In this document: one piece after another, positions 1 through 64,000 of the stretch
Layout: each line of letters starts with the position of its first letter
Numbering within the stretch: the first letter of the stretch is position 1
Notes under the pieces: generated by a model
The model's database searches: none
Told to the model about the DNA's origin: nothing
What the model saw: the letters and a program-made list of their open reading frames with translations, nothing else
Program-made: the position numbers and the translations under genes
Origin: an uncultured virus (IMG/VR IMGVR_UViG_3300049576_000013)
Taxonomy: Duplodnaviria > Heunggongvirae > Uroviricota > Caudoviricetes
IMG/VR virus record: IMGVR_UViG_3300049576_000013
Length of the DNA stretch: 64,000 nucleotides
Strand: one strand, 5' to 3'

Positions 1-73
1 CCGGGCGCCCTGGGGTACCAGCTGGAGGGGGGGGGGGCCAGGGGAGCCCGGGGGCGGGGGGTTAGCGGGTCGG
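1..73. repeat. Inverted repeat copy A (truncated by window start); reverse complement of 4761-4833
   Basis: Bases 1-73 read by eye as the exact reverse complement of 4761-4833; the match stops at the inner boundary. Confidence 0.9.
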
Positions 74-413
74 CATCACAGCGTGGAAGCGCCTACGGGC
101 GTGTGCCTTAGCTACCCGCAGAAACTCTGGCCAGTGTTCGGCCATCCCGGCCGTGGCCAGGATCTCCCATGCTGTGTACGGCTTACCGGCCCGGTACGCC
201 TCAGCCGCGCGGCGGAACGTGCGACGGCGGACCGTCGCGGTTACGGGGCGCCGGAGCGCCCGGTCAGTGTTGCCCCTGGTCAGTCTCCCGACCGGGTAAC
301 GCGATCCATCGGCGTGTCTCCTGTCTCCGTGCCGCACACTCGGCGCCACGGCTAGGGCCCCGGGGACGGGGCATGGTGCCCGGCCGCCCGGGGCCCTAGT
401 CATGGTGCGTGTG

Positions 414-731
414 CTAGTTCCAGTAGCCACCGTCAAGGTCGTAGTCCACTTCGGACCCACAGTCCAGGCAGACTGGACGGTGGTCGCACGTCGGATCGCC
501 GCCACACCCTGAACAGCTGAGCTCATCATTGTTGCAGCGCTCATCCGTACACGCGTGGTTGTGATCACAGCCATTGATCATCGGACAGTCGGAACATTGG
601 ATGGTGCCCTCATGCTCGCAACGATCCCCCTCTTCCTCGCTGTCAGCCGGAACCGTCCGACTGACAGCCTCCCGGATACGCTCCCGATCATCGGGGGTGC
701 GCTCCCAGGGTGGCGCGACACTCTGCGCCAT
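414..731 (-). CDS. Cys/His-rich hypothetical protein (possible Zn-binding)
   Basis: ORF with GAGGAGAGAGG SD before ATG; several CxxC/CxH motifs. Confidence 0.6.
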   Translation of the reverse strand: MAQSVAPPWERTPDDRERIREAVSRTVPADSEEEGDRCEHEGTIQCSDCPMINGCDHNHACTDERCNNDELSCSGCGGDPTCDHRPVCLDCGSEVDYDLDGGYWN

Positions 732-809
732 GGCCTCTCTCCTCACCCGCGCCACGGTGTACGGCGCGTCGCCCGGGGACAGGGAGTCGAACCCCGCCCC
801 CGGTACCGC

Positions 810-1682
810 TCAGCCCTTGCTCTCCGCCGGTACCCGGCGGGGACGGCCAGCCCGGTCGTACCCGTTCGCGTCGTACCCGTCGGGATCGTAGCTGGTACCG
901 GTCTCCTCGTGGGTGCCGTACACGTTGAACCCCTGGGGGTTGTAGTGCGTGCCGGTCTCCCGATGAATCAGCGTGTCGCGGTGCCAGCCGTTGCGGTTGA
1001 ACCCGTCCCGGTCGTACCCGAGCCGGTTGAGCCCGTCCCGACCGTATCCCTCCCGGTCGCGACCGGTGCCGCCGTGGAACCCATCCCGGCCGTACCCAGC
1101 CCGGTCGTAGGCGAACACGCTGTCATCCGTGCTGGCCCACTCCGCCAGGATCTCGCGCGTCAGCCCGCGGTACACGTAGCCGTCAGCGTTGAACCCATCC
1201 CGGCCGAATCCTTCGGCGTTGAACCGGTACCGCTCGGGCGCGTCACGGTGGATGCCGTCCGCGTCCAGACCGTCACGGTTGAACCCGTGGCGGTCGAGAC
1301 CGGCCCGGTCGTACCCTTCCCGATCCCGACCGTCACGGTTGAAGCCGGCCCGGTCGTATCCCTCGTCGTCGAACCACTTCTCGCCCCGGCAGTCGTATCC
1401 CTCGTCGTCGCGCCAAGCGTCGCCGTCAAGGGGACCGTCCGGGAACATGCGGAACATGACGCGGGAGAACTCCGCGCACCATGACTGCGAACGGGCGCCA
1501 TGGACACCGTGATTCTCCACGCGCGCCTGCAACGCCTGCATCTGGACCCGGGCGGCCGCTTGCACGGCCTCACGGGTCTGGTCGGCGGTGCCGTCGGCGG
1601 ACTCCATGGCGGACAGGTACGCCTGCCACGCGTCGTCTGACAGGCGGTAGGGACTGTCGGCCTTCATGTCCCGATTGGACAT
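810..1682 (-). CDS. Hypothetical protein with many GYDRxG/GFNRxG short repeats
   Basis: ATG at 1682 after GAGAAAGG SD; C-terminal two-thirds made of GY/FD/NRxG repeats. Confidence 0.8.
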   Translation of the reverse strand: MSNRDMKADSPYRLSDDAWQAYLSAMESADGTADQTREAVQAAARVQMQALQARVENHGVHGARSQSWCAEFSRVMFRMFPDGPLDGDAWRDDEGYDCRGEKWFDDEGYDRAGFNRDGRDREGYDRAGLDRHGFNRDGLDADGIHRDAPERYRFNAEGFGRDGFNADGYVYRGLTREILAEWASTDDSVFAYDRAGYGRDGFHGGTGRDREGYGRDGLNRLGYDRDGFNRNGWHRDTLIHRETGTHYNPQGFNVYGTHEETGTSYDPDGYDANGYDRAGRPRRVPAESKG

Positions 1683-1697
1683 TGTCGTGCCTTTCTC

Positions 1698-1750
1698 TAC
1701 AGTGGACACTCGCCACCGTAGCCTTGCGACAGTCCACAAGGGACTGTCAA
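1698..1750 (-). promoter_or_regulatory. Repeated promoter/operator/leader-hairpin cassette, copy 1
   Basis: TTGACA overlapping palindrome GACAGTCC-N5-GGACTGTC, then hairpin TACGGTGG-CGAGTGT-CCACTGTA directly before the SD; -10 is non-canonical. Confidence 0.7.
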
Positions 1751-1931
1751 GTACCCGGACGGGTTCCGATGTCACCGCGTACGGGCCGGGACGGCGTCCC
1801 ACCCCGGCCCCCGGGCCAGCACCACGCTGGTCAGCTTTACAGCGTCTCTGCTGACGTTTCCCACTCACGCTGCGAGGGGGTGTGATGTGCGCGCCCGGCA
1901 TCACGGCGAGGTGATACCGGGCCGACCGGTA

Positions 1932-2216
1932 CTACGCCCCGGACGGCTCCGTGCTGGTGTTGCCCTGCGCAGCCGCCAGCAGCGCGGCGTACTCCGCCGC
2001 GCTGAGAGTGACCGGCCCGGCCACGCGCTCGATGCTGGCCACCCGGGCACTCTCCAGTCCGTAGGCCGTCCGGTACGCCGAAACGATCTCACGGGCGGCG
2101 TTGTCCGCGTCCCACTGGGACGGAACGGGCTGGTCGGACTGGAGGGTGAAGATCACGGTGACCTCGACCGATCCGTTGTCACGGGTGGCGGTCGTCGATG
2201 CGGTGAACGTGTTCAC
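1932..2216 (-). CDS. Hypothetical protein
   Basis: GTG start after GAGAGAGG SD and the same leader cassette. Confidence 0.7.
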   Translation of the reverse strand: MNTFTASTTATRDNGSVEVTVIFTLQSDQPVPSQWDADNAAREIVSAYRTAYGLESARVASIERVAGPVTLSAAEYAALLAAAQGNTSTEPSGA

Positions 2217-2230
2217 TGTCTTGCCTCTCT

Positions 2231-2284
2231 CCACCGTGGACACCCGCCACGGTAGCCATGCGACAGTCGCAAGTGGACTGTCAA
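2231..2284 (-). promoter_or_regulatory. Repeated promoter/operator/leader-hairpin cassette, copy 2
   Basis: TTGACAGTCC-ACTTG-CGACTGTC then hairpin CTACCGTGG-CGGGTGT-CCACGGTGG before the SD. Confidence 0.7.
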
Positions 2285-2399
2285 GTGACGGGGCCGGGAG
2301 TTGAACCCGGCAACCATGTGGGGAGCATGGGCACGCCCGACGCGTGCTACCCGTCATGTGGGGCGCCCTTTGGAGCCGGTAAGGGGCGCCCCGGTCCGG

Positions 2400-2771
2400 T
2401 CACACCACGAAGGTGTCCCCGGGGTCGGTGCTGATGTTGCGCACGGCGTCGGCCATGGCGGACTGAACGTCCGTCAGCAGCGCGAGGGTCCGCATGGTGG
2501 ACACCGCGCTGACGTGGCACCGCTCCGCGTCTTCGGCGGAGGCGTGTACGTCGACCAGGATGAGCCCGTCCGGCGCACCGGGGTGAAACTCACCCTTGAC
2601 GTGTACCGGCCCGGCGATCGCGCTAATCACGGTCGTCGGGTCGCCCGTGGCCGGGTTGACCACATCGAACGTCTCGCGCGCGTCCCACGCGATGCCGTCC
2701 AGCAACGCGGTCAGCTGACCACCCGCCAGGCGCTCCGACAGAGTCGCGGTGTTGCTGATGTTGCCGCTCAT
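2400..2771 (-). CDS. Hypothetical protein
   Basis: ATG after AGGAG; preceded by a third copy of the leader hairpin (2787-2811). Confidence 0.7.
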   Translation of the reverse strand: MSGNISNTATLSERLAGGQLTALLDGIAWDARETFDVVNPATGDPTTVISAIAGPVHVKGEFHPGAPDGLILVDVHASAEDAERCHVSAVSTMRTLALLTDVQSAMADAVRNISTDPGDTFVV

Positions 2772-2838
2772 CTCCTGAGCCTTTCTCCCATGTGGACACT
2801 CGCCACATGAGCCGTGCGGCACGGCGTACCGTGCCAAG

Positions 2839-2911
2839 CGTCCCCGCCCGGAATCGAACCGGGATCCCTTACGGCTTTGGGCCGTATGCTCTCCAGTTGA
2901 GCTACGGGGAC
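2839..2911 (-). tRNA. Atypical tRNA / pseudo-tRNA (Trp-like body, aberrant anticodon loop)
   Basis: GTCCCCG/CGGGGAC acceptor, TA-GCTC-AACTGGA-GAGC D arm, CCCGG-TTCGATT-CCGGG T arm, discriminator G; anticodon arm TACGG-CCCAAAG-CCGTA lacks U33; no encoded CCA. Confidence 0.75.
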
Positions 2912-3183
2912 GATACGGGGCGCCAGTCTGCGTGCCGTCGAAGGCTGCGTCGGGTACCCCCGGTCGCGGTGGGCAGGCTAACAGCCGTGCGCATCACCCG
3001 CATGTGACCGGGGGCAGCGACTCGCGTTGCTGGCGCCCCTGAATAGTCTGTCCACTATGGAATTTGGATCAGCTACCGAGTGCCGTTCGCCCCCCGCCTT
3101 CGGATCACCCATAGGGCCGGGCCGCGCCGCACACCAAAGACGGTACCCCGGGGAGGGGTGGGGACCAAACCGATCGGGGAAAA

Positions 3184-3226
3184 TGTGACGTGGGTCACAG
3201 ACGGGGGGAGGGGTGGGGGGTAGTAT
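3184..3226 (+). promoter_or_regulatory. CRP/GlxR-type site with class II promoter geometry
   Basis: TGTGA-cgtggg-TCACA at 3184-3199; TAGTAT -10 at 3221-3226 places the site centre at about -41.5. Confidence 0.6.
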
Positions 3227-3269
3227 GGAGACAGAAGTGCTGGTGAGTGCCGGCACGGAAGGGGAGATC

Positions 3270-3485
3270 ATGGATCAGATCGACCGCCTTTTCGATGACG
3301 TTGAGTCCGCCGTGACGCGTCACCTCGCGTGGCCAGCGGCGACGGTCGAACCCCCGGACGACATCGAGATGATGGAACTTCTGGAGGATGGCGTCATGGC
3401 AGCCACGGATGGCTGCACGGTTGAGCCTGACGGAATCTGTGAGCACGGTCATCCGTCGTGGCTCCTGGCCGAAGGCATGATCTAA
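3270..3485 (+). CDS. Small phage hypothetical protein (ATDGCxVEPDGxCEHGHPSW motif)
   Basis: GGAAGGGGAG SD before ATG 3270; alternative start at 3225. Confidence 0.7.
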   Translation: MDQIDRLFDDVESAVTRHLAWPAATVEPPDDIEMMELLEDGVMAATDGCTVEPDGICEHGHPSWLLAEGMI

Positions 3486-3527
3486 CACCACGGCAGCGCC
3501 CGGACTGCCTTACCAACCGGGCACCAC

Positions 3528-3614
3528 GGACCGGCAGGCACGCCGCGCCAGGGCAGGCTGATCGACTACTGAGCCGTAAGCCCCACGTCGGGGGTTCGAA
3601 TCCCCCAGGGTCCA
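3528..3614 (+). ncRNA. tRNA-like ncRNA with perfect T arm but non-canonical D and anticodon arms
   Basis: GGGGG-TTCGAAT-CCCCC T arm, 5' GGACC pairs with 3' GGTCC-A; intergenic. Confidence 0.45.
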
Positions 3615-3656
3615 CAACGGACTGTCTACACGGGACTGTCCGGAGAGGAGAACACC

Positions 3657-3995
3657 ATGCGCACCATCTCTGACCTTCGCCGCATCGACACGCGGGAAGA
3701 CCTGGCACAGGTAGCCCGCATGCTCGGTGTCCGTATGGACTGGCATGAGCCAGATGAGCAGGAGGTCACCGCTCGTGTGTACGGCGACACGTTCGACAAC
3801 GCCGGGTTCTGGCCGGCTACCGACCCGCACCGTACCGGCACGGAGCAGTACGTTGTCCTCTACCAGGACAGCGAGCCGGTAGCAGCGGTCAACCTCGCCA
3901 CCCTCCTGGCTTGGGCCACGGGGTACGAGAGTGAACCGCAGGTTGGTCGGACTGATCGTGTCGTCTACTCGCGCGACGCGCTTGAAGACTCCTGA
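3657..3995 (+). CDS. Hypothetical protein
   Basis: GAGGAG SD, high GC3. Confidence 0.75.
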   Translation: MRTISDLRRIDTREDLAQVARMLGVRMDWHEPDEQEVTARVYGDTFDNAGFWPATDPHRTGTEQYVVLYQDSEPVAAVNLATLLAWATGYESEPQVGRTDRVVYSRDALEDS

Positions 3996-4083
3996 TCATA
4001 GTCCCGGATCGTCGTCCACATGAGACGGTCCGGGAGCCATGACCCTACTGTTCACCGTGGACAGTAGGGGAGGGGAGAACGCA

Positions 4084-4416
4084 ATGAGGATCAGCAAGGA
4101 ATCGGCGTGGCTTGGCGTGACTACCCTGGTAGTGGCGACCGGCGGTCTGCTGCTTGGCTACGGCACGGTGGACGCGATGATCGACCCCCCGGCGCATCCT
4201 GCCGGGATCGTGATCACCGTAGGGTCTGCCCCGACCGGCCCCGTGTGGGCCACGGTGGCGGACTGTGAGGACAACGGGGGCCAGGTGCCCTGCTACACCA
4301 TCGACGACGGTCCGGACGGTCTCCAGCACTGGCTGATCGTGACCAGTTATGACCCGTACCGGGCGCTCATCCTTGATGAGCTCCTAGCTGACAATCAGGC
4401 ACGCACCGAAGACTAG
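4084..4416 (+). CDS. Membrane/secreted hypothetical protein
   Basis: GGGGAG SD; N-terminal hydrophobic helix. Confidence 0.7.
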   Translation: MRISKESAWLGVTTLVVATGGLLLGYGTVDAMIDPPAHPAGIVITVGSAPTGPVWATVADCEDNGGQVPCYTIDDGPDGLQHWLIVTSYDPYRALILDELLADNQARTED

Positions 4417-4504
4417 CCGTAGGGTCTGTATCGTCCGCAGGAGACAGTCTCCTGTGGACGGTGCACTCCGGTACGGCAACCCCGGAGTGAGGAGGTAGGA
4501 TCAA

Positions 4505-4753
4505 ATGAAGAGTGACAAGAGTGCTGCCGGCCCGACCGCTGCCTTCCGGTACACGCCCGGTGACGGGTACGTGTACACGTGGGACGGTGGCCAGGAGGTG
4601 ACCGTGTACCGCGTCGCCGACATCCTGGCCAACCCCGGGGCGGCTCCTCAGCCAGTCGACACGTTCCCCGTGTGGACGGAGCCCGCCGTGGGGCTGGCCC
4701 GTACCGCCACGGCGTTCACGGCTCAGGTAGACGCCTGGCGGGCCGACCGGTGA
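4505..4753 (+). CDS. Hypothetical protein
   Basis: GGAGG SD, high GC3. Confidence 0.7.
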   Translation: MKSDKSAAGPTAAFRYTPGDGYVYTWDGGQEVTVYRVADILANPGAAPQPVDTFPVWTEPAVGLARTATAFTAQVDAWRADR

Positions 4754-4760
4754 CCGTGTA

Positions 4761-4833
4761 CCGACCCGCTAACCCCCCGCCCCCGGGCTCCCCTGGCCCC
4801 CCCCCCCTCCAGCTGGTACCCCAGGGCGCCCGG
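4761..4833. repeat. Inverted repeat copy B
   Basis: Reverse complement of 1-73. Confidence 0.9.
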
Positions 4834-5190
4834 GGGCACCCCCCCTTCAGCTCCCCAGGGCCGGAGTCTGTCCACTATCGACACACGTCAAGATCCTTGA
4901 TCTTGAGCCCGACCGATCCCCCCGGGGGGTATCAGGGGTGATCTTGCCCCACGTATCAGTGATCATGAATAAGTAGGCCAGGCGAGGCCGGAAACGATCA
5001 CGATCCACGCAGCCGGCGCGCATAGCCCCCGGTAGCGTTTGCTTTCCTACCTCCCCCATGACTCTTCTTCGATGTAAGGATGTGGGGGTCATGGATCATG
5101 TAGCGGTGAGGTGTCCTGATTCTGGTACATGATACTGCGAGCACGAGTGCATGTTGATATGCATGTTTGCCCCAGGGGACACTGGGTGCC

Positions 5191-5508
5191 ATGGCGGAGC
5201 TGGACCTGACCGGGCGCGGCATCGGCGAGGAGGAGCTGCACTCCTCCGCCCCCCTGGTCCGGGCCCTGGTGGTGCAGCGGCTGGAGCTGCTGTGGCGCAA
5301 CGTGGAGCCACACGTGGACGGGTCGCTGTCCAAGCCTGACCCACGGTTCATTGAGGCCGGGATCAGGCTTCTGGACCGGCTGAACCGCCTGTATCGCCTT
5401 GATGCTCCGGCAACCGGCCAGGATGAGAGTCCGCAGGAGCTGGTGTCGACCTCTCAGCTGGTGTTGAAGGAGCTGGAGGCGCTGGAGGAGCGTCTGTCGG
5501 GCGGTTGA
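5191..5508 (+). CDS. Helical protein resembling actinophage terminase small subunit/HTH-associated C-terminal region
   Basis: RLELLW...DPRFIEAGIRLLDRLNRLYRLDAP resembles the RLxxLW...DxRAxxxxLxxxDRRxKLLGLDAP motif seen in actinophage TerS-like proteins. Confidence 0.45.
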   Translation: MAELDLTGRGIGEEELHSSAPLVRALVVQRLELLWRNVEPHVDGSLSKPDPRFIEAGIRLLDRLNRLYRLDAPATGQDESPQELVSTSQLVLKELEALEERLSGG

Positions 5509-5782
5509 GTCGGTTGAGCCGCCCTGGGAGGCCCAGCCGCTGAAGATCCTGGACAAGGTAGTGCTTCGCCAGGTTGAAGTTGCCGACGATGAGGTTGTGT
5601 CCCCGCTCCGGGCCCATCATCTTCTCCGCGAAGGCGAGGAGGTCCTGGTTCAGCTGGAACCCGGCTCCCTTGGCCTGCCACAGGCCGTTGTTGAGGTGCC
5701 ACCAGCGTCCGTTGACCCAGCAGTACTCCGGTCCGGGTCCGGCCTGGACAAATAGGGTGCAAAGATCCGTTATCCGGCTCAT
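5363..5782 (-). CDS. Hypothetical protein (3' part overlaps 5191-5508 convergently)
   Basis: GGAAGG SD, high GC3 in first ~90 codons. Confidence 0.45.
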   Translation of the reverse strand: MSRITDLCTLFVQAGPGPEYCWVNGRWWHLNNGLWQAKGAGFQLNQDLLAFAEKMMGPERGHNLIVGNFNLAKHYLVQDLQRLGLPGRLNRLNRPTDAPPAPPAPSTPAERSTPAPADSHPGRLPEHQGDTGGSAGPEA

Positions 5783-5800
5783 GGCTGCGTACCTTCCGTG

Positions 5801-5954
5801 ATAATCGTGAATTACGTAATCGAAACGGTAGTCATACCCTCCTGTAGGGGGACTATACGTTTTAAACTTCTATCTTTCAGGGTCTTATTTAAACGTTTAC
5901 AGCTTCTCCCCTAGGAGCTTTTACCCCCTGATTCATTACGTAATTCACGATTAT
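5801..5954. repeat. AT-rich nested palindrome with perfect 20-bp terminal inverted repeat (candidate ori, pac site or divergent regulatory site)
   Basis: ATAATCGTGAATTACGTAAT (5801-5820) / ATTACGTAATTCACGATTAT (5935-5954); inner ACGTTTTAAA...TTTAAACGT. Confidence 0.8.
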
Positions 5955-5978
5955 TAGAACTTGTGCTAGTGTTACGGG

Positions 5979-6521
5979 ATGATGAGTATGGATATGGATC
6001 ATGGTTCTGAGGGTGTTGTGGATCATGGGGAGGGTGACGTGTCACCCTTGTCCGGGCCGGACGCTGTGGGGGATGGGGGGACCACCACCGAGGTGGTACT
6101 AGATGCCGTCGGCGTGGAGCAGATCGAACAGAACCGTGCCCGACGGCAAGAAGCCTGGGACGATCTCCGCGAGACCGCCCTGGCCATCCACGCCGCTCGC
6201 CTGGACGCACGGGAGCTGGAGAAGTGGGAGGTGGTCCCGGAGCCGGACCGCATGCCTCCGTGGTCGCAGTACCGGCTGCTGAGCCGGGAGGTGGAGTCGT
6301 GGATCACGGACCAGGTGATGGTCCTGGTGCGCGGCCAGGACGTACCGAGGGACACCCCGATTCTGGCCTTCCGGCAGCGCCTGGACCGGGCCATGTGGAA
6401 GCGGGGGGGCATCGCCCGGGTGTGGGAGACGGAGCCGGGGGGTGACATCTCCGTGTACCTGGCGAAGGACCCGATGAAGTGGAAGGGGCTGAAGGAGGAG
6501 CGGGACGAACCCCTGATCTAG
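5979..6521 (+). CDS. Hypothetical protein
   Basis: ORF track, high GC3 in the 3' part; start uncertain. Confidence 0.65.
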   Translation: MMSMDMDHGSEGVVDHGEGDVSPLSGPDAVGDGGTTTEVVLDAVGVEQIEQNRARRQEAWDDLRETALAIHAARLDARELEKWEVVPEPDRMPPWSQYRLLSREVESWITDQVMVLVRGQDVPRDTPILAFRQRLDRAMWKRGGIARVWETEPGGDISVYLAKDPMKWKGLKEERDEPLI

Positions 6522-6561
6522 AGGATTGTGATCGAGGGGGAGGGAGGGGTAGGTTGGAAAC

Positions 6562-6675
6562 ATGACATCCTTCTGGCTAGCCCTCAACCTGGCCGGCGTC
6601 GGTATCACGCTCCTGGTTTGGATCTGGCGTGGCATCCGAGGTGACGGCCCCGCAAGGGACGAGGACGAAGAGTGA
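6562..6675 (+). CDS. Small membrane protein, probably leaderless
   Basis: MTSFWLALNLAGVGITLLVWIWRG...; TAGGTT -10 at 6550-6555 puts +1 on the ATG; GTGA overlap with the next gene. Confidence 0.55.
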   Translation: MTSFWLALNLAGVGITLLVWIWRGIRGDGPARDEDEE

Positions 6676-6974
6676 TCCTCAACCTCATCCTGGCCCTCGT
6701 CAGCCTCAACTCCCTCCTGAGCCTCGTCCTTGTCACCCTGAACCCGAAGGTGGCCCAGGCGTCGGAGAACGCTGCCAGGCAGCAGAGGCTCTACGGCGTC
6801 AAGCTCGGCTGCTTCTGGACCCTCCTGTCCCTCACCTCGCTGGGTCTCTGGACCTGGCACTCGGTCGAGCAGCAGGACTGGCGCTACGCCGCCATCATGT
6901 GGGTCCCGTTCACGGTGGGCTGGATCGGTCACTGGGCCAGGAAGGTCCAACGGAAGGCGGAGGTGACCCAATGA
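6672..6974 (+). CDS. Membrane protein (3 TM)
   Basis: Hydrophobic segments; coupled overlaps. Confidence 0.7.
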   Translation: MILNLILALVSLNSLLSLVLVTLNPKVAQASENAARQQRLYGVKLGCFWTLLSLTSLGLWTWHSVEQQDWRYAAIMWVPFTVGWIGHWARKVQRKAEVTQ

Positions 6975-7171
6975 GCACGCTAGGACGCCCTACCCGTGAT
7001 GTCGACGGGTTCTGGCAGTACGCCATCTGGAACCAGGAGACCGGCGCAATCAACCAGTACCCCAGCAAAGAGTGGGCCGACAGAGTTGCGGCGTCCTCCG
7101 ATCCCAGCGAGGGCATGGTCGTTATCCGGCGCTGGGTGGGGGGCTGGCAGGCGGTAGAGGAGGACGCATGA
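6971..7171 (+). CDS. Hypothetical protein
   Basis: ATGA overlap, GGAGG SD. Confidence 0.65.
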   Translation: MSTLGRPTRDVDGFWQYAIWNQETGAINQYPSKEWADRVAASSDPSEGMVVIRRWVGGWQAVEEDA

Positions 7172-7362
7172 CCCATGAGCCAGACCCGACCCAGTGGAAA
7201 GGCATGGAGATGGGCTACCGGCTTGCCATCCGAGACCTGGAGAAGTGGGTGGATGGAATCAGGACTCGGCCGAACCCGGAACTAATCCCCGGCATTACCC
7301 GGGCGATAGACAAGCTATCGATACGTGCAGATGACTACTGGCCACCAGAGGAGAACACATGA
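7168..7362 (+). CDS. Hypothetical protein
   Basis: ATGA overlap, GAGGAGG SD. Confidence 0.65.
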   Translation: MTHEPDPTQWKGMEMGYRLAIRDLEKWVDGIRTRPNPELIPGITRAIDKLSIRADDYWPPEENT

Positions 7363-7802
7363 GTGTGAACAAGGAACGCGTCCAGCTTCTGGTGGACGCG
7401 TTACGTAGTGGCGAATTCCAGCAGGTCGGGGGTGTACTACGTCGAGCGGGGGGTGGTCACTGCTGCTTGGGAGTAGCCACGGAGGTGGCACTCCGTAACG
7501 ACTTTCTTCCGCCTGAAGATGAAGCGATTGGAGAGCTTTGGGATCACGAGAACGGTGAGACGCTGCACGAAGTAGTACGGGATTGGTATGGCTTCGACGA
7601 CGATGATCCAACGATCATCGTCACCGCTGACGATGGCGTGGACGTTTACATCACAGCAACAGAGGCGAACGGCGTGGACGTTTACATCTCAGCAACAGAG
7701 GCGAACGATGCAACAGACTCCTCAAGAGGAGGAGTACATCGTTACCCATTCAACGAGATTGCCGCTGGCTTCCATCGCATGTACCTGGAGGACTCCGAAT
7801 GA
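7359..7802 (+). CDS. Phage hypothetical protein (ALRSGEFxQ...CCLGV motif) with internal 36-bp tandem duplication
   Basis: ATGA overlap; duplication 7635-7706. Confidence 0.75.
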   Translation: MSVNKERVQLLVDALRSGEFQQVGGVLRRAGGGHCCLGVATEVALRNDFLPPEDEAIGELWDHENGETLHEVVRDWYGFDDDDPTIIVTADDGVDVYITATEANGVDVYISATEANDATDSSRGGVHRYPFNEIAAGFHRMYLEDSE

Positions 7803-8200
7803 GAGTCCTCACCACCGGCTCCCGCACCTGGGAAGGAATTCACGCCGAGAACCGGATCCAGTTGATCCTCAATAGCCTCCACGCCTTCGCCGAGGGGCTA
7901 GGCACCAAGCTCACCATCATCCACGGCGACTGCCCCAGCGGAGCTGACGCCATTGTGGACCGGTGGGCGGTACGGCGAGAGGCAGACGGTGTCACCGTGG
8001 TGCGGTATCCGGCCAAGTGGCAGTTGTACGGCAAGGCAGCTGGACCGGTTCGCAACAAGATCATGGTCAAGAACGCACAGGCTGACTTCTGTATCGGGTT
8101 CAGTCGCGGCGGTAGCCTCGGCACCGCCCACACCTTGGAGCTGGCCCGTCAGGCTGGCATCCCCACATTCGTCGTCCCCTGGGAGGAGGAGATCCCGTGA
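7799..8200 (+). CDS. SLOG-family (DUF2493/YspA-like) protein
   Basis: TGSRxW, IIHGDCPSGAD, AAGPVRNxxMV, GTAHT...AGIP motifs. Confidence 0.85.
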   Translation: MRVLTTGSRTWEGIHAENRIQLILNSLHAFAEGLGTKLTIIHGDCPSGADAIVDRWAVRREADGVTVVRYPAKWQLYGKAAGPVRNKIMVKNAQADFCIGFSRGGSLGTAHTLELARQAGIPTFVVPWEEEIP

Positions 8201-8433
8201 AGGTCAAGGTCCGAATACACAATGGACAGTTGCAGGTCTGGGATGACACACCGGCTGAGGCGTTTGGCCAGCTGTGGATGTCCGTGTGCCCCTGGTGTCA
8301 CCAGGGGCCACTGAATGATGGTGACGTGGTATGCGGCGAGTGTGACGCAGTCTCAGGGGAGACACCTGTCCGCGAGCTTAGCTTCCCGCCCGAGTGGAAG
8401 ATGCCCATGCCAACCCTGGAGGAGAACCCATGA
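8197..8433 (+). CDS. Small Zn-finger-like hypothetical protein
   Basis: CPWC...CGEC; coupled overlaps. Confidence 0.6.
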   Translation: MKVKVRIHNGQLQVWDDTPAEAFGQLWMSVCPWCHQGPLNDGDVVCGECDAVSGETPVRELSFPPEWKMPMPTLEENP

Positions 8434-8792
8434 ATGACGATCCAAAGGTGATCGCCGCCGTCTTCGAGGCATTCGGCATCACGGACGGGATGCGTCCACT
8501 GACTCATCCGTGGGTGGCCGAGTCGTATCGCACCTCCATCGCCTTCCCCGATCAGTACGAGGGAACCCTGGCCGATGGTCGACACTTCTACTTTCGGTTC
8601 CGTCACGGGTACGTGCAACTGGGCATCGGCTCTACCGCTGATGCGGCGGTAGATGACACGTTACGGGGAGGGCGAGCCGCCGGCCAAGCACTCGGTGACG
8701 AGTATGCCGGCAACTTCTCGTCCGCAGAGGAACGTGACACCGTGTTCGCGACGCTGCTCCAGCGTCGCCTGTCCAATGAGGAGAACCCATGA
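8430..8792 (+). CDS. Hypothetical protein (PDQYEG...YFRFRHG motif)
   Basis: ATGA overlap, GGAGGAG SD. Confidence 0.7.
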   Translation: MNDDPKVIAAVFEAFGITDGMRPLTHPWVAESYRTSIAFPDQYEGTLADGRHFYFRFRHGYVQLGIGSTADAAVDDTLRGGRAAGQALGDEYAGNFSSAEERDTVFATLLQRRLSNEENP

Positions 8793-9016
8793 GCAAACTC
8801 GCAACAGCCCCGTGCCCGAACTGCGGCATGCCCGGAACACTGAGCATCACGATGAAGTTCATCGCCAGGCCGCTGGGCACGTTCAGCCTGTCCGGGCAGC
8901 AGATGAAGGTGGCCGCCGAGGAGCGCCCCGTGCTCGGCTGCTCCAACTGCCCCTACGAGGTGGTGGGGCGCCTGGATGGTAGGCACGCCGTGTTCGACGT
9001 GGGGGCCACATCGTGA
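8789..9016 (+). CDS. Zn-ribbon hypothetical protein
   Basis: CPNC...CSNC; ATGA overlap. Confidence 0.7.
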   Translation: MSKLATAPCPNCGMPGTLSITMKFIARPLGTFSLSGQQMKVAAEERPVLGCSNCPYEVVGRLDGRHAVFDVGATS

Positions 9017-9225
9017 ACGTCTACGTGGTCACCTTCGGCGAGCGCGGCGAGGGGCGTAGCCCGATCGAGGTGTTCACTGGACTGCGTCAGGCGAAGGCGT
9101 ATGTGCTACAGAAGTTCCGAATCCAGATGGGCAACCAGGCTACCGATGGCGTGTGGCGCGGGAGCCTCAACTGGATCGACGAGGTTGAGATCATTCGTTT
9201 CAAGTTGAAAGGACACCCATCGTGA
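9013..9225 (+). CDS. Hypothetical protein
   Basis: GTGA overlap. Confidence 0.6.
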   Translation: MNVYVVTFGERGEGRSPIEVFTGLRQAKAYVLQKFRIQMGNQATDGVWRGSLNWIDEVEIIRFKLKGHPS

Positions 9226-9384
9226 TGTCCGAACCTGTACCGGCGAACCTCGTCGGCTGCCTGGACTCGGTCCGGGCCTACGTCATCGAACACGTTGACG
9301 GCGACACGTTCCTCTTACGTGAGGGGAGGGGTGCCTCCCTGGTAAACAGGGAGGAGGTCACTCGTCTCTTAACTGGAGGAGCGC

Positions 9385-9669
9385 ATGAAGTGGATTGATG
9401 TCCTATGGGCGGAGCTGGACGAGATGTCCGAGCCGGACCAGGTGATAGCCGCGTCTGACTACATCGCGGAAATCACCCGGTCCCTCCTCCCTGCCCTGGG
9501 TCGGCACCGCCGGGTCACGGTGGTGAAGATCCTGGAGCGCTCCGACTGGGACTCCCGTCGGCTAGCTGAGTCCATTGGCAGCCGCAAGAACGCCGTGGAA
9601 CGGCTGGCTGAGGAGGGTCGTTCGCTGCTTCGGGGCGAGGAGGAGAAGCGCCGTGAGCCAGCCCCATAA
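9385..9669 (+). CDS. Hypothetical protein, possible HTH
   Basis: GGAGGAG SD; WDSRRLAESIGSRKNAVERL HTH-like segment. Confidence 0.65.
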   Translation: MKWIDVLWAELDEMSEPDQVIAASDYIAEITRSLLPALGRHRRVTVVKILERSDWDSRRLAESIGSRKNAVERLAEEGRSLLRGEEEKRREPAP

Positions 9670-9675
9670 TGGCCC

Positions 9676-9704
9676 TTGCGCTCCCCCACCCCTCCCTGTA
9701 TGTT
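9676..9704 (+). promoter_or_regulatory. SigA-type promoter with conserved CCCACCCCTCCCTG spacer motif
   Basis: TTGCGC-17bp-TATGTT; upstream of the gene run containing the arrays and Cas7-like gene. Confidence 0.6.
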
Positions 9705-9782
9705 GGAGCTAGCCCGGGACCTGGCGGGTAGATGCACCAAAAGTCCTCGCTGGGTCCGGGGCACCATCCACAAAGGAGAACC

Positions 9783-10082
9783 ATGAGTGCAGCAGACGAC
9801 GCCCGTGCACGGATGCGGGACTGCATCGCCCAAGTGCTCGATGCCCAGGCTCGTCTCGACGAGATCCTGGCCGAGGCAAGGGAAGAGGTGCTGGCAGACC
9901 AGGCCCAACTGGCTCAAACGATCCGAGGGAAGCTGCGCCCTATCGGCCCCATGGAGTTAAACGTGCGAGCCGAGTCGAAGATGGTCAACTGGCCCCCCGT
10001 GAAAGACCTGGCCACCAGCCGAGACCGGATGACGCAGCAGGCCATCATGTACGGTATCGCCTCCCTGGTGGAGTCTCGATGA
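9783..10082 (+). CDS. Hypothetical protein
   Basis: AAAGGAG SD. Confidence 0.7.
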   Translation: MSAADDARARMRDCIAQVLDAQARLDEILAEAREEVLADQAQLAQTIRGKLRPIGPMELNVRAESKMVNWPPVKDLATSRDRMTQQAIMYGIASLVESR

Positions 10083-10270
10083 CTTCCTATGTCGAGACGG
10101 CCACCCTCCTGGCCGTGATGAACCACGACAAGGACGAGGCCAACACCTTGCTCGCCACGTTCCTGGACGGGGAACTGTCAAGGTTCCTTGCGCAGGTTCG
10201 GTACCTGGAGCTTCTGATCCGCAAGGAGAGGTGGCGGCGGGAAGACCTGAACGGGAGCATCACCAAGTGA
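10079..10270 (+). CDS. Hypothetical protein
   Basis: ATGA overlap. Confidence 0.6.
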   Translation: MTSYVETATLLAVMNHDKDEANTLLATFLDGELSRFLAQVRYLELLIRKERWRREDLNGSITK

Positions 10271-10569
10271 TCCTGGACCAGGCCACCTTCAACAGGGTCA
10301 CTGCTGTGGTGAACTACTGCCGACGCAACGGTGTCGACATCCCCACCCGGCTGCACGAGGCTGACCTGCTCTGGACTCCAGAACGGGAACGCCACCTGCG
10401 GGCCGATGCGATGCGCTTCATCGCCTTGGAGATCCTGGAGTGGAGCCCGGCCGAGTTCCTGCGCACGGTTAACCGCAGCATCACGAACGCCACCCCGGCG
10501 GAGATGTACCACGCCATCACACTGTGGATCAAGCGTCACGCGGATGAAGCTGAGAAGACAGCACCATGA
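10267..10569 (+). CDS. Hypothetical protein
   Basis: GTGA overlap, high GC3. Confidence 0.7.
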   Translation: MILDQATFNRVTAVVNYCRRNGVDIPTRLHEADLLWTPERERHLRADAMRFIALEILEWSPAEFLRTVNRSITNATPAEMYHAITLWIKRHADEAEKTAP

Positions 10570-10849
10570 CGACGACCCCCTTCGCATCAGGTCTTCCCCG
10601 CTCGACTTCCCCCCCCACACCTGGCCGCGTCTCGCCGACACATCTTCTCGATTCGGTTCTTGCCCGACTGTCCGCGACGACCCTGTACCAACCGTATCGA
10701 CTACGCCACCCGTCCCCGCTACTGGCCGACTCCTCGCTCCCGGACCTTGCGACTCCGACTGCCCCGCTCTTCTCGCGCCCCTTCTACCCGACAACTCAGC
10801 TCGCGCCGTCACTTGACGACGACCCCCCCCGGTCCTAGTCCCACCATTC
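10568..10849. repeat. Pentamer-periodic array 1: about 9 units of GAC+(NNNYC)5-6, candidate guide-RNA array
   Basis: e.g. gac ttccc ccccc acacc tggcc gcgtc tcgcc gac; gac tgccc cgctc ttctc gcgcc ccttc taccc gac. Confidence 0.85.
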
Positions 10850-10863
10850 ACAAAGGAGGTTCC

Positions 10864-11430
10864 ATGAAGCAGCTTGTCTCCCTACGTGATGTCAACGGAG
10901 AGATGCGCAAGGTCATCGAGGAGGAACTTGATCGTCACGCAGATGCTCCGTGGGTGGCGGCGTCAGTGGCCGTAGACCTGGTCGAACGGCTCCGCCAGGA
11001 CGACCCCGAGCTACTGAACAAGTGGCTGGAGCACCAGGCCGTCCGAGTGGTCCGTGAGGCCATCGTCGGCCTGGAGGGAGCGCGGCGGCAGCAGGCCAGG
11101 ATCAAGGCCGAGCGGCGGCGCCCCCCGAGCGTCTTCGCCAAGGCGTTGGAGCAGTACGAAGAGACCGGGCGGAGGGAAACCCTGGCGGCCTGGCTCGATA
11201 CTACGTTCATCGTCACTGCCAAGAACCAGCGCAAGACCCTCGGTGACATGGACCAGGAAGACCTGCGCTTCGCCGCCGACAGCTACACCCGCAGCGCCCG
11301 CGCGCTGGGGATGCAGGCAGCGTTCCTCCGCGTCCTCGCCAGCCGCGTCGGAGCCAAGAGGGTGTCCGAGGTGTTCGACGAGGAGGAGCTATCTCGCATC
11401 TGGCGTGAACTTGACCGCATGGGCGACTAG
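10864..11430 (+). CDS. 188-aa alpha-helical protein between arrays 1 and 2 (candidate accessory of the Cas7-like system)
   Basis: AAAGGAGG SD at end of array 1; high GC3; no recognisable family. Confidence 0.8.
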   Translation: MKQLVSLRDVNGEMRKVIEEELDRHADAPWVAASVAVDLVERLRQDDPELLNKWLEHQAVRVVREAIVGLEGARRQQARIKAERRRPPSVFAKALEQYEETGRRETLAAWLDTTFIVTAKNQRKTLGDMDQEDLRFAADSYTRSARALGMQAAFLRVLASRVGAKRVSEVFDEEELSRIWRELDRMGD

Positions 11431-11896
11431 TCGTTCCTCTCCCATCCCTGACCGACATTCCATGTCCCATCACACCGTTACGACTGCCCGGCTACGGGCC
11501 CCATCCCTCCGAGGCTACTCCGACTATCCACTTCAGAACGGGTCATGCCTCACCGATTCGACTCGGCTGCTCGGCACCGGTCCCCCCCGATCCGTCCTCG
11601 ACCAACCAGTCCACCCCTCTCCCAGTTCGACTTACCGCGCCTGACCGAGTCCGACCGAGTCTGTTCCGACTATGCGCTCCCGTTCATCCCGACATCGACT
11701 ACGCGTCACCGCCCGATCCATGCCATGTCCGACCAGTCTCCCCCCACCCCCCCTGCCCGGCTCTGCCCGACGACTCATTTCACGTCGAGCCGTCTCTGTT
11801 CGACTTGTCACTCCCGATCCGACCATCCCGAGGTCGACTGCCCGGATCAACTCTGCTCTCCCTGCTCCGACAACTCTGTCCAGGTCCACTCAACCC
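11424..11896. repeat. Pentamer-periodic array 2: about 14 units of GAC+(NNNYC)5-7, directly upstream of the Cas7-like gene
   Basis: e.g. gac attcc atgtc ccatc acacc gttac gac; gac tatcc acttc agaac gggtc atgcc tcacc gattc gac. Confidence 0.85.
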
Positions 11897-11915
11897 CCAA
11901 TAAAGGAGAATCAAC

Positions 11916-12704
11916 ATGGAAAGCATCTTCGCCGAGGCCCAAGGAAGGGCCTACCCGTACCGGTACGATGCCGAAATCTTCGTACCGATGCTGGTCGGCG
12001 GTGTGCCCTCGGACCCCAAGGTGGCCGAGGGTTGGATCCGCACCAAGGTGCAGGGCACCGAGGAGCGCATCCAGAACCTGATCGCTGAGACGATCGTGGA
12101 CCGTGGCGTATCTGCCGAGGAGGCGGTCAGGATCGTCAACGAGATGAAGAACCTGAACGGTTTCAAGCGCACCCCGGAGGGTGAGCTGTGCATCGAGGGT
12201 CGCCAACTCAAGGCGATGCTCAAGGAGGCCGTCTCGGTGGCCGCAGGTGCTGCGAAGATCAAGCAGACCGGCTGGGGCGTTACCCGCAAGTGGATCAAGG
12301 GATTCTTCCCGGAGCACGTCTTCGTGGTCGAGGGGATCGTCCCGCTGGGCGTCACCTCCCCCACCGGGATCCTCCAGAACTTCCCCCACACCCACAACGG
12401 GTCCTCCATCCAGTACCAGGAGTACGTCACCGACGTGAAGCTCAGCTTCACCGTCATCACCGACTGGAAGTTCACCAAGAAGGAGTGGGAGATGATCTGG
12501 ACCACGGCCGAGAAGCAGGGCCTCGGCTCCAGCCGCTCCCAGGGCTACGGCATCTTCTCCGTCACCCGCTGGGACGAGACCATCGACACCAGCGCCCTGA
12601 AGAACAAGTCCGGCGGCGCCGACGAGGATGACGACGGCTCCGAGGAGGCTCCGGTCGACGACTTCGTAGTGAAGGTGGGGCGCAGGAACAAGGCCGCCAG
12701 CTGA
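11916..12704 (+). CDS. Stand-alone RAMP/Cas7(Csm3)-like protein
   Basis: LCIEGRQLKAMLKEA resembles the RAMP PxIPGSSLKGxLR motif; C-terminal Gly-rich loop GLGSSRSQGYGIFSV; strong SD. Confidence 0.8.
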   Translation: MESIFAEAQGRAYPYRYDAEIFVPMLVGGVPSDPKVAEGWIRTKVQGTEERIQNLIAETIVDRGVSAEEAVRIVNEMKNLNGFKRTPEGELCIEGRQLKAMLKEAVSVAAGAAKIKQTGWGVTRKWIKGFFPEHVFVVEGIVPLGVTSPTGILQNFPHTHNGSSIQYQEYVTDVKLSFTVITDWKFTKKEWEMIWTTAEKQGLGSSRSQGYGIFSVTRWDETIDTSALKNKSGGADEDDDGSEEAPVDDFVVKVGRRNKAAS

Positions 12705-12723
12705 CCACTAGGTAGGTAAATAC

Positions 12724-12960
12724 ATGAATATTCTCTGTGACAACGTTTCTGTGTGCAGATCAAAAACCCGTGACTACGGCGACGAGGGCATCGCCCTGGA
12801 GCACGCCCGTGCCGCAGGTTGGCACATCTGGTCTGGCTACACGCACGGAGGAGAGTTCAAGACCGTCCGGCTGTGCAGCGTCTGCGTAGGCGCCCACCGT
12901 CGGGCACTGCGACCAGCTCCAGGACCGGCTGAGGGAGACCAGCCGCTCCTGGACATTTGA
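12724..12960 (+). CDS. Small Cys-containing hypothetical protein
   Basis: CxxxxxC...ARAAGW...LCxxC. Confidence 0.65.
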   Translation: MNILCDNVSVCRSKTRDYGDEGIALEHARAAGWHIWSGYTHGGEFKTVRLCSVCVGAHRRALRPAPGPAEGDQPLLDI

Positions 12961-13208
12961 CAGGAGAAGGATCCACTTTGAGATCCACACTGGTCATGGT
13001 GTACGTGGTTCTGGCCCTACTGTTGGCCGGCTGCCCCTCGGGCAGTGCGCCACCAGCATCAACTGAGCCAGTTCACCCGGGCGCCTTCTGTGATGACATC
13101 GGCGCACGGGGGAAGACAGCAGCTGGAACCGAGATGGTATGCGAAGTCTCATCCCCCGGTGATCGCCGGCCCCGATGGAGATCAGCTAGCCAACCCCAGC
13201 CCAGTTGA
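12957..13208 (+). CDS. Putative small lipoprotein
   Basis: LLLAGC lipobox; VHPGAFC...GxEMVC...PRWR. Confidence 0.6.
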   Translation: MTGEGSTLRSTLVMVYVVLALLLAGCPSGSAPPASTEPVHPGAFCDDIGARGKTAAGTEMVCEVSSPGDRRPRWRSASQPQPS

Positions 13209-13222
13209 CAGAGGAGAACAGC

Positions 13223-13348
13223 ATGGAAATCGGACGACCCGTTCGCGAAGTGGAGTTCGAGCCGATCCCGGAGGAGGCACCCGTGCAGGAGCCAGCCGTG
13301 GAGCCGGCCCCCGTGGTGGAGCCGGAGCGAGAGCCGGTGCCGGCATGA
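13223..13348 (+). CDS. Small Pro/Glu-rich peptide
   Basis: GAGGAG SD; MEIGRPVREVEFEPIP...; ATGA overlap with the next gene. Confidence 0.55.
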   Translation: MEIGRPVREVEFEPIPEEAPVQEPAVEPAPVVEPEREPVPA

Positions 13349-14013
13349 GTGAGGAGAAGATCCTGATCCCCGGAACCCTGCGAGGCTACCGGGTCTGGAG
13401 CGTGTTTCCGAAACGAAAGGGTGGTGCCGTAAAGCTGCACCCGGTTCACCAGAACGCGCACACGGCTTGGGAACCAGGCGAGAACGTGGCTAAGTGCTCG
13501 GGCGCGATGAACCACTCGGCCCCTGGAGAGAGCTGCACCTGTGGCTTCTACGCCAGCTACACGATGGGCGGGCTCATATCTGGACCAGGGTACGTTGTCG
13601 GCGTCGTCGAAGGGTACGGTCGCGTCTTCCTACACGAGACGGGGTTTCGGGCGGAGAAGATGGCCATCAAGGCTGTGTGGATGCCCCAGCCCACCTGGAC
13701 ACTGACGAGGTATCCGGGCGTGAAGCGGTACTTCCAGAGGCGCGACATGCTGGCCGACTTCCCGCCGCCGGACCCGAAGCAGATCCCGTCCATGTTCGGA
13801 CCCGAGGTGGGAGTCTCGTGGCCGGTCGGCCCTTCGATGGATGACATCGGTGTTGCCGTGCGGCAGTTCGTGCAGAGATACCAACAGCACCTTCTTCAGT
13901 TGGCAACTGTGCAGATACCTGGAGGCAACTGGCACATGTACGCACGCATCACTCACCCCATTTCCGGAAACACTTGGAGCTGGGACGGAACCAACTGGAG
14001 TTCCAATGGGTAA
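13345..14013 (+). CDS. Conserved-type actinophage hypothetical protein (GYRVW...CTCGFYA...GFRAEK)
   Basis: Motifs and ATGA overlap. Confidence 0.7.
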   Translation: MSEEKILIPGTLRGYRVWSVFPKRKGGAVKLHPVHQNAHTAWEPGENVAKCSGAMNHSAPGESCTCGFYASYTMGGLISGPGYVVGVVEGYGRVFLHETGFRAEKMAIKAVWMPQPTWTLTRYPGVKRYFQRRDMLADFPPPDPKQIPSMFGPEVGVSWPVGPSMDDIGVAVRQFVQRYQQHLLQLATVQIPGGNWHMYARITHPISGNTWSWDGTNWSSNG

Positions 14014-14275
14014 GGCCATCGTCATCTCTGTCACTGTCGTAGTGCTTGCAATGCTCCTCATCGGAGCCGCCATGTGGGCCACCAGGGAGAAGCGAAGCAT
14101 CCCCCGTGACGACCGGGACCGGGATCGGCTCCTCAACCGAGCTCACAAGATCCTGAGCGAGGCCGGGGCCGCCCACACCATCGAGGACAGCGACGTGCTG
14201 TCCCACCGCACCATGGCCGCTCGCGACGAGTGGCTTCAGAGGTACAACAACTACAACCGACGCAAGGAGATCTAA
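14006..14275 (+). CDS. Membrane-anchored protein
   Basis: N-terminal TM; precedes the SPFH gene. Confidence 0.65.
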   Translation: MGKAIVISVTVVVLAMLLIGAAMWATREKRSIPRDDRDRDRLLNRAHKILSEAGAAHTIEDSDVLSHRTMAARDEWLQRYNNYNRRKEI

Positions 14276-14276
14276 G

Positions 14277-15188
14277 TTGCGTAAAGCCCTAGCAGCCGTG
14301 GGCGCCCTACTCATCCTGGCCACTGCCGCCTGTGCCGAGATCGCTGATCCAGACATGGTCGGTCTCTACTACATGGAGGGGCAGAGTGACGGGTACAAGT
14401 TCGACCACTGCATCGACCCGGGGAAGTCCGACGACGCCTTGTGGAACAACTCGGTGGTCTGGCTCCCCAACAACCTCCGCACCTGGAACATCGCCCCCCA
14501 GGGCGGGGACACTGATCGCCCCATCACGGTGGCCTCCAAGCCCGAGGCGAACCAGCCCTCCGGTGTACAGGTCAACATCTGGTCGCAGGTCAACCTGATG
14601 CTCAACACCAACTGTGACGACGGTGGCAACAGCCCCCTGGTCCAGTTCTGGGAGAAGATCGGCCGCCGCTACGGCGCTGACACCGAGGAGGGCTGGAAGC
14701 GCACCCTGCTGAACACCGTGGTGCCGGCACTGGAGAAGGCCACCCGGGTCGTGGTGCGTAACTACTCCGCCGACCCGCTCGTGGCCGGGACCAGCCTCCC
14801 CGAGATCCAGGAGGCCATCGCCCGGGAGTTCTCCACGGAGCTGAAGCGGGTCACGGGCGGGGAGTTCTTCTGCGGCCCCGAGTTCAACCGAGCCACCACC
14901 GCCTGTCCCCCGGTGCAGGTGCTGGTGAAGGACGTGGACTACACGGATCCTGGCATTCAGCAGGCCCGCAATGACAAGCAGAAGGCCCTGGAGCAGGCGG
15001 CGGCCCGAGTGGCGGCGGCGCAGGGCGAGGTGGACGCTGCGGCCAAGCAGCGGGAGCTGTACGACAACCCGGCCTGGGTGCAGCTGGAGAAGGCCAAGAT
15101 CCAGCTGGAGATTGCCAAGGCGTGTGGGCAGAATCCGAATTGTCACATGGTGATGGGTTCGGACGGCACCATCATCACCACCAAGTAG
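14277..15188 (+). CDS. SPFH/band-7-like lipoprotein
   Basis: ATAAC lipobox, band-7-like core, C-terminal coiled coil. Confidence 0.7.
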   Translation: MRKALAAVGALLILATAACAEIADPDMVGLYYMEGQSDGYKFDHCIDPGKSDDALWNNSVVWLPNNLRTWNIAPQGGDTDRPITVASKPEANQPSGVQVNIWSQVNLMLNTNCDDGGNSPLVQFWEKIGRRYGADTEEGWKRTLLNTVVPALEKATRVVVRNYSADPLVAGTSLPEIQEAIAREFSTELKRVTGGEFFCGPEFNRATTACPPVQVLVKDVDYTDPGIQQARNDKQKALEQAAARVAAAQGEVDAAAKQRELYDNPAWVQLEKAKIQLEIAKACGQNPNCHMVMGSDGTIITTK

Positions 15189-15263
15189 CAGGACTCCCAG
15201 GGTCCGCCGGGAAGACGGTTGGAGAGCCGACGCGGGCGGACCCTGGGTTCACAGAGGAGAACC

Positions 15264-15443
15264 ATGCGAGTTGAGCACAGGATCTACACCGAGTTTGATG
15301 TGGAGCCGGAGCGTGCCTTCTGGGAGTGCTCCTGCGGCGCCAGTGGCACTGCCCCCAACTACACCGTGGACCTGGCCAGTGATCGCCACATCCCCAAGGA
15401 TGAGATGCGCATCGACACCAACAAGCCACTGGGAGAGATCTGA
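15264..15443 (+). CDS. Small hypothetical protein (WECSCG...H)
   Basis: GAGGAG SD. Confidence 0.6.
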   Translation: MRVEHRIYTEFDVEPERAFWECSCGASGTAPNYTVDLASDRHIPKDEMRIDTNKPLGEI

Positions 15444-15799
15444 TGGCCATCCCTGACCCCTACGCCAACGAACCCACCACCGAGCTGGACGAGGACCTTG
15501 TCCGCGCCTACCAGGAAGCCAAGCTGGCCGCCAAGCTGTGGGCCGAAGAGTTGGAGCGCATCAAGGGCAAGCTCCAGGAGGCTCTGGGCGACAGGCACGC
15601 TGGCACTGTTCAGGGCAGGAAGGTGGTGGCGTACCGGCCCCAGTCGCGGTACGCCGAGTCCAGGCTCGTGAAGGACAACCCCGACCTGGCGGAGGGCTTC
15701 TTCGCCATGGAGCGCAGGTTCCAGATTAATGCCTTCGCCGCCCAGCACCCGGACATCGCTGAGCAGTACCGGATCCGAGCCTTTGTGGAGCTGGGGTGA
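15443..15799 (+). CDS. Hypothetical protein (coiled coil plus beta domain)
   Basis: TGATG overlap, high GC3. Confidence 0.75.
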   Translation: MAIPDPYANEPTTELDEDLVRAYQEAKLAAKLWAEELERIKGKLQEALGDRHAGTVQGRKVVAYRPQSRYAESRLVKDNPDLAEGFFAMERRFQINAFAAQHPDIAEQYRIRAFVELG

Positions 15800-15947
15800 T
15801 CGAGGAGCGCCGCACCTGGGAGCATGAGTGCCGTTGGGTGGTCAGTCACCGACCGGCCGCCTGGTGGTACCGGCGCCGGGGCCTGATCCAGGAGCGGTGC
15901 CCCGAGTGCGGCTGCACCCGAGGAGTGCCGGCCAAACGGAGGCAGAT

Positions 15948-16187
15948 GTGAGCGAGGAGGAGTTAGCCCGCCAGTTCACCGAGGAACTAGATCGGTACGC
16001 GGCATGTGACCATGATTGGCAACTGAATGCGGTTTTCCGTGGCGGGTGGGCGAAGGATCGCTGGATCTCGGAGTGCACCAAGTGCGGGTGGGCGAGGTAC
16101 CACGCTGAACCTCCCGAGGATCGACCGCGCAGGAAGCGAAAGGTGGAAGAGGGTGAGAACCAAGATCCTGTCCGTAACGATCCATGA
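15948..16187 (+). CDS. Small Zn-binding hypothetical protein
   Basis: CDHDW...CTKCG; GGAGG SD. Confidence 0.55.
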   Translation: MSEEELARQFTEELDRYAACDHDWQLNAVFRGGWAKDRWISECTKCGWARYHAEPPEDRPRRKRKVEEGENQDPVRNDP

Positions 16188-16500
16188 CTGTGAGGTGCAA
16201 CATTTCCGCAGCGGTGGCAAGGGCGGACAGAACCAGAACAAGCGGGACACTGGGACGAGGGTGATACATCATCCTTCAGGCGCCCGAGGTGAGTCACGTG
16301 AGGAGCGTTCCCAGCTCCAGAACAAGAAGCTGGCGTTCCGGCGGATGGTCGAGTCGCCGAAGTTCCGGACTTGACTGCTGATCCAGACCGGTCGCCTGGC
16401 CCTGGTCGACTCCCGCGTGGAGCGGGAGATGACCCGGGAGCACATCAAGGTCGAGGTCAAGCGAGAGGGACGCTGGGTTGAAGATCATAGTCTATGGTGA
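16153..16500 (+). CDS. Class-I peptide chain release factor-like GGQ-domain protein with in-frame TGA at 16372-16374 (readthrough or pseudogene)
   Basis: FRSGGKGGQNQNKRDTG...RSQLQNKxxA motif; coding-like frame continues 41 codons after the TGA. Confidence 0.8.
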
Positions 16501-16954
16501 TCCCGCTCCCCAAGGCTCCAAGCGCTTCGTGGGCCGGGCCGCCGGTAAGGGGATCATGATCGAGGCATCGGACAAGGTCCGACCCTGGCGTCAAGACGTG
16601 AAGGCAGCAGCAGAGGCCGTCCTGGACTCCCTGGGGCGGCCTCCGCCGTTTACCGGCCCCCTGGCAGTACGGATGGTGTTCACCTTCCTGCGGCCTATGT
16701 CGGTACGCCGGACCAAGCGACCCTGGCCATCAGTGGCGCCCGACCTGTCCAAGCTGTGCCGGTCTACGGAGGATGCCCTGAAACAGGCGGGTGTGATCCA
16801 TGATGACGCTTTGATCGTGGAGTACACACGGTTAGCGAAGGTGTACGCAGGGGAAGACCCGGATGCCCTGGATCGCTCAGGGGTTCTGATCATCATCGGG
16901 GAATTGGTAGACTCTCTTCCTATCCCAGGGACCCCTGGGAGAACGAGGAGATGA
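16478..16954 (+). CDS. rusA: RusA-like Holliday junction resolvase
   Basis: PAPQGSK...PDLSKLCRSTEDAL...DDALIV. Confidence 0.85.
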   Translation: MKIIVYGDPAPQGSKRFVGRAAGKGIMIEASDKVRPWRQDVKAAAEAVLDSLGRPPPFTGPLAVRMVFTFLRPMSVRRTKRPWPSVAPDLSKLCRSTEDALKQAGVIHDDALIVEYTRLAKVYAGEDPDALDRSGVLIIIGELVDSLPIPGTPGRTRR

Positions 16955-16955
16955 C

Positions 16956-17294
16956 ATGACATTGATTCAGTGGCTCCAGAGCATGACGATTGGGATCCTC
17001 GTCGGCATCGGCATCGGCTACCTGGCTTGGAAGCTGCCCGCCCATGTCGCCCAGTTCCACGCCTGGCGCGACCGGCGCCTCAACTACCGGGCCAAGCACC
17101 TGCGCCCCCGTGACCTGGCCTACGTGACCAGGATCCAGGCGGCGTACCGCGACGATGTTGTGGCACCCAACACGGGCCCGGAGATGTACCTCGGGGAGCG
17201 CCTGCTCTCCCACCTGGCCGAGCGCTGGCAGCGCTTCCTTAAGGAGACCGCCCCCCGTACGCCGCTGGAGTACGCCCGGAGGGCGGATGCTTGA
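16956..17294 (+). CDS. Membrane-anchored hypothetical protein
   Basis: N-terminal TM, GAGGAG SD. Confidence 0.65.
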   Translation: MTLIQWLQSMTIGILVGIGIGYLAWKLPAHVAQFHAWRDRRLNYRAKHLRPRDLAYVTRIQAAYRDDVVAPNTGPEMYLGERLLSHLAERWQRFLKETAPRTPLEYARRADA

Positions 17295-17485
17295 TCACTA
17301 GCCAAGGCTGGATCGTCAGCTCCGCGCACCCTCGCGAGGACTCCTTCGTCGAGGTGAAGGTGTCCCCGTTCACCGGCCACGTCATGGTTCGTCACTCAAC
17401 CGACGGAGGCTGGGCCATCTCTGTGCCCATCGAGACCTGGCGGAAGTTCATTGCGGGGGTCAAGGTAGGAGACTTCGATCTATGA
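17291..17485 (+). CDS. DUF397-like small protein
   Basis: W..SS....VEV....VxVRxS....WxxFIAGVKxGDFD pattern. Confidence 0.7.
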   Translation: MITSQGWIVSSAHPREDSFVEVKVSPFTGHVMVRHSTDGGWAISVPIETWRKFIAGVKVGDFDL

Positions 17486-18567
17486 GACGGCAACTGACCG
17501 ACCAGCTCATCAACGCAGGTCCCTCACTTGTCCTGGCGGGTGTACTCCTGCTGGGATTCGCAGTAGCCCCAGCGTGGCCCACCGGCGAGGATTGTCAGGA
17601 ACGACTACTCGACGCAGCACCGCTCACCTCACAACAACGCACCTTCCTGGAGACCTGTGTCGGAGCCTTCAGCCTTCCCGCCGCCACGCCTAGTCCAACT
17701 GCTCCGCCAACGACGCCGCCGGCAACGACAGCTCCACCGTCTCCGACTGCTACGGCAACTGTCACTGCTTCTCCTGCACCGGAATCGGAGTTTCCGACCC
17801 CCGCGACGACGGGAGTTCCGGCCGGGTGGACGCCTACGCAGACCCGTACCACCGACCTGACGATCACTCAGGCCGGTGCCGTGGTGCAGGATCTGCGGCT
17901 GGTCAACGCCAGCCTCACCATCGCCGCCAACAACGTGACTGTGCGGCGGGTGCAGATCGAGGGTGGCGCTATCCACACCAAGCCTGGTCGAACCTGCTTC
18001 AGCCCCGTCATCGAGGACACGTCCATCCTCCGCACCACCGGCCCCACTACTGGCTCGGAGCCGGTCATCGAGCCGGGTGGGTACACCGCCCGGCGCGTGG
18101 AGATCAACGGCCCCCCTGAGGGCTTCCGAGTGGGTGCTAAGGCGGCCTGTGGGACCACCACGATCCTGGACAGCTTCGCCCTGGCCCGCTCCCCCGACGA
18201 CTGTGGGGACTGGCATGGTGACGCGCTCCAGGGCTACGACGGTGGTCCGCTGGTCATCCGGCACAGCACCCTGGTGCTGGAGGAGCGTGGATGTGGGGGG
18301 ACGGCGCCGTTCTTCTACCCTCGCAACCAGGGCAACACCTCGGTGATCGTGGACCGGCTCCTGGTCAAAGGTGGTGGGTTCACGTTCCGGCTCGGGATGC
18401 CAGGCAGTGTGACCGGGCTGCGGATCGTGGCCGGGTCCGCGTACGGCCCGATCGATGTCCGGTGCTCCGTGGTGTCGTCGTGGGAGGCCCAGGTGGTCAC
18501 CATCGACACCAACTACCGGATCTTGAGTAGAACCCCTCGCAGCTGTAACACTGAGACCGGAACCTGA
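17482..18567 (+). CDS. Secreted Pro/Thr-linker plus right-handed beta-helix protein
   Basis: Signal peptide, PT-rich linker, FPTPATTGVPAG, ANNVTVRRVQI, HGDALQ motifs. Confidence 0.7.
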   Translation: MRRQLTDQLINAGPSLVLAGVLLLGFAVAPAWPTGEDCQERLLDAAPLTSQQRTFLETCVGAFSLPAATPSPTAPPTTPPATTAPPSPTATATVTASPAPESEFPTPATTGVPAGWTPTQTRTTDLTITQAGAVVQDLRLVNASLTIAANNVTVRRVQIEGGAIHTKPGRTCFSPVIEDTSILRTTGPTTGSEPVIEPGGYTARRVEINGPPEGFRVGAKAACGTTTILDSFALARSPDDCGDWHGDALQGYDGGPLVIRHSTLVLEERGCGGTAPFFYPRNQGNTSVIVDRLLVKGGGFTFRLGMPGSVTGLRIVAGSAYGPIDVRCSVVSSWEAQVVTIDTNYRILSRTPRSCNTETGT

Positions 18568-18638
18568 GGTATACTGGCAGGGAGGGGTTGGGTCTCAGTC
18601 GTTCTCCCCAGGGCTACTTCCATCCAGCCCCTCTCCAC

Positions 18639-18712
18639 AGCGGGATAGCGCAGCTCGGCAGCGCGCTGGGCTCATAACCCAGAGGTCACCGGTTCAAATC
18701 CGGTTCCCGCCA
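18639..18712 (+). tRNA. tRNA-fMet (CAU), initiator type
   Basis: Full cloverleaf; 1:72 A-C mismatch; CTGGG-CTCATAA-CCCAG with three G-C pairs; TTCAAAT T loop. Confidence 0.95.
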
Positions 18713-18767
18713 CGTCAGGCGCAGCTCGCCTTAACCAAATAGACCCGGTTCGGACGGGCACCCAAAA

Positions 18768-18801
18768 GCAAAGGCCCCTGGTTCACGCCAGGGGCCTTTG
18801 C
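18768..18801. terminator. Bidirectional hairpin terminator
   Basis: GCAAAGGCCCCTGG / CCAGGGGCCTTTGC between convergent units. Confidence 0.8.
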
Positions 18802-18812
18802 CATGTCTGGAC

Positions 18813-20357
18813 TCAGAACGGCCAGGTGCCGTTCTGGCCGTGCTCCAGTAGGGGCACCATCTGGAACCCCTTGTCAGTCAAGCCACCGAACGTCCAGCGG
18901 TTGTCAGTGCCAGCGTCGCCGCCGTAGCGGTAGCCGGCCAGGTTCCAGGTGTACACCGGGGTCCGGCTAGGAACAACGGAGCCGGCGCCACCATCGTGGT
19001 GCTGCTCGTCGGTGACCACCAAGACCCGGTCGTGCCCGTTGTAGAACTGCCGGGTCGCAGCGGCCGTGTACGTACCACCGAGGTTCGTGAACTGCCCCAT
19101 GAGACGAAGCACCGAGCCACCAGCCTGGTAGGGCACCTCGTGAGCGGTGCTGCCGTACTGGACCAGGGTGACCCGGCCCGGGTTACGTAGCGCCAGGGCG
19201 GCACCGAACAGGGCACCCACCTCAGCCCGCATCATGGTCGATTTGCTGCCCGTCGCCGGCATGAACATAGAGCCCGACCGGTCCACTAGGACCAGCGACC
19301 GGCCTGGCAGCTCCGGAATGTTCTCCACAGTCAGATCGAACGCCTTATGCAGGGCCTGGCTCCAGCGCACACTGGCCACCGCCTTGTAGGCGGAGTAGAA
19401 CCGGAACGGGAACTGGCGTGACCGTCGCACCTGCCACGGGTCGGTGAGCTTCGTGGTGACCTGCTGCACCGCCTCCTCGGAGATCCCCGCCTGATCGAAG
19501 TTACGCAGGTTCCGTAGCAGGGCCATGTACCCCATGGACGGGATCAGGGCCTCCCACAGCTTCGCCTTCGACACCTTGCTGCCAACCAGGGACAGCGCGT
19601 CCTCCCACGTCATCCCCGCCTCGTGCAGTGCCGAGGCGGACAGGGCCAGCTCCGGCTCCGAGGCAACGTCCCGTCGGAACGCAGCGTTGGCCTGGAGAAC
19701 GTCCAGCTGACCGGTGAAGTCAACCTCGCGGCCATGGCGCCGAGCCAGGGCCAGCTCGAACAGTTCACCCTGTCCAATCTGTGTAGCCACCGGATGGGTC
19801 AGTTCGATCACGTCACCGAACCGGAAGCTCTTGGAGTCGGTGTCGTATTTCAGCAAGCTTCGCTGGTTGTACAGGTTCACAACGGCGTCAGCGACGCCAC
19901 GCTTCACCGGCTTGGGAATGGATCGGCCATAGGTGCTGGTCCAGTAGGCCAGCGCCTCACCCGGCTCATCAGCCCGCTGAAGCACGTCCCGCACAATGGC
20001 GCGGGAACCCGGCACTTTGGCCTTGACCATGGCCCGAGCCGCCTCCAGAGCACCGACTAGGGATGCGGAGCGCATGTTGGCCTCGTTGCGTAGCCACACC
20101 AGGAACCGGGCCATCCACTGAGGATCGGAAACGGCCACAGCGCGGATCAGCTGGGCGTAGCGGTCGTCGCGAGCCTTGGCCTTCTCGTAGAAGGTGTCCT
20201 CCTTGACCATGTTGGATACGGCCAGGAGGAACAGTTCGGACTTGGCGTCGCGAGCGAAACCGGGGGCACCCTCATGGGTGCGAGAGGTGGCCAGAACATC
20301 GGTGACGAGGGGCGCCTGGGCCACGATGCGTGGCCGCCCTCGATTGAACTTGGACAT
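18813..20357 (-). CDS. rsr: Ro60/TROVE-vWA ribonucleoprotein (Rsr)
   Basis: THEGAPG, ELFLLAV...TFYE, RADEPGE, MGYMALLRNLRNF, SRQFPFRF, VLVDRSGSM (MIDAS), VVTDEQ. Confidence 0.95.
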   Translation of the reverse strand: MSKFNRGRPRIVAQAPLVTDVLATSRTHEGAPGFARDAKSELFLLAVSNMVKEDTFYEKAKARDDRYAQLIRAVAVSDPQWMARFLVWLRNEANMRSASLVGALEAARAMVKAKVPGSRAIVRDVLQRADEPGEALAYWTSTYGRSIPKPVKRGVADAVVNLYNQRSLLKYDTDSKSFRFGDVIELTHPVATQIGQGELFELALARRHGREVDFTGQLDVLQANAAFRRDVASEPELALSASALHEAGMTWEDALSLVGSKVSKAKLWEALIPSMGYMALLRNLRNFDQAGISEEAVQQVTTKLTDPWQVRRSRQFPFRFYSAYKAVASVRWSQALHKAFDLTVENIPELPGRSLVLVDRSGSMFMPATGSKSTMMRAEVGALFGAALALRNPGRVTLVQYGSTAHEVPYQAGGSVLRLMGQFTNLGGTYTAAATRQFYNGHDRVLVVTDEQHHDGGAGSVVPSRTPVYTWNLAGYRYGGDAGTDNRWTFGGLTDKGFQMVPLLEHGQNGTWPF

Positions 20358-20359
20358 GA

Positions 20360-20393
20360 ATGTGGCTCCTCCGTGTCGAGGGAGGAGCCACAT
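20360..20393 (-). promoter_or_regulatory. 13-bp perfect hairpin sequestering the rsr SD / Y-RNA terminator
   Basis: ATGTGGCTCCTCC-CTCGACAC-GGAGGAGCCACAT-TC-ATG. Confidence 0.75.
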
Positions 20394-20401
20394 CGTCAAG
20401 T

Positions 20402-20541
20402 GATGCCTGAGATCAAGTCGGCCGGGCGAACGTAACCGCGCTGCCAATTGCGCCACAGCCCCACAAGTGGGGCCGGTTGGACTCGAACCAACAACCTGTC
20501 CTTTACAAGAGGAAGAACTCCCAACCTGCGCACCAGGCATC
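20402..20541 (-). ncRNA. yrlA: YrlA-type Y RNA (Ro-binding stem plus circularly permuted tRNA module)
   Basis: 5' GATGCCTGGTGCGCA / 3' GACTTGATCTCAGGCATC stem; T arm GTTGG-TTCGAGT-CCAAC; loop-closed acceptor CGGCCCCA-CTTG-TGGGGCTG; D arm GCGC-AATTGGCA-GCGC; immediately upstream of rsr. Confidence 0.9.
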
Positions 20542-20552
20542 TGAAGTTGTGG

Positions 20553-20631
20553 CCCTCCCGAGATCAAAGTCGCCCGTCGGAATGGAGTCCATTTGCCTTG
20601 GAAGTATCCGCTGGGCTTCGCACCGGGAGGG
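20553..20631 (-). ncRNA. Second, shorter Y RNA (no tRNA module)
   Basis: CCCTCCCG-GTGCGAA...GACTTTGATCT-CGGGAGGG with the same Ro-binding motif as the YrlA. Confidence 0.8.
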
Positions 20632-20641
20632 TGCGTCGACG

Positions 20642-20670
20642 ACGTTACATGGACAGGGAGGGCTGTGCAA
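20642..20670 (-). promoter_or_regulatory. Promoter for the Y RNA-rsr unit
   Basis: TTGCAC-17bp (contains CCCTCCCTG)-TAACGT. Confidence 0.7.
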
Positions 20671-20674
20671 GGGG

Positions 20675-20998
20675 TTAAGTCAAGATCCTATAGCGGCCCC
20701 GGTTCGTGTGCGGGGCCAGCGGCTCCCACTCCGGCAGCGGCACGTCATGCTCCCCCAGGCCGATGGCATAGAAGCAGTCCCGGGCCAGGCCCAACGCCCG
20801 GCGGTGGGTCCACCACTGGTCCCGGCCCGAGGCGGTGAAGCTGAACTGGAGCCGGTTGAATGGGCCACCGGTGACCTGCGGGTCCCGGTACCACCACTTG
20901 GCTTCGCAGGCCCGCTCCAGGACCGTCTGGACCTTCTCATGGCCACCTCTCTCCCAGCTGCCTGGGTAGGTGAACGAGTAACGGCGGTGGGTGGTCAC
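20675..20998 (-). CDS. Hypothetical protein
   Basis: AAGGAG SD, GTGA overlap. Confidence 0.65.
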   Translation of the reverse strand: MTTHRRYSFTYPGSWERGGHEKVQTVLERACEAKWWYRDPQVTGGPFNRLQFSFTASGRDQWWTHRRALGLARDCFYAIGLGEHDVPLPEWEPLAPHTNRGRYRILT

Positions 20999-21276
20999 AA
21001 CCGACTCCTTCGCTGGGCTTGGAGCAGGAGGTAGAGCCGCTGGATGCTCACACCTAGCACGGTCCCGTAGATGAGGGCAAACATCCACAGAGGCAGTGAA
21101 ATGCCGCAGGCTAGGAGGGTGAGGGCCACACTCTCCACACCGGTGACGATCCCGAACCACATCAGGTGCTGGCCGACGGCGCTCTCCTTCCAGCTGGACC
21201 GAAGGCCGTAGAGGATCACAAACACGAAGCTGACCACTGCCGTGGTGATGATCTCGGCAATGATCAGGTGGATCAT
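20995..21276 (-). CDS. Holin-like membrane protein (3 TM)
   Basis: Three hydrophobic helices; in lysis cassette. Confidence 0.65.
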   Translation of the reverse strand: MIHLIIAEIITTAVVSFVFVILYGLRSSWKESAVGQHLMWFGIVTGVESVALTLLACGISLPLWMFALIYGTVLGVSIQRLYLLLQAQRRSRL

Positions 21277-21476
21277 GTCGATCGCCTCCGCAGCTTGAAC
21301 GCTTGATCAACTTCTCGGGCGAAGGCGTCGAGCCTGCTCACCGCAGCGTGTGCTTTCTGTAGCGTTGAGTCTATCTCTTCCCGCTGCTTATATACCCGCA
21401 GAAGATCCCGTTCCGCCCGCTGGCGGCACTGCTCCGCCTCTGCGTACCGGGGTCGTTGCCGTCGGAACCACTTCAC
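21273..21476 (-). CDS. Small lysis-cassette protein
   Basis: Coupled overlaps; basic, helical. Confidence 0.6.
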   Translation of the reverse strand: MKWFRRQRPRYAEAEQCRQRAERDLLRVYKQREEIDSTLQKAHAAVSRLDAFAREVDQAFKLRRRST

Positions 21477-21760
21477 TCTGACCGCCGGGCAGGGAGGGGC
21501 AGGAGCGTCCGAACCGCCTCCAGCGTTTCCTGCTGGGAGGTCATCATCTTGTCCATGGCCGTCGTCATCCTGGTCAGATCGGCGGTGAGCTGCTTAATGG
21601 TTGCCGCATCCGTTTCGGCCCCCGCTCGGTAGATGGCCACGATCTCGTCGTGGACCCGCTTCGGTATGACGCTGGTGCGTACGAACGCCCAAATACCCAC
21701 TACGAGGACTCCGGTAAGCCCCAGGCTCTCCACCCAGTCGGGAAGCTGGGTGAGTTCCAT
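21473..21760 (-). CDS. Membrane protein (holin-like, TM plus coiled coil)
   Basis: Single TM; follows endolysin. Confidence 0.65.
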   Translation of the reverse strand: MELTQLPDWVESLGLTGVLVVGIWAFVRTSVIPKRVHDEIVAIYRAGAETDAATIKQLTADLTRMTTAMDKMMTSQQETLEAVRTLLPLPARRSE

Positions 21761-22633
21761 CTAGCCCGCCACGACCGTACCGGTGATGGTCACCGGGGTA
21801 CCCGGAGCTGGTCCCGGTGGTCCCGGGGGTCCCGGGGGTCCGGGGGGTCCAGGGGGACCCGGCGGCCCAGGTACCGACTGATCACCTGCGCGCTTGATGG
21901 CATGTACCCGATAGATCTGCTCGCAGGCGTCCTTGCTCACCACGTCACCGCTGGTGGCCACGGAACCCACACTCTTACGGAGGGCGAGGAGGGCCGCCGA
22001 CGTGGACGGACCGTAGATGCCATCAGTTGCCCCGGTGTAGAAGCCACAGGACTTCAGCATGACCTGAAGAAACTCCACCTCCAGGCCCTGGTCACCCTTC
22101 TCCAGCCCCAGCATCTCAGCGTGCCCCTTCCCTTGCAGGATTTGCAGCATGCCGGCGTACACCGACCAATCATCGCTGTAACGGCGAAGAATGGAGAAGT
22201 GGGCATGCCAACGGTGTGTGTTGTCCGGCACCCGGGTGTACCAGCCAACGAAGTCGAAGCCTTCCGGCCTCTCATCCAGGTCAGCTTGGATGAGGACTTC
22301 CCGCCAGCCTCGTAACCGTGGATCCCGCATCCGGAAGGCCCGAGCGATACGGGCACCGTAAGTGGAGATCTTCTTGTAGTTCCCCGCCTGCGCGGATCGG
22401 AAGGTCCAGTCGAAGGCAGCGGTGTAGTTCGAGCTCCCCAGCTTGTCGGCCGGCAGCTGGATCGAGTAGTCGCCCGTCAGCCCGTCCTGTAGCAAGCCGC
22501 GCCGGGAGTTGTGGTACCCCGGCTTGTCACCGTAGGTACCGGCGTAGACAGTGTCCTTGTCCAGCTCCAGGCATGCCTGAACGAACCGCCACATGGAGGC
22601 CGAGATGTGCGTCGGGTCAGGATTGGCGGCCAC
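21761..22633 (-). CDS. Endolysin-like protein (Zn-peptidase-like, PG-binding domain, collagen-like GPP tail)
   Basis: GYHN...AAFD...HRWHAHFS; LQVMLK...DGIYGPST PG-binding motif; (GPP)n. Confidence 0.75.
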   Translation of the reverse strand: MAANPDPTHISASMWRFVQACLELDKDTVYAGTYGDKPGYHNSRRGLLQDGLTGDYSIQLPADKLGSSNYTAAFDWTFRSAQAGNYKKISTYGARIARAFRMRDPRLRGWREVLIQADLDERPEGFDFVGWYTRVPDNTHRWHAHFSILRRYSDDWSVYAGMLQILQGKGHAEMLGLEKGDQGLEVEFLQVMLKSCGFYTGATDGIYGPSTSAALLALRKSVGSVATSGDVVSKDACEQIYRVHAIKRAGDQSVPGPPGPPGPPGPPGPPGPPGPAPGTPVTITGTVVAG

Positions 22634-22634
22634 G

Positions 22635-23171
22635 TCAGGCCCACACCGTTAACTTGAACTGGGCATCCTGGATGTACAGGGGGACAGCCTGCGGCGGCTG
22701 TACGGGGAGCTGGAGCGTCCGGGCGCCAAGGGAAGTCATCACCTCGGCGTCTTCCACCAGCTCCGTATCCACCCATACCTGGATGGACAGTGGCTCAGTG
22801 GGGCGAATGCTCATTCGCCAGCCCCAGCCACCTTGGAAGGAGCGGCCAGGGCTGCCGGCACGCTCATCTGTGCAGGTGGTGTCAGGGCCGGCGAATTCGC
22901 TGTACGGGTCCCGGCAGAGGCGCAACCGGGTCCGGATGATCCGTACGCCAGGGGGCGTGTCCACGTAGTGCACGAAGGCGTTCACGTCCGCCACTCCATA
23001 GGTGGCATTTGGGCGGAACAGGCCATCATTGAGATCCAGCCAGCCAGCCGGGTTCCCTAGGGCGGTGTTGTAGGTGACCACCGTCCAGGTCTGCGGTTGA
23101 ACCTCCTGGAACCCCGGATCAGACGGGTTGAGCATCTTCCATTGCATACCCGCATTGACCTTGGCTGCCAT
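22635..23171 (-). CDS. Hypothetical (possibly virion) protein
   Basis: ORF in late operon. Confidence 0.7.
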   Translation of the reverse strand: MAAKVNAGMQWKMLNPSDPGFQEVQPQTWTVVTYNTALGNPAGWLDLNDGLFRPNATYGVADVNAFVHYVDTPPGVRIIRTRLRLCRDPYSEFAGPDTTCTDERAGSPGRSFQGGWGWRMSIRPTEPLSIQVWVDTELVEDAEVMTSLGARTLQLPVQPPQAVPLYIQDAQFKLTVWA

Positions 23172-23181
23172 AAGTCACAGG

Positions 23182-23766
23182 CTAACGGGCATCTCCCTGG
23201 GTAGGAAGTCCTGACGTGTTGCCATGGCCCATGTGGTACCTGAACGTGCGCTCAGCCAGGTGCGTCATCACCAATCCCCGCTCGCAGCAGAGCTTGGCGA
23301 AGCCGGTGATGTGCTCCCAGTCCTCGTTACTGAACCGTCCATGGGCGGCACTAGGCGGAAAACCCACCTCTTGGGCCAGAGCCGTCTGTTCCAACACGCC
23401 CATCGTGGTGTGATGAGGCCGGCAAGGATCGAACGGCCGCCCGAAGTGACCCAGCGGATCGTGTGTGGCCTCGAAGTAAGGGTGCACCCACACAGCCCCA
23501 GTCTCTGTAGCAACCCGGAGCAGCTTTTCCAGATGCTCAGGGAACCACTCATCGTCGCTGTCTATCCATGCCGTCCACTCCGTCTGCACCATGCCAAGAA
23601 GGCGCTGGCGAGTTGCGCCAGCGCCCTCCCGGTTGATGTCGTTGACGACCAGCACCCGCTCCGGCTGCCGGGTCTGCACCCACACTGAGGCAAGGGCGCG
23701 GACCAGGAGGCCGTTACGGAGGCGGGCCGGGTGTGCGGCGACGCACACTGTGACACCAGGTTCCAT
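23182..23766 (-). CDS. Glycosyltransferase family 2
   Basis: VTVCVAAH...ALASV..QT, WTAWIDSDD (DxD), NEDW. Confidence 0.85.
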   Translation of the reverse strand: MEPGVTVCVAAHPARLRNGLLVRALASVWVQTRQPERVLVVNDINREGAGATRQRLLGMVQTEWTAWIDSDDEWFPEHLEKLLRVATETGAVWVHPYFEATHDPLGHFGRPFDPCRPHHTTMGVLEQTALAQEVGFPPSAAHGRFSNEDWEHITGFAKLCCERGLVMTHLAERTFRYHMGHGNTSGLPTQGDAR

Positions 23767-23776
23767 CGTTCTACTC

Positions 23777-24193
23777 TCAGCCGTTGTTGAACCAGACCGA
23801 GTTCACCCGGTCACGGTGGGAGCCGCGCGTCGTGCGTAGCGCCGCGAAGTTACCCTCAGCGCCGGACGGGATCGGGCCACCGCCGTAGTCGACGACTTTC
23901 AGCAGGGTGCCACCGCAGCCAAAGTCGTCATAGAACTGAACGTGGTGCGAGACGTTACCCTCACGCCGGTTGGCGTACGAGTCGGCGCTGTTCACGCCGC
24001 CGCCCACCATGTTGATGCACTGACCGGCGACACCTCGCAGACGATAGATCGTCCCGGTCCCGTCGAGTCCAGTCCACAGGCAGACCTGGCCCCAGTCACA
24101 GCTGGAGTACGCAGCGTGTGCCGGTGAGGTGACCAGACCGAGGATCGCCAGCAGTGCCACAGCGAGCACGGTGGCCCTCTTGCGTACGGTCAT
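23777..24193 (-). CDS. Secreted peptidase inhibitor I36-like protein
   Basis: Signal peptide (PAHA), CDWGQVCLW..xGTG, NSADSYAN. Confidence 0.65.
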   Translation of the reverse strand: MTVRKRATVLAVALLAILGLVTSPAHAAYSSCDWGQVCLWTGLDGTGTIYRLRGVAGQCINMVGGGVNSADSYANRREGNVSHHVQFYDDFGCGGTLLKVVDYGGGPIPSGAEGNFAALRTTRGSHRDRVNSVWFNNG

Positions 24194-24207
24194 TGTCTCC
24201 GTCCCCT

Positions 24208-24627
24208 TCAGTCGTGGGAGTAGCAGTCTTCGACGCTGAAGAAGCACGTCAGGTAGGACTCGATGTTGTTGTTCCCCTCATGTGGTACGAACAGCGAGTA
24301 TTGGAGCGGGAAGTCCCGCGCCGCGACCGGTGCGCCCTGGCAGTTTGTGTACGCGTAGTACCAGATGCGCGTGCCGCTCTTGTTGTTCTTGATGCTGCTG
24401 GCCTTGTTGCGCTGGGCCGTCGGCAGCGTCTGGCACACCATGTGACCGACCGGGGTGCTCTGGTACGGCGTGCCTGAACCGTTGTGCAGGTCCCAGAAGC
24501 AGTTGTGGCCGCTGGTGCAGTCTGACCACGCTGCGTGTGCTGGTGATGCCGGAGCGACTGCGACCGTGAGGCCGGTGGCAACCAGCAGTGCCGTAAGAAG
24601 AGATGTGAATCGTTGTAGCTTGAGCAC
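24208..24627 (-). CDS. Secreted peptidase inhibitor I36-like protein
   Basis: Signal peptide (PAHA), CTSGHNCFW..NGSG, NKASSIKN; start uncertain. Confidence 0.65.
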   Translation of the reverse strand: MLKLQRFTSLLTALLVATGLTVAVAPASPAHAAWSDCTSGHNCFWDLHNGSGTPYQSTPVGHMVCQTLPTAQRNKASSIKNNKSGTRIWYYAYTNCQGAPVAARDFPLQYSLFVPHEGNNNIESYLTCFFSVEDCYSHD

Positions 24628-24703
24628 GTTGTTCCAATCAGTAGTAGAGGACGCCAGGGCGGCGGCCAACTTACGGTTCAATGTTTCTCCTACTTGTGCG
24701 CTC

Positions 24704-25387
24704 CTAGCCCCCATGGTGGTGCAGGCGCCACCACAGGTGCCATGGAAGGTTGTAGTTGTACCGCACCTTCTCCTCGTTGAGCCGGAGTAGTACCGGCAGG
24801 GATAGTTGATCCTGGTGGGACCAGTTCAGGCACTCGACCCACCACTGCTCCCCTACCTCTAGCACGGCCGCCGTGTGGCGCCGCACGTTCGCGCCCGTAG
24901 CCATCAGCCCCCAGTTCACTGGGTGGCCGATGCTGCGGTAGAAGCTGGCCTGGGCCAGGATGGAGTCACGGTCGTACCGGGCCAGGGTGGCGCTGAACTC
25001 CGCCTCTGGGTAGATGCAGCGCCGGTGTGGGTGCGGCACCATGGCCCAGTCGTCGTTGCCCAGGGCAGCTAGGCAGCGTTCCACGTAGTCTGTGATCAGC
25101 ACCTCCATGCTGGCGTCTATCCAGAGGGAGATCTCTGTGCCAGGCGGCGTTGCCAGTTCCGGGTGACACTTCCAGTATTTGTGGGCCAGCATGGGCGCGG
25201 TGATAGTCGGGGAGCCCTTCATGGTGGCGATGTAGTGCGGCACCACCTCCGGCTCCCAGCCAAGCTCCTCGGCTCGCTCAGCGGTCTCCTCGGAGTCGGT
25301 CCAGAACAGGCACGGCACGTCGGTCTGCGGGGCTGGCTTCACGGTGTCGTAGGGGCCATACAGGGCGGTGTAGAGGCTAACCGACAT
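24704..25387 (-). CDS. DUF616 (TOD1/MUCI70-like) glycosyltransferase
   Basis: YTALYGPYD, KYWKCHP, SLWIDAS, HPHRRCIYPEA, QDQLSLP. Confidence 0.8.
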   Translation of the reverse strand: MSVSLYTALYGPYDTVKPAPQTDVPCLFWTDSEETAERAEELGWEPEVVPHYIATMKGSPTITAPMLAHKYWKCHPELATPPGTEISLWIDASMEVLITDYVERCLAALGNDDWAMVPHPHRRCIYPEAEFSATLARYDRDSILAQASFYRSIGHPVNWGLMATGANVRRHTAAVLEVGEQWWVECLNWSHQDQLSLPVLLRLNEEKVRYNYNLPWHLWWRLHHHGG

Positions 25388-25796
25388 ACAGTTTCTCCCC
25401 ACCTTGCCATCGCCCTTGGAAGGCACCTAGTTCCTGTAAATCACTACTCACTAGGATCTGTTCTACGTCTTTCCATAGAGCAATTGCGGGTCCAATTCGC
25501 GTTCCAGTTGCAAAAGACAGAAGGTCTATGCGGATTCCGTGATTATCGGCCCCTGTCACCCACCCCACTGGGCATCTTTTTCCAGTGCAGCCGATAGCCA
25601 CTGGATCATTTAAGCGAAGAATAGTGATATCTCTGAACACGGGCGATATTGCATGCAGGAATGCCTGGTGAAATACCCCCTGGCAGCGACAAGTACAAGT
25701 ACCACCGCGCTCACGGGCGAACAGGCACCCTGGCGTACACCTTCCCTCTTCCAGCAACTGGACAAGTTCATCGATGCTCAAATCGAGGTTGCTCAC
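25377..25796 (-). CDS. Lower-GC Cys-rich hypothetical protein
   Basis: GAGGAG SD, GTGA overlap; CLFA...CTCRCQGxxH. Confidence 0.55.
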   Translation of the reverse strand: MSNLDLSIDELVQLLEEGRCTPGCLFARERGGTCTCRCQGVFHQAFLHAISPVFRDITILRLNDPVAIGCTGKRCPVGWVTGADNHGIRIDLLSFATGTRIGPAIALWKDVEQILVSSDLQELGAFQGRWQGGEKLYVG

Positions 25797-26683
25797 GCGA
25801 CTCCTCGGTACCACTCGATCGTGTCGTTGATCTTGGTCCAGTCCAGGTGCGGGCGCCAGCCCTCCTCTTGATCCAGGATCCCCCAGTTCTCGCCAGTGGC
25901 GGGGATCCACGTGGGCTGGTCCAGGATCCCCCAGTTCTCGCCAGTGGCGAAGATCCACGTGGGCTCCTCGCCATCACGCATGGGCAGGAACTTGATGCTG
26001 GAGCTGGACCCAGTCACCTTGATGACGTGCTCGGCCACCGAGAGCACGCTGACACCAGTACCGGAGCCAGCGTCGATGGTGATATTGTCGATCTCACCAG
26101 TCACCGTCTTCTCGGCGGCGATCAGCAAGATCCGGGCAATGTCGTCGATATGGATCAGATCGACACCCTGCTGCCCGTCGCCCCACACCGGCAGTGGTTC
26201 GTTACGCCAGGCGCAGGTGGCAAACGTTGGCATGATCTTCTGCGGATGACCGGGGCCGAACTTCTGGCCTGGACCATAGGCATTGAAGGCGCGAACATGG
26301 GACACCTTCAGGCCACGGGAGTGATGCAGGGCGTTGGCTAAGCGCACGGTGGCGATCTTCGTGGCCGTGTAGATGCTGGGGAACACGTCCGGCATGGTGA
26401 TTCCGATGTAGGCAGCGTTGTTGGCCACACACCACTCCATGACCCGCAACGAGCCATGGATGTTCACGTCCACAGCCGTCTTCAGGTCATTGAACAGCTC
26501 ATGGGTGCCCAGCACCCCGGCCAGGTGAATAACTACGTCGGCGCCACCTAGATCGTGCAGGTCACCCAGGATGTCGTTGCCATCGTTACGGTCGAAGCGC
26601 CACATCTCGTGGCCCCGCAGGCTGCCCTGGGCGATGACAGGTGCCCCAATGAAGCCTCCGCCACCGGTCACTGCGATCTTCAC
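25793..26683 (-). CDS. NAD-dependent epimerase/dehydratase (extended SDR)
   Basis: TGGGGFIG, VIHLAG, YTATK (YxxxK), FNAYGP, DLIHIDD. Confidence 0.9.
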   Translation of the reverse strand: MKIAVTGGGGFIGAPVIAQGSLRGHEMWRFDRNDGNDILGDLHDLGGADVVIHLAGVLGTHELFNDLKTAVDVNIHGSLRVMEWCVANNAAYIGITMPDVFPSIYTATKIATVRLANALHHSRGLKVSHVRAFNAYGPGQKFGPGHPQKIMPTFATCAWRNEPLPVWGDGQQGVDLIHIDDIARILLIAAEKTVTGEIDNITIDAGSGTGVSVLSVAEHVIKVTGSSSSIKFLPMRDGEEPTWIFATGENWGILDQPTWIPATGENWGILDQEEGWRPHLDWTKINDTIEWYRGVA

Positions 26684-26691
26684 GCTAGCCC

Positions 26692-27360
26692 CTATCCCTG
26701 CCCCTTGACGGTGAGCTGCCAGGCAAGTAGCTCCTCCAGCACATCGTAGGGGGAGGAGGCCCCCGTGCGGTTGATCACGTCGTCGGGAACTTCGTTGAAC
26801 TGCTCCAGCCCCATATCCATGATCATGTCGTATTTGTCCTGGAGAGTCTGGTTTCCTGGGTCCAGATCCCACACCACCAACGTGCCGGTAGGGGTCGTGT
26901 CGACCAGTCGCATCTCCAGGTCAGGTCGGTACTGGCGCAGGATGTTGGTCACCTTCCACACATCCCCAGTCCAGTCACCCGGGCACTGCTCCCGGGCTGC
27001 CTCACCTTGGTTGCGCGGCAGCACGTCGTCGAACACCACCACGGTGCGCATGTTCGCCCACGTCTCCACGCCGATGAAGTCGCGGAGCGCGAACTCAAAC
27101 AGATGCATACCGTCGATGAAGGCCAAGTCGATGGTGCCCAGTGCCTCCCGCTCCGCGTTGGCGAAGACATGGTCACTGGTGCCTCGGGCCACTCGCTCAT
27201 TGGGGCGCAGGTGCCGGCGCAGCGCCGGCTCTGGGTCCACGCCGAGCGCCGGACACTGGGCGAGGATTAGGGAGTCGCCCTGATGGACGCCGATTTCCAG
27301 GTAGCCCCGAGGCTGGAGCAGGTCGTGGAGTTTAGACAGGAAGGTATGTCGAGTTATCAC
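26692..27360 (-). CDS. Class I SAM methyltransferase (Methyltransf_24-like)
   Basis: YLEIGVHQG, DLAFIDGMH, VVFDD, WTGDVWK. Confidence 0.85.
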   Translation of the reverse strand: MITRHTFLSKLHDLLQPRGYLEIGVHQGDSLILAQCPALGVDPEPALRRHLRPNERVARGTSDHVFANAEREALGTIDLAFIDGMHLFEFALRDFIGVETWANMRTVVVFDDVLPRNQGEAAREQCPGDWTGDVWKVTNILRQYRPDLEMRLVDTTPTGTLVVWDLDPGNQTLQDKYDMIMDMGLEQFNEVPDDVINRTGASSPYDVLEELLAWQLTVKGQG

Positions 27361-28073
27361 CAGGGCCTCATTCCCCAATAAGCCACGAACGCCGCTGCGT
27401 CCTTTGCAATCTGTTCCTGTAGCTCAGGTGTCACCTGGCCATTCTCGGCCAAGTGCTCCACCCAGAAGCCAGGAATGGCCACCACCCCCCCAAGCTGGCG
27501 GCTGAGCCAGTCCAGGTGATCATCGCCGAACCACCACTTCAGTTGCTCGTTGGCCCTGGCGCCCTTCTCCCCAGCCAGGATGAAGGCCCAGCCGGTCATC
27601 CTGGTGAATAGGTTGACCGGCTGGGGGGCCAGGTGAACCAGGGGACGGTGGCGCACGTAGGGGCCACGGGAGCAGCCGGCGGCGCCCCCGTGGCCCCGCA
27701 TGGCACTTGAGACGGCATCGAACCAGCCAGGCGGGACGATGGCATCGTCATTGAGGATGGCCACGTCCCACTTTGGACTCGGGTCGGGAGAATCTGTGTA
27801 GTTGTGTAGAAAGACTCGGGCCTGAGACAAGCCCATGTTCCACAGTTGTGACAGGTTGACCGGGTCAACCGGATCATGAATGAAGGTCACGTTGTCCAAC
27901 GGCTCAGGTACCGGACCTACCCCGATCGTGCCGGCCTTCGTGTTGTCGATCACGAAGACTTGATCAACCTGCGGAGCGATGGCGTTCAGGCAGCGCTCCA
28001 GAAGGATGATCCGGTCGATGGTCTGCGGCCTGGAGGGGATGACCGCGAACCGGGGGATCCTAGCCTCGCTCAA
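27357..28073 (-). CDS. GT-A fold glycosyltransferase
   Basis: VIDN, WNMG, AILNDD, WWFGDD. Confidence 0.75.
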   Translation of the reverse strand: MSEARIPRFAVIPSRPQTIDRIILLERCLNAIAPQVDQVFVIDNTKAGTIGVGPVPEPLDNVTFIHDPVDPVNLSQLWNMGLSQARVFLHNYTDSPDPSPKWDVAILNDDAIVPPGWFDAVSSAMRGHGGAAGCSRGPYVRHRPLVHLAPQPVNLFTRMTGWAFILAGEKGARANEQLKWWFGDDHLDWLSRQLGGVVAIPGFWVEHLAENGQVTPELQEQIAKDAAAFVAYWGMRPW

Positions 28074-29121
28074 TCTTCAGCGCCTCCTCCCACGCCTCCA
28101 GCCACCGCCACGCCTGCTCCTGGTAGGTCTGGTCCTTCATGTACGCCCTCCCAGCTTCGGCCTGCTCCTGGCGCAGGGTGGGGCTGTCCAGGAGCTTCTT
28201 CAACTGGACCTTCCACTCCTTGGCACTGTTGGCGAACAGGCCGCAGCCGGACTCACGATGGAGCCTACGGTACTCCTCCCTGGGGGAGGAAACCCAGGGC
28301 ACGCCGACGGCCATGTACTCGATGCCCTTGAGCCTGGACTTGGCTGTATTGAAGGCGGTGGGGGCCAACGGGATCATGCCCACGTCGAACGTGTCAGCGA
28401 TCCGCTGCGCCCAGTGCACCAGCTCCACTGACCCGGTGCACTCCGGCTCCTCGCGCAGCCGCAGGCACTCCTTCACCCGGGACCGGCCGCCCACCACCCG
28501 GAACGGGTAGCCTTCGTCGATCAGCTCCTGGACCGCCCGACCGGTGATCTGGAGGTCGTTGGGGTGGCTCTTTGTGGTCCCCGCCCAGCCGAAGCACCCG
28601 GTCTCCTGCTTCGCCATGTCGAGGTAGGCGGCCGGGATGTAGTTGTCCAGCACCCTTCCTCGCCCATGCTTGGCGTAGGTGCGTTGCAGGGCGCGGGTGC
28701 TGGTGGTGACCATGGTGGCCACCTTGCAAGACTCCTCGGCGTGCTTCCAGGAGTACGGGGTGCTGGAGGTGGTTCGGTACTGATGGAAGGCCACGTTGTC
28801 CGGGTGGATGGAGGACATGTCGTCGTCCATGTCGACGATGACGGCCACCCCGTTGGCTCGGATCATCTTGATCATCTCGGGCTGTAGCGGGTGAGCCGGT
28901 CGTTGGATCACGATCACGTCCGCGTCTTCCGGGATAGCCACAGCCTTGAGCTTCTGTTTCCCGTCGGTCTCTTCGATCTTGGCCATGAAGCCAGTGTTTT
29001 GTTTCGGCGGCAGGATCTGGATGGTGTGCTCCGTCTGCTGCCGCTGTAGCACATTCGCTGGCCAGATGAGTCTGTAGTGCCCACATCCCCACGGATCGCC
29101 GGGGAGAACGTAGACCTTCAC
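28060..29121 (-). CDS. GT-B (GT4-like) glycosyltransferase
   Basis: GCGHYR..WP, DMDDD, FGWAG, FNTAKSRLKGIEYMAVGVPWVSS. Confidence 0.85.
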   Translation of the reverse strand: MKVYVLPGDPWGCGHYRLIWPANVLQRQQTEHTIQILPPKQNTGFMAKIEETDGKQKLKAVAIPEDADVIVIQRPAHPLQPEMIKMIRANGVAVIVDMDDDMSSIHPDNVAFHQYRTTSSTPYSWKHAEESCKVATMVTTSTRALQRTYAKHGRGRVLDNYIPAAYLDMAKQETGCFGWAGTTKSHPNDLQITGRAVQELIDEGYPFRVVGGRSRVKECLRLREEPECTGSVELVHWAQRIADTFDVGMIPLAPTAFNTAKSRLKGIEYMAVGVPWVSSPREEYRRLHRESGCGLFANSAKEWKVQLKKLLDSPTLRQEQAEAGRAYMKDQTYQEQAWRWLEAWEEALKIERG

Positions 29122-29633
29122 AGTGGAGACCCCTGGGCGATCACGTGAACCCGGGTGGTAGTGGTGTTGGTTCGATATAGCCACACCGTGCACCCAGTTG
29201 CGGTGATCTGGTTCATGCTCACTTCATGCACCTGTGAACCTGGCACTGAGCTCTCTGCCGAGACCGTCACATGGACGGTGCCCGGAAGGGCGCGACCCCA
29301 TGTCACCGATGCCGAGGTGGGAGTGTTGGCCACCGGCGTGAAGGAGATAGACGTGGAGGCGTGGTTAGACAACGCCTGTCCCACCACGTAGCAGGCACCC
29401 TCCGGGACTTGGATAACGAACACCCGCAGCCCATTGATCCACCCCATGTCACCCATGAACTGGGCACTGATGGCCGAAGTGTCACCATCCAACGTCACTG
29501 TCTTGTTGATGGCGTCAGTCACCGTGCCTAGGCGAAGGCTCCAGGTCAGGCCCAATCGACTGGCACCCTCCACCACGGCTTGGACGCCGGTGGCGACAAG
29601 GGACGGGGCCTCCATGACATCCGGTTGGGTCAC
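29118..29633 (-). CDS. Minor tail protein
   Basis: Position after tail genes. Confidence 0.6.
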   Translation of the reverse strand: MTQPDVMEAPSLVATGVQAVVEGASRLGLTWSLRLGTVTDAINKTVTLDGDTSAISAQFMGDMGWINGLRVFVIQVPEGACYVVGQALSNHASTSISFTPVANTPTSASVTWGRALPGTVHVTVSAESSVPGSQVHEVSMNQITATGCTVWLYRTNTTTTRVHVIAQGSPL

Positions 29634-30694
29634 TCGTACACCTTCCGCAGTAGGTGTGACATGGCTCCCCCCTCAGTGAGTGACATGGACCAGGCAATCT
29701 CCAGCCACTTACTTCCTTGCCATCGGATGACGTTGTACGAGTCATGGCGGGGGTCCGGGGGAGTGGTGAGCTGTACCCGTTCGAACACCGTCTTCCGGCG
29801 AGCCAGCCCCTGCGCCACTGCGTTTGCCTGGGACGCATCGAACAGGGGAATGTTCTGCACCGACGCCACCACGAACCCCCGCTGTGCCACCGAATGCGGC
29901 GCGGTGGGAGGCACATCGGCGGTAGCTGTCACCTCCAGGGAGATGTCGCCAGAGGAGTTGGAGTTCACCACAAACCGGTTGGGGGCGAGGATGAGGTCAT
30001 CGGTCATGATGATCGGTTCCCGGATTACCCGGTCATGGTCATCGAAGTCGAAGTCTGGTAGCCGAGTCGCCGGGTCGAAGGTGCGGATGAACCGCAGCAC
30101 CCCGTTGTTGTCGAACCAGGGTGAGAAGTAGTCGCCCGTGATCGACAGCTGCTCCAGGATCTGCCCCCGACTGGTACCTGAACCCCACGATTCCACGGCC
30201 TGATACGGGGAGGGCTCCATCCTGTAGCGGATCGGTAGTCCAGCCAGGGTGTTCTTGATGACGTTGGTAGTGGCAATCCCGGCCCCCGAGATGCCGGCAG
30301 TGATCTGCTGATCAACCAGGAACATCTCGTCGCCGAGAGCCATGGTGCCGAGCTGCCCGCTGGTGTACTGCTGCCGACTGGCATCGATGAACATGTACAT
30401 CCCCATGGGGTAGCTGGCCCCATTGGGGAACACCATCGACACCCGGATCCGGTCAGTGATCGTGTTGACGGCAGCGGTGTCGGCAGCACCCAGCTCCAGA
30501 TTAAGTTGACGCTTAATGATCCTGGTCGTTTCGTGACTAAGGGTGGCCCCTCTGATGGGGTGAACCTCCCCCAGCTCCTCGCCGGTGACGCCGTTGAACC
30601 GCTCGAACTTGAAGGTTGCCTGACGCTGACCCACCCATGGCGCCAAGTCCAGGAGGTCGTCGTGGTGGAATGCAGTGAGCAGTTGGTGGGCCAT
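29630..30694 (-). CDS. Minor tail protein (hub-like)
   Basis: PWFDNNG, PNRFVV motifs; position. Confidence 0.7.
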   Translation of the reverse strand: MAHQLLTAFHHDDLLDLAPWVGQRQATFKFERFNGVTGEELGEVHPIRGATLSHETTRIIKRQLNLELGAADTAAVNTITDRIRVSMVFPNGASYPMGMYMFIDASRQQYTSGQLGTMALGDEMFLVDQQITAGISGAGIATTNVIKNTLAGLPIRYRMEPSPYQAVESWGSGTSRGQILEQLSITGDYFSPWFDNNGVLRFIRTFDPATRLPDFDFDDHDRVIREPIIMTDDLILAPNRFVVNSNSSGDISLEVTATADVPPTAPHSVAQRGFVVASVQNIPLFDASQANAVAQGLARRKTVFERVQLTTPPDPRHDSYNVIRWQGSKWLEIAWSMSLTEGGAMSHLLRKVYE

Positions 30695-33600
30695 CAGGGA
30701 TCCACCTCGCTCGGCGTAGCGGTAACCTCCACGATCTCCACCGGAGCGCGGTAGATGCGGCGGTACAACTGCACACGACCACCGGGCACCAGGACGGTGG
30801 CGAACCACCGGTTGCCATCCTCGTCCCGTACGCACACGTAGGACGTGTCAGCCCAGGCCATGTCCCGCAGGCTGGTGAAGTCACCCAGCGTCTCCGGGGA
30901 GATGGCGGCGGCCTGGACTAGGACGGTGCGGCTGAATCGCTCCCCGCCCCGCTCAGAGGGCCGGAAGGCGGTGAAGAAGTCACGCCCGTACATAGCTTGC
31001 AGCTGAGTGAAGTCAGCCTCTGGGAAGACGAAGTCCTCGGTGACCTGCCCCTCCCAGACACTGGAGTAGGCCAGGTTCGAGCCCCCGTCCTGGCGCTCAT
31101 TGGAGGAGAACACCAGCAGGTGTCCGCCCTCACAGCCGATCTCCACACCAGGCTCCGGAATCGTGGCACTGACCTCACTGGACCATTGGCCGGGGAAGTC
31201 GTACACGTCGACCATGCGGATGCGGTACGTCGACTCGATACCGATCCGGGCCTCGTAGTCATTGAAGCTGCTTTGTCCGGGGCTAGTGGCGCCCATGATG
31301 GTCTGCCATTCACTGTCCACAGTGTCCATGCGCTGTAGCTCGTACTTACCGAACCAGTAGCCAGGCGGAGTGGCCAGAAACTCCTCATAAGCCATCGTAT
31401 TGGTGGTGGTTGTGTCACTGGATGTGAACGTACCTGCACCGTCTCCAGTGGTGAGGTTCGTATCAGTGGTTTCCAGGTCCCAGAAATCAGGCTCGGGACT
31501 GTTTTCCGGCCACGCCTTGGCCCGGAGAAAGCCGCCATACCCGACGAAGCGGAAGTACAGCATCGCACCCGCGCCACCAGGGTAGGGCAGTGTTACCGAG
31601 ATGATGTCTGTGTTGGAGCCGCCCACCCGGCGACCGATACGCATGGTGCCCACGCCAGCCGAGGTGAAGTTGGTCTTCATGTAGTAGTAGTTGCTGCTGT
31701 CGGTGTAGCGACCGATGAACCCCACATCGAACCCGGTACCGGTGATCACGTTCGTGACACCAGCCCTGGCCCGGATGTCGAAGTTGGGGCTACCGATGTC
31801 GGTGATGGCGTCGAAACCAGCCCCGGCGGAGTTAGGAGTCACAAGACCCTGACCATCAGCAACGCTGAACGCCGCCCCTACGTTAACCGTCCAGGCATTT
31901 CCGATGTCCGGAGTACCCCAGTCCCCCGACTCGGTTCGATCGAAACTGTCGCTAGTCACCTCACCATCGAACGGCAAGGACCAGGAGATCTCGTTGAAGT
32001 ACATCTCGGATGGAATGCAGCAAGGATCAATCCCGCATTCCTGGCCGATGCCGGAGAGGGCCTGGCTGCTGACCTCAACGGTGAGACCAGTGACGGTGGG
32101 GGCATCTTGGGCGAAGATGATGACCGCGTCACTGGTCTGATCGTCGGCAGTTGCGGTGATCGCCGGAGAGTATTGCGGCACCCAGCCCATGTTGATCGTA
32201 GAACCAGCCGAGGGAGCCCCATAAGTAGCCGTCGACAACTGGTTGGGGCTCGGCACCAGCAGCTTGGTGTTACCCGGATTGCCCGACAGGGCCGGGGCAG
32301 TGACACCCAGCACCTCCCAGCGGTTGCCGATGTTCTCCCCGGGTGCCCGCCACCGGAACTGAGGGTTGGTACCAGTGCCCATCGTGGGAGGTGTCACGAA
32401 CCGGAGGGTGACTTCCTTCCAGCCGTCTACGATCTCGTCTAGTTCATCCCACTCAGCGGGGGTGAGGGACACACTGGTGCCTGTGCCGGTGACCGCCGGG
32501 TTGTCAAGGATCAGCGGCACCGTGGTGTCACCGAAGCGACGAGCGTAGTAGCGCACCCACGGGTAGCTTCCAGCCCCACCGGCCGCGCCGTCCAGGATCT
32601 CCTGGGTGGCCGAGACGGTTCCGTACACCTCGGCCTTGGCCTGGCGCCCGTAGACGTGCACCTCGGTCAGTGGCCCTGAACCAGACGTGTGCAGGGACAG
32701 CTGGGGGATGACGTGAACGTGTTCCTTGGTGAAGGTGTCCCCGATCCGGTCCTCGGCGGGGAAGGGGACGTTGACCTGGACACCAGGATGGGTGGGCAGG
32801 GTGTACAGCTCACGGAGGCCGTTGACCTTGGGGAAGTCAGCCTGGGTGTTGGAGGAGAAGGAGATGTCCCCCGGGTCGACCCAGGCGAGGGTAGCGGTGT
32901 AGTTACCCGCAGGGAGGACTGGATCGGCGGTGTTGTTGGTGTCATACAGAGGAACGATGTTGGTGCCCTGGATGAAGGATGCGATGGTCCCGCCGTAGGC
33001 GACCCTCTTCTCCTCGCAGTAGAGGACCCGTAGAGCCATGTACTCCAGTCGAAGGCTGGCTGAATCAGCGTCAACGTCATCTGGGTCATTGAGCTGGATG
33101 AAGATCCATGGTTGCAGCCGGTTGCTTGCGCCCGCCTCGAAGCGCTGAAGGTCCACGTATCGCCAAGGCAGGTACAGGGTCGTGGTGGCCGAAACTGTGC
33201 CGCTGGTGCTGGTGAACGGAGTGACATCGCCGAAGTTCAGGTAACTGAACTGTGCCGTGTCGATGGCGCTGTTTGAGTTCGGGTTGGGGATCGTGTTCAG
33301 TCCCAAGGCCCCACTGGGCGAGGAGTAGTTGCCTCGATAGGACTTCGACTGCGTGGCGGCGTTATTGAAAATTGTGACAGTTGTCGTCGCCGTTGATGGG
33401 TCAGTGTCTACGTACGGTATGTTGACGTTGTTTACGGTGTAATACACTGCACCCTGGGTGATCATGGCCACGTTGAGGATCCGCTTACCGGCCAGCTCCG
33501 GGTAATTATTCACCCCGAACGACACTGCCATTTGCTGTAGCGTGCCATCGTAGGTGGCCGAGATGTAGGCCCCATCACCTGGTCGCCAGAGAGCACCAGC

Positions 33601-33924
33601 TACGGACGATGTTCCGACGAGTGAGAAGTTGGAGCCAGTAAGGGCGCCGAACGACACCGGGATGACGACTTCCTTGATCGGCCCGGTGGCCGCCTCCTGA
33701 CCCTGTGGATAAATGTTGATCATGCGGGCTTGGTTCTGGATGTTCACCGGCGGGATGTCATTGATGTAGAACCGGCCATCCCGCACCCGACGCGAGGTCT
33801 CCAGGCTGAAGCTGGAGCCTACCTCGAACGTGTTCGCACCGGGCAGGAAGAAGATGTCCTCGTCTCGAATCCCTACGAACTCCTGGCCGAGGATCTGTGG
33901 CGCATGCGGGTTGTATTCGCCCAT
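30694..33924 (-). CDS. Large minor tail protein
   Basis: About 1076 aa, beta-rich, DSFDRT..xWGT lectin-like segment; follows tape measure. Confidence 0.75.
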   Translation of the reverse strand: MGEYNPHAPQILGQEFVGIRDEDIFFLPGANTFEVGSSFSLETSRRVRDGRFYINDIPPVNIQNQARMINIYPQGQEAATGPIKEVVIPVSFGALTGSNFSLVGTSSVAGALWRPGDGAYISATYDGTLQQMAVSFGVNNYPELAGKRILNVAMITQGAVYYTVNNVNIPYVDTDPSTATTTVTIFNNAATQSKSYRGNYSSPSGALGLNTIPNPNSNSAIDTAQFSYLNFGDVTPFTSTSGTVSATTTLYLPWRYVDLQRFEAGASNRLQPWIFIQLNDPDDVDADSASLRLEYMALRVLYCEEKRVAYGGTIASFIQGTNIVPLYDTNNTADPVLPAGNYTATLAWVDPGDISFSSNTQADFPKVNGLRELYTLPTHPGVQVNVPFPAEDRIGDTFTKEHVHVIPQLSLHTSGSGPLTEVHVYGRQAKAEVYGTVSATQEILDGAAGGAGSYPWVRYYARRFGDTTVPLILDNPAVTGTGTSVSLTPAEWDELDEIVDGWKEVTLRFVTPPTMGTGTNPQFRWRAPGENIGNRWEVLGVTAPALSGNPGNTKLLVPSPNQLSTATYGAPSAGSTINMGWVPQYSPAITATADDQTSDAVIIFAQDAPTVTGLTVEVSSQALSGIGQECGIDPCCIPSEMYFNEISWSLPFDGEVTSDSFDRTESGDWGTPDIGNAWTVNVGAAFSVADGQGLVTPNSAGAGFDAITDIGSPNFDIRARAGVTNVITGTGFDVGFIGRYTDSSNYYYMKTNFTSAGVGTMRIGRRVGGSNTDIISVTLPYPGGAGAMLYFRFVGYGGFLRAKAWPENSPEPDFWDLETTDTNLTTGDGAGTFTSSDTTTTNTMAYEEFLATPPGYWFGKYELQRMDTVDSEWQTIMGATSPGQSSFNDYEARIGIESTYRIRMVDVYDFPGQWSSEVSATIPEPGVEIGCEGGHLLVFSSNERQDGGSNLAYSSVWEGQVTEDFVFPEADFTQLQAMYGRDFFTAFRPSERGGERFSRTVLVQAAAISPETLGDFTSLRDMAWADTSYVCVRDEDGNRWFATVLVPGGRVQLYRRIYRAPVEIVEVTATPSEVDP

Positions 33925-35906
33925 CACAAAGCCCTTACTGCGAGTCGAGTGTTGCGTTGAGCGATGATCCCCGCTGCCGAACTACCTACTGCCGCCCCTA
34001 CTCCTCGGGCTTGACTCTGCGTAGGTACGGGTCCGTGGAACTGCATCTGGATCGAGTTGGGTCCAAACACGACACTGCTGGTCACCTCGCTTGAGGTGCT
34101 GCGCAGGTTTGGGATCTCTGCCAACATGCCCGCAGCAAAGTCATCCACCAGCCGGCGACCCCGCGCCTCTGGTGCCCCTCGGCCAGACAGGGGACCGTAC
34201 TTGGCTGGGGAGTTGGTGAGGAAGCCACCAACGATGCCCATGGCATCCTTCATGGCGTTCCACAGGGCGCCGAACTGGTCCCGGATGCCCCGGATCAAGC
34301 CCAGCAGGGCGTTCTTCCCGGCGTTGTACATGCGCTGGCCGAGGTTGCCGATGGCGTTGATGATCCGGTTTGGTAGCGCTCGGGCGGTAGCCACTAGTCG
34401 ATCAACGTTCTCCATGGCACCTACGACCATGTTCTTGGTGCCACCTAGGAGCCAGTTGAAGAAGTCGGAGACCACCTTCCCCATGGCGTAGAAGGCGTCC
34501 CGGATCGCCGGCACGACCCAGGCCAGGAAGGCACCGATCGCCTCTGCCATGAACTCGAAGGCACCGATGAGTGCCAGGATCGTGATGACCAGGCCCGTGA
34601 ACACCTTGATGCCGATGATAGCCAGGTTGACAATGCCCTCCATGGCCTTCTGACCTACAGGTGAGGCCAGCACGAAGGTCAGCAGCGAGAACGCGTCGGC
34701 GAGCTCCTGGATCACCGCCTGGCCGCCGGCCTTATCTAGCTCCCCCAGGAAGGTGACGATGAAGCCGGTTGCCTGGAAAAGCAGCTCGAACACTGTCCCT
34801 AGGGTGGACGCCATCCGGTCCAGCCACTGCTGGAACGATTCGTCCTGCGAGATAGCTAGTAGCTTCTCGCCAACAAGCGCCAGCTCGTTAGTGACAATGT
34901 TGCCCATGTCCTCAAGGAATGGGATTGCCGCATCAGCGAGGGCAATGAGCCCCATGAGGAACGTGGTGAACCGTGGCCCGAAGCGCTCCAGCCAACGGGT
35001 GGTAGCCGGGATGACATCGCTGAGGAAGGAAACAAACGTCGGTGACCGGAAGAACGCGGTGAGCTGAGCGAACAGGTTGCCCATGGCAGTGGCGGTCTGG
35101 GCGAACCCGCCCCGGAGCAACGGCTCCAGGACTCGGATCGTGGCGGCGAGGTTGGTTCCGAACGCCTTGAAGAAGTTCTGCTGTGCGATGAACTTCAAGT
35201 CACGGAACAGGTCCTCAAGCGGGAGCAGACTGCGCACGAAGGTCTGGGCAGCGGGGGCCAGATCCTTGATAGCTTCCAGTACCTGCTGTGGATTCTCGGC
35301 CGCGAAGGCTAGCGAGAGGGCCTTGCCCATGCCATCGAAGGCGAGGGCTGTAACACCCGCCTGTAGAGCAATGGAGCCCAGCAGGGCCGGGAGGGTAGCC
35401 AGGGCCGCGCCGAGAACGCTGACCGTTTGCAGGGCCGCCACAACCAGCCCCACGATGGCCCCGATGACGGGCACCAGGAGGGCGATGAGGGGCGACCGGC
35501 CGGAGATGTTGAAGCTGGCGCCGATGGCATCGGCGAACGCCTCACCAAGGCGACGGAAGGGGCCATTGGGGCCAGCTGCCCCAGCTACCGCCTCTTCGAT
35601 CTCGTCAGTGATGACCTTGGCGAAGCGCCCCCGGCTATCCCGTACGTCGTAATGCACCCGGGGACGGAACGTGAGCCGACGGCCGCGCACAGAGAACTCG
35701 ATAGCGTCACCGAGATCCTTGCCGTGGCGCTTGAGCTCGTCGGCCATTGAGTCGGCCATCGAGTCGCCCAGGTCACGACCCGCGTTATCGGCGCCACCCT
35801 CAGCTTCACGGGCGGCGTCTTCAAGGCCGCGCTTCAGCTCGGGTTCGAACTCATCAGTGTTGGCGTGTACGTCGACATACACGTCGCCTAGTGACGGAGT
35901 CGCCAT
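33924..35906 (-). CDS. Tape measure protein
   Basis: LGDVYVDV N-terminus, Ala/Leu-rich helical, SPAKYGPLSG C-terminal motif. Confidence 0.85.
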   Translation of the reverse strand: MATPSLGDVYVDVHANTDEFEPELKRGLEDAAREAEGGADNAGRDLGDSMADSMADELKRHGKDLGDAIEFSVRGRRLTFRPRVHYDVRDSRGRFAKVITDEIEEAVAGAAGPNGPFRRLGEAFADAIGASFNISGRSPLIALLVPVIGAIVGLVVAALQTVSVLGAALATLPALLGSIALQAGVTALAFDGMGKALSLAFAAENPQQVLEAIKDLAPAAQTFVRSLLPLEDLFRDLKFIAQQNFFKAFGTNLAATIRVLEPLLRGGFAQTATAMGNLFAQLTAFFRSPTFVSFLSDVIPATTRWLERFGPRFTTFLMGLIALADAAIPFLEDMGNIVTNELALVGEKLLAISQDESFQQWLDRMASTLGTVFELLFQATGFIVTFLGELDKAGGQAVIQELADAFSLLTFVLASPVGQKAMEGIVNLAIIGIKVFTGLVITILALIGAFEFMAEAIGAFLAWVVPAIRDAFYAMGKVVSDFFNWLLGGTKNMVVGAMENVDRLVATARALPNRIINAIGNLGQRMYNAGKNALLGLIRGIRDQFGALWNAMKDAMGIVGGFLTNSPAKYGPLSGRGAPEARGRRLVDDFAAGMLAEIPNLRSTSSEVTSSVVFGPNSIQMQFHGPVPTQSQARGVGAAVGSSAAGIIAQRNTRLAVRAL

Positions 35907-35976
35907 ACACCACCCTCCAAGCCGTGAAGCGTGGGCAGTTCAGGACTATGCGCCACTGAGCGACAGCATAAGGGAA

Positions 35977-36585
35977 TCAGCCGGCCATGGCCATGAACGC
36001 TTGAGCTGTCATGGTGGGCTCCTCGGCCCCCTCCCCCACGCCCTGGGGAGGATTCTCCAGTCTCATCGTGAACATCTGGACATCCTTAGGGTCCATGTTC
36101 CGCAGCACGATGATGAGCAGAACATCCAGCCAAGAGGACAGGGACAGCCGGGTGGCGTCCACTCCTCGCAACCCCAACTCCGCCCCGATCACGTCCCACG
36201 AGTCACGGGCCACGTCAATGAGCCGTAGTGCCACCCACCAGGAGCGGGCGGAGGCGGTGGCAATCACCTCTACCGCCACCTCTTCGAACTCCGCCATGCT
36301 CAAGTTCCCGGCCAGGATGGTGTCTATCCCCTCCTCGTCGAGAAGCCCCGGAAACACGTCAAATGGGTCCAGGTTGGGCACCATGAGCAGTGTCAACCAG
36401 TCCGCCGCCGTCATGGCGGGGATCTCGAAGTCGCGGCCAGCCACAGTCACCACCACAGGGAAGGGGCGCAGTGACTGCACCGGGTCTTGGTTGAGCTTGG
36501 GAACCTGGATGCGCCCGGTGCCCGAATCGGGTGTGGGAAATGCTGGGGATGGTCGCCTAGGAACGCTTGGTCGACGTGCGGGCAC
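35977..36585 (-). CDS. Tail assembly chaperone-like protein
   Basis: Directly upstream of TMP; start uncertain. Confidence 0.6.
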   Translation of the reverse strand: MPARRPSVPRRPSPAFPTPDSGTGRIQVPKLNQDPVQSLRPFPVVVTVAGRDFEIPAMTAADWLTLLMVPNLDPFDVFPGLLDEEGIDTILAGNLSMAEFEEVAVEVIATASARSWWVALRLIDVARDSWDVIGAELGLRGVDATRLSLSSWLDVLLIIVLRNMDPKDVQMFTMRLENPPQGVGEGAEEPTMTAQAFMAMAG

Positions 36586-36907
36586 GACGAACCCTCGGCT
36601 TCGACTGCTCCTCGTTGAAGGCACTGATGAAGGCAGTCAGGTCGCTCAGGTGCAGCTCGCCAGCCACGATCAGGTCCAGCAGGATCTGTCGGTCACCATC
36701 CTGGACCACCAGCGATTCGAAGATGTCGAAAACGCGGCCAGCGGCGGCCATGCGATCCGCGCCACTGAGGTCGTCGCGCATGCCACGACGACCGTCACGG
36801 GACAGGAGTAGAAGCTGGGCGTCGGTGGGCTGACGGACCACGATGCTGTGGCCCTTGAGGTCAACGATGCGGGTGTCTCGGCCGGGGTCAGCTACAGAAT
36901 TCTCCAT
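36557..36907 (-). CDS. Tail assembly chaperone-like protein
   Basis: Position; PTDAQL motif. Confidence 0.6.
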   Translation of the reverse strand: MENSVADPGRDTRIVDLKGHSIVVRQPTDAQLLLLSRDGRRGMRDDLSGADRMAAAGRVFDIFESLVVQDGDRQILLDLIVAGELHLSDLTAFISAFNEEQSKPRVRRARTSTKRS

Positions 36908-36916
36908 GGCCCAGGA

Positions 36917-37366
36917 TCATACGTCGTAAATGATGACGATCATGTTGTGGCGGCGGCCGATCTCCTCAGCCGCCTTCTCCAGGTAGCCCTTTCCGCGCTG
37001 GCCAGGGTGGCGGACGTAGGGCAACGTCACCACTCGACCTACCCGACGCCAGTAGAACCGCAGGTTTCGAGCCCGGCGCGGATAGATGAGGTACTTGGAG
37101 CGACGTGGCCCCCACAACCCAGCGCCCTTCTCTACTGCCTCCGCGTAGGGCAGGTCTGTGCCCACTGAACCCGTGACCCGGCCGGGGTGAACGTAGGGTC
37201 CCTTGATTTCGAGACTGCGGGCCAGGCGCCCAGTTGTGTAGGGACCACTGAGCAGGTTGGCCCGGGCCCGGAAGCGAATCTCGTGCAGCACCCGTCGGGT
37301 GAACTGAAATGCCATCTGGGTCGTTTCGCGGCGAGCCTGGACCCGGTGGATGACGACTCGGGTCAT
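36917..37366 (-). CDS. HK97 gp10-like tail completion protein
   Basis: TGRLARS, YAEAVEKG, VRHPG...YL. Confidence 0.75.
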   Translation of the reverse strand: MTRVVIHRVQARRETTQMAFQFTRRVLHEIRFRARANLLSGPYTTGRLARSLEIKGPYVHPGRVTGSVGTDLPYAEAVEKGAGLWGPRRSKYLIYPRRARNLRFYWRRVGRVVTLPYVRHPGQRGKGYLEKAAEEIGRRHNMIVIIYDV

Positions 37367-37902
37367 GTCGGGCAGCAGTCCACGTTGGGGATCTGCACTG
37401 CAATCCTGGAGTAACGCTCCGTGCATCCACCAGAGGTGGATCCGGGCACTTGTCGTTCCAGGACGAGGGACATGCCCATGAACTCGGCGCTACTTCGGAC
37501 ATAGTCCCGGAAGCAGCACCACGTCTTGTTCAAAGCCAGCATGTCGTAGAGACCCTGCGTGAAGCTGGCCGCTTGACTGGTGTCGTCGCCGGGGTCGGGG
37601 GCACATCGGACGATCCCGATTCGGTAGTTGATCGCCCACCCAGGTGGGATGCAGGGGTTGTCGCCCTGCCGCACAATGTCGTTGTCCGGGAAGCTGTCCG
37701 AGGACGGGTACGTGTCCCCCAGCATGACGTAGGCCAAACCCTCGCAGCACAGGTCGATGCCATCCAGGTTGATGTCGTGGACCGGCTCTGTGCCCACTCG
37801 GTATGCACAGTGTCCCGGTGCTCCAGGGTGCCCGGAGACTGCCGCACAGAGGCATTGCAGTAGTGCGGCAGACAGAGTGGCGACCTGGTCGAAGCTGGTC
37901 AC
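37363..37902 (-). CDS. Tail terminator-like protein
   Basis: Cys-rich, GIVRC, GGC; position. Confidence 0.6.
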   Translation of the reverse strand: MTSFDQVATLSAALLQCLCAAVSGHPGAPGHCAYRVGTEPVHDINLDGIDLCCEGLAYVMLGDTYPSSDSFPDNDIVRQGDNPCIPPGWAINYRIGIVRCAPDPGDDTSQAASFTQGLYDMLALNKTWCCFRDYVRSSAEFMGMSLVLERQVPGSTSGGCTERYSRIAVQIPNVDCCPT

Positions 37903-38717
37903 GGGAAGGTAGTCACTCTCGTCACCGGTGGCCAGTCCGGAGATGCAATTTTCATCTTTGAGGTCAGGCCATACGGATTAAAGGAACGAATCACCTGATC
38001 AACGGTCAAAATACCCGTAAGCCCACTCTTGAGCATCACGTCCACGTCCACCAGGGACACGCTGACGCCCTGGCGAGAGATGGAGGTCATCCGGGCGGGG
38101 AGTTGGCAGTCAGCGCCGAGACACGACTTGGCGTACTCGCAGGCCAGCCGCCCGGCCGCGCTCAGGATGACGCTGGGGACCTCCTGGCCAATGAAGTAGG
38201 TGACCTGGAACATGCCCGTTCCAGAGTCCACGTTGTAGTCCTGGCACGTCGGCCAGCAGTCACCGTCCGTGCGGACCAGCCACTGTCCGTTGTCGACCCG
38301 CCAAGCGTCTACGTCGACGATCTCACCGTCCACGCTGATGCCCGTGGCGGGGATGGAGTGGACCGGCCCTTGAAGGTACACCTGGCAGAACGGTTCACAG
38401 GTGCAGCAGCCGTAGCTGGCTCCTACGCAGCCAGCACAGTTCCGCCACACCCCATTGAAGATGTAGGGGATCCAGGTGCCCTCGGCCCAGTAGTAGCCGG
38501 CCGGAGTGCCGATGAAGTCCCTGGTGCAGCCACAGGGGCGCACGGTTCGCTCACAGAGGCCGAAGCGGCGACCGGTGGCCGCCCACATGACCATGGCGCC
38601 GTACTCAGCCGCAGCGGTTTGGAGCGCGTCGGAGTAGGTGTCCCAGTCGGTGCAGCAGCTCGTGTCCACGTCCCAGTTGCAGGGCGTGGAGGGCAGCGGG
38701 TCATCGTAGACGATCAC
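37899..38717 (-). CDS. Head-to-tail adaptor
   Basis: WAATGRRFG.C..TVRP, LVRTDGDCWP.CQD, LACE.AK, SRQGVS. Confidence 0.8.
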   Translation of the reverse strand: MIVYDDPLPSTPCNWDVDTSCCTDWDTYSDALQTAAAEYGAMVMWAATGRRFGLCERTVRPCGCTRDFIGTPAGYYWAEGTWIPYIFNGVWRNCAGCVGASYGCCTCEPFCQVYLQGPVHSIPATGISVDGEIVDVDAWRVDNGQWLVRTDGDCWPTCQDYNVDSGTGMFQVTYFIGQEVPSVILSAAGRLACEYAKSCLGADCQLPARMTSISRQGVSVSLVDVDVMLKSGLTGILTVDQVIRSFNPYGLTSKMKIASPDWPPVTRVTTFP

Positions 38718-38774
38718 GCTGCCCTCCTTGCCTTGGTACGGACAGCCTGCGAGGCGTCCCCATGCTAGCGCTAG

Positions 38775-39482
38775 CTAGGGGGTCAGGCTGGACAGGGTCG
38801 TGCAGCCACAGGCTGCATCCGGTGGCTCCAGTCGGGTGATGAACATCCGGTGGTGCTGGTTCGCCCCGATCGGCGTCAGCAACGCGATCGGATCATCCAG
38901 CGTGGCTGCCGCATCGGACAGGTCCACGAAGTACGGACCGGTGCCCCAGCCGGAGCCGGCACTGGTCCGGGCATTGAGGACGAAGTTGGCCGCACCGTTC
39001 TCGAAGGTCAGGTCACCGATCGTCCCCTCCACCACGAAGGGGAACAGGACGTAGCCATACTCGGCCCCACCGCTGCATGCGGTGGACAATCCAGCCAGCC
39101 GGGTCCAACCCTCCAGGGCGAAGAACGAGTTGGCCGCCGAACCCTCCTCGGTGGAGTAGCCGGTGGCCCGTGGGGTCTCTGAGTCGTCGTACACAAGCGG
39201 TTCTGCGCTCATGATGTTGACCAGCTCGGGGTCCACGTTACAGAACGTCACCACCAGGTTGATCCACTTCAGGATCGGTGGGTTGGTCTCCTTCACGCAG
39301 AAGGTGCCATCGCCGTTCTTGACGAAGAACTCCTCGCGGTCTTCGTACTCCTTGGTCATCTCAATGGAGATGATGCCGTCAGAGACCACCGTGGAGCACC
39401 CAGTGACCGGGGTGCCGCAACTGTCGAGCTGCGTAACCCGGACACGGGGGATTTTCCAGGGCGTGTAGCACACCGAAGTCAT
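38775..39482 (-). CDS. Major tail protein
   Basis: RVTQLDSCG, KNGDG.FCV, FCNVDP, WGTGPY. Confidence 0.85.
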   Translation of the reverse strand: MTSVCYTPWKIPRVRVTQLDSCGTPVTGCSTVVSDGIISIEMTKEYEDREEFFVKNGDGTFCVKETNPPILKWINLVVTFCNVDPELVNIMSAEPLVYDDSETPRATGYSTEEGSAANSFFALEGWTRLAGLSTACSGGAEYGYVLFPFVVEGTIGDLTFENGAANFVLNARTSAGSGWGTGPYFVDLSDAAATLDDPIALLTPIGANQHHRMFITRLEPPDAACGCTTLSSLTP

Positions 39483-39484
39483 GG

Positions 39485-39664
39485 CTACTTACCCTTCTTC
39501 TTCTCGCCCGCAGCCTGGTACGTCTCGTAGCGTTCCCACAGGTAGTCGGGAACGATCAGAGCCAGGCGCGGACCTTGGCTGTCGGTCTGCACTTCCTTGC
39601 GGTTGTCCGCCAGGTCCAGCAGGATCCGAGCAGTAGCCGCATCGAACTCCACACGCTTACTCAT
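39485..39664 (-). CDS. Small virion-associated protein
   Basis: AGGAG SD; ARILLDLA motif. Confidence 0.6.
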   Translation of the reverse strand: MSKRVEFDAATARILLDLADNRKEVQTDSQGPRLALIVPDYLWERYETYQAAGEKKKGK

Positions 39665-40521
39665 GCCGGGACTCCTGCTGTCGTGCAGTTGCGGGTGACT
39701 TGAATGGCCCAGATCCCGCACTCGATCGCGACAGCGAAGACCTTCTCCGCAGTCGCGTAGATCTGGTTGGTACTCCGATCCATGGTTTCGCCGAGGGGCG
39801 GGATGAGGATCTGGGCGTCTTCCCAGATCAACACTCGCCCCGTGGCGTACATGTACTCGGCATCTGTGGTAACCGCTTGGCCAGTGGGGCCGGTTCCGTC
39901 GTACCCCTGACCAAACACATACGGGGTGCCGAGACAGGTCTGGAGCCGGCGACCATTGTTGGCGTACTGGATCAGGTGCGCCTGCTCCAGGTGGGCTGCC
40001 ATTCCGGGTCGGGCGTGGATCATCCCCCCAACGACACCGTTGTCAGCCAGAGTCTGCTCCAGCACTTCCACGGCCTCCGTTACACAGCTGGCTGCTGTGA
40101 GCGTGGTGGCCGACTGGAACAGGCCAGCGATACCGCCGCCGGCCCCGATCGCCTGTCCCTGCCAGATGCGCTTCTCGACCGCCCGCTGCTCCCGCAGCTG
40201 CATGCGAGTGATGAGGCGCTGACGCACCTCGTCGAAGCTGTAGCCAATGGAGCCGCAGGTGTAGGAGGTGAGCACGCCGAACGGGGCGCCGGAGACGGCC
40301 GTCTCGATGGCGGAGAACGTCTTTGAGCCGGTGACCGGTGGGCATTGAATGTCCCACAGGTACACGTCGTCCTGGCAGGTATCGGGTACGTAGATGACCC
40401 CCGAACCCACGGAGGCGGGCACAGGGAATGCCATCGGTCCTAGCGCCACATCGAAGATGCCGTAGGGGCGCGGCGGCGGTGGCGGCGGATTGATCAGGTA
40501 CGGAGCGTTCGTTAGTGGCAC
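39661..40521 (-). CDS. Major capsid pentamer-like protein
   Basis: Follows hexamer gene; YGIF, EQRAVE..IW, T.LGTP.VFG.GY, N....AE motifs. Confidence 0.75.
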   Translation of the reverse strand: MPLTNAPYLINPPPPPPRPYGIFDVALGPMAFPVPASVGSGVIYVPDTCQDDVYLWDIQCPPVTGSKTFSAIETAVSGAPFGVLTSYTCGSIGYSFDEVRQRLITRMQLREQRAVEKRIWQGQAIGAGGGIAGLFQSATTLTAASCVTEAVEVLEQTLADNGVVGGMIHARPGMAAHLEQAHLIQYANNGRRLQTCLGTPYVFGQGYDGTGPTGQAVTTDAEYMYATGRVLIWEDAQILIPPLGETMDRSTNQIYATAEKVFAVAIECGIWAIQVTRNCTTAGVPA

Positions 40522-40548
40522 CAGGCCCTCCCTTCTAGCTCTGGCCTG

Positions 40549-40574
40549 AAGGGGGCCGGGATCCCGGCCCCCTT
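40549..40574 (-). terminator. Hairpin after capsid gene
   Basis: AAGGGGGCCGGG-AT-CCCGGCCCCCTT. Confidence 0.6.
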
Positions 40575-40584
40575 GTCAGGACGG

Positions 40585-42342
40585 CTAGCAGGAAACAACT
40601 CGCTGGAGACCAGTGGAACCGCTCGGGCAAATGGCCACGGTGTAGACACGGGAGAGGGGGCACATTCGTACCATCGCCCACCCGGTTTCCGTGAACAGGT
40701 GCGTGACCTGGTTGGTGGCCAGCTTGGTCGAGTCGTAGACCGAGTTCAGCGTGATCACGTCAGATACCGCACGGACCCAGGTACCGGCCGGGTACACCAG
40801 GAACTGGAGACTGGTCGGCAGCGCCGTGATGGCGGTGTCGGCACCAGGGGAGCCAGTGGCAGCACAGGTGGCGAAGGCGTCCTGCCAGTCGTAGACGTAC
40901 TGAACGCGGGCACCACGACGGCTGAAGCCGGCGTTGATCTCCGAGTCAGCCACGTCGACGGACTGCGACCAGCCGCCGGTGGCGTTACGCCGGATCCAGT
41001 CGGCCCGCATCTGGGCGAGGATCCAGAACGGCATGATGACCTCAAGCGTGGCCGACTGCTGGAGCCGGAGCCGGTACTTGATGTCGACCACGGCCGCCTC
41101 GACCGCGCTCATCACCTGCGACACCACGGAGGCGTCGGTGGCCCAGGGGGCACCGGACAGCGTGACGGCGGTGGAGTCGGCCACCACGGCAGCGATCTGC
41201 TCCCGGTTGATCTGGTGGGCAGAGGCGGCCAGGGCGCCACGGGTGAACGTGGCGGTGTACTCCGGGTAACCCCGGATCGACAAGATGTTGCCAGTCAGGC
41301 AGAGACCAGTAACACCCAGCCGGGTGTCCACGAAGTCAGGGCAGTCGATCTCCAGGCACGTCTTCGTGGTACCCGACGCGACTTCGGCCTCGGTCAGGTC
41401 GAAGAAGCCCGTCGGAGAGTCACAGTTACCACCGCCGAAGATGTCATCGAACTGAATACCGGTGTTGTGCCGGATACCGCCACGCCGGGCCTGGACCTCC
41501 GGGAAGTCGGCGAGACCGTCCGTGGTGATCTGGAGACAGATGCTGTAGTCAGTCTCGGACGGGGCACACCAGCCAGCGGCGGCAACCAGGGCGTCCCGGT
41601 GAGGCTCAGTGGCTTGGATCTCCTTCATCCGCTGCTCCACGGAGCGCAGCAGCGAGCCGCCGGGGAGGCGCTTCTCGTCGGCGACAGCCAGGAGCTTGGC
41701 GTAGTCGGAGCCGTCCCCATCCACGCTGAACTCATCCGGGTAGTTCCGGACCAGCTGAGCGACCGGGTAGGTTACGGGGCCGGTGCCACGGCGACCGCCG
41801 GCCAGGGCGGAGCCGTGGGCCGCAGAGCGGGCCTCGAACGCCTTCGCCACGTCGAGCATGCTGGCCAGTTCCTGGCCCGCCTCATAGTTCGGCACGCCAG
41901 CGGCGGCGACGAGCGTGGAGTAGCGGGGCCGGGCGGTGATCACGTCCGGGACCGCGTCCGTCTTGTCCTTGTTATCCAGGATGTCGCTGACGCTGACCTT
42001 GATCACCTCAGAGGAGGTGGTGGCGGCGGTGACAACCTCCGGTTCCGGAGTGGCCTTGGCTTCCGGGGCGGTCTCCGGCTCGGTGTCCGGCTCGGCCGTG
42101 ATGGCAGCGAACCGGTCCAGGTTCTTGGAGCGCTTGTCGACGATGCTAGGGATGGTGACGCGGACGAACTCCTGAAGGGCCTCGGCCTGATCCAGGTCAT
42201 CGTCGCTGGCGTCCTCGGGGTTGCCCTCCTGAATGGAGGCAATGAGGGTCTTCAGCTCAGCAGCAGCCTGCTTCTTCAGGTCGTTGAGGCCCTGGATGCT
42301 GAACTGGTTGAGGGTTTCGTCCTCAGGAATCTGGAAAGGCAT
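40585..42342 (-). CDS. Major capsid hexamer protein (cluster-B-like)
   Basis: LVAAAGWCAPSET.Y, PEVQARRGGIR, K.C..I.CP.F...RL, QYVYDWQ, N..T.LFTE.G. Confidence 0.9.
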   Translation of the reverse strand: MPFQIPEDETLNQFSIQGLNDLKKQAAAELKTLIASIQEGNPEDASDDDLDQAEALQEFVRVTIPSIVDKRSKNLDRFAAITAEPDTEPETAPEAKATPEPEVVTAATTSSEVIKVSVSDILDNKDKTDAVPDVITARPRYSTLVAAAGVPNYEAGQELASMLDVAKAFEARSAAHGSALAGGRRGTGPVTYPVAQLVRNYPDEFSVDGDGSDYAKLLAVADEKRLPGGSLLRSVEQRMKEIQATEPHRDALVAAAGWCAPSETDYSICLQITTDGLADFPEVQARRGGIRHNTGIQFDDIFGGGNCDSPTGFFDLTEAEVASGTTKTCLEIDCPDFVDTRLGVTGLCLTGNILSIRGYPEYTATFTRGALAASAHQINREQIAAVVADSTAVTLSGAPWATDASVVSQVMSAVEAAVVDIKYRLRLQQSATLEVIMPFWILAQMRADWIRRNATGGWSQSVDVADSEINAGFSRRGARVQYVYDWQDAFATCAATGSPGADTAITALPTSLQFLVYPAGTWVRAVSDVITLNSVYDSTKLATNQVTHLFTETGWAMVRMCPLSRVYTVAICPSGSTGLQRVVSC

Positions 42343-42381
42343 CGGTGGAGCCCCTTCGGGAAGTCAGAAGTCCTCCCGGTG

Positions 42382-42441
42382 CGGCCCTCAGCTACAGCCA
42401 CCGGATTCACGGTTCCAGGTACGGCCCTCAGCTCAGCTACC
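42382..42441 (-). promoter_or_regulatory. Duplicated leader motif upstream of capsid gene
   Basis: GCTGAGCTGAGGGCCG and GCTGTAGCTGAGGGCCG on the - strand. Confidence 0.6.
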
Positions 42442-42466
42442 TGATCTAGATGATGTTAGCAGTGGA

Positions 42467-42619
42467 TCATAGGCGTGAAAAGGTACCGCCACCAGCACGG
42501 GTAACTGCCACTCGGGCCTCATGCTCGCTGCTCACAGTGAGCACCTGGCCATCCGGCAGTCGAACCTCGAAGTTCTCCGTCCGAGCTGGTTGAGGCTGGG
42601 AGCCTCGGCATCCACACAT
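42467..42619 (-). CDS. Small MCGC-motif protein upstream of capsid
   Basis: MCGCRGS...LPDGQ...EARVAVTRAGGG; AGGAGGAG SD. Confidence 0.7.
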   Translation of the reverse strand: MCGCRGSQPQPARTENFEVRLPDGQVLTVSSEHEARVAVTRAGGGTFSRL

Positions 42620-42628
42620 GGTCTCCTC

Positions 42629-45600
42629 CTACTGTTGCTTCCGCCGCATGAGCTGGCCGCGACGGTTCTTATCGTTCCAGATCTCGTCGAGGGCCGTGAT
42701 GGCCTTCTGCACGATCCGGTCGATCTCCATCTTGCCTTCCATGCTCTCGTGACGCTTGTTGTAAAGCCGGCGGCGGAGATCTTCACGTAGGCCCGGACCG
42801 CCCACTTGCCCACTGGCGAAGTCGTTCACAAAGTCCACTGCCATATCCAGCTCCGACTTGTCCGGGCCATGTTGCCCAGCTCGACTTCCACCCCGAGCCA
42901 ACGGGTTGTTAGCAAGGTCCACGACAAGGCGACGTAGTGGCTCCGGTGTTCCCTCAGGAAGCCGGGGAACATCCCGCTCTGGCGAGGAGATGTTGTCGAG
43001 TGCTCGCTCCAGCTTCTTCGCCGCTGCGTCAGGCAACCGCTCCTGGAGCTGTCGCAGAAGACGGATCATCCCATCCATACTGATTCGGCCCATAACGGCG
43101 TCAGTAGCTATCTTCCCAATCACATTTCCCAGCGGTTCACCATCCGCATCCAGGCGAACGTCGTCACCGAGCTGTCGAAGTAGCTGGCCAATCTCACCGT
43201 CCTGGTGGAAGTGGACTTCACCTGGCCGCCCACCCCACGTGTTCTCGATTAGTGGTTTATTGGACTTCTCGCCGGAGAACTTCTTGACCGGAGCAGCCTG
43301 ACGCACCTTGGCGCGCATCGGTGTCGCCGCAGCCTTCTTGGCCTGGTTGAAGGCATCAGCCACCGCGTCGTCAAGGTCAGCGAGCTGAAGTCCACGCACG
43401 TCTGGACGACCTGGAACACCAGCCACCCAGTGACGCTCCGTCTCACCCATGGTGCGACTGGTGCGCCCCTCCTCGACCTCCACGTTGGTGGCGTTAACTA
43501 GCGCCACCATCTTCCCGTCGGCGTCGTAGATGCGGTAGCTGGGGGACGGCGAGGAGGAGTCGCGTAGCCACATGGTGTGACCCTCGGGCAGGGACTTGGA
43601 CTCGACCTGGACGGCTGAGGGCGACAGTCCGCTGGGGCGAGCGACCGGTGTCTTGGCTGGGGCGGCAGCGGGCGTGTAGCGGTCGGCGATCTGACTGATG
43701 ATGTCGGCTTTGCGACGCCCGCTAACTCCATGCTGCGCGGCCAGGACACGGAGTTCAGGCATCAGGAGACCAGCCATGGCATCTTCAGCCTGGCGCCGGT
43801 TCTTGGCACCTTGAAGCCGCTCCATGGTCTCGTCCATCATCCGCTGCTTAATCTTGGCCAGCTCCGTCTCGACCCGCTGCTGGGCCGGCGGCGCAGCCTT
43901 AGCCGGGGCAGCCTTCTTGGCCGGGCGCCGCGTCTTCTTCAGGCGGTCGGCCAGAGCCTGCATCCGGTCGGCTTCGGCGTAGATGGCCTGCTTGGCGCGG
44001 GCGTTCCGCTCCAAAAATTCAGGATCGCGGTCACGCCCCGAGCTGTCTTGGCGGTTGTACTCACCATAACGAATAGCGCCCATGCCTCGATAAGCCTCAG
44101 CACGTCCCTCTAGCCAGCGACCAACAGCAGCCGGTGTGGGATTCTTCGGCAGATCGGAAACGGGTGCTCCAGTTAGCTTTACGGTCACTCGTTCCCCGTC
44201 AAGGGCCCTCTGGGCCTCATCTAACAAGTTCTTGGTCCATTGCTGACTTTCGTCCAGATCAAGACCTTCACTGATGGCGCGAATGTTCAACCCCTCCCCG
44301 CTGGCATCAACCTTCGGAGGGGGCGGTGGCGCGGCCTTCTTCGCGGCAGTCTTCTTGGCTGCCTTCGTTGCCATCTGTGACGCGCGCCGATCCAGCTCCT
44401 GCTGGGCCACCTTCTTGATGAAGCTGGAGAGGACTTCCCCCTTGGTGTTCCCCTCTGGTTCCGGGAACCCTGCCCGTACAGCTGCCTCTTTCAACTGCTC
44501 CGGGGTGGTGACCTCCAGTATCTTCTTGATGTCTGGACCTACGGTCTTCTCGATCTCGGGAAGGGTTACCTCTTCGTTCTTGAAGTAGTCACGCAGGAAC
44601 TCGGAAGCCCGCTGCTGGGCCTTGATAGCCCCCTCCAGCTTGGCTGCCTTGATAACCAAGCTCTGACGGTCAGCGGTGTCCAGCTCTCCGCGCAGCGTGG
44701 AGTCGATGTCGGCCAATTCCTCCTTGTTGAAGGAGATCTCCGACTCCATGCGCTGGATGCCCTCCTGCGGGGTGATCTTCCCGCTGGAGATGTCATCAAT
44801 GATCTCGTTGGTAGCCCGCTTCGGGGACCCGTCCCGCATCTTGATGTCGGCGTCGTCCCACGCCTGCTTGAACTCGTTCTTTCGAGGAGCGTTGTCGATC
44901 GGCGTCACCGTACGGCTCTCGAAGTCGCCAGCGGGAGGCTCCTCGGCGGCCTCGACGACGCTCTTGCTGAGTCGGATGTCCTCCCCGTCCCGCTGGAGCG
45001 TGAGCCCAGGACGGACGATCTGCACGTCCGCGCCTTGGCGGACCTTGCCGATCGCCTCGTGTTGCTTCGGGTCGAACTTGGCCCGGTCGCCGGCCTTGCC
45101 GTACGGGGTGATGCCTTCAAGGTCGAGCAGCTTGGCCATCTCGGCGCGGGCCTTGTCCCGGTCGCCCGACTCGATGGCGGAGATGACGGGGCCGAGGTCG
45201 AGCCCGCCGGTCGGGCGCGGTGAGGGGTCGTCGATGGCGATGTTGTGCCGGTCCTGATTACCGATGGAGATAGCGGCGTCGCGGTCCGCCTGGGTCAAGG
45301 CCGCCTGCTTGTTCTCCGGAACGACGCTCGTGCCGCGATCCTTGGCGTGCAGGCGCAGGATTGCTGCATCGATCTCGTGGCGGTTGGTGCTCTCGCCGAG
45401 TTCTTCGCGCAGGTCGGCAAGGGCCACCAGCTGCGTGTCGCCGGGCCGGGCCTTGCGCCCGTTGCGCGCCAAGACCGCTACGTAGGCCGCCCGCACACGG
45501 TTCTCGACGACGATGTCACGGTCCGCACCCCGTTCGGCCGCCGCACGCAGCCGGGACAGGACAGCCCGGTCTGACGCTCCGTTGTGCAGGATCTCGTCCA

Positions 45601-48523
45601 GCTCGCCGGCGGCAGTCGAGAGCTTGCGGGCTGAGTCGATGGCGGACTGACGGTCGCGGGCGGACTGCTCGAGGTCGCCAGCCAGGTCCTCGGCATCCTG
45701 GAGTTCGGCGAACTCGCGCTCGAGTTTCTTCCGCTCGGGCGAGGGACGCCGGTGCCCCGCCCCGGAGTCCTGGCGGTAAGCGAGGTTCTTCGCGAACCAG
45801 TCGCGCCGATCGTCAATGGACAGCCCCTTCGGGAGCTTGAGCTGGACCTCGCCGCCGCCTGAATACCGGCTGGCCAGCTTCGCCAACTCGCCGGCGTTGA
45901 GATCGGCGATCATGTCGCTGATCTTCTGCTGCCGCTCGGCGCGGTCAGCTCCACGGACGCCAGTCAGGCGCTCAACCAGCGCATCAAAGTCGGCCGTTTC
46001 GGGCTTCAATGGAAGCCCGGAGGAGCGCTTGGTGACGGACTGCTCCCCCAGATCTGGCACTACGACCAGGGTCTGCGACGGGGATAGACCAGCTACCCCA
46101 CGAGCACTCTGGTTGATGTTCTCGACCGGATTGCCTTGCTCATCGGTGCCACTGATCCGGATACGCCCGTTGGTGTCACGATCCACTGAGGTGATGGTGA
46201 CGATCTTGCCGCCAGTGCGCCGATTGGTGGGCTTGTTCTCCGGAGTGAGCCGTACCCGCATGCCCGGTTGAAGACGCCCAGCCGTGATCTTCCCGGCCGC
46301 AGTGCCAGGTGCCGCACCCGGAACGGCGACCTTGGCCGCCTTCTTAACCGGAGGCGCCTCGGGGACTCGTGGCTTAGCCCCCTCGGTACGCCGCCCCCGA
46401 GTCGACATCTCCTCCAGGATCGTGTTGATGAGCCCGTCCCGGCGCATCTTGTTGATGCTGGTGGCTGGGGCGATGTCGTTCTCTTTGGCGAAGGCGCGGA
46501 GGTCGGCGACGGTCGGCCTCTTGCCACCGAACAATTCCGTGATCTGCTGCTCTTTGTTGGTCGTCGACCCAGGCTCAGCTGGAAGGTCCTTGAGCCCTCG
46601 AAGCTCCTTCTTCAGCTGATCCTTGGTCATCCGGGAGAGCGGGATGCCACCTCGCTCGGCGGCCAGGCCACGTTTCTTTGCCTCGGCGTACAGCTCCGCC
46701 TTGGTCATCTTGTCCAGGTCATCCCCAGACTCGGGTGCCGCCTTCGCCGGGGAAGCCTTCTTAACCGGAGCAGCCTTCTTGGCCGCCGCCTTCCGTGGGG
46801 CCGGCTTTGTAAGCTGGTCGGCAACCCTGTTCAGGTGGTCGTCTTCGCCACGATCATTTCGAAGGCGCCGCGCCCCTTCTGCCCGGGAGATCCGCTTACG
46901 ACGGACCATGTCCATGACGACATTGAGGCCAGTCAGCTCAAACTGGCTCAGATCGCCCTCTTTGATGCCGGCAGCCTCTAACAGCGGCAGGTACACCTCG
47001 CGATTGGCAGTGTCGGCTTCCTCGTTACTTTCGGCAACCCGAGCGTTAGTGCGCTTGGCAGCGGCACGCCCTGTTTCGGCAGCAACCTCCCGGGATTGCT
47101 CCTGCTCCCGATCAACTTTCTGTTGCTGAGCATCTGTGGGCCGAGTCGCTGCTGCCTTCTTCGCGTTGCCTCGGTCCTGGCGCCGCTCCTCGGGCGTTGG
47201 CCTGATGCCGGGGGAGCGGCGGGCAGGCTTCTTCTCCTCGACTGGGGCCGGCAGGTTGTACTGCTCCCGGATCAGGTCCCGGAGTTGTTCCTGGGCACGG
47301 ATGTCATCAGCCAGTTCCTCATCACCCTGGCCAGCCTGGAGCTTGCGCTGGTTGACAGCAATGTCCCGCTCCAGCTCCCGGACCGAGTCTCGCGGGTCCT
47401 TCTTCCCGGTGGCGATGCCCTCGTAGGCGTCGTTGAACTCCTTGCGTCGCGACCCAGCCGAAGGCGCAGGGATGTTGGCCTCGCGCACGGCGTTGCGGAT
47501 GTCTACGATCCGTGGAGTCGGTGGCTCTGGCTCCGGTGTAGGGACTGTCTCTTGCCCTATTGCGGGGGCCGGAGCGGAACCGGGGGCAGGGCCACCGACT
47601 GCTCGTGACACCACTGGTTCAGTACGCGGCGGTGGGGTGCCCGGCGGTGCGGGCACCTGCTGCTGCCCAGCCCCCTGGGGCATAGCCTGCTGCCGGGCCT
47701 GCTCCCGCTGCGCCGCCTCCGCTTCGACCTGGGTGTCGGACTGGATCCGCATCTGGTTCTGCTGAGATTGGGTGACTTGGGCGACGCCAGCCTCACGCTG
47801 CTCCACGCCGGGCCCAGCGCCAGGGGCGGGGCGCCCGATCGGTTCCGGCGTCTCACCAGGTGTCCGGTCGGTGGCCACGGCCATGACGTAGTAGCCGCCG
47901 GCCCCGTCCGGCGTCACCTTGGTGATGCGGTACTCCTGGTCCCGGTCCAGGATCACTTCCCGGTCCCCGGGTCCGTCGCCGGGGATGATGGCCTGGGTGC
48001 CCTTGGGGACCGCCACAGTCATCAGGATGCCGGTGTTCTGCCCCAGTGGGGTGCCGATGTTGGTGGACCCGTAGCCCCGGTCCCCGATCAGCTTGCCGGT
48101 GAAGTCTTCGATACCCCCCTCATCCAGGCCCATGGTTTCGGGGGTGAGCCCGAACGCTTCCGGAGTCACACGACGGGACACGATGATGTCGTCCGGCAGA
48201 GTGACCTTGTTACGGTCCATCATCTGCACGAACTTCTTGGTTGACGCATCCATATCGCCGCGTCGCAGGGCCTGGTTCGCCGCCGGGTAGTCAGCGGCGA
48301 ATCGTGGCATGTCTAACCCGCCGCCACCTCGGGGCTTTCGGTTGAAGACGTACTGAGCCGCCTGTTGGTCGCTGCTGAACGTGCGGGGGTTGAACTTGGC
48401 CAGGATGTTGGTGATCGCGTCCACGACACCGGCGGCCATCTTCCACTTGCTACGGAAGCGGCCGTTCTTGTCGCGGGGGTGCAGCAGTTCCTCGCGAGTA
48501 CCCCACGAATCACCAAGTCCCAC
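42629..48523 (-). CDS. 1964-aa head-associated multidomain protein with N-terminal VIP2-like ADP-ribosyltransferase domain
   Basis: HPRDKNGRF N-terminus; NQALR...VSRRV...GYGSTN...VPKGT...DREVIL (R-S-E pattern); AAKKAAP linkers. Confidence 0.75.
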   Translation of the reverse strand: MGLGDSWGTREELLHPRDKNGRFRSKWKMAAGVVDAITNILAKFNPRTFSSDQQAAQYVFNRKPRGGGGLDMPRFAADYPAANQALRRGDMDASTKKFVQMMDRNKVTLPDDIIVSRRVTPEAFGLTPETMGLDEGGIEDFTGKLIGDRGYGSTNIGTPLGQNTGILMTVAVPKGTQAIIPGDGPGDREVILDRDQEYRITKVTPDGAGGYYVMAVATDRTPGETPEPIGRPAPGAGPGVEQREAGVAQVTQSQQNQMRIQSDTQVEAEAAQREQARQQAMPQGAGQQQVPAPPGTPPPRTEPVVSRAVGGPAPGSAPAPAIGQETVPTPEPEPPTPRIVDIRNAVREANIPAPSAGSRRKEFNDAYEGIATGKKDPRDSVRELERDIAVNQRKLQAGQGDEELADDIRAQEQLRDLIREQYNLPAPVEEKKPARRSPGIRPTPEERRQDRGNAKKAAATRPTDAQQQKVDREQEQSREVAAETGRAAAKRTNARVAESNEEADTANREVYLPLLEAAGIKEGDLSQFELTGLNVVMDMVRRKRISRAEGARRLRNDRGEDDHLNRVADQLTKPAPRKAAAKKAAPVKKASPAKAAPESGDDLDKMTKAELYAEAKKRGLAAERGGIPLSRMTKDQLKKELRGLKDLPAEPGSTTNKEQQITELFGGKRPTVADLRAFAKENDIAPATSINKMRRDGLINTILEEMSTRGRRTEGAKPRVPEAPPVKKAAKVAVPGAAPGTAAGKITAGRLQPGMRVRLTPENKPTNRRTGGKIVTITSVDRDTNGRIRISGTDEQGNPVENINQSARGVAGLSPSQTLVVVPDLGEQSVTKRSSGLPLKPETADFDALVERLTGVRGADRAERQQKISDMIADLNAGELAKLASRYSGGGEVQLKLPKGLSIDDRRDWFAKNLAYRQDSGAGHRRPSPERKKLEREFAELQDAEDLAGDLEQSARDRQSAIDSARKLSTAAGELDEILHNGASDRAVLSRLRAAAERGADRDIVVENRVRAAYVAVLARNGRKARPGDTQLVALADLREELGESTNRHEIDAAILRLHAKDRGTSVVPENKQAALTQADRDAAISIGNQDRHNIAIDDPSPRPTGGLDLGPVISAIESGDRDKARAEMAKLLDLEGITPYGKAGDRAKFDPKQHEAIGKVRQGADVQIVRPGLTLQRDGEDIRLSKSVVEAAEEPPAGDFESRTVTPIDNAPRKNEFKQAWDDADIKMRDGSPKRATNEIIDDISSGKITPQEGIQRMESEISFNKEELADIDSTLRGELDTADRQSLVIKAAKLEGAIKAQQRASEFLRDYFKNEEVTLPEIEKTVGPDIKKILEVTTPEQLKEAAVRAGFPEPEGNTKGEVLSSFIKKVAQQELDRRASQMATKAAKKTAAKKAAPPPPPKVDASGEGLNIRAISEGLDLDESQQWTKNLLDEAQRALDGERVTVKLTGAPVSDLPKNPTPAAVGRWLEGRAEAYRGMGAIRYGEYNRQDSSGRDRDPEFLERNARAKQAIYAEADRMQALADRLKKTRRPAKKAAPAKAAPPAQQRVETELAKIKQRMMDETMERLQGAKNRRQAEDAMAGLLMPELRVLAAQHGVSGRRKADIISQIADRYTPAAAPAKTPVARPSGLSPSAVQVESKSLPEGHTMWLRDSSSPSPSYRIYDADGKMVALVNATNVEVEEGRTSRTMGETERHWVAGVPGRPDVRGLQLADLDDAVADAFNQAKKAAATPMRAKVRQAAPVKKFSGEKSNKPLIENTWGGRPGEVHFHQDGEIGQLLRQLGDDVRLDADGEPLGNVIGKIATDAVMGRISMDGMIRLLRQLQERLPDAAAKKLERALDNISSPERDVPRLPEGTPEPLRRLVVDLANNPLARGGSRAGQHGPDKSELDMAVDFVNDFASGQVGGPGLREDLRRRLYNKRHESMEGKMEIDRIVQKAITALDEIWNDKNRRGQLMRRKQQ

Positions 48524-48526
48524 GGT

Positions 48527-50827
48527 TTACCCCACAGGTGCAGTCGTTGCCGGGCTGGGTGCTGGCGGCGGAGCCTGAGCAGTCGGAACGGGAGCCACCT
48601 CACCGGGCTCCTCAGGGCCACCCTCGGGGTTCTCCACAACGGAGAACTGGGCATCGAGTTGACGGTTCAGCATCCCCGCCTCGTCAACGGGGGCGGAGGC
48701 GGTAGGTGGTGCAGCCGTACCACCTACCGCCGGCTCCTCGGCCGCAGCTGCCGCCAGAAGGGAGAACCGGGCGGCCCGCTCCCGCTGCTGGTAGATCTGC
48801 TCGTCATCGATCAGGTCCAGCAACCGAGCCCGGCGGTCCTCCCGCGCCTCCTGTCGCCCGATCTCCTCACGCACCATGGCGGCCACCAGGTTCATGTCCA
48901 GGATGCCGGTGGGCGGCACCTCGGGCTCCAGGTCCCCGCCTGGCTCCAGGCTGCCAGCGGCTACCAGGGCCAGTCGGTCGTCGCCGTCCATGGCGTACAC
49001 CGGGAAGGCGGGGACGTTGACGGCCAGGGCAGCGGTCAGCTCCAGGTTGCCTTCGACTCGCCGCCAGTCGCCGGAGATGGGGCTGCGACGGAGCTTGGCC
49101 ACCTTGGCTGGGGTGGCTTCGGGGACGATGGCACCGGCCACCCAGACGCCGTACTCGTCCTCGCCGGCCCGGACTACGGCGACCTCATCGCCGGTGTTGT
49201 CGTAGTGGAGGGCGGCGGAGCTGTAGCCGAGGTTGATGTCAGCGTGCCGGGTGTCCATAACGATCTTCCCGACCCGTACGGTGTCACCTTCGGCGGTCAC
49301 CACACTGCCCAGGTGGAACGGGGCGTAGCCCTTCTGGGAGCGGGGCGGCAGGACGCATTCGCGGCGGGCAACGAAGTCACGGTGGCACTCGTCCCAGGCG
49401 GCGATGTGACCAAACACTTTCCCGTCCGCCGTGACGGTCAACGGCGTCTTCCCCGCCAGACTGGGGTTCTGGAACCACTGAGCCGGGGGCTGAACCGGGT
49501 AGTCGGACATGGCGTATTCATCCCTCTGATCGATGGACATCTGGACCCCGGGCTGAGCCGAACGATCCCAGGGGGCGCGGATAGTGGCGTCGTTGAACTC
49601 CTGCGCCATCACGGGATAGATCTCACTGATGACGCGACGCAGAGCGCCCTTGTCCGGTTCTGGGACGTTAGGCAGGCCGCCATGAGCGCCGGACAAGAGC
49701 GCAGCCGCAGCGTAGATGGCGTGATAGATCAACGTCAACTCACCGTTGATCACGTCACCTACCGGTAGGCGGTACGAGGTCGTGTCCGTCTCCGGCATCC
49801 GGGTGTCGTGCCACATGAATGCGCGCCGCAACTTAGCGACATCCGGACCCTGAGGCGTCGCGGCCCAGGCGGCGATCCGTTTGACTGCGTCGTCATTGTC
49901 AAAGACCGAGTTGCGAGGAGCCAGCGGGAGCCCTCGCCATCCGGACGGGTTGACCGCGAACGAGTCCTCCGCATCCAGATCCGTTGTGAGCCGATCGCCA
50001 CAGCCGCAGTCGTCACTATCAAGGTCAGCGGTGTAGTCGGGGTCGTCATCCGGCCAGTCACCGTCCGTGTCGAAGGTGTACAGGTGCATCCCTGAGAAGG
50101 CGGGGATGGGGACCAGCGTGGCCCCTCCGATGGTGAACCGCATCATGTGTTCGGCCCCAGTCTCGGGGTTCATGGTAGCGACGACCCGGCCACCAGGATC
50201 CACGCTAGAGCCAGCGACGCCCATCTCCATGAGGTACCGAGCCTTGGCTGCCTCGGGGATGATCTCCTCGTCGAGGAAGTCGCCCCAACCCCAGGCGAAG
50301 TCACGTTCCTGCTCATCGGGACCGTAGGTGATGCCGAGAATCCGGCCCACCGTCATGGCCCCCTCATGTCCCTGGGCCGTCTTCTGGCGCCAGTCCAGGG
50401 GGAGCGGGAGCATGCGATGACTCAGCGAGTCCGGCTCAAAGATGCGAGTCCGTCGCGGCTCCCCGGTGGGGACGCTGAACGGAGCCAGGGGGCCAGCCCA
50501 GGCGTACTTGCCCAGCTTCGGCTGCCGCTCCAGCAGCTTGGTGGCAGCCACCAGGGCGTCCCGGCTGTACTCCTGGTCCCCACCAAGCAGGGAGGAGGCA
50601 GCGCTGAGGCTGTGCCCGTGCCCTTTGCCGGGCGCCGCCCCCAGCCGCTTCTGGTGAAGAATGTTGCAGAGCCCCTCCGGATTCGTGGGGAAGTATTTCC
50701 GCAGGTTCCGGACGCAGCGGTTGAAGTCGTGAGGCATGCCCCAGCGGATCTTCGCTGCCCCCTTGCCGGTTAGCCAGTACCGCTGGAGCTGGAGGGGCAT
50801 GCCACGGGCCGGGTTCGGGTCGACCAT
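48527..50827 (-). CDS. Capsid maturation protease (cluster-B-like)
   Basis: YW..GKGAAKIRWG, GH.GA..VG.I, ATLVPIPAF, GHIAAW..CH, SGDWR. Confidence 0.8.
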   Translation of the reverse strand: MVDPNPARGMPLQLQRYWLTGKGAAKIRWGMPHDFNRCVRNLRKYFPTNPEGLCNILHQKRLGAAPGKGHGHSLSAASSLLGGDQEYSRDALVAATKLLERQPKLGKYAWAGPLAPFSVPTGEPRRTRIFEPDSLSHRMLPLPLDWRQKTAQGHEGAMTVGRILGITYGPDEQERDFAWGWGDFLDEEIIPEAAKARYLMEMGVAGSSVDPGGRVVATMNPETGAEHMMRFTIGGATLVPIPAFSGMHLYTFDTDGDWPDDDPDYTADLDSDDCGCGDRLTTDLDAEDSFAVNPSGWRGLPLAPRNSVFDNDDAVKRIAAWAATPQGPDVAKLRRAFMWHDTRMPETDTTSYRLPVGDVINGELTLIYHAIYAAAALLSGAHGGLPNVPEPDKGALRRVISEIYPVMAQEFNDATIRAPWDRSAQPGVQMSIDQRDEYAMSDYPVQPPAQWFQNPSLAGKTPLTVTADGKVFGHIAAWDECHRDFVARRECVLPPRSQKGYAPFHLGSVVTAEGDTVRVGKIVMDTRHADINLGYSSAALHYDNTGDEVAVVRAGEDEYGVWVAGAIVPEATPAKVAKLRRSPISGDWRRVEGNLELTAALAVNVPAFPVYAMDGDDRLALVAAGSLEPGGDLEPEVPPTGILDMNLVAAMVREEIGRQEAREDRRARLLDLIDDEQIYQQRERAARFSLLAAAAAEEPAVGGTAAPPTASAPVDEAGMLNRQLDAQFSVVENPEGGPEEPGEVAPVPTAQAPPPAPSPATTAPVG

Positions 50828-51552
50828 TAGCGTCCCCTCTCGTTCAGAATCGTGAGACTGCACCGGCAGTTGATCACACTCTCCGGAGGACCGGAAGGGT
50901 CGCCGGGAAACATCAACGGCCATCCATCGACGTAGAACGGGTACATTACATCAATCACCCGGCCATCTACTTCCCGATGCGATCCCCGGACCCGGCTATC
51001 GTCCCGGGTGTCCCACCGCTTCTGTAGCACTCGACCAGAAAGTCGAGACTGCTCCACTCCTGCGGCGAGAGTGCCGGCGCCATAGGCCCGAGTCGTCTCA
51101 GTCTGAGCGATTGTGCGAGCCCGAGCAGGCCACCGCTCGGAGGCGGTGTAGCTGAGGACCCGTTCGACTCGTTGAGCCACCTCATCAGTGTCAGCACCAC
51201 CATTCACGGCATCTGTGATCTCCGCGAAGATCAGGTTCGCTACCTCGTCCGGGATACGGACCAGGAAGTTCTCCGTCTGCGCCAACTGAGCCATGACGAA
51301 GGCGTGCCGAGACACCGGAGCCACATCAGAAGCCTGACTCCAGGCGTTCATGGTGATGCGCCCAATGACGGTGAGGATGCTGTCCATTTCCGTCACCCAG
51401 TCCGACTGGACGCGGTAGACCCGGCTGGGATCGGGTTGGGTTCGGTACTGGCGCCACGGTGCCATGACAGCGTCCTTGGCCTTCGCAAGCCAACGGCGAA
51501 GGGCCTGGCCCACCACCCCGGCCAGATGCTGCTCATCACTGTCACGCCCCAT
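50827..51552 (-). CDS. MuF-like head morphogenesis protein
   Basis: RARTIAQTE, KRW....D.RVR.SH...DG, FPGDP.GP...VINCRC. Confidence 0.9.
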   Translation of the reverse strand: MGRDSDEQHLAGVVGQALRRWLAKAKDAVMAPWRQYRTQPDPSRVYRVQSDWVTEMDSILTVIGRITMNAWSQASDVAPVSRHAFVMAQLAQTENFLVRIPDEVANLIFAEITDAVNGGADTDEVAQRVERVLSYTASERWPARARTIAQTETTRAYGAGTLAAGVEQSRLSGRVLQKRWDTRDDSRVRGSHREVDGRVIDVMYPFYVDGWPLMFPGDPSGPPESVINCRCSLTILNERGR

Positions 51553-53443
51553 CGAGCAAACCTCGCCGTCGCAGGTACTCGCCGAGGAGCTGAACGGTGT
51601 GAGCCTGCTCCCGAATGAGCAGCGTGAAGCAGTAGTCGTGCAGAGCGTCCTTCAAGGCACCTGTGTCCAGCTCAGGGTCGACCGCCTCGGCCAGGACCGA
51701 TAGGTGGTCCCAGGCGCCGTCGAGGAGCTGGGTGGCGTGCGGCGGCGTAGCCACCTTGATCCGGGTGTGCAGTTCGTAGGCCGGCACATCAGGCCAATGG
51801 TTGCGGTTGGCCCGGTTGAGGAGGCGGCGGCCAGCCCGCTCCAGGGCACGGAGGCAGGTGGCGTTAGCCAGCACGAAGGTGTTTACTGATGCCGGCACGG
51901 AGGCGCTGGCCGTGACGCCAGAAGGTACGTCGGGGGGGCCGCCTGGGGCGTTTTGAGCCTCCGTGGCCAGGGGCATGGGGCCACCTGCGGTCGGGGAAAT
52001 GCCAGTGGGTGGCGCTGGCGGCGGCGGTGGCCCCGCCCCTGGCGTTCCCGGCGCCGGTGCAATGACGGTGTTGGCGGGCAAGATTTCTTCGGTGTACCCA
52101 GCCACCTTTCGAACGGCTGGGTTCTGGAGTAGGGCCGGGTCCCGGAGCATCAGCTCGCGGGTGAACCGCATCAGGTCTTCTTCGTCGCTGGGTGCATCGC
52201 TGATCTTGTAGTCACCAGCGAGAAGCACGGTCTCCCGACTAACCAACCCCTTCTCGTACATCTCCCGGGTGTCCTTCAGGCGCTCCGGGCGCACGGTGAG
52301 GGGGGCAGTGTCATACCAGAAGACGTACTTGTCCGGGTTCTCCTTGATCGCCTTCAGGGCCGGTTGCAGGTACGCCGTGGTGAGTGCGTCACAGATCCGT
52401 ACCATGAGGGGGACAATGTGGACATTGATCTGCCCCTCGACGATTTGCCAGGCTCCCCAGTGATTCGCCTCCCCGGCCCCCGTGAGGATGGACGGTTCAA
52501 TGTCCATGGCCAGGGCCAGCCGCCGGATCGCCTCAGCGCGGAGGTCGAGTGCCTGACGAGACAACTCCCCGCCGAACTGCACCAGGTTGATCTTCCCCAG
52601 CGCCTCCATCGGCATCTCCATGACGATGGGAGCAATCCCAGCCGCAGTCCCTTCACCCTGGAGTGAGGCGGACCCAGTCCGCACCAGGATGTCAGTCAGA
52701 TTCTCTGAGGCGGACAGGGTGGGGTCTTCCTCGCTGAACGACACCTCCTTAGGGATCGGCAGCAAGCCAGCGGAGAACAGCCGGGAGTCGATCTGGGCGA
52801 ACACGTAGCGGGTCAGTCGCTCGATCTCCCACAGCATCGGAAGGCCAGCCTTGGTGGGCGAATCAGCCCATAGTGCCCGGCGCGGATGGGGGGTCCACAC
52901 CCGGATGATCAGATCCTTGCGAGGGTCAATCATCTCCTTGGTGCCGTCCGGATTGAGTTGCGCGATGTTGGAGCCCCACCGCTTCAGTTCAGATGTGGAG
53001 ACGATGCTCCACTCATCGGACTCAGGGTTGCTGGCACTGCGTCCGACGATGAAGGCTTCCCCGGCCACGCTCAGATTGATGCCGAGCATCCGCAACGCCT
53101 CGGCTTTGGCCGGGGGGCCGCCGAACAAGGTGTCAGCCAGGCCGGCCACCTTCTTCTTGGTGACCTCCTTCTGCACCCGGCCGTTGTCGTCTACCTCGGC
53201 CACATAGATACGGACCCGGGAGCACGCTGAGCCCACCCAGTTGGCAATGAACCGAAGCTCGCCCACGATGTCGTAGAGGCGCCACGCCTCGGTCTGCCAG
53301 GTGTCGTCACCGAACTTGTACTGGCGCCAGGCCAAGCCATCCATCTTGATGCGAGCAGCCGAGGCAATGAGGCTTTTCGGTGCCTCGTGGGGCAGTGGCT
53401 CCTCAACGGGCTCAATCTCTCGACGCCTGCCCCAGCGGGCCAT
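51542..53443 (-). CDS. Portal protein
   Basis: WQTEAW..YD.VGEL, RVW.PHP, AI.RLA..MD, NHWGAW. Confidence 0.9.
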   Translation of the reverse strand: MARWGRRREIEPVEEPLPHEAPKSLIASAARIKMDGLAWRQYKFGDDTWQTEAWRLYDIVGELRFIANWVGSACSRVRIYVAEVDDNGRVQKEVTKKKVAGLADTLFGGPPAKAEALRMLGINLSVAGEAFIVGRSASNPESDEWSIVSTSELKRWGSNIAQLNPDGTKEMIDPRKDLIIRVWTPHPRRALWADSPTKAGLPMLWEIERLTRYVFAQIDSRLFSAGLLPIPKEVSFSEEDPTLSASENLTDILVRTGSASLQGEGTAAGIAPIVMEMPMEALGKINLVQFGGELSRQALDLRAEAIRRLALAMDIEPSILTGAGEANHWGAWQIVEGQINVHIVPLMVRICDALTTAYLQPALKAIKENPDKYVFWYDTAPLTVRPERLKDTREMYEKGLVSRETVLLAGDYKISDAPSDEEDLMRFTRELMLRDPALLQNPAVRKVAGYTEEILPANTVIAPAPGTPGAGPPPPPAPPTGISPTAGGPMPLATEAQNAPGGPPDVPSGVTASASVPASVNTFVLANATCLRALERAGRRLLNRANRNHWPDVPAYELHTRIKVATPPHATQLLDGAWDHLSVLAEAVDPELDTGALKDALHDYCFTLLIREQAHTVQLLGEYLRRRGLLDGA

Positions 53444-53748
53444 TAGCTACCCCACTTGTTCAGAAGACCAGCCACCATTGAGGCAGCGGGGATCGCCAGT
53501 ATGGCCAACACGATCCCTTCCAGCGTCCAGCCGGTCATAGCAAGGACGGCCAGCGGCATGACGAGGAGGCTGATCCAGATGGAGGTGCACCACGGGCAGT
53601 GGGCGAAGTAGGCAGTCTTCGATTCTTCACCGAATCGCTTCACGACCCAACGTCGGATGCCGATCGTTATCTCGTCGTCAACGAGGAGACGCGTCAGTCG
53701 CGCGACTGCGAGCATCCCTACAAGGAGCGATACGATCAACACCCCCAT
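53443..53748 (-). CDS. DUF1360-like membrane protein
   Basis: ARLTRLLVDD.IT, CPWC.S.W. Confidence 0.75.
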   Translation of the reverse strand: MGVLIVSLLVGMLAVARLTRLLVDDEITIGIRRWVVKRFGEESKTAYFAHCPWCTSIWISLLVMPLAVLAMTGWTLEGIVLAILAIPAASMVAGLLNKWGS

Positions 53749-53828
53749 AGCCTAAAGGTGAAACTCCTGCAAGGGGTAGACGCCACTTAGGTGGGGACTT
53801 GCCCCCCAGGGGTCCCTGTGCTAGTGTC

Positions 53829-53856
53829 TGACAGGTCACGTTCCCCTGACCTGTCA
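53829..53856. terminator. Hairpin bounding array 3
   Basis: TGACAGGTCA-N8-TGACCTGTCA. Confidence 0.55.
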
Positions 53857-54281
53857 CATCCGCCCCACCCTCTTCGATCCTGCCCGGATCCGACAACCCA
53901 TACCCACCCCGTATCGAGCCCGACAACTCCGACTATCCGGCTCACCTCGCCACGACCTCTCTACCCAGCCCAGTTCGACTGCCCGACGCTGGCCCCCTCG
54001 TTCCAGCTCCTTAACGACACGCCGGACCACATCTGACCCGGCCGATTGACCGACCGCACCACACCAGTCCTCTTCGACGTCTCAGGCCGTTTCCACTCAG
54101 GCCGACATACCCACTCCGCCCAACTCACCTCGATTGACTTGCCAGTTCACGTCGCCCCGTCGCCCGGCCGACATGTCATCTCGCTCCAACTCAGACCGGA
54201 ACAGGCCCGACGCACCAGCCCCACCCCCTCCAATCCGATCCGACAGCTCATGCCCACCCGCGCCCACTCAATACAAACGAC
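53856..54281. repeat. Pentamer-periodic array 3: about 12 units of GAC+(NNNYC)5-7, orphan copy downstream of terminase
   Basis: e.g. gac gtctc aggcc gtttc cactc aggcc gac; gac gcacc agccc caccc cctcc aatcc gatcc gac. Confidence 0.85.
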
Positions 54282-55704
54282 TAAGGTCATACGCACTCTG
54301 GTCCATATGCAACTCGTAGCGGCTCGGATCACCGAGCCGCATTTTTTTGCGCTCACCAGACATGAGATGGATCGAGGCGTGGACGAGGGCGTCCATCCGG
54401 TCGGGACTCTCCCGAGTAGACGTGGGGTCATAGAGAACCATCTGATTCTCCAGTTCATCCCAGGTGCCCACCATGTGCAGGCGCCCTTGCTCTGAGCGCA
54501 TAGCCACTGGTTCAGCTCGTGTCTTCTTGCCGTGCTTGGCGTGTACCGGCTTCATCGGTGGCGTGGTACCGCGCGGGAACATCCCCAGCTCCACGCACTC
54601 CTGATAGGCGTCTTGAAGCACCTCGTGGAGGTACCGCTTCCCTAGGTTCTCCTCATATACCAGGATGTCGGCGGCGAACTCAGCCACCGCCCGCCAGGCA
54701 GCCAGAGCCGCTGCTCGTCCTGACTCACTGACAGTTCGATCGGCCAGGACGTAGTGGTGATTGTCCTTGTCCCGGCCCACCACCACGATGCCGGTCTGGG
54801 CATCTTCACCGGTCAGGTTGGGGTCCATTCCGACCACGGTGGAGATCAGCACCTCGGGCACTGTGTTGAGCCGATACTTAACCAGGTCCATGCGCCGGAA
54901 CAGTCCACCGCCGGTCAGCTCCAGTAGCTTGCCGTACAGCTCCTGCTCGCCCAGCGCCGTGCCGGCGTAGCGGATCTTCAGCTCGGCCAGGGCGTGCTTG
55001 GACAAGTTGACTGCGTTGTCGAAGGTCGAGCCAGTGATGATATGAATGGTGCCGTCATCCCGGGCCAACCACTCCATCAGGAGTTTGATCGGTTTCGGTG
55101 TGGTGGTGACGAAAGCACGGGGGTGGTCGTTGATCAAGTCAGCTCTGAGGGCTGGCAGCAGGCCCTCATACCAGGTCTCGTAGGGCTTGACCCACTTCGC
55201 CATCTCGTCACAGAGCACACCTGCGGCGTTGTACCCACGTCCCGTATCTGGATCATCCGCCCCCTCCAAGTAGATCTTGGAGCCGTCAGGGAACAGGACC
55301 ATGGGGCGAGGACTCTGCTTGTAACGGTGATCGATGCGGCGCCGCTGAAGAACGTTCAGGATCCCACTGGGACCTTCGGCATTGATGGTGCGGGCATCGG
55401 CCAAGGTGTCGGCGACCACCAACCACTCCGTGGGCACACCAGACCGGTCATAGGGGTGGCGGAGGACTCGGTCTACAACCCATTCGGACCCAGCCCTGGA
55501 CTTCCCAGCCCCTCGGCCAGCCATGTAGAGGTAGACCAACTCGTCACCCTCGGGCGGTATCTGCTCCGGCCGGGCGACGTACCACCATTCTCCCCGGTTC
55601 ATTTCCATGAGCGCTTGTTCAGGGAGTCGACTGATGAACTCGACCCGCTCGGAGACAGGGAGCATGGCCAGCCGCTGCTTCATGGACAGGCCCATGGCGA
55701 TCAT
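54268..55704 (-). CDS. terL: Terminase large subunit
   Basis: Walker A AGRGAGKS, Walker B VLCDE, TTTP, GMDP, SPDRMDAL; start approximate. Confidence 0.95.
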   Translation of the reverse strand: MIAMGLSMKQRLAMLPVSERVEFISRLPEQALMEMNRGEWWYVARPEQIPPEGDELVYLYMAGRGAGKSRAGSEWVVDRVLRHPYDRSGVPTEWLVVADTLADARTINAEGPSGILNVLQRRRIDHRYKQSPRPMVLFPDGSKIYLEGADDPDTGRGYNAAGVLCDEMAKWVKPYETWYEGLLPALRADLINDHPRAFVTTTPKPIKLLMEWLARDDGTIHIITGSTFDNAVNLSKHALAELKIRYAGTALGEQELYGKLLELTGGGLFRRMDLVKYRLNTVPEVLISTVVGMDPNLTGEDAQTGIVVVGRDKDNHHYVLADRTVSESGRAAALAAWRAVAEFAADILVYEENLGKRYLHEVLQDAYQECVELGMFPRGTTPPMKPVHAKHGKKTRAEPVAMRSEQGRLHMVGTWDELENQMVLYDPTSTRESPDRMDALVHASIHLMSGERKKMRLGDPSRYELHMDQSAYDLSRLY

Positions 55705-55812
55705 GTTAAGCCGATTCTTGTCAGCCCCCCCCTCTAGGCTCTGTCTCGGTGGGTCAGGGAGGGCTACCCTGTTGGGCATCTCCCCTCGGATCTGCCAGGA
55801 AGAAGGACTGCC

Positions 55813-56229
55813 TTGTCGCAATCGGACATCGAACTGGGGCGCGAAGTGGTGCGGTCCGGGAAGCTCCAGGAGCTCCGATCGCAGCTGGGACTGAGCCGCA
55901 ACGCCATGGCGGAACTGCTTCACACCGCTGCCCTGACCTACACGTCCTGGGAGAAGCGGCCAGAGACCAACCTGTGGCCGAGCACTGCCGAGAAGGTGGG
56001 TCGCTTCTACCGAGTGGCCACGGAGGAGATCTTGCTGATGACTCAAGCCGGTCTCAAGGTGAACGAACTGATGCCGTTCCATCTAGTGGCCACCCAGCTA
56101 GGACTGCCTCAGGAGACCCTGTTCGGAATGTACCGAGATGGACTAATTGAGGCCGTGGACGGAGGGATTCTGGGGCTGTGGGTGGAGCGGGAGCAGTTGG
56201 AGCGCTACCGAGCGGGCGTGTGGACCTGA
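55813..56229 (+). CDS. XRE-type HTH DNA-binding protein
   Basis: LQELRSQLGLSRNAMAELL...YTSWE. Confidence 0.75.
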   Translation: MSQSDIELGREVVRSGKLQELRSQLGLSRNAMAELLHTAALTYTSWEKRPETNLWPSTAEKVGRFYRVATEEILLMTQAGLKVNELMPFHLVATQLGLPQETLFGMYRDGLIEAVDGGILGLWVEREQLERYRAGVWT

Positions 56230-57005
56230 CCTTCACGGAGCTGGGGGACGACGTACCGAGGGACCCGTTCGCTGACATGATCAAGGCCGAGCTGCTGGAA
56301 ATCATCAAGTGGGCGGATCGGCAAAACCCCCGGGCCCAGCAGAAGCTACCCGGCCCCTCCGAACTAGGTGACCCGTGTGACCGCCGGCTTGGTTACCGCC
56401 TGGCCGATGTGCCCGCCGTCAACACGGAGTTCGACCCGTGGGCAGCGATCGTCGGCACCGCCGTCCACTCCTGGCTGGAGTCAGCTTTCCAGGCGTGGAT
56501 GGCTGGGCCAGGGGCTCCGCTGTGGTCCACCGAGACGGAGCTGTGGATCGACGACTTCGTCCTGGGACACTCCGATTTGTACAGTCACGAGTATCGGGCC
56601 GTCATCGACTGGAAGGGTGTCGGCCCCGATGTGATGAAGAAGTTCCGCAAGGAAGGGCCGCCCGAGGGGTACAAGATCCAGACACACCTGTACGGGTATG
56701 GCTACCAGCGGAGGGGTTTCCCGGTCGAGCGGGTGGTGTTAGCCTGCTTCCCTCGGGCCGGTTGGATCAAAGACATGTACGTCTGGGCCGACCACTACGA
56801 TCCCAGCATCGCCGAGGCAGCGCTGTCCAGAATGTACAAAATCGCACAGGATCTTGTCTCCTTGGACATATTGAAGGAGAGCCATGGGCACCGGTGGGAG
56901 CAGCTTCCCGCAACCCCGAGCAACAGCTGCGCCTGGTGCCCGCTCTACGATCCTGGCCGTGACCTCGAACGGGGCGCGGACGCTACGGGCTGCCCGGGGA
57001 GGTGA
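56220..57005 (+). CDS. Cas4-like PD-(D/E)XK exonuclease (phage recombination type)
   Basis: GPSELG.PC.R, GTAVH, GHSD...IDWK, Q.HLY, CxWCP. Confidence 0.85.
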   Translation: MDLTFTELGDDVPRDPFADMIKAELLEIIKWADRQNPRAQQKLPGPSELGDPCDRRLGYRLADVPAVNTEFDPWAAIVGTAVHSWLESAFQAWMAGPGAPLWSTETELWIDDFVLGHSDLYSHEYRAVIDWKGVGPDVMKKFRKEGPPEGYKIQTHLYGYGYQRRGFPVERVVLACFPRAGWIKDMYVWADHYDPSIAEAALSRMYKIAQDLVSLDILKESHGHRWEQLPATPSNSCAWCPLYDPGRDLERGADATGCPGR

Positions 57006-57217
57006 ACATGACGCAGGGAACTGAGGAGTGGTACGTCGCGATGGCCGACGCCATCAAGGCCCGGGAGCGCGCTGAGCTCGGGATCAAGCGTTGGCAGGAG
57101 AAGCTGGACGAGGCCGAGGCCACCATCGCGGATCTGGCCAGCGAGGCACGGGAGGAGATCCCGACTACCGCAAATGTGACAGTCGACGCACAGGAGCAGG
57201 CACCAGCACAGGAATAG
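57002..57217 (+). CDS. Hypothetical coiled-coil protein
   Basis: Coupled overlap. Confidence 0.6.
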   Translation: MNMTQGTEEWYVAMADAIKARERAELGIKRWQEKLDEAEATIADLASEAREEIPTTANVTVDAQEQAPAQE

Positions 57218-57229
57218 GAGCAAGGGAAC

Positions 57230-57874
57230 ATGTTCGACGAACCGGACTCTGGCGGATCAGGCGGGCGACTGCGCCCAGCGGACTGTGTCGGTCACCTGCT
57301 GTTGGTGTGGGTGATCGACTACATCGAGCACTCGCCCACCCAGTTCACGCAGCCGGGCAAGCCCAGCGACGCGGTAGTGGTGGACGTGGTGGACCTGGAC
57401 ATGGTGGGTGACGATGGTCAGCCCGGCATGCTGGTCCGCAAGGAATGGTGGCGCCCGGGGCGACTGGTGCGTGACCTGAAGGGGCGGGTGGGCCGGCCCA
57501 ACCCGATGCTGCTCCAAATGACTCGGGGAATGGCCTCCCCGGGCAAGCAGGCCCCGTTCGAAGTTGTCTCCATGCTTGGCTCTCCGCAGGCAGTTCAGCG
57601 GGGCGAGGCGTGGCGCCTGGCCCATCAGGACTTCGTGCCGTCGAAGCCTGACCCGATGCCGAGCTACCAGCAGCCTGTCGTCGTGCCCTACGAGCAGCAG
57701 CAGTCTGCACAGAGCTGGGTGCCGGCCTCCCCTCAACCGCCGCAGCAGACACTGCCGCCGCCCCCGGCTCAAATGAGCCATGATCAGCGCGCCACGATGC
57801 TGGAGCGGCTGGCGCTACAGGCACAGCAGGGGCGGGATCGTCTCCCCCGCCAGGAAGAGGAACCACCGTTCTGA
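57230..57874 (+). CDS. Putative ssDNA-binding protein
   Basis: Beta-rich N-terminal domain, Pro/Gln linker, acidic EEEPPF C-terminus typical of SSBs. Confidence 0.6.
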   Translation: MFDEPDSGGSGGRLRPADCVGHLLLVWVIDYIEHSPTQFTQPGKPSDAVVVDVVDLDMVGDDGQPGMLVRKEWWRPGRLVRDLKGRVGRPNPMLLQMTRGMASPGKQAPFEVVSMLGSPQAVQRGEAWRLAHQDFVPSKPDPMPSYQQPVVVPYEQQQSAQSWVPASPQPPQQTLPPPPAQMSHDQRATMLERLALQAQQGRDRLPRQEEEPPF

Positions 57875-57886
57875 TCAACAGAAAGT

Positions 57887-57921
57887 GACGGGGCCCCCGA
57901 CCTACCTCCAGGGGCCCCGTC
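57887..57921 (+). terminator. GC-rich hairpin
   Basis: GACGGGGCCCC / GGGGCCCCGTC. Confidence 0.55.
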
Positions 57922-58116
57922 GCACCATCCAACACAGAGGAGAATCCATGCTGCGCCGATCGTACGGTATGTGCGGTAGCGAGCTGCGGACCCTCTTGCA
58001 GAAGATGGTTGAGCCCTCTGGCCTCCCGCGCCTAGTGGGCGCAGAATGTCAACACCAGGTACCAGCTGACTGCTGACGCCGGCCAGAGGGCTCCCTCCAC
58101 CAACAAAGGAGATGTA

Positions 58117-60552
58117 GTGACCATAGCAGATGTGGCACGACAGTGGCAGGCCAGCGGCGTCTCGGTCGTGCCCATCCTGGCCAACGGCACCAAGCGGGCG
58201 GCCGTGGAGTGGGCCGCCTACCAAGCCCAGCCGCCCACCCTGGACCAGGTCAACGAGTGGTGGGGCAACGGTCGCAGTTACGGCCTGGCCCTGATCTGCG
58301 GTGCCGTGTCAGGCAACCTGGAGATGCTGGAACTGGAGGGACGAGCCACTGGTGGTAACGCCCTCTCGGTCATCTCGGCCACCATCGCCGACACGGAACT
58401 GGCCGACCTGTGGGACTGGTTGACCGGCCCCAGTGGCTACATGGAGTGGACCCCCAGCGGCGGGATCCATCTGCTGTACCGAATCAGTGACCACCCGGTA
58501 CCGCCGAACACGAAGATTGCCCGCAACGAGCTCAACGAAGTCCTAGCCGAGACGCGTGGCGAAGGTGGCTACGTCGTCGTAGCCCCCACTACTGGCCTGT
58601 GTCACCCCAGCGGGGAGGCGTGGCAGTTGCTGGCTGGCGAGTACGGTCACCTCCCGGTGATCACCTGGGACCAGCGGGAACTGTTGCACGCAGCCATTAA
58701 GCTGGCCCTCGACTGTGCCCCAGCTCCCGTAGAGCGCCCCCCTGCGCCGGCACCTCTCCCCCGAATCAACGGCGCGGGGGGGTCTACGCCCGGTGACGAA
58801 TTCGAGGCGTCCACCGACTGGGCGGAGATCCTGGTACCGCACGGCTGGACGCTGGAGTCGCGGCGGGGCATGGAGCGGCACTGGACGCGGCCAGGCAAGG
58901 AACGGCGGGAGGGGAGCTCAGCCACTACCGGGCGAGCCCAGGATCGGGATCGTCTCTACGTCTTCAGCACCTCGACGATCTTCGACAACGAGGTCCCGTA
59001 CACCAAGTTCGGCGCGTACGCGCTACTGAACCACAATGGTGATCACGCTGCGGCGGCTCGGGAGTTGCGTCGACAGGGCTTCGGCTCCTCGGTAGCCCCA
59101 GCCTCCCTAGGGGAGATTGCCCTCTCCTCCGAGGAATCTAGCGAAATCCCCCCAAAGCCGGCATATGACTTCAATGACTCAGGCAATGCGCACCATTTGC
59201 ACGATCGGATAAAAGGTACATATCACTGGGTGCCTGAGACCAAGGACTTCCGCCACTGGGACGGCAAAGTGTGGTCACAGGACAAGCACCAAACCATCCT
59301 GGCCACCGCCACGACCATGACCCAGGAGTTCCGCGATCAGGCTGGCCTGGACGGGGACGAGAAGGCGGCCAAGTGGTGGATCCGGTCAGGGAACCGGGAT
59401 CCGTTGCAGGCCATGGTGCGGCTACTCCAGTTCCGGCCCGGGATGTCGGTGTCAGCCAACGAGTTCGATGTGAATCGACACCTTGTGACCGTCCAGAATG
59501 GAACCCTCGACCTGGACACTGGCGAACTACTCCCCCACGATCCTCGCCACCTGCTCACGAAGGCGATGGCAGCCAACTTCCGGCCCGGGGCGGAGTGTCC
59601 TGAGTTTGAGAAGTTCATGGAGCGTGTGATCCCCGACGCCGGCATGCGTGCGTATGTACAGAGGTCCCTCGGCTACACGCTTCTAGGCGACGCTGACCAG
59701 CGAGCCATGTTTCTCGTGTACGGACCCTCGGGGACCGGGAAATCTACCCTAATGAGCATTATGTCCGAAGTGTTCGGCGACTATGCAGGGACTGCGCCCA
59801 GCGGCACACTACGGGCACAGGTACGCGAGCAGGGTCCATCGAATGATTTGCACTCACTTCGGGGGCGCCGGTTCGTATCCACCAGCGAGACCAACGAGGG
59901 CACGCTCTACAACGAGGATCTGATCAAGCGCCTCACCGGCCGGGACCGGGTAGTGAGCCGGGATCTGTATGAGAAGAACCAGGAGTGGACGCCCGTCTGC
60001 ACACTGTGGCTGGCTACGAACCATCCGCCTCGGTTCACTACCGACGACGACGCCATCTGGCGCCGGATCAAGCTGATCCCCTTCAACACGGTCCTGGTGG
60101 GCGACGGCGAGGTTCATGACTTCGCTCGCTCGGTCCTGGCCGAGGAGCGGGACGGCATCCTGAACTGGCTTCTGGCTGGCCTCCAGGACTTCCGGGCCAA
60201 TGGCCTGGGTGAGCCACCGGCCATCGTGGAGGCGGTGCAAGAGCAGCGGTTGCAGTCAGACCCAGTGGCCCAGTTCCTGGCAGACAAGCTGGAGGACGGG
60301 ATGCTGGTCCTTGGCCAGGAGCACACGATCAAGATCACTGACCTGTACTCGATCTTCACCGAGTGGGCTCGGCAGGTCGGTGAACGAGCCATGGGCAGTC
60401 GTCGGTTCAACCAACGAATGCGAACCAGGGACTTGGACGTGAGCATGGTCCGGACTGGGCAGATGATGTACTGGTCGGGGATCGGGCGAGCCCCAGGGGC
60501 CTCGCTCTTGGGCACGATGCAGACCGGGTGGGGGTTGCCGCAGATCGAGTAG
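58117..60552 (+). CDS. Bifunctional Prim-Pol plus D5/P4-family SF3 helicase
   Basis: TPSGGIH, ETRGEGGYVV.APT; YGPSGTGKST, TNH.P, AIWRRI..IPF. Confidence 0.92.
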   Translation: MTIADVARQWQASGVSVVPILANGTKRAAVEWAAYQAQPPTLDQVNEWWGNGRSYGLALICGAVSGNLEMLELEGRATGGNALSVISATIADTELADLWDWLTGPSGYMEWTPSGGIHLLYRISDHPVPPNTKIARNELNEVLAETRGEGGYVVVAPTTGLCHPSGEAWQLLAGEYGHLPVITWDQRELLHAAIKLALDCAPAPVERPPAPAPLPRINGAGGSTPGDEFEASTDWAEILVPHGWTLESRRGMERHWTRPGKERREGSSATTGRAQDRDRLYVFSTSTIFDNEVPYTKFGAYALLNHNGDHAAAARELRRQGFGSSVAPASLGEIALSSEESSEIPPKPAYDFNDSGNAHHLHDRIKGTYHWVPETKDFRHWDGKVWSQDKHQTILATATTMTQEFRDQAGLDGDEKAAKWWIRSGNRDPLQAMVRLLQFRPGMSVSANEFDVNRHLVTVQNGTLDLDTGELLPHDPRHLLTKAMAANFRPGAECPEFEKFMERVIPDAGMRAYVQRSLGYTLLGDADQRAMFLVYGPSGTGKSTLMSIMSEVFGDYAGTAPSGTLRAQVREQGPSNDLHSLRGRRFVSTSETNEGTLYNEDLIKRLTGRDRVVSRDLYEKNQEWTPVCTLWLATNHPPRFTTDDDAIWRRIKLIPFNTVLVGDGEVHDFARSVLAEERDGILNWLLAGLQDFRANGLGEPPAIVEAVQEQRLQSDPVAQFLADKLEDGMLVLGQEHTIKITDLYSIFTEWARQVGERAMGSRRFNQRMRTRDLDVSMVRTGQMMYWSGIGRAPGASLLGTMQTGWGLPQIE

Positions 60553-60555
60553 GAC

Positions 60556-60583
60556 TTGCACCTACCCCTCCCTGTGCTACTGT
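60556..60583 (+). promoter_or_regulatory. Promoter with CTACCCCTCCCTG spacer motif
   Basis: TTGCAC-16bp-TACTGT with extended TG. Confidence 0.6.
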
Positions 60584-60616
60584 GGGGCTACATCACCCAT
60601 ACAGAGGGGAGGTTGA

Positions 60617-61414
60617 GTGACCTTCATAAACATCGACGCGATCATGACCAGCCGCAAGCTGGAACCTGGCGATGACGTGTCTGAGCTGGCGAAGCACATC
60701 AGCAACAGTGGCCTCCAGTTCCCGGTACTGATCGATCGCGGACACAACCTTATCGACGGGCTTCGTCGTATCGAGGCTCATCGCCTGCTGGGTCGCACGC
60801 AGATCGAGGCACTGGAAATAGCCAACTCGCTGGAGCTTATGCCGCACCTGCGTGCGGTTAAGCAGCATGGCCACCTCGCCATCAATCATCAGACCTACGA
60901 GCGCAAGTGGGCGCTCTACCAGTCCGTGATGTCCCTGTACGGGGCGACCAGGTCCCTGCTGACCAGGGGGCAATCTAGCAACCTGAGAGGACGGGGCGCC
61001 AAATTCTCGGTCACTAGTGACATAGCCGAGGTCCTGGATCTCAGCAACCCCACTTTGCACGCGTTCGTTGCGCTCTTTCGCATGCGTGACAAGCCCCAAC
61101 TTAACCAGGAGAAGGTTGAAACTGCCATCGCCATGCTGGAGAACGGCGAGCTGACCGTCCACGCCGCCCTTGGACGGATGCGACGCGGGTTAATCCCGCG
61201 TGGCCACGTCAACAACCTGGCTGAGCAGCGACAGGCGTTGCAGTCCATCTCGGCATCGCTGGGTGGACTTGGGCATGTCCTCAACCAGATGGGACGGCTG
61301 AACCCTCGGCTGTCTCGCGAGGAGGTGGAGGCTCACCTCGACAGCATGCGACAGTTCCAGACCACACTACGCAGATTCGTGAAAACCTACACAGAGGAGA
61401 ACAAAAACCGATGA
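60617..61414 (+). CDS. ParB/Srx-like N-terminal domain protein
   Basis: LAKHI...GLQFPVLI.....LIDGLRRIEA...LG. Confidence 0.8.
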   Translation: MTFINIDAIMTSRKLEPGDDVSELAKHISNSGLQFPVLIDRGHNLIDGLRRIEAHRLLGRTQIEALEIANSLELMPHLRAVKQHGHLAINHQTYERKWALYQSVMSLYGATRSLLTRGQSSNLRGRGAKFSVTSDIAEVLDLSNPTLHAFVALFRMRDKPQLNQEKVETAIAMLENGELTVHAALGRMRRGLIPRGHVNNLAEQRQALQSISASLGGLGHVLNQMGRLNPRLSREEVEAHLDSMRQFQTTLRRFVKTYTEENKNR

Positions 61415-62244
61415 CTGATCAGGTGCCTACGGTGCTGGCGGACAAGCCTTACACCACCGAGGATGTTCCAGTCAACAAGCTCGATGTGGACCGCCGCGTG
61501 CAGCGAGAAGTGCTGAAGGAGCGCAAGGTCCAAACCATCGTCAAGGAGTTCAACCCCGCAGCGTTCGGCATCATCACCGTTTCGCGTCGCAGGGATGGTG
61601 GGATGTACATCGTCGATGGGTGGCACCGAGTGGAAGCCATGCGCCGACTCACTGACAACGAAGGCTCCGTCCCGTGCCATGTCTTCGACGGCCTCTCCAT
61701 CGAAGAGGAGGCATCCGTCTTCCTTGACGGCAACTTCCGGGAGACGCCCAACAAGATGGACAAGTTCAAGGTCCGTCTGACCAAGGGCGAGCCGAAGGCG
61801 ACCAAGATCGATCAGCTCACCAAGGCGTACGAGTGGCAGATCAGTGCCACCCCGACCAACGGCAACATCGCCGCCATCGGTGCCCTGGAGCGGCTGTACG
61901 ACCTCTCCGAGCGCTTGGAGATGGAGCCGCACCTGATCCAGATCGTGCTCATCACCATCACCAGGGCGTGGGGTCACGAGCGGCAGGGTGCCCAGTCGGT
62001 ACTGCTGGAGGGTCTGGGTCGGCTGTGGGCCGCGTACACGTCGAAGATCAGCCTGGACCGTCTGGTCGAGACCCTGCGCAACTACCCGGACGGGCCGCAC
62101 GGCCTGCACCTGGCCGCCTCCCAGGCGTCCCGGGCACGGGGCCTGAAGGTCCCCATGGCGGTGGCGGACATCGTCACCGAGCGGTACAACAAGGGCCTCG
62201 GTGCCAACAGTCGGCAGCGGCTGCCGATCTGGAACCAGCGGTAA
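61411..62244 (+). CDS. ParB-like (DUF6551-type) protein
   Basis: L.VD..VQR, F.P.AFG.ITVS.R, IVDGWHR, EEA..F...N. Confidence 0.8.
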   Translation: MTDQVPTVLADKPYTTEDVPVNKLDVDRRVQREVLKERKVQTIVKEFNPAAFGIITVSRRRDGGMYIVDGWHRVEAMRRLTDNEGSVPCHVFDGLSIEEEASVFLDGNFRETPNKMDKFKVRLTKGEPKATKIDQLTKAYEWQISATPTNGNIAAIGALERLYDLSERLEMEPHLIQIVLITITRAWGHERQGAQSVLLEGLGRLWAAYTSKISLDRLVETLRNYPDGPHGLHLAASQASRARGLKVPMAVADIVTERYNKGLGANSRQRLPIWNQR

Positions 62245-62486
62245 TGGCCCAGCTACCCGGCGGGGATTGGCTCATCCAGCAGACCGATGGGGTGGTCCGC
62301 CTGTTTCATCGCTACACCGAGGAACTGATCGTGGAGTTCGAGGCTGGTTACGACGACGCCGTTGCCAAGGCCCAGGCCACCATCCACGCCAGTGATCGAC
62401 TGACCGAGGAGCAGAAGTGCTTCGCCCATTTCTGGTCCGGCTACTTCTACGCACATGCCACCGCTGCCACGATGGTGATCCGCTGA
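62244..62486 (+). CDS. Hypothetical protein
   Basis: TAATG overlap. Confidence 0.65.
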   Translation: MAQLPGGDWLIQQTDGVVRLFHRYTEELIVEFEAGYDDAVAKAQATIHASDRLTEEQKCFAHFWSGYFYAHATAATMVIR

Positions 62487-62487
62487 C

Positions 62488-62536
62488 GACACACAGAAGC
62501 CCCCTACCTGGATCAGGTAGGGGGCTTCTGTGTGTC
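62488..62536. terminator. Bidirectional terminator (23-bp perfect stem)
   Basis: GACACACAGAAGCCCCCTACCTG / CAGGTAGGGGGCTTCTGTGTGTC between convergent genes. Confidence 0.85.
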
Positions 62537-63178
62537 CTAGGCGTTGGCGGTCGCGGGCATGGCTCGCATCTGCTTCACCAGCGTGCTGACGTAGTTGTAG
62601 CTGAGACCGGTCTTCTCGACCAGCTCGTGTACGTCCGCCTGCGGGTACTTGGCGAGGAACATGGCCACCTTCTCCCGGCCGGTCACCTTCGGCTCCTGCG
62701 GCGGCTTGGGGGCCGGCAGGTTCTTCTCCACCTCGGCCGCCGTCTTACCGGTGGCCAGGCGGGACTTGATGTCCCTGATCTGCGCCTCGATCTCCAGGAC
62801 CAGGATGGCACAGACGAGCATGAAGCAGTCGATAGCGATAGGCAGGGTGTTAGCGGTCAGAAGATCGCCAGTCTCCCGGTGGAAAGCATCTCGCTGGTGG
62901 AAGAACGAGTTCAGCCCCATGAGGAACGCCAGGATGCTCAGGACGCCATAGAGCATGACCTTAAAGCTCCAGTGACGTTCCCGGGCCAGCGGGTTACGCG
63001 AAGCAACCTCGAAGGCCAGGAAGAACAGGACGGGTGGGCCGAGGGCGATGATCTGGGCTTCGAGGGTCGGGCGTGCATTGAGCACGTTGCCGGCCGCCGA
63101 GCCCGCCAGGCCCAGGACGGTGAGTCCCAGCAGCACCCAGCGGCGCCACTTCAGCTCCTTCAGTTTGTTGGGCAGCAT
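62537..63178 (-). CDS. DUF2637-like multi-TM protein with C-terminal HTH
   Basis: S.AGNV, SF.HQ, LPIAID motifs; C-terminal HTH-like segment. Confidence 0.7.
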   Translation of the reverse strand: MLPNKLKELKWRRWVLLGLTVLGLAGSAAGNVLNARPTLEAQIIALGPPVLFFLAFEVASRNPLARERHWSFKVMLYGVLSILAFLMGLNSFFHQRDAFHRETGDLLTANTLPIAIDCFMLVCAILVLEIEAQIRDIKSRLATGKTAAEVEKNLPAPKPPQEPKVTGREKVAMFLAKYPQADVHELVEKTGLSYNYVSTLVKQMRAMPATANA

Positions 63179-63266
63179 TGATTTGTCCCCTTTCAGGGTG
63201 GTTAAAGTGATTGGTCCGGGGCAGCGGGAACACTCGATCTACCGCTGAAGCTCACCGGTACGTGGA

Positions 63267-63295
63267 ACAGTACCCCAGGGGGGGGTGGGTGTCAA
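63267..63295 (-). promoter_or_regulatory. Consensus SigA promoter
   Basis: TTGACA-17bp (CCCACCCCCCCCTG)-TACTGT. Confidence 0.75.
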
Positions 63296-63607
63296 GGGTG
63301 GGGCGAGGGGAATCAGGTTCGCAGCCTGCGCGCCCAGCCAGCCCAGCGCGCTGATCCCTCTTCTTACCTGGCTGTCCAGGCCCCAGACGCAGAACCGCGC
63401 CGCCCTCGGTGCCAGTACACCATGGGAGGGTGGCGCGGTCCTCGCCCGCGTACTGCGCCGGGCGTGACCCCGGCTACGGGAGTTCAGTGCCCGGCCCCGG
63501 TCGCAATCAGGGGTGCGCTCACAGGGGCCGGGCCGGTGCCCGAGCAGTTGGGGGAACTTTTCAACCGCTGGGGTAGTCCCCCAACCGGAGTGTCCCGGGC
63601 AACGTCA

Positions 63608-63635
63608 ACTCTACCACAGGGAGGGGTAGTTACAA
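63608..63635 (-). promoter_or_regulatory. Promoter with CTACCCCTCCCTG spacer motif
   Basis: TTGTAA-ctacccctccctgtgg-TAGAGT, near-identical to 60556-60583. Confidence 0.6.
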
Positions 63636-63812
63636 GGGGTCGTCTGGGTCCGCCTTCCGCATCCCCAGCGTGGCCTGGAAGCCAGCGCCGCAGGCCAGCC
63701 ACAAGGCGATGACACTGAGCACGTTCAGGTTCCTGGTGCTGTCCAGGAGCCAGATGAAGGTGACGATGCCCCAGGCCACCACCAGGACCAGGGTGATGGT
63801 CCAGAACCACAT
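63630..63812 (-). CDS. Small 2-TM membrane protein
   Basis: Two hydrophobic helices. Confidence 0.55.
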   Translation of the reverse strand: MWFWTITLVLVVAWGIVTFIWLLDSTRNLNVLSVIALWLACGAGFQATLGMRKADPDDPL

Positions 63813-64000
63813 CCAAAAGGCCCCGCTACCAAGCCACTGTCTCCAGCGGTTCAGGGCGGGGCCTCGTGGGTTCAGGACTACTCCTCGACAGGCGGAGGCG
63901 GCGGGGTGTCCGAGCCATCGGCGTCGCCTACGGCCTCGTCGAGGGCCGTGAGAGCGGCACTGGCCTGATCCAGAGCGGCCTGGCCAGCGGGGGTCAGGTT

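What the first reader, a model, noticed from the sequence alone, without database searches (positions are those of the whole stretch)
11424..11896. Array 2 grammar: (C)GAC delimiter plus 5-7 pentamers with near-invariant C and mostly pyrimidine at position 4
Seen: about 14 units, e.g. gac|ttacc|gcgcc|tgacc|gagtc|cgacc|gagtc|tgttc|c and gac|aactc|tgtcc|aggtc|cactc|aaccc. No two units share sequence beyond the scaffold, so it is not a tandem repeat and would be missed by CRISPR and tandem-repeat finders. A few units carry 1-nt indels. The array fills the intergenic space from the upstream stop codon to the SD of the Cas7-like gene. Inference: information lies in the 2-3 variable bases of each pentamer (a non-contiguous code).
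Basis: seen in the sequence. Interest (0 to 1): 0.88.

Follow-up and report, generated by a model that had tools for sequence, protein, structure and literature searches.

The report
C-rich phage VIPR guide array
The five-base rhythm is real: it is most likely a string of short guide RNAs for a CRISPR-related phage weapon (VIPR, first described in 2026), written here in an unusual C-rich code, and the guides of related phages point at key genes of rival mobile elements.

Summary
There are 14 (C)GAC-led units of 4-7 pentamers, with C at position 5 in 76 of 83; 0 of 2000 shuffles reach this phasing. The gene downstream has a RAMP/Cas7 fold and is remotely homologous to SUSP1 Vipr. It forms a vap-array-vipr module found in most of 58 related loci, mostly from actinobacterial phages and prophages. 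The scaffold is NN-(c)YC on the gene strand, not GGY/NN. A third, stand-alone array has a promoter-like and a terminator-like site on that same C-rich strand. In relatives, reading the first two bases of each pentamer with a 1-nt wobble skip lands on conserved codons of integrases, an IrrE/ImmA protease, D5 primase, terminase, DnaB and other phages' vipr. All of these hits are complementary to the coding strand, but several of the guides were chosen by eye. Bulk counts do not single out the skip rule. No target was found for this window's own guides, and there are no RNA data. Verdict: a new variant of a known kind (VIPR). The scan noted GAC-punctuated VIPR arrays before on other DNA. Open: whether the target is DNA or mRNA, and how the units are cut apart.

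The parts
11425..11896 (+). Array 2: 14 guide units, GAC-(NNNYC)4-7-[C0-2]
11916..12704 (+). Vipr-like RAMP/Cas7-fold protein, 262 aa (core about 1-228, acidic low-confidence tail); G-loop GLG[A/S]SRSQGYG at 202-212
   Evidence: fold; homology to the SUSP1 Vipr family; 1415 homologues; conservation:
10864..11430 (+). vap-like accessory gene, 188 aa, nearly all helical, no known family
   Evidence: upstream of the vipr homologue in 44 of 58 loci; model pLDDT 90.5; no PDB match at Z >= 5; no similarity to SUSP1 vap1
10566..10845 (+). Array 1: same grammar, about 8 units, spanned by an ATGA-coupled 90-codon ORF (10566-10838)
   Evidence: C5 after GAC 0.72 versus 0.47; 2 of 2000 shuffles reach it
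10231..10569 (+). 112-aa gene upstream of array 1; homologues lie in 6 of 58 related vipr loci; role unknown
53830..54281 (+). Array 3: stand-alone array of the same grammar, convergent with the terminase gene
   Evidence: C5 after GAC 0.81 versus 0.47; 0 of 2000 shuffles reach it
53799..53827 (+). Promoter-like site TTGCCC-17-TAGTGT ending 2 nt before the first GAC of array 3
   Evidence: actinobacterial consensus recalled; not found by the sigma-70 scan
54319..54348 (+). Terminator-like hairpin (9 bp) plus T run after array 3; it lies inside the 3' end of the minus-strand terminase ORF

Best explanation
This is a guide-RNA array of a divergent VIPR system in an actinobacterial phage. SHOWN: the grammar; the RAMP fold and Vipr homology of the downstream gene; the vap-array-vipr synteny; and, for several guides of relatives, 1-nt-skip, wobble-aligned matches to conserved genes of mobile elements. 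INFERRED: the C-rich strand is transcribed with vap and vipr (array 3 from its own promoter). The transcript is cut, or loaded, at each (C)GAC into guides of about 28-40 nt. GAC fills the first scaffold slot (GAC-NN, then cYC-NN repeats). One Vipr protomer binds each pentamer, flips out the scaffold and presents NN, so 10-14 bases read 5-7 codons of a target with the wobble base skipped. As in SUSP1, the filament binds the target gene and blocks its transcription, disabling rival phages and integrative elements (integrase, ImmA-type anti-repressor, primase, DnaB, terminase, rival vipr). The invariant C just 5' of NN would take the pyrimidine-only Y3 pocket; the G-reading G-loop residues of SUSP1 Vipr are absent.
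For: Fold: best VIA-align rows are type VII Cas7 (Z 11.1, rmsd 4.3, 142 aligned) and Csm3 (Z 10.7 and 10.3). hhalign to the SUSP1 Vipr family: probability 77%, E 2e-5, 127 columns, with D177/W178/R179 aligned to A/x/R. Arrays of 3 or more units lie on the gene strand in 44 of 58 loci; 1 locus has an extra, distant array on the other strand. SUSP1 GGY is likewise on its gene strand. Promoter-like boxes end 2-6 nt before the first GAC on the C-rich strand in 3 of 14 arrays away from the vipr gene and in 0 of 14 on the G-rich strand; background 4.3% per 93 nt. Targets found without choosing guides by eye, in local searches: L013:4928 matches 16/16 to vipr codons KVAEGWLK in 11 of 59 sources, with its own gene at 2 mismatches. 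L010:4684 matches 18/18 in a terminase. L051:185 matches 16/18 in DnaB. Antisense wobble-phase hits were 12 of 41 versus 3-10 (mean 5.4) in 12 shuffles. Targets for guides chosen by eye: L029:4744 gave 8 of 8 IMG/VR exact hits on TLDTYAHLW, and all 6 of the 8 sent to Pfam are Phage_integrase. L048:3792 gave 3 hits, 2 of them D5-type primases. L013:4736 gave 9 hits in 7 of 61 genomes versus 2 control hits; all 9 are readable as HELGHLVL, and 6 of the 8 ORFs sent are Peptidase_M78.
Against: No target was identified for any of this window's own guides. Bulk hit counts do not separate skip 1 from other skips or from shuffles (score >= 13: 5, 11, 12, 5 for skips 0-3; shuffles 4-12); one search gave 35 versus 21 and 23 on a smaller set. 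By-eye choice is circular: a guide chosen for looking protein-like in the sense frame also returned 4 hits, in the sense wobble frame of the longest ORF for 3 of them, though in unrelated genes. L049:212 gave 0 hits, and L048:3792 gave only 1 chance hit in 201 genomes. The first, shallower profile comparison to SUSP1 Vipr alone found nothing. Guides of 10-14 read bases are short for dsDNA specificity in a multi-Mb host (inference). The terminator of array 3 lies inside a convergent ORF and may be incidental.
Confidence: 0.65

Rival explanations
1. Same guides and code, but the target is mRNA (type III-like). The C-rich guide pairs with rival transcripts and blocks translation or cuts them, with the helical vap acting as a Cas11-like partner.
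For: All six target families identified are complementary to the coding strand. Protein-space z > 3 for 10 of 136 antisense readings versus 3 of 136 sense. Pair composition correlates 0.58 with antisense codon prefixes and 0.20 with sense. The G-loop is Csm/Cmr-like (weak PADLOC hits to Cmr6 and Csm4). The top folds are RNA-targeting type III and VII Cas7. Short guides are less of a problem against transcripts only (inference).
Against: A mixture fit leaves about 0.10 sense and 0.55 uniform. The third-base signal also appears in the sense register (z 2.9-6.5). Some of the strand bias comes from motifs I recognised by eye. A coding-strand preference is also what a DNA roadblock such as dCas9 shows (recalled). 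SUSP1 Vipr, itself found with type III RAMP queries, binds dsDNA (paper).
Confidence: 0.18
2. The guide is the G-rich antisense strand (GR[g]NN, delimiter GTCG), that is, one of the published alternative NNNGG/NNNNG vrRNA types, possibly the 'staggered' arrays.
For: The paper lists NNNGG, YNNNG and NNNNG repeats and 1-nt staggered arrays. 184 of 605 units have length 4 mod 5. dsDNA matches cannot tell which strand is the guide.
Against: Arrays sit flush between co-oriented genes. Promoter-like boxes face the C-rich strand in 3 of 14 versus 0 of 14. The terminator of array 3 is on the C-rich strand. This reading puts mostly purines in the Y3 pocket that excludes purines in SUSP1 Vipr, and the G-reading D177/W178 are absent.
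Confidence: 0.1
3. Not guides: a low-complexity translated or Rho-loading attenuator region that tunes expression of the downstream gene.
For: An ATG lies within 26 nt of the vap stop in 19 of 36 loci (3.5 expected), and stops are fewer in that frame (13 versus 51 in the other two, p = 0.016). The RNA is C-rich and folds no better than shuffles.
Against: Period 5 with phase resets is incompatible with a conserved peptide. Array 2 itself has no coupled ATG, and 8 of the 19 ATGs are ATGAC delimiter variants. This reading cannot explain the 16-18-base gapped matches to conserved motifs or the stand-alone arrays. Translation may be a secondary feature protecting the transcript.
Confidence: 0.04

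Closest known systems
VIPR type II, Escherichia phage SUSP1 and P. fulva prophage (10.64898/2026.04.26.720920; structure 10.64898/2026.04.26.720927; biology 10.64898/2026.10.15.759431)
   Same: Lone RAMP gene plus one accessory gene; pentamer arrays on the gene strand; NN code with a 1-nt wobble-aligned skip; targets in recombinases and rival vipr genes.
   Different: Scaffold (c)YC instead of GGY; contiguous GAC-punctuated units of 4-7 pentamers here (mode 6-7 in relatives) instead of 9-16 repeats with a structured tail; G-loop GLGAxRSQGxG instead of GxGDWRPRFG; unrelated vap; identified targets all on one strand.
VIPR alternative repeats (NNNGG, YNNNG, NNNNG) and 'staggered' arrays (same paper, methods and Fig. 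S17-S18 legends)
   Same: Degenerate scaffold; back-to-back units with phase resets. The reverse complement of this array approximates NNNGR.
   Different: I could not see the figures or data files, so this clade may be among the seven types, perhaps read on the other strand. A text search of the supplement found no 'Actino' or 'Streptomyces'.
Non-canonical VIPR arrays GAC/NN, CAC/NN, WGT/NN, TGH/NN (10.64898/2026.10.21.760802, section 2.3)
   Same: A non-GGY scaffold next to a Vipr-like fold is already in print.
   Different: cYC/NN with GAC as a once-per-unit delimiter is not among the examples named in the text ('cgac' 0 occurrences); Fig. S10 was not visible; no targets are reported in the sections read.
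Type III/VII CRISPR Cas7 (Csm3, Cmr)
   Same: RAMP fold and G-loop type.
   Different: No CRISPR repeats and no Cas10, Cas5, Cas6 or Cas1 genes were recognised at the locus; the code is gapped.

Membership tests
VIPR | Stand-alone RAMP-fold protein with G-loop, outside a CRISPR locus | tested here: met
   no CRISPR repeat family in Rfam for the window; neighbouring ORFs give no Cas family
VIPR | Protein homologous to described Vipr proteins | tested here: met
   Remote: hhalign probability 77%, E 2e-5, 127 columns against 8 SUSP1-family sequences. A shallower comparison gave nothing. X1U2U4 and the 670-protein set were not available.
VIPR | Accessory vap gene in the operon | tested here: met
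   44 of 58 loci, with 8 of the 14 misses having under about 700 nt of upstream flank; not similar to SUSP1 vap1
VIPR | Pentamer tandem repeats with a fixed scaffold and free NN ('GGY/NN or a related consensus') | tested here: met
VIPR type II (canonical) | GGY scaffold on the gene strand; G-reading D177/W178 | tested here: not met
   scaffold (c)YC; A/x at those columns
VIPR type II (canonical) | 9-16 repeats per vrRNA plus a conserved structured 3' tail | tested here: not met
   4-7 pentamers per unit with no room for a tail; folding no better than 60 mononucleotide shuffles
VIPR | 1-nt skip rule, wobble-aligned targets in rival mobile elements | tested here: inconclusive
   Met for several guides of relatives; not resolved in bulk; no target for this window's guides
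VIPR | Targets on both DNA strands (dsDNA recognition) | tested here: inconclusive
   Identified targets are all antisense; sense targets are not excluded
VIPR | RNA is expressed, co-purifies with Vipr and represses transcription | not testable with these tools
   needs the bench
CRISPR-Cas class 1 | Repeat-spacer array and multiple cas genes | tested here: not met

The most novel reading that the evidence does not exclude
A distinct VIPR branch with a pyrimidine scaffold on the sense strand, whose transcript is diced at GAC into very short guides that pair only with the coding strand, plausibly the mRNA, of rival elements. The third base of each pentamer retains a copy of the target's wobble base, hinting that guides are acquired by copying target triplets and inserting YC between them. 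It would be an RNA-targeting, type III-like link between VIPR and CRISPR, with a visible trace of how guides are written.
Probability: 0.18. Interest if true: 0.85.

Novelty: new variant of a known kind. Interest (0 to 1): 0.58.

Why it matters
VIPR is proposed as the ancestor of class 1 CRISPR, yet only GGY systems have been worked out. This branch suggests that the NN plus 1-nt-skip code survives a complete change of scaffold and of the scaffold-reading residues. It offers guides of only 28-40 nt with no structured tail, and dozens of natural guides per genome (51 units in L023). It makes three open questions testable: how arrays are processed, how new guides are acquired, and whether a Vipr can act on RNA. 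Deposited records carry it without annotation: phage record PP395641.1 (vap, vipr and array, all 'hypothetical') and genomes titled Nocardiopsis tropica JCM 10877 and Streptacidiphilus carbonis NBRC 100919.

Tried and rejected
Family libraries: Pfam, PHROGs and PDB sequence searches gave no family for Vipr or vap. PADLOC gave only weak G-loop hits. The ESM Atlas gave no usable hit for vap. PDB fold search for vap had best Z 4.4; BFVD gave one unnamed viral hit at E 7e-4.

Expression and strain variation: no RNA holder was listed, which is no evidence on expression. DNA contigs of 4 of 18 runs were too fragmentary over array 2 to show unit gain or loss. No whole genome is held for this window.

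Other codes: contiguous NNN with skips 0-2 and NN with skips 0, 2 and 3 showed no excess over shuffles (one search used 170 of 365 eligible units).

Near-matches in related phages were singletons. Exact self-matches in the window: 1 of 22 units, a 4-pair unit.

Relatives' guides: L049:212 gave 0 hits; L048:3792 gave 1 chance hit in 201 genomes and its shortened form 0 hits in 324 loci. L345 and L349 (2 of the 9 HELGHLVL hits) have no Pfam or PHROG family. The terminase ORF had no Pfam hit, only PHROG. An apparent G/A bias before TA pairs may partly be merged delimiters; it persisted after removing internal GAC (64% purine of 83).

Rows dropped: L001 and L028 (duplicates), SUSP1 loci, and units with N or an internal GAC where stated. 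Arrays plus 150-200 nt were masked in target searches, which hid one own-gene site.

Rejected readings: tandem repeat, CRISPR array, conserved protein.

Literature: searches found four VIPR preprints. No passage I saw describes a C-rich actinophage clade or RNA targeting, but figures, data files and bioRxiv supplements were not visible and may contain this clade.

Full report
OBSERVATION. The pattern is real. C autocorrelation peaks at lags 5, 10 and 15 (z 5.8, 4.0, 3.5; 500 dinucleotide shuffles). Without selecting units, pentamers after GAC end in C at 0.79 versus 0.44, reached by 0 of 2000 shuffles. A hand parse gives 14 units of 4-7 pentamers, C5 in 76 of 83, Y4 in 71 of 83 and positions 1-3 nearly free. 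The array starts in the last codon of the upstream gene and ends at the SD of the next. Two more arrays of the same grammar lie at 10566-10845 and 53830-54281.

CONTEXT. The window is a tailed phage with terminase, portal, capsid, tape measure and primase genes. Its capsid is closest to Actinoplanes phage phiAsp2 (40%) and Gordonia phages. Runs holding it are rhizosphere and soil DNA metagenomes. The 262-aa protein has no Pfam or PHROG family but has 1415 homologues. Its model (pLDDT 81.6) matches type VII and type III Cas7 best (Z 11.1 to 10.3). A 106-sequence profile aligns to the SUSP1 Vipr family at probability 77%, E 2e-5; a shallower comparison to SUSP1 Vipr alone gave nothing. I identified SUSP1 vipr from its GGY arrays and the residue numbers in the structure paper. 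The upstream 188-aa helical gene accompanies the protein in 44 of 58 loci and resembles nothing solved.

GRAMMAR IN RELATIVES. Arrays of three or more units lie on the gene strand in 44 of 58 loci. In 497 units, positions 1-2 are free, position 3 is about half C, position 4 mostly pyrimidine and position 5 C; the parser selects on positions 4-5. Read 5' to 3', a unit is GAC-NN, (cYC-NN)n, then N-Y-C with 0-2 extra bases. This keeps a pyrimidine immediately before NN, as in GGY/NN, whose Y3 pocket excludes purines. The G-reading D177 and W178 of SUSP1 Vipr are replaced, while R179 is kept as the invariant R207.

WHICH STRAND. There are no RNA data. Indirect evidence favours the C-rich strand: arrays are flush between co-oriented genes, and array 3 has TTGCCC-17-TAGTGT ending 2 nt before its first GAC with a hairpin and T run behind it. 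Such boxes face the C-rich strand in 3 of 14 arrays away from the vipr gene and the G-rich strand in 0 of 14 (background 4.3%; consensus recalled). The terminator overlaps the convergent terminase ORF, so it is weaker evidence.

CODE AND TARGETS. I searched units against the fetched loci (1.3 Mb, then 5.9 Mb counting both strands, arrays masked). In bulk, no skip length stands clear of shuffles, though the smaller set gave 35 versus 21 and 23 for skip 1. The two best skip-1 hits are telling: 16/16 to the codons KVAEGWLK of other phages' vipr genes (11 of 59 sources exact; own gene 2 mismatches) and 18/18 to a terminase motif. A 16/18 hit falls in DnaB. Antisense wobble-phase hits numbered 12 of 41 against 3-10 in 12 shuffles; sense wobble-phase hits were 6 against 4-13. 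I then picked guides by eye from decoded lists (motif names recalled, then checked). One gave 8 of 8 exact IMG/VR hits on an integrase motif, and 6 of 6 sent to Pfam were Phage_integrase. One gave 2 D5-type primases among 3 hits. One gave 9 hits versus 2 control hits in 61 genomes, with 6 of 8 ORFs sent being IrrE/ImmA proteases. Against this, one pick gave 0 hits, one genome search gave only a chance hit, and a sense-looking pick also returned in-frame sense hits in unrelated genes, which shows the circularity of such picks. For five guides tested besides the vipr one, the best match in the fetched part of the own genome had 4-6 mismatches. No target emerged for this window's own guides.

THIRD BASE. 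In five guide-target sets the third base equals the skipped target base at 18.8 of 39 positions versus 11.7 +/- 2.2 (P = 0.001); a sixth set gave 2.9 of 7 versus 2.0 (P = 0.14). A codon-likelihood test on 564 units is positive in both correct registers (antisense z 3.3-4.5, sense z 2.9-6.5) but also up to z 2.8 off register, and negative for the window's 22 units. So this is a weak echo, not an established third read base.

MECHANISM. Best reading (0.65): C-rich guides cut or loaded at (C)GAC, one Vipr per pentamer, NN pairing with a 1-nt wobble skip, and silencing of rival integrase, anti-repressor, replication, packaging and vipr genes. Expression, processing, binding and repression are all inferred from SUSP1. 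Rivals: an mRNA target (0.18), a G-rich guide strand (0.10), a non-guide attenuator or ORF (0.04).

COMPARISON WITH WHAT IS KNOWN. It works like VIPR and meets the general features tested, but fails the canonical type II features (GGY, 9-16 repeats, structured tail, G-reading residues). Non-GGY scaffolds, staggered arrays, wobble-aligned targeting of recombinase active sites and anti-vipr guides are already in print. What I saw: 10.64898/2026.04.26.720920, whole text and figure legends, supplement PDF parts 4-5 and a term search; 10.64898/2026.04.26.720927, part 1 of 6; 10.64898/2026.10.15.759431, part 1 of 8 and passages; 10.64898/2026.10.21.760802, outline, passages and sections 2.3 and 4.22. 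Figures S10, S17 and S18 of the first paper, Fig. S10 of the last, and the data files were not visible, so this clade may already be typed there. The scan's own notes report GAC- or GTCGC-punctuated VIPR arrays on other genomes; these are unchecked AI notes and not counted as support. I had reached the VIPR reading before seeing them.

VERDICT. New variant of a known kind; interest 0.58. What this work adds is evidence for the guide strand, decoded targets in relatives, an apparent one-strand bias, and a hint of target memory in the third base.

Noticed in passing
window 53830-54281; L097:4333, L100:8750, L178:11051: Stand-alone arrays recur at one site, convergent with the 3' end of the terminase gene, in at least four related phages (terminase identity in the relatives judged from sequence resemblance).
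   Followed up: partly
window 10566-10838; 19 of 36 related loci: Arrays often begin with an ATG near the upstream stop and stay open in that frame; translation may shield the C-rich RNA from Rho (inference).
   Followed up: partly
L013:4736, L015:4407, L018:4577: Three different phages carry near-identical guides against the IrrE/ImmA HExxH motif, suggesting shared or exchanged units.
   Followed up: partly
L336:3570-4070: The closest relative locus has an extra gene inserted between vap and a shortened array 2, and its arrays do not match the window's.
   Followed up: partly
L350 (PP395641.1): Deposited as a Microcystis phage, but this region is 73% GC and carries the same vap-vipr-array module; the host label may deserve a check.
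   Followed up: no
window 555-1484 +: 309-aa ORF built of short peptide repeats that gives a strong period-15/5 C signal at 780-1460; coding repeat, unrelated to the arrays; no PHROG family.
   Followed up: no
window 18813-20567 -: TROVE plus VWA (Ro60-like) gene next to a tRNA at 18639-18712.
   Followed up: no
window 42629-48523 -: 1964-aa ORF in the head gene region with an N-terminal ADP-ribosyltransferase-like match (PHROG E 2.6e-10).
   Followed up: no
window 16027-16374 +; 14277-15188 +; 56178-57005 +: RF-1-domain peptide release factor, SPFH/Band 7 protein and Cas4-like exonuclease. The exonuclease is 44 kb from vipr and is not evidently part of the system.
   Followed up: no
pooled units, last pentamer: Position 3 of the last pentamer is uniform (IC 0.02) while first pentamers are biased to TT/TA/AA + CCC, so the unit ends have their own rules.
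   Followed up: partly

Follow-up and report, generated by a model that had tools for sequence, protein, structure and literature searches.

What would place an array of short repeats at the very end of a terminase gene, 42 kb away from the Vipr-like gene of the same phage? The window, that is, the whole stretch of 64,000 nucleotides analysed here (IMG/VR record IMGVR_UViG_3300049576_000013), holds most of the genome of a tailed phage. It is a soil actinophage, the capsid and lysin of which have Actinoplanes phage phiAsp2 as their nearest isolate (40%). We propose with good confidence that array 3, the array beside terL, serves a VIPR-like system as a self-contained guide cassette, C-rich, provided with its own promoter and used by the distant Vipr. 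The features on which the argument draws are as follows.

10571..10845, + strand: array 1, 9 units, filling the gap 5' of vap
10864..11430, + strand: helical accessory gene, vap candidate, conserved (phmmer)
11425..11896, + strand: array 2, about 14 units, filling the gap between vap and vipr
11916..12704, + strand: Vipr-like stand-alone RAMP (P0001), putative effector, from its AlphaFold2 fold and a profile match
53443..53754, - strand: DUF1360 gene (Pfam DUF1360)
53799..53827, + strand: predicted housekeeping-sigma promoter of array 3 (TTGCCC, 17 nt, TAGTGT, TGn extension), recognised by eye
53829..53856, no strand assigned: inverted repeat, perfect over 10 bp with a loop of 8, a GAC anchor in each arm
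53848..54269, + strand: array 3, 13 units of GAC+(NN-n-Y-C)4-8, putative guide precursor
54268..56082, - strand: terminase large subunit, terL (Pfam Terminase_6N and 6C)
54319..54348, + strand: intrinsic terminator, 9-bp stem and T7, within the antisense strand of terL

Regarding the array itself, an earlier note on this DNA had described about 12 units that share their grammar and absolute orientation with arrays 1 and 2, and this is borne out. Thirteen units of 23-44 nt were parsed, each consisting of GAC followed by 4-8 pentamers and occasionally one added C, and they are preceded by an 18-nt stub at 53830. Twelve strict GAC(NNNYC)>=3 anchors are present, compared with 0.37 on average and at most 3 in 2000 dinucleotide shuffles. 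Position 5 of the pentamer is C in 72/74 cases in array 3 and in 103/107 in arrays 1 and 2 together, while positions 1-2 approach 2 bits in all three arrays. The same grammar can be observed across 824 units of the family, in which the information content of positions 1-2 is 2.0 bits, with C at position 3 in 44%, a pyrimidine at position 4 in 86% and C at position 5 in 92%. Unit lengths follow 5n+3 in 384 of these 824 units and 5n+4 in 218. Taken over all arrays, the NN that directly follows GAC is skewed, TA, AA and TT making up 49% there vs 13% at later positions. Arrays 1, 2 and 3 are the only clusters of GAC-led pentamers in the window, where no run of five GGYNN was found. CRISPR-type direct repeats of 20-40 nt with spacers were not reported at the array, its only fixed element being (C)GAC. 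Four overlapping ORFs cross array 3, none with a Pfam match, and a protein-coding role was rejected.

Two details of the boundaries need correction. The array had been said to overlap the last codons of terL, which is overstated: its in-register end at 54269 meets only the stop codon (54268-54270), or reaches one pentamer more, and the GAC at 54279 is followed by no in-register pentamers. It had also been described as bounded by the perfect 10-bp hairpin at 53829-53856. The hairpin exists, but 10 distinct hairpins of this kind occur in the window, only about 6 bp of it would fall within a + strand transcript, and the closest relative, G001, has a different leader at this place. Since the sequence is not kept in G001, the hairpin was ruled out as a conserved tail, although it may stop read-through from terL.

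The putative effector places the locus among VIPR-like systems. P0001 has no Pfam or PHROG match. Its AlphaFold2 model finds its best fold matches in type VII Cas7 and Csm3 (Z 11.1, rmsd 4.3, 142 aligned), and a diverse profile of the family (A4) matched a profile of SUSP1-type Vipr (A3) with a probability of 89.8 and an E value of 1.8e-6 over 132 columns; the narrower profile A1 gave no significant match to SUSP1-type Vipr. P0001 is thus a remote homologue of SUSP1 Vipr with a Cas7-like fold, and it is on these two properties that the system is called VIPR-like. In SUSP1 Vipr, D177 and W178 are described as binding two guanines (10.64898/2026.04.26.720927). In the alignment of the P0001 family, these two positions stand opposite small residues, while R179 stands opposite the invariant R207. 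The homologues of P0001 number at least 1,415 proteins, and those borne on genomes are mostly from Actinomycetota (12/17 records). The phage locus is minimal, comprising vipr and vap in the order vap-array-vipr without a CRISPR array or cas operon. The vap candidate gave phmmer matches in 65 of the 101 loci searched, and its model had no fold match in the PDB. Among the 50 ORFs scanned there was no cas operon, the sole Cas4-type match being weak and located in a phage exonuclease 44 kb off, and an Rfam scan returned tRNAs alone and no other RNA family.

Arrays apart from vipr are not confined to this phage. Further distal arrays lie 12-51 kb from vipr in relatives, some of them several kb long and several with a -10-like box upstream (G041, 92-94 kb and 146-151 kb; G048, 23 kb and 81-85 kb; G018, 0.3-1.7 kb; G011, 50.5 kb and 55.3 kb). 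A homologue of P0001 (33%) followed by a sense C-rich GAC array is also found in the isolate Microcystis phage Mae-JY09 (PP395641.1, L491:3240-3640), which offers a cultured model of the array system.

The window holds other features besides. A perfect 73-nt inverted repeat with G runs (1-73 and 4761-4833) flanks a 4.7-kb segment and may reflect inversion, a terminal repeat or an assembly effect. Within that segment, an ORF at 810-1904 is made of 15-nt (five-residue) repeats and lacks a Pfam match, and an element of 43-84 nt with an internal inverted repeat recurs at 1680-1763, 2214-2297 and 2779-2821, probably as early promoters or operators of the - strand. A TROVE (Ro60-like) gene at 18639-20567 is convergent with a tRNA-Met gene, and a head-module protein of 1964 aa encoded at 42629-48523 combines an ADP-ribosyltransferase domain with Rho_N/SAP-like repeats.

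Which strand of array 3 is transcribed is the central question for its interpretation. The local context had been taken to yield a G-rich RNA by read-through from terL. This was not confirmed, the array having a + strand promoter box and a terminator of its own. Transcription is predicted to start near 53833-53834 and would give a C-rich RNA of about 515 nt (53834-54348). The corresponding promoter in G001 reads TTGCAC-N17-TAGTGT, and a TAGGGT or TAAGCT box occupies the same place in G006, G011, G013, G014 and G017; boxes of these types fit actinobacterial housekeeping promoters. All seven arrays at the terL site are C-rich antisense to terL, and each, as judged by eye, is preceded on its C-rich strand by a TA(G/A)NNT box, which is kept over terL identities of 64-100%. 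Promoters were found here by eye or by a loose pattern; a scan with the E. coli consensus gave nothing at either locus. The terminator lies 50 nt past array 3 (one found vs 0.3 expected in shuffles), its stem being kept in G001 and not seen in G011, G013, G014 and G017.

Loci elsewhere in the family point the same way. Arrays accompany vipr in 56 of 75 loci: in 51 they are C-rich only in the direction of vipr, in 2 they run both ways and in 3 they are solely inverted. The inverted arrays (L060, L061 and L065) have -10-like boxes on the C-rich side. In a tally of 100 arrays, in which the classifier puts some operonic arrays in the non-operonic class, the loose -10 pattern preceded the C-rich end of 26/63 non-operonic arrays vs the G-rich end of 10/63 (Fisher p 0.003), and the respective counts for operonic arrays were 4/37 and 2/37. 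The small residues opposite D177 and W178 of SUSP1 Vipr count for the C-rich strand as well. The tally of G-U wobbles, at 2 for the C-rich strand and 1 against, favours neither strand.

The main alternative is that the G-rich strand serves as guide, with terL read-through producing a (GRN-NN)n RNA whose 3' end the hairpin would cap, on the pattern of type II VIPR. Several observations suit it. Such an RNA would resemble the consensus NNNGG/NNNNG named in 10.64898/2026.04.26.720920, the hairpin sits at its 3' end, and the G-rich strand folds more stably than shuffles (z -3.0, compared with z 0.7 for the C-rich strand). A scan found no U-tailed terminator that would halt terL read-through at array 3, and a mismatch between guide and target at L147, C vs T, fits a wobble of the G-rich strand. 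However, arrays 1 and 2 would then need antisense promoters, and a -10-like box stands on the G-rich side of only 2 of 37 operonic arrays; the 51 of 56 loci with arrays in C-rich sense only, the + strand boxes at 7/7 terL-site arrays and the lack of conservation of the hairpin also argue against it. In L065 a terminator cuts off read-through ahead of the G-rich strand, although the scan gave no terminator in L060 or L008. We consider this alternative unlikely. The functional strand, which the earlier note had left undecided, leans clearly to the C-rich + strand, antisense to terL, on the signals in the sequence and on the relatives.

A divergent -10 box of its own, TAGGCT (53754-53749), precedes the DUF1360 gene, six bases ahead of a GTG at 53742, and this puts the cassette between two late units. 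This gene is probably leaderless, and the spacing from -10 box to start, judged by eye, is the same in L002, L004 and L005. In the region 53740-53790, DUF1360-portal probably has its leaderless late promoter, accompanied by an upstream motif that is conserved and common to terL relatives.

Comparison of relatives shows that the insert between terL and DUF1360 is optional, variable and tied to the Vipr-like system, as follows from the occupancy of the site, the differing units of G001 and the empty site of G005. Among 22 terL relatives, 6 have an array there (G001, G006, G011, G013, G014 and G017, with terL 64-94% identical). The array occurs in 5 of the 12 vipr-positive relatives and is absent from the other 7, and of the 10 without a vipr match it occurs in 1, namely G001, a 29% fragment. 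In G001 the flanks are kept and the units differ, though terL is 94% identical. The proposed check, that the insert should be missing where the Cas7-like gene is missing, came out as predicted in G005, the sole complete vipr-negative relative and hence a control of a single genome, which has neither gene nor array.

It is very unlikely that array 3 goes unused as a guide, either as a relic or as an array-derived DNA or antisense element for packaging or control of terL. Three of its units gave no target when tested, it adjoins terL, the last 80 nt (3') of the predicted transcript are antisense to terL, and 7 of 12 vipr-bearing terL relatives do without an array at the site, all of which would suit such a role. 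Nevertheless, the grammar of array 3 is as strict as that of arrays 1 and 2, the content in G001 differs despite 94% identity of terL, and the promoter box is kept at terL identities from 64 to 100%. An array absent from most relatives is not required for packaging, and the ORFs across it have no Pfam match.

How a C-rich guide would be read can be approached through units of relatives. In homologous units, NN is kept better than positions 3-4 (67 and 59% vs 26 and 25% background), and the units common to different phages (29 pairs vs 4.9 in controls) likewise keep NN while positions 3-4 vary. Four conserved units were searched in host genomes, and 3 gave convergent targets when NN was read with a 1-nt skip on the wobble base. 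Unit 1 found matches in 44 out of 151 Nocardiopsis-family genomes (control 3), and the seven rmrA-like loci examined encode HELGHLVMH of HTH + Peptidase_M78 genes that score as RmrA, matched in antisense with the skip on the wobble base. Unit 2 matched 15 of 51 Nocardiopsis genomes (control 0) in YTAQGFEY of DUF2075 helicases, in sense. Unit 3 matched 3 of 301 Streptomyces genomes (control 0), again in sense, in a repressor-like gene beside an integrase, that is, in an integrated element. A unit of another phage, which had played no part in picking the loci, matched a second site 14/14 in all three of these integrated-element loci. The fourth conserved unit, with 1 of 121 genomes, gave no convincing target. 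Furthermore, a unit of L020 matched 18/18, with skip 1, the Walker A region of a terminase-like gene, a rival terL without a Pfam match, in L019. GAC was unmatched to target flanks in the cases examined.

Pooled searches were less telling. When 1250 units were compared with 2.85 Mb of DNA from related phages, neither an excess of skip-1 matches nor a wobble bias was seen; a smaller search gave 84 skip-1 matches vs 67+-5, with other rules also above their controls. Readings of positions 2-3, 1-3 and 5-1-2 with skips 0-3 had no clear winner in the local set, and the code of NN with skip 1 comes from the host-genome searches, other skips having been tried in local sets. A distal unit of G018 gave unrelated matches only.

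Targets in both orientations point to double-stranded DNA. Binding of mRNA instead, as by type III and VII Cas7, is the least probable reading. The top fold matches are type VII Cas7 and Csm3 and two targets (terL and rmrA-like) would be complementary to mRNA if the guide is C-rich, but three others (the DUF2075 helicase, the repressor-like gene and the second site in the same integrated element) are oppositely oriented and NN usage fits codon positions 1-2 equally on both strands (log-likelihood -2.83 and -2.84).

Some of these targets may belong to host defence. Nuclease-DUF2075 proteins are treated as Nhi-like defence, and RosmerTA as a system with a Zn-peptidase antitoxin, in 10.1101/2022.05.11.491447. 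No match to RmrT was found beside the two rmrA-like genes examined, and for this reason they are not called RosmerTA. Two points qualify the defence reading: genes of the HTH-M78 type are also regulators of mobile elements, and a phage that silenced only the antitoxin would harm itself.

For array 3 itself, three of its 13 units (53848, 53977 and 54170, specifying 14-16 bases) were searched widely, and none (0/3) gave a convergent target; matches were 4 of 301 genomes vs 5 in the control, and 6 of 151 vs 2, scattered. Individual candidates were rejected. An IMG/VR match of unit 53848 places the skip on codon position 2, units 54170 and 53977 gave 119 and 109 matches mostly in low-GC viruses, the RLTGQSQ motif of a YqaJ-like gene was unsupported in 301 genomes, and unit 54136 matched G005 at 12/12, no better than chance. 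With 4-6 pentamers, a unit specifies no more than 8-12 bases. As the host is not identified and the units of array 3 specify 8-16 bases, the null result says little either way. The description of the insert as a dispersible trans-acting guide cassette is therefore upheld at the level of the family, by the 6/22 filled sites, the differing content and the guide-like behaviour in relatives; for array 3 no target was found, and its action in trans is a prediction.

The most coherent account of array 3 as a C-rich guide cassette would run as follows. The cassette lies where two late transcription units meet, back to back with the promoter of DUF1360-portal; its own promoter would yield the RNA of about 515 nt in the same sense as arrays 1 and 2, as the sequence signals and relatives suggest. 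By analogy with SUSP1 VIPR, Vipr made 42 kb off would coat this RNA with one subunit per pentamer, gripping the n-Y-C trinucleotide and exposing the NN bases, and each GAC would reset the register and open a new, separate guide with 4-8 pentamers. A unit may best be read as GAC-NN-(nYC-NN)n-nYC, so that two held trinucleotides would meet at each border. Following the code computed for relatives, the guide would read two of every three bases of double-stranded DNA and pass over the wobble base, presumably blocking transcription of the bound gene; resident prophages, rival phages and defence genes of the host would be likely targets. In this account the grammar, the orthologous cassettes, the RAMP fold, the homology to Vipr and the code in relatives are observed, whereas we infer that the C-rich strand is transcribed, that guides are separated at GAC and loaded in trans, and that they silence.

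Comparison with known systems places the cassette within a broad definition of VIPR, which fits through a RAMP homologous to Vipr, a minimal locus, NN pentamers and, at the level of the family, a 1-nt skip. According to 10.64898/2026.04.26.720920 and.720927, type II VIPR of Escherichia phage SUSP1 likewise has a phage-borne stand-alone RAMP with an accessory gene, pentamers with hypervariable NN, a 1-nt skip on the wobble base, and targets on both strands in rival elements and their regulators. Differences are also evident. The Vipr here is only remotely related to that of SUSP1, and the scaffold is GGY in SUSP1, compared with a C-rich n-Y-C on the predicted transcribed strand. SUSP1 guides have 9-16 repeats and a pseudoknot tail, whereas 4-9 pentamers stand here back to back, opened by GAC and without a 3' tail per guide; against the 9-16 GGY/NN repeats and structured 3' tail per guide by which type II is defined, array 3 has 4-8 pentamers and no tail between units, and it thus falls outside type II. 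Guides of relatives also match chromosomal defence-like genes, a difference from the SUSP1 system as far as the texts consulted go. Where the consensus is given as GGY/NN "or related", the G-rich strand fits NNNGG/NNNNG and the predicted transcribed strand reads NN-n-Y-C.

A further likeness is to VIPR "staggered arrays" (fig. S18 of 10.64898/2026.04.26.720920), in which guides are also back to back with a register shift, the end of one being the start of the next. Compared by figure legend, their consensus NNNGG/NNNNG is the reverse complement of the scaffold of array 3, and the family of array 3 may belong to this staggered type, shown perhaps on the opposite strand. Solo or orphan vrRNAs, in the accessible text of 10.64898/2026.10.15.759431, are similarly guides apart from vipr that act in trans, as is predicted here. 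They belong to vipr-null satellites or phages hijacking the protein of a rival, whereas this phage has its own vipr (11916-12704) and a multi-guide array at a fixed site of the late region. Non-canonical VIPR repeat clusters, as presented in the part of 10.64898/2026.10.21.760802 available, resemble it in that Vipr-like proteins lie next to 5-nt repeats built on other fixed trinucleotides (GAC/NN, CAC/NN, WGT/NN and TGH/NN, about ten or more repeats); GAC-punctuated n-Y-C, a strand call and targets were not found in that part. No text on C-rich or GAC-punctuated guides was found in the available literature, and preprint figures and supplements may contain the family. Only tentatively do we go further and suggest a distinct actinophage type of VIPR, with pyrimidine-rich guides cut or phased at GAC, own-promoter cassettes spread far, and a programmable counter-defence that would silence resident prophages, rival phages and, through conserved motifs, host defence genes such as RosmerTA-like peptidases and Nhi-like DUF2075 helicases.

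Array 3 is most likely a real distal guide cassette of a VIPR variant, and a C-rich one. The distal cassette is the more ordinary part of this finding, because guides acting in trans have already been described. If the reading is true, the scaffold of such guides can be C-rich, the mirror image of GGY, and strand calls that rest on analogy may be mistaken across a family of at least 1,415 proteins. Guides would reach down to 12-18 read bases and be packed without tails, which would suit multiplexed silencing tools for actinomycetes. Moreover, guides of relatives would aim at host defence-like genes, a class of target absent from the VIPR literature to the extent available, and the variable bases would then amount to a list of host defences written by the phage.
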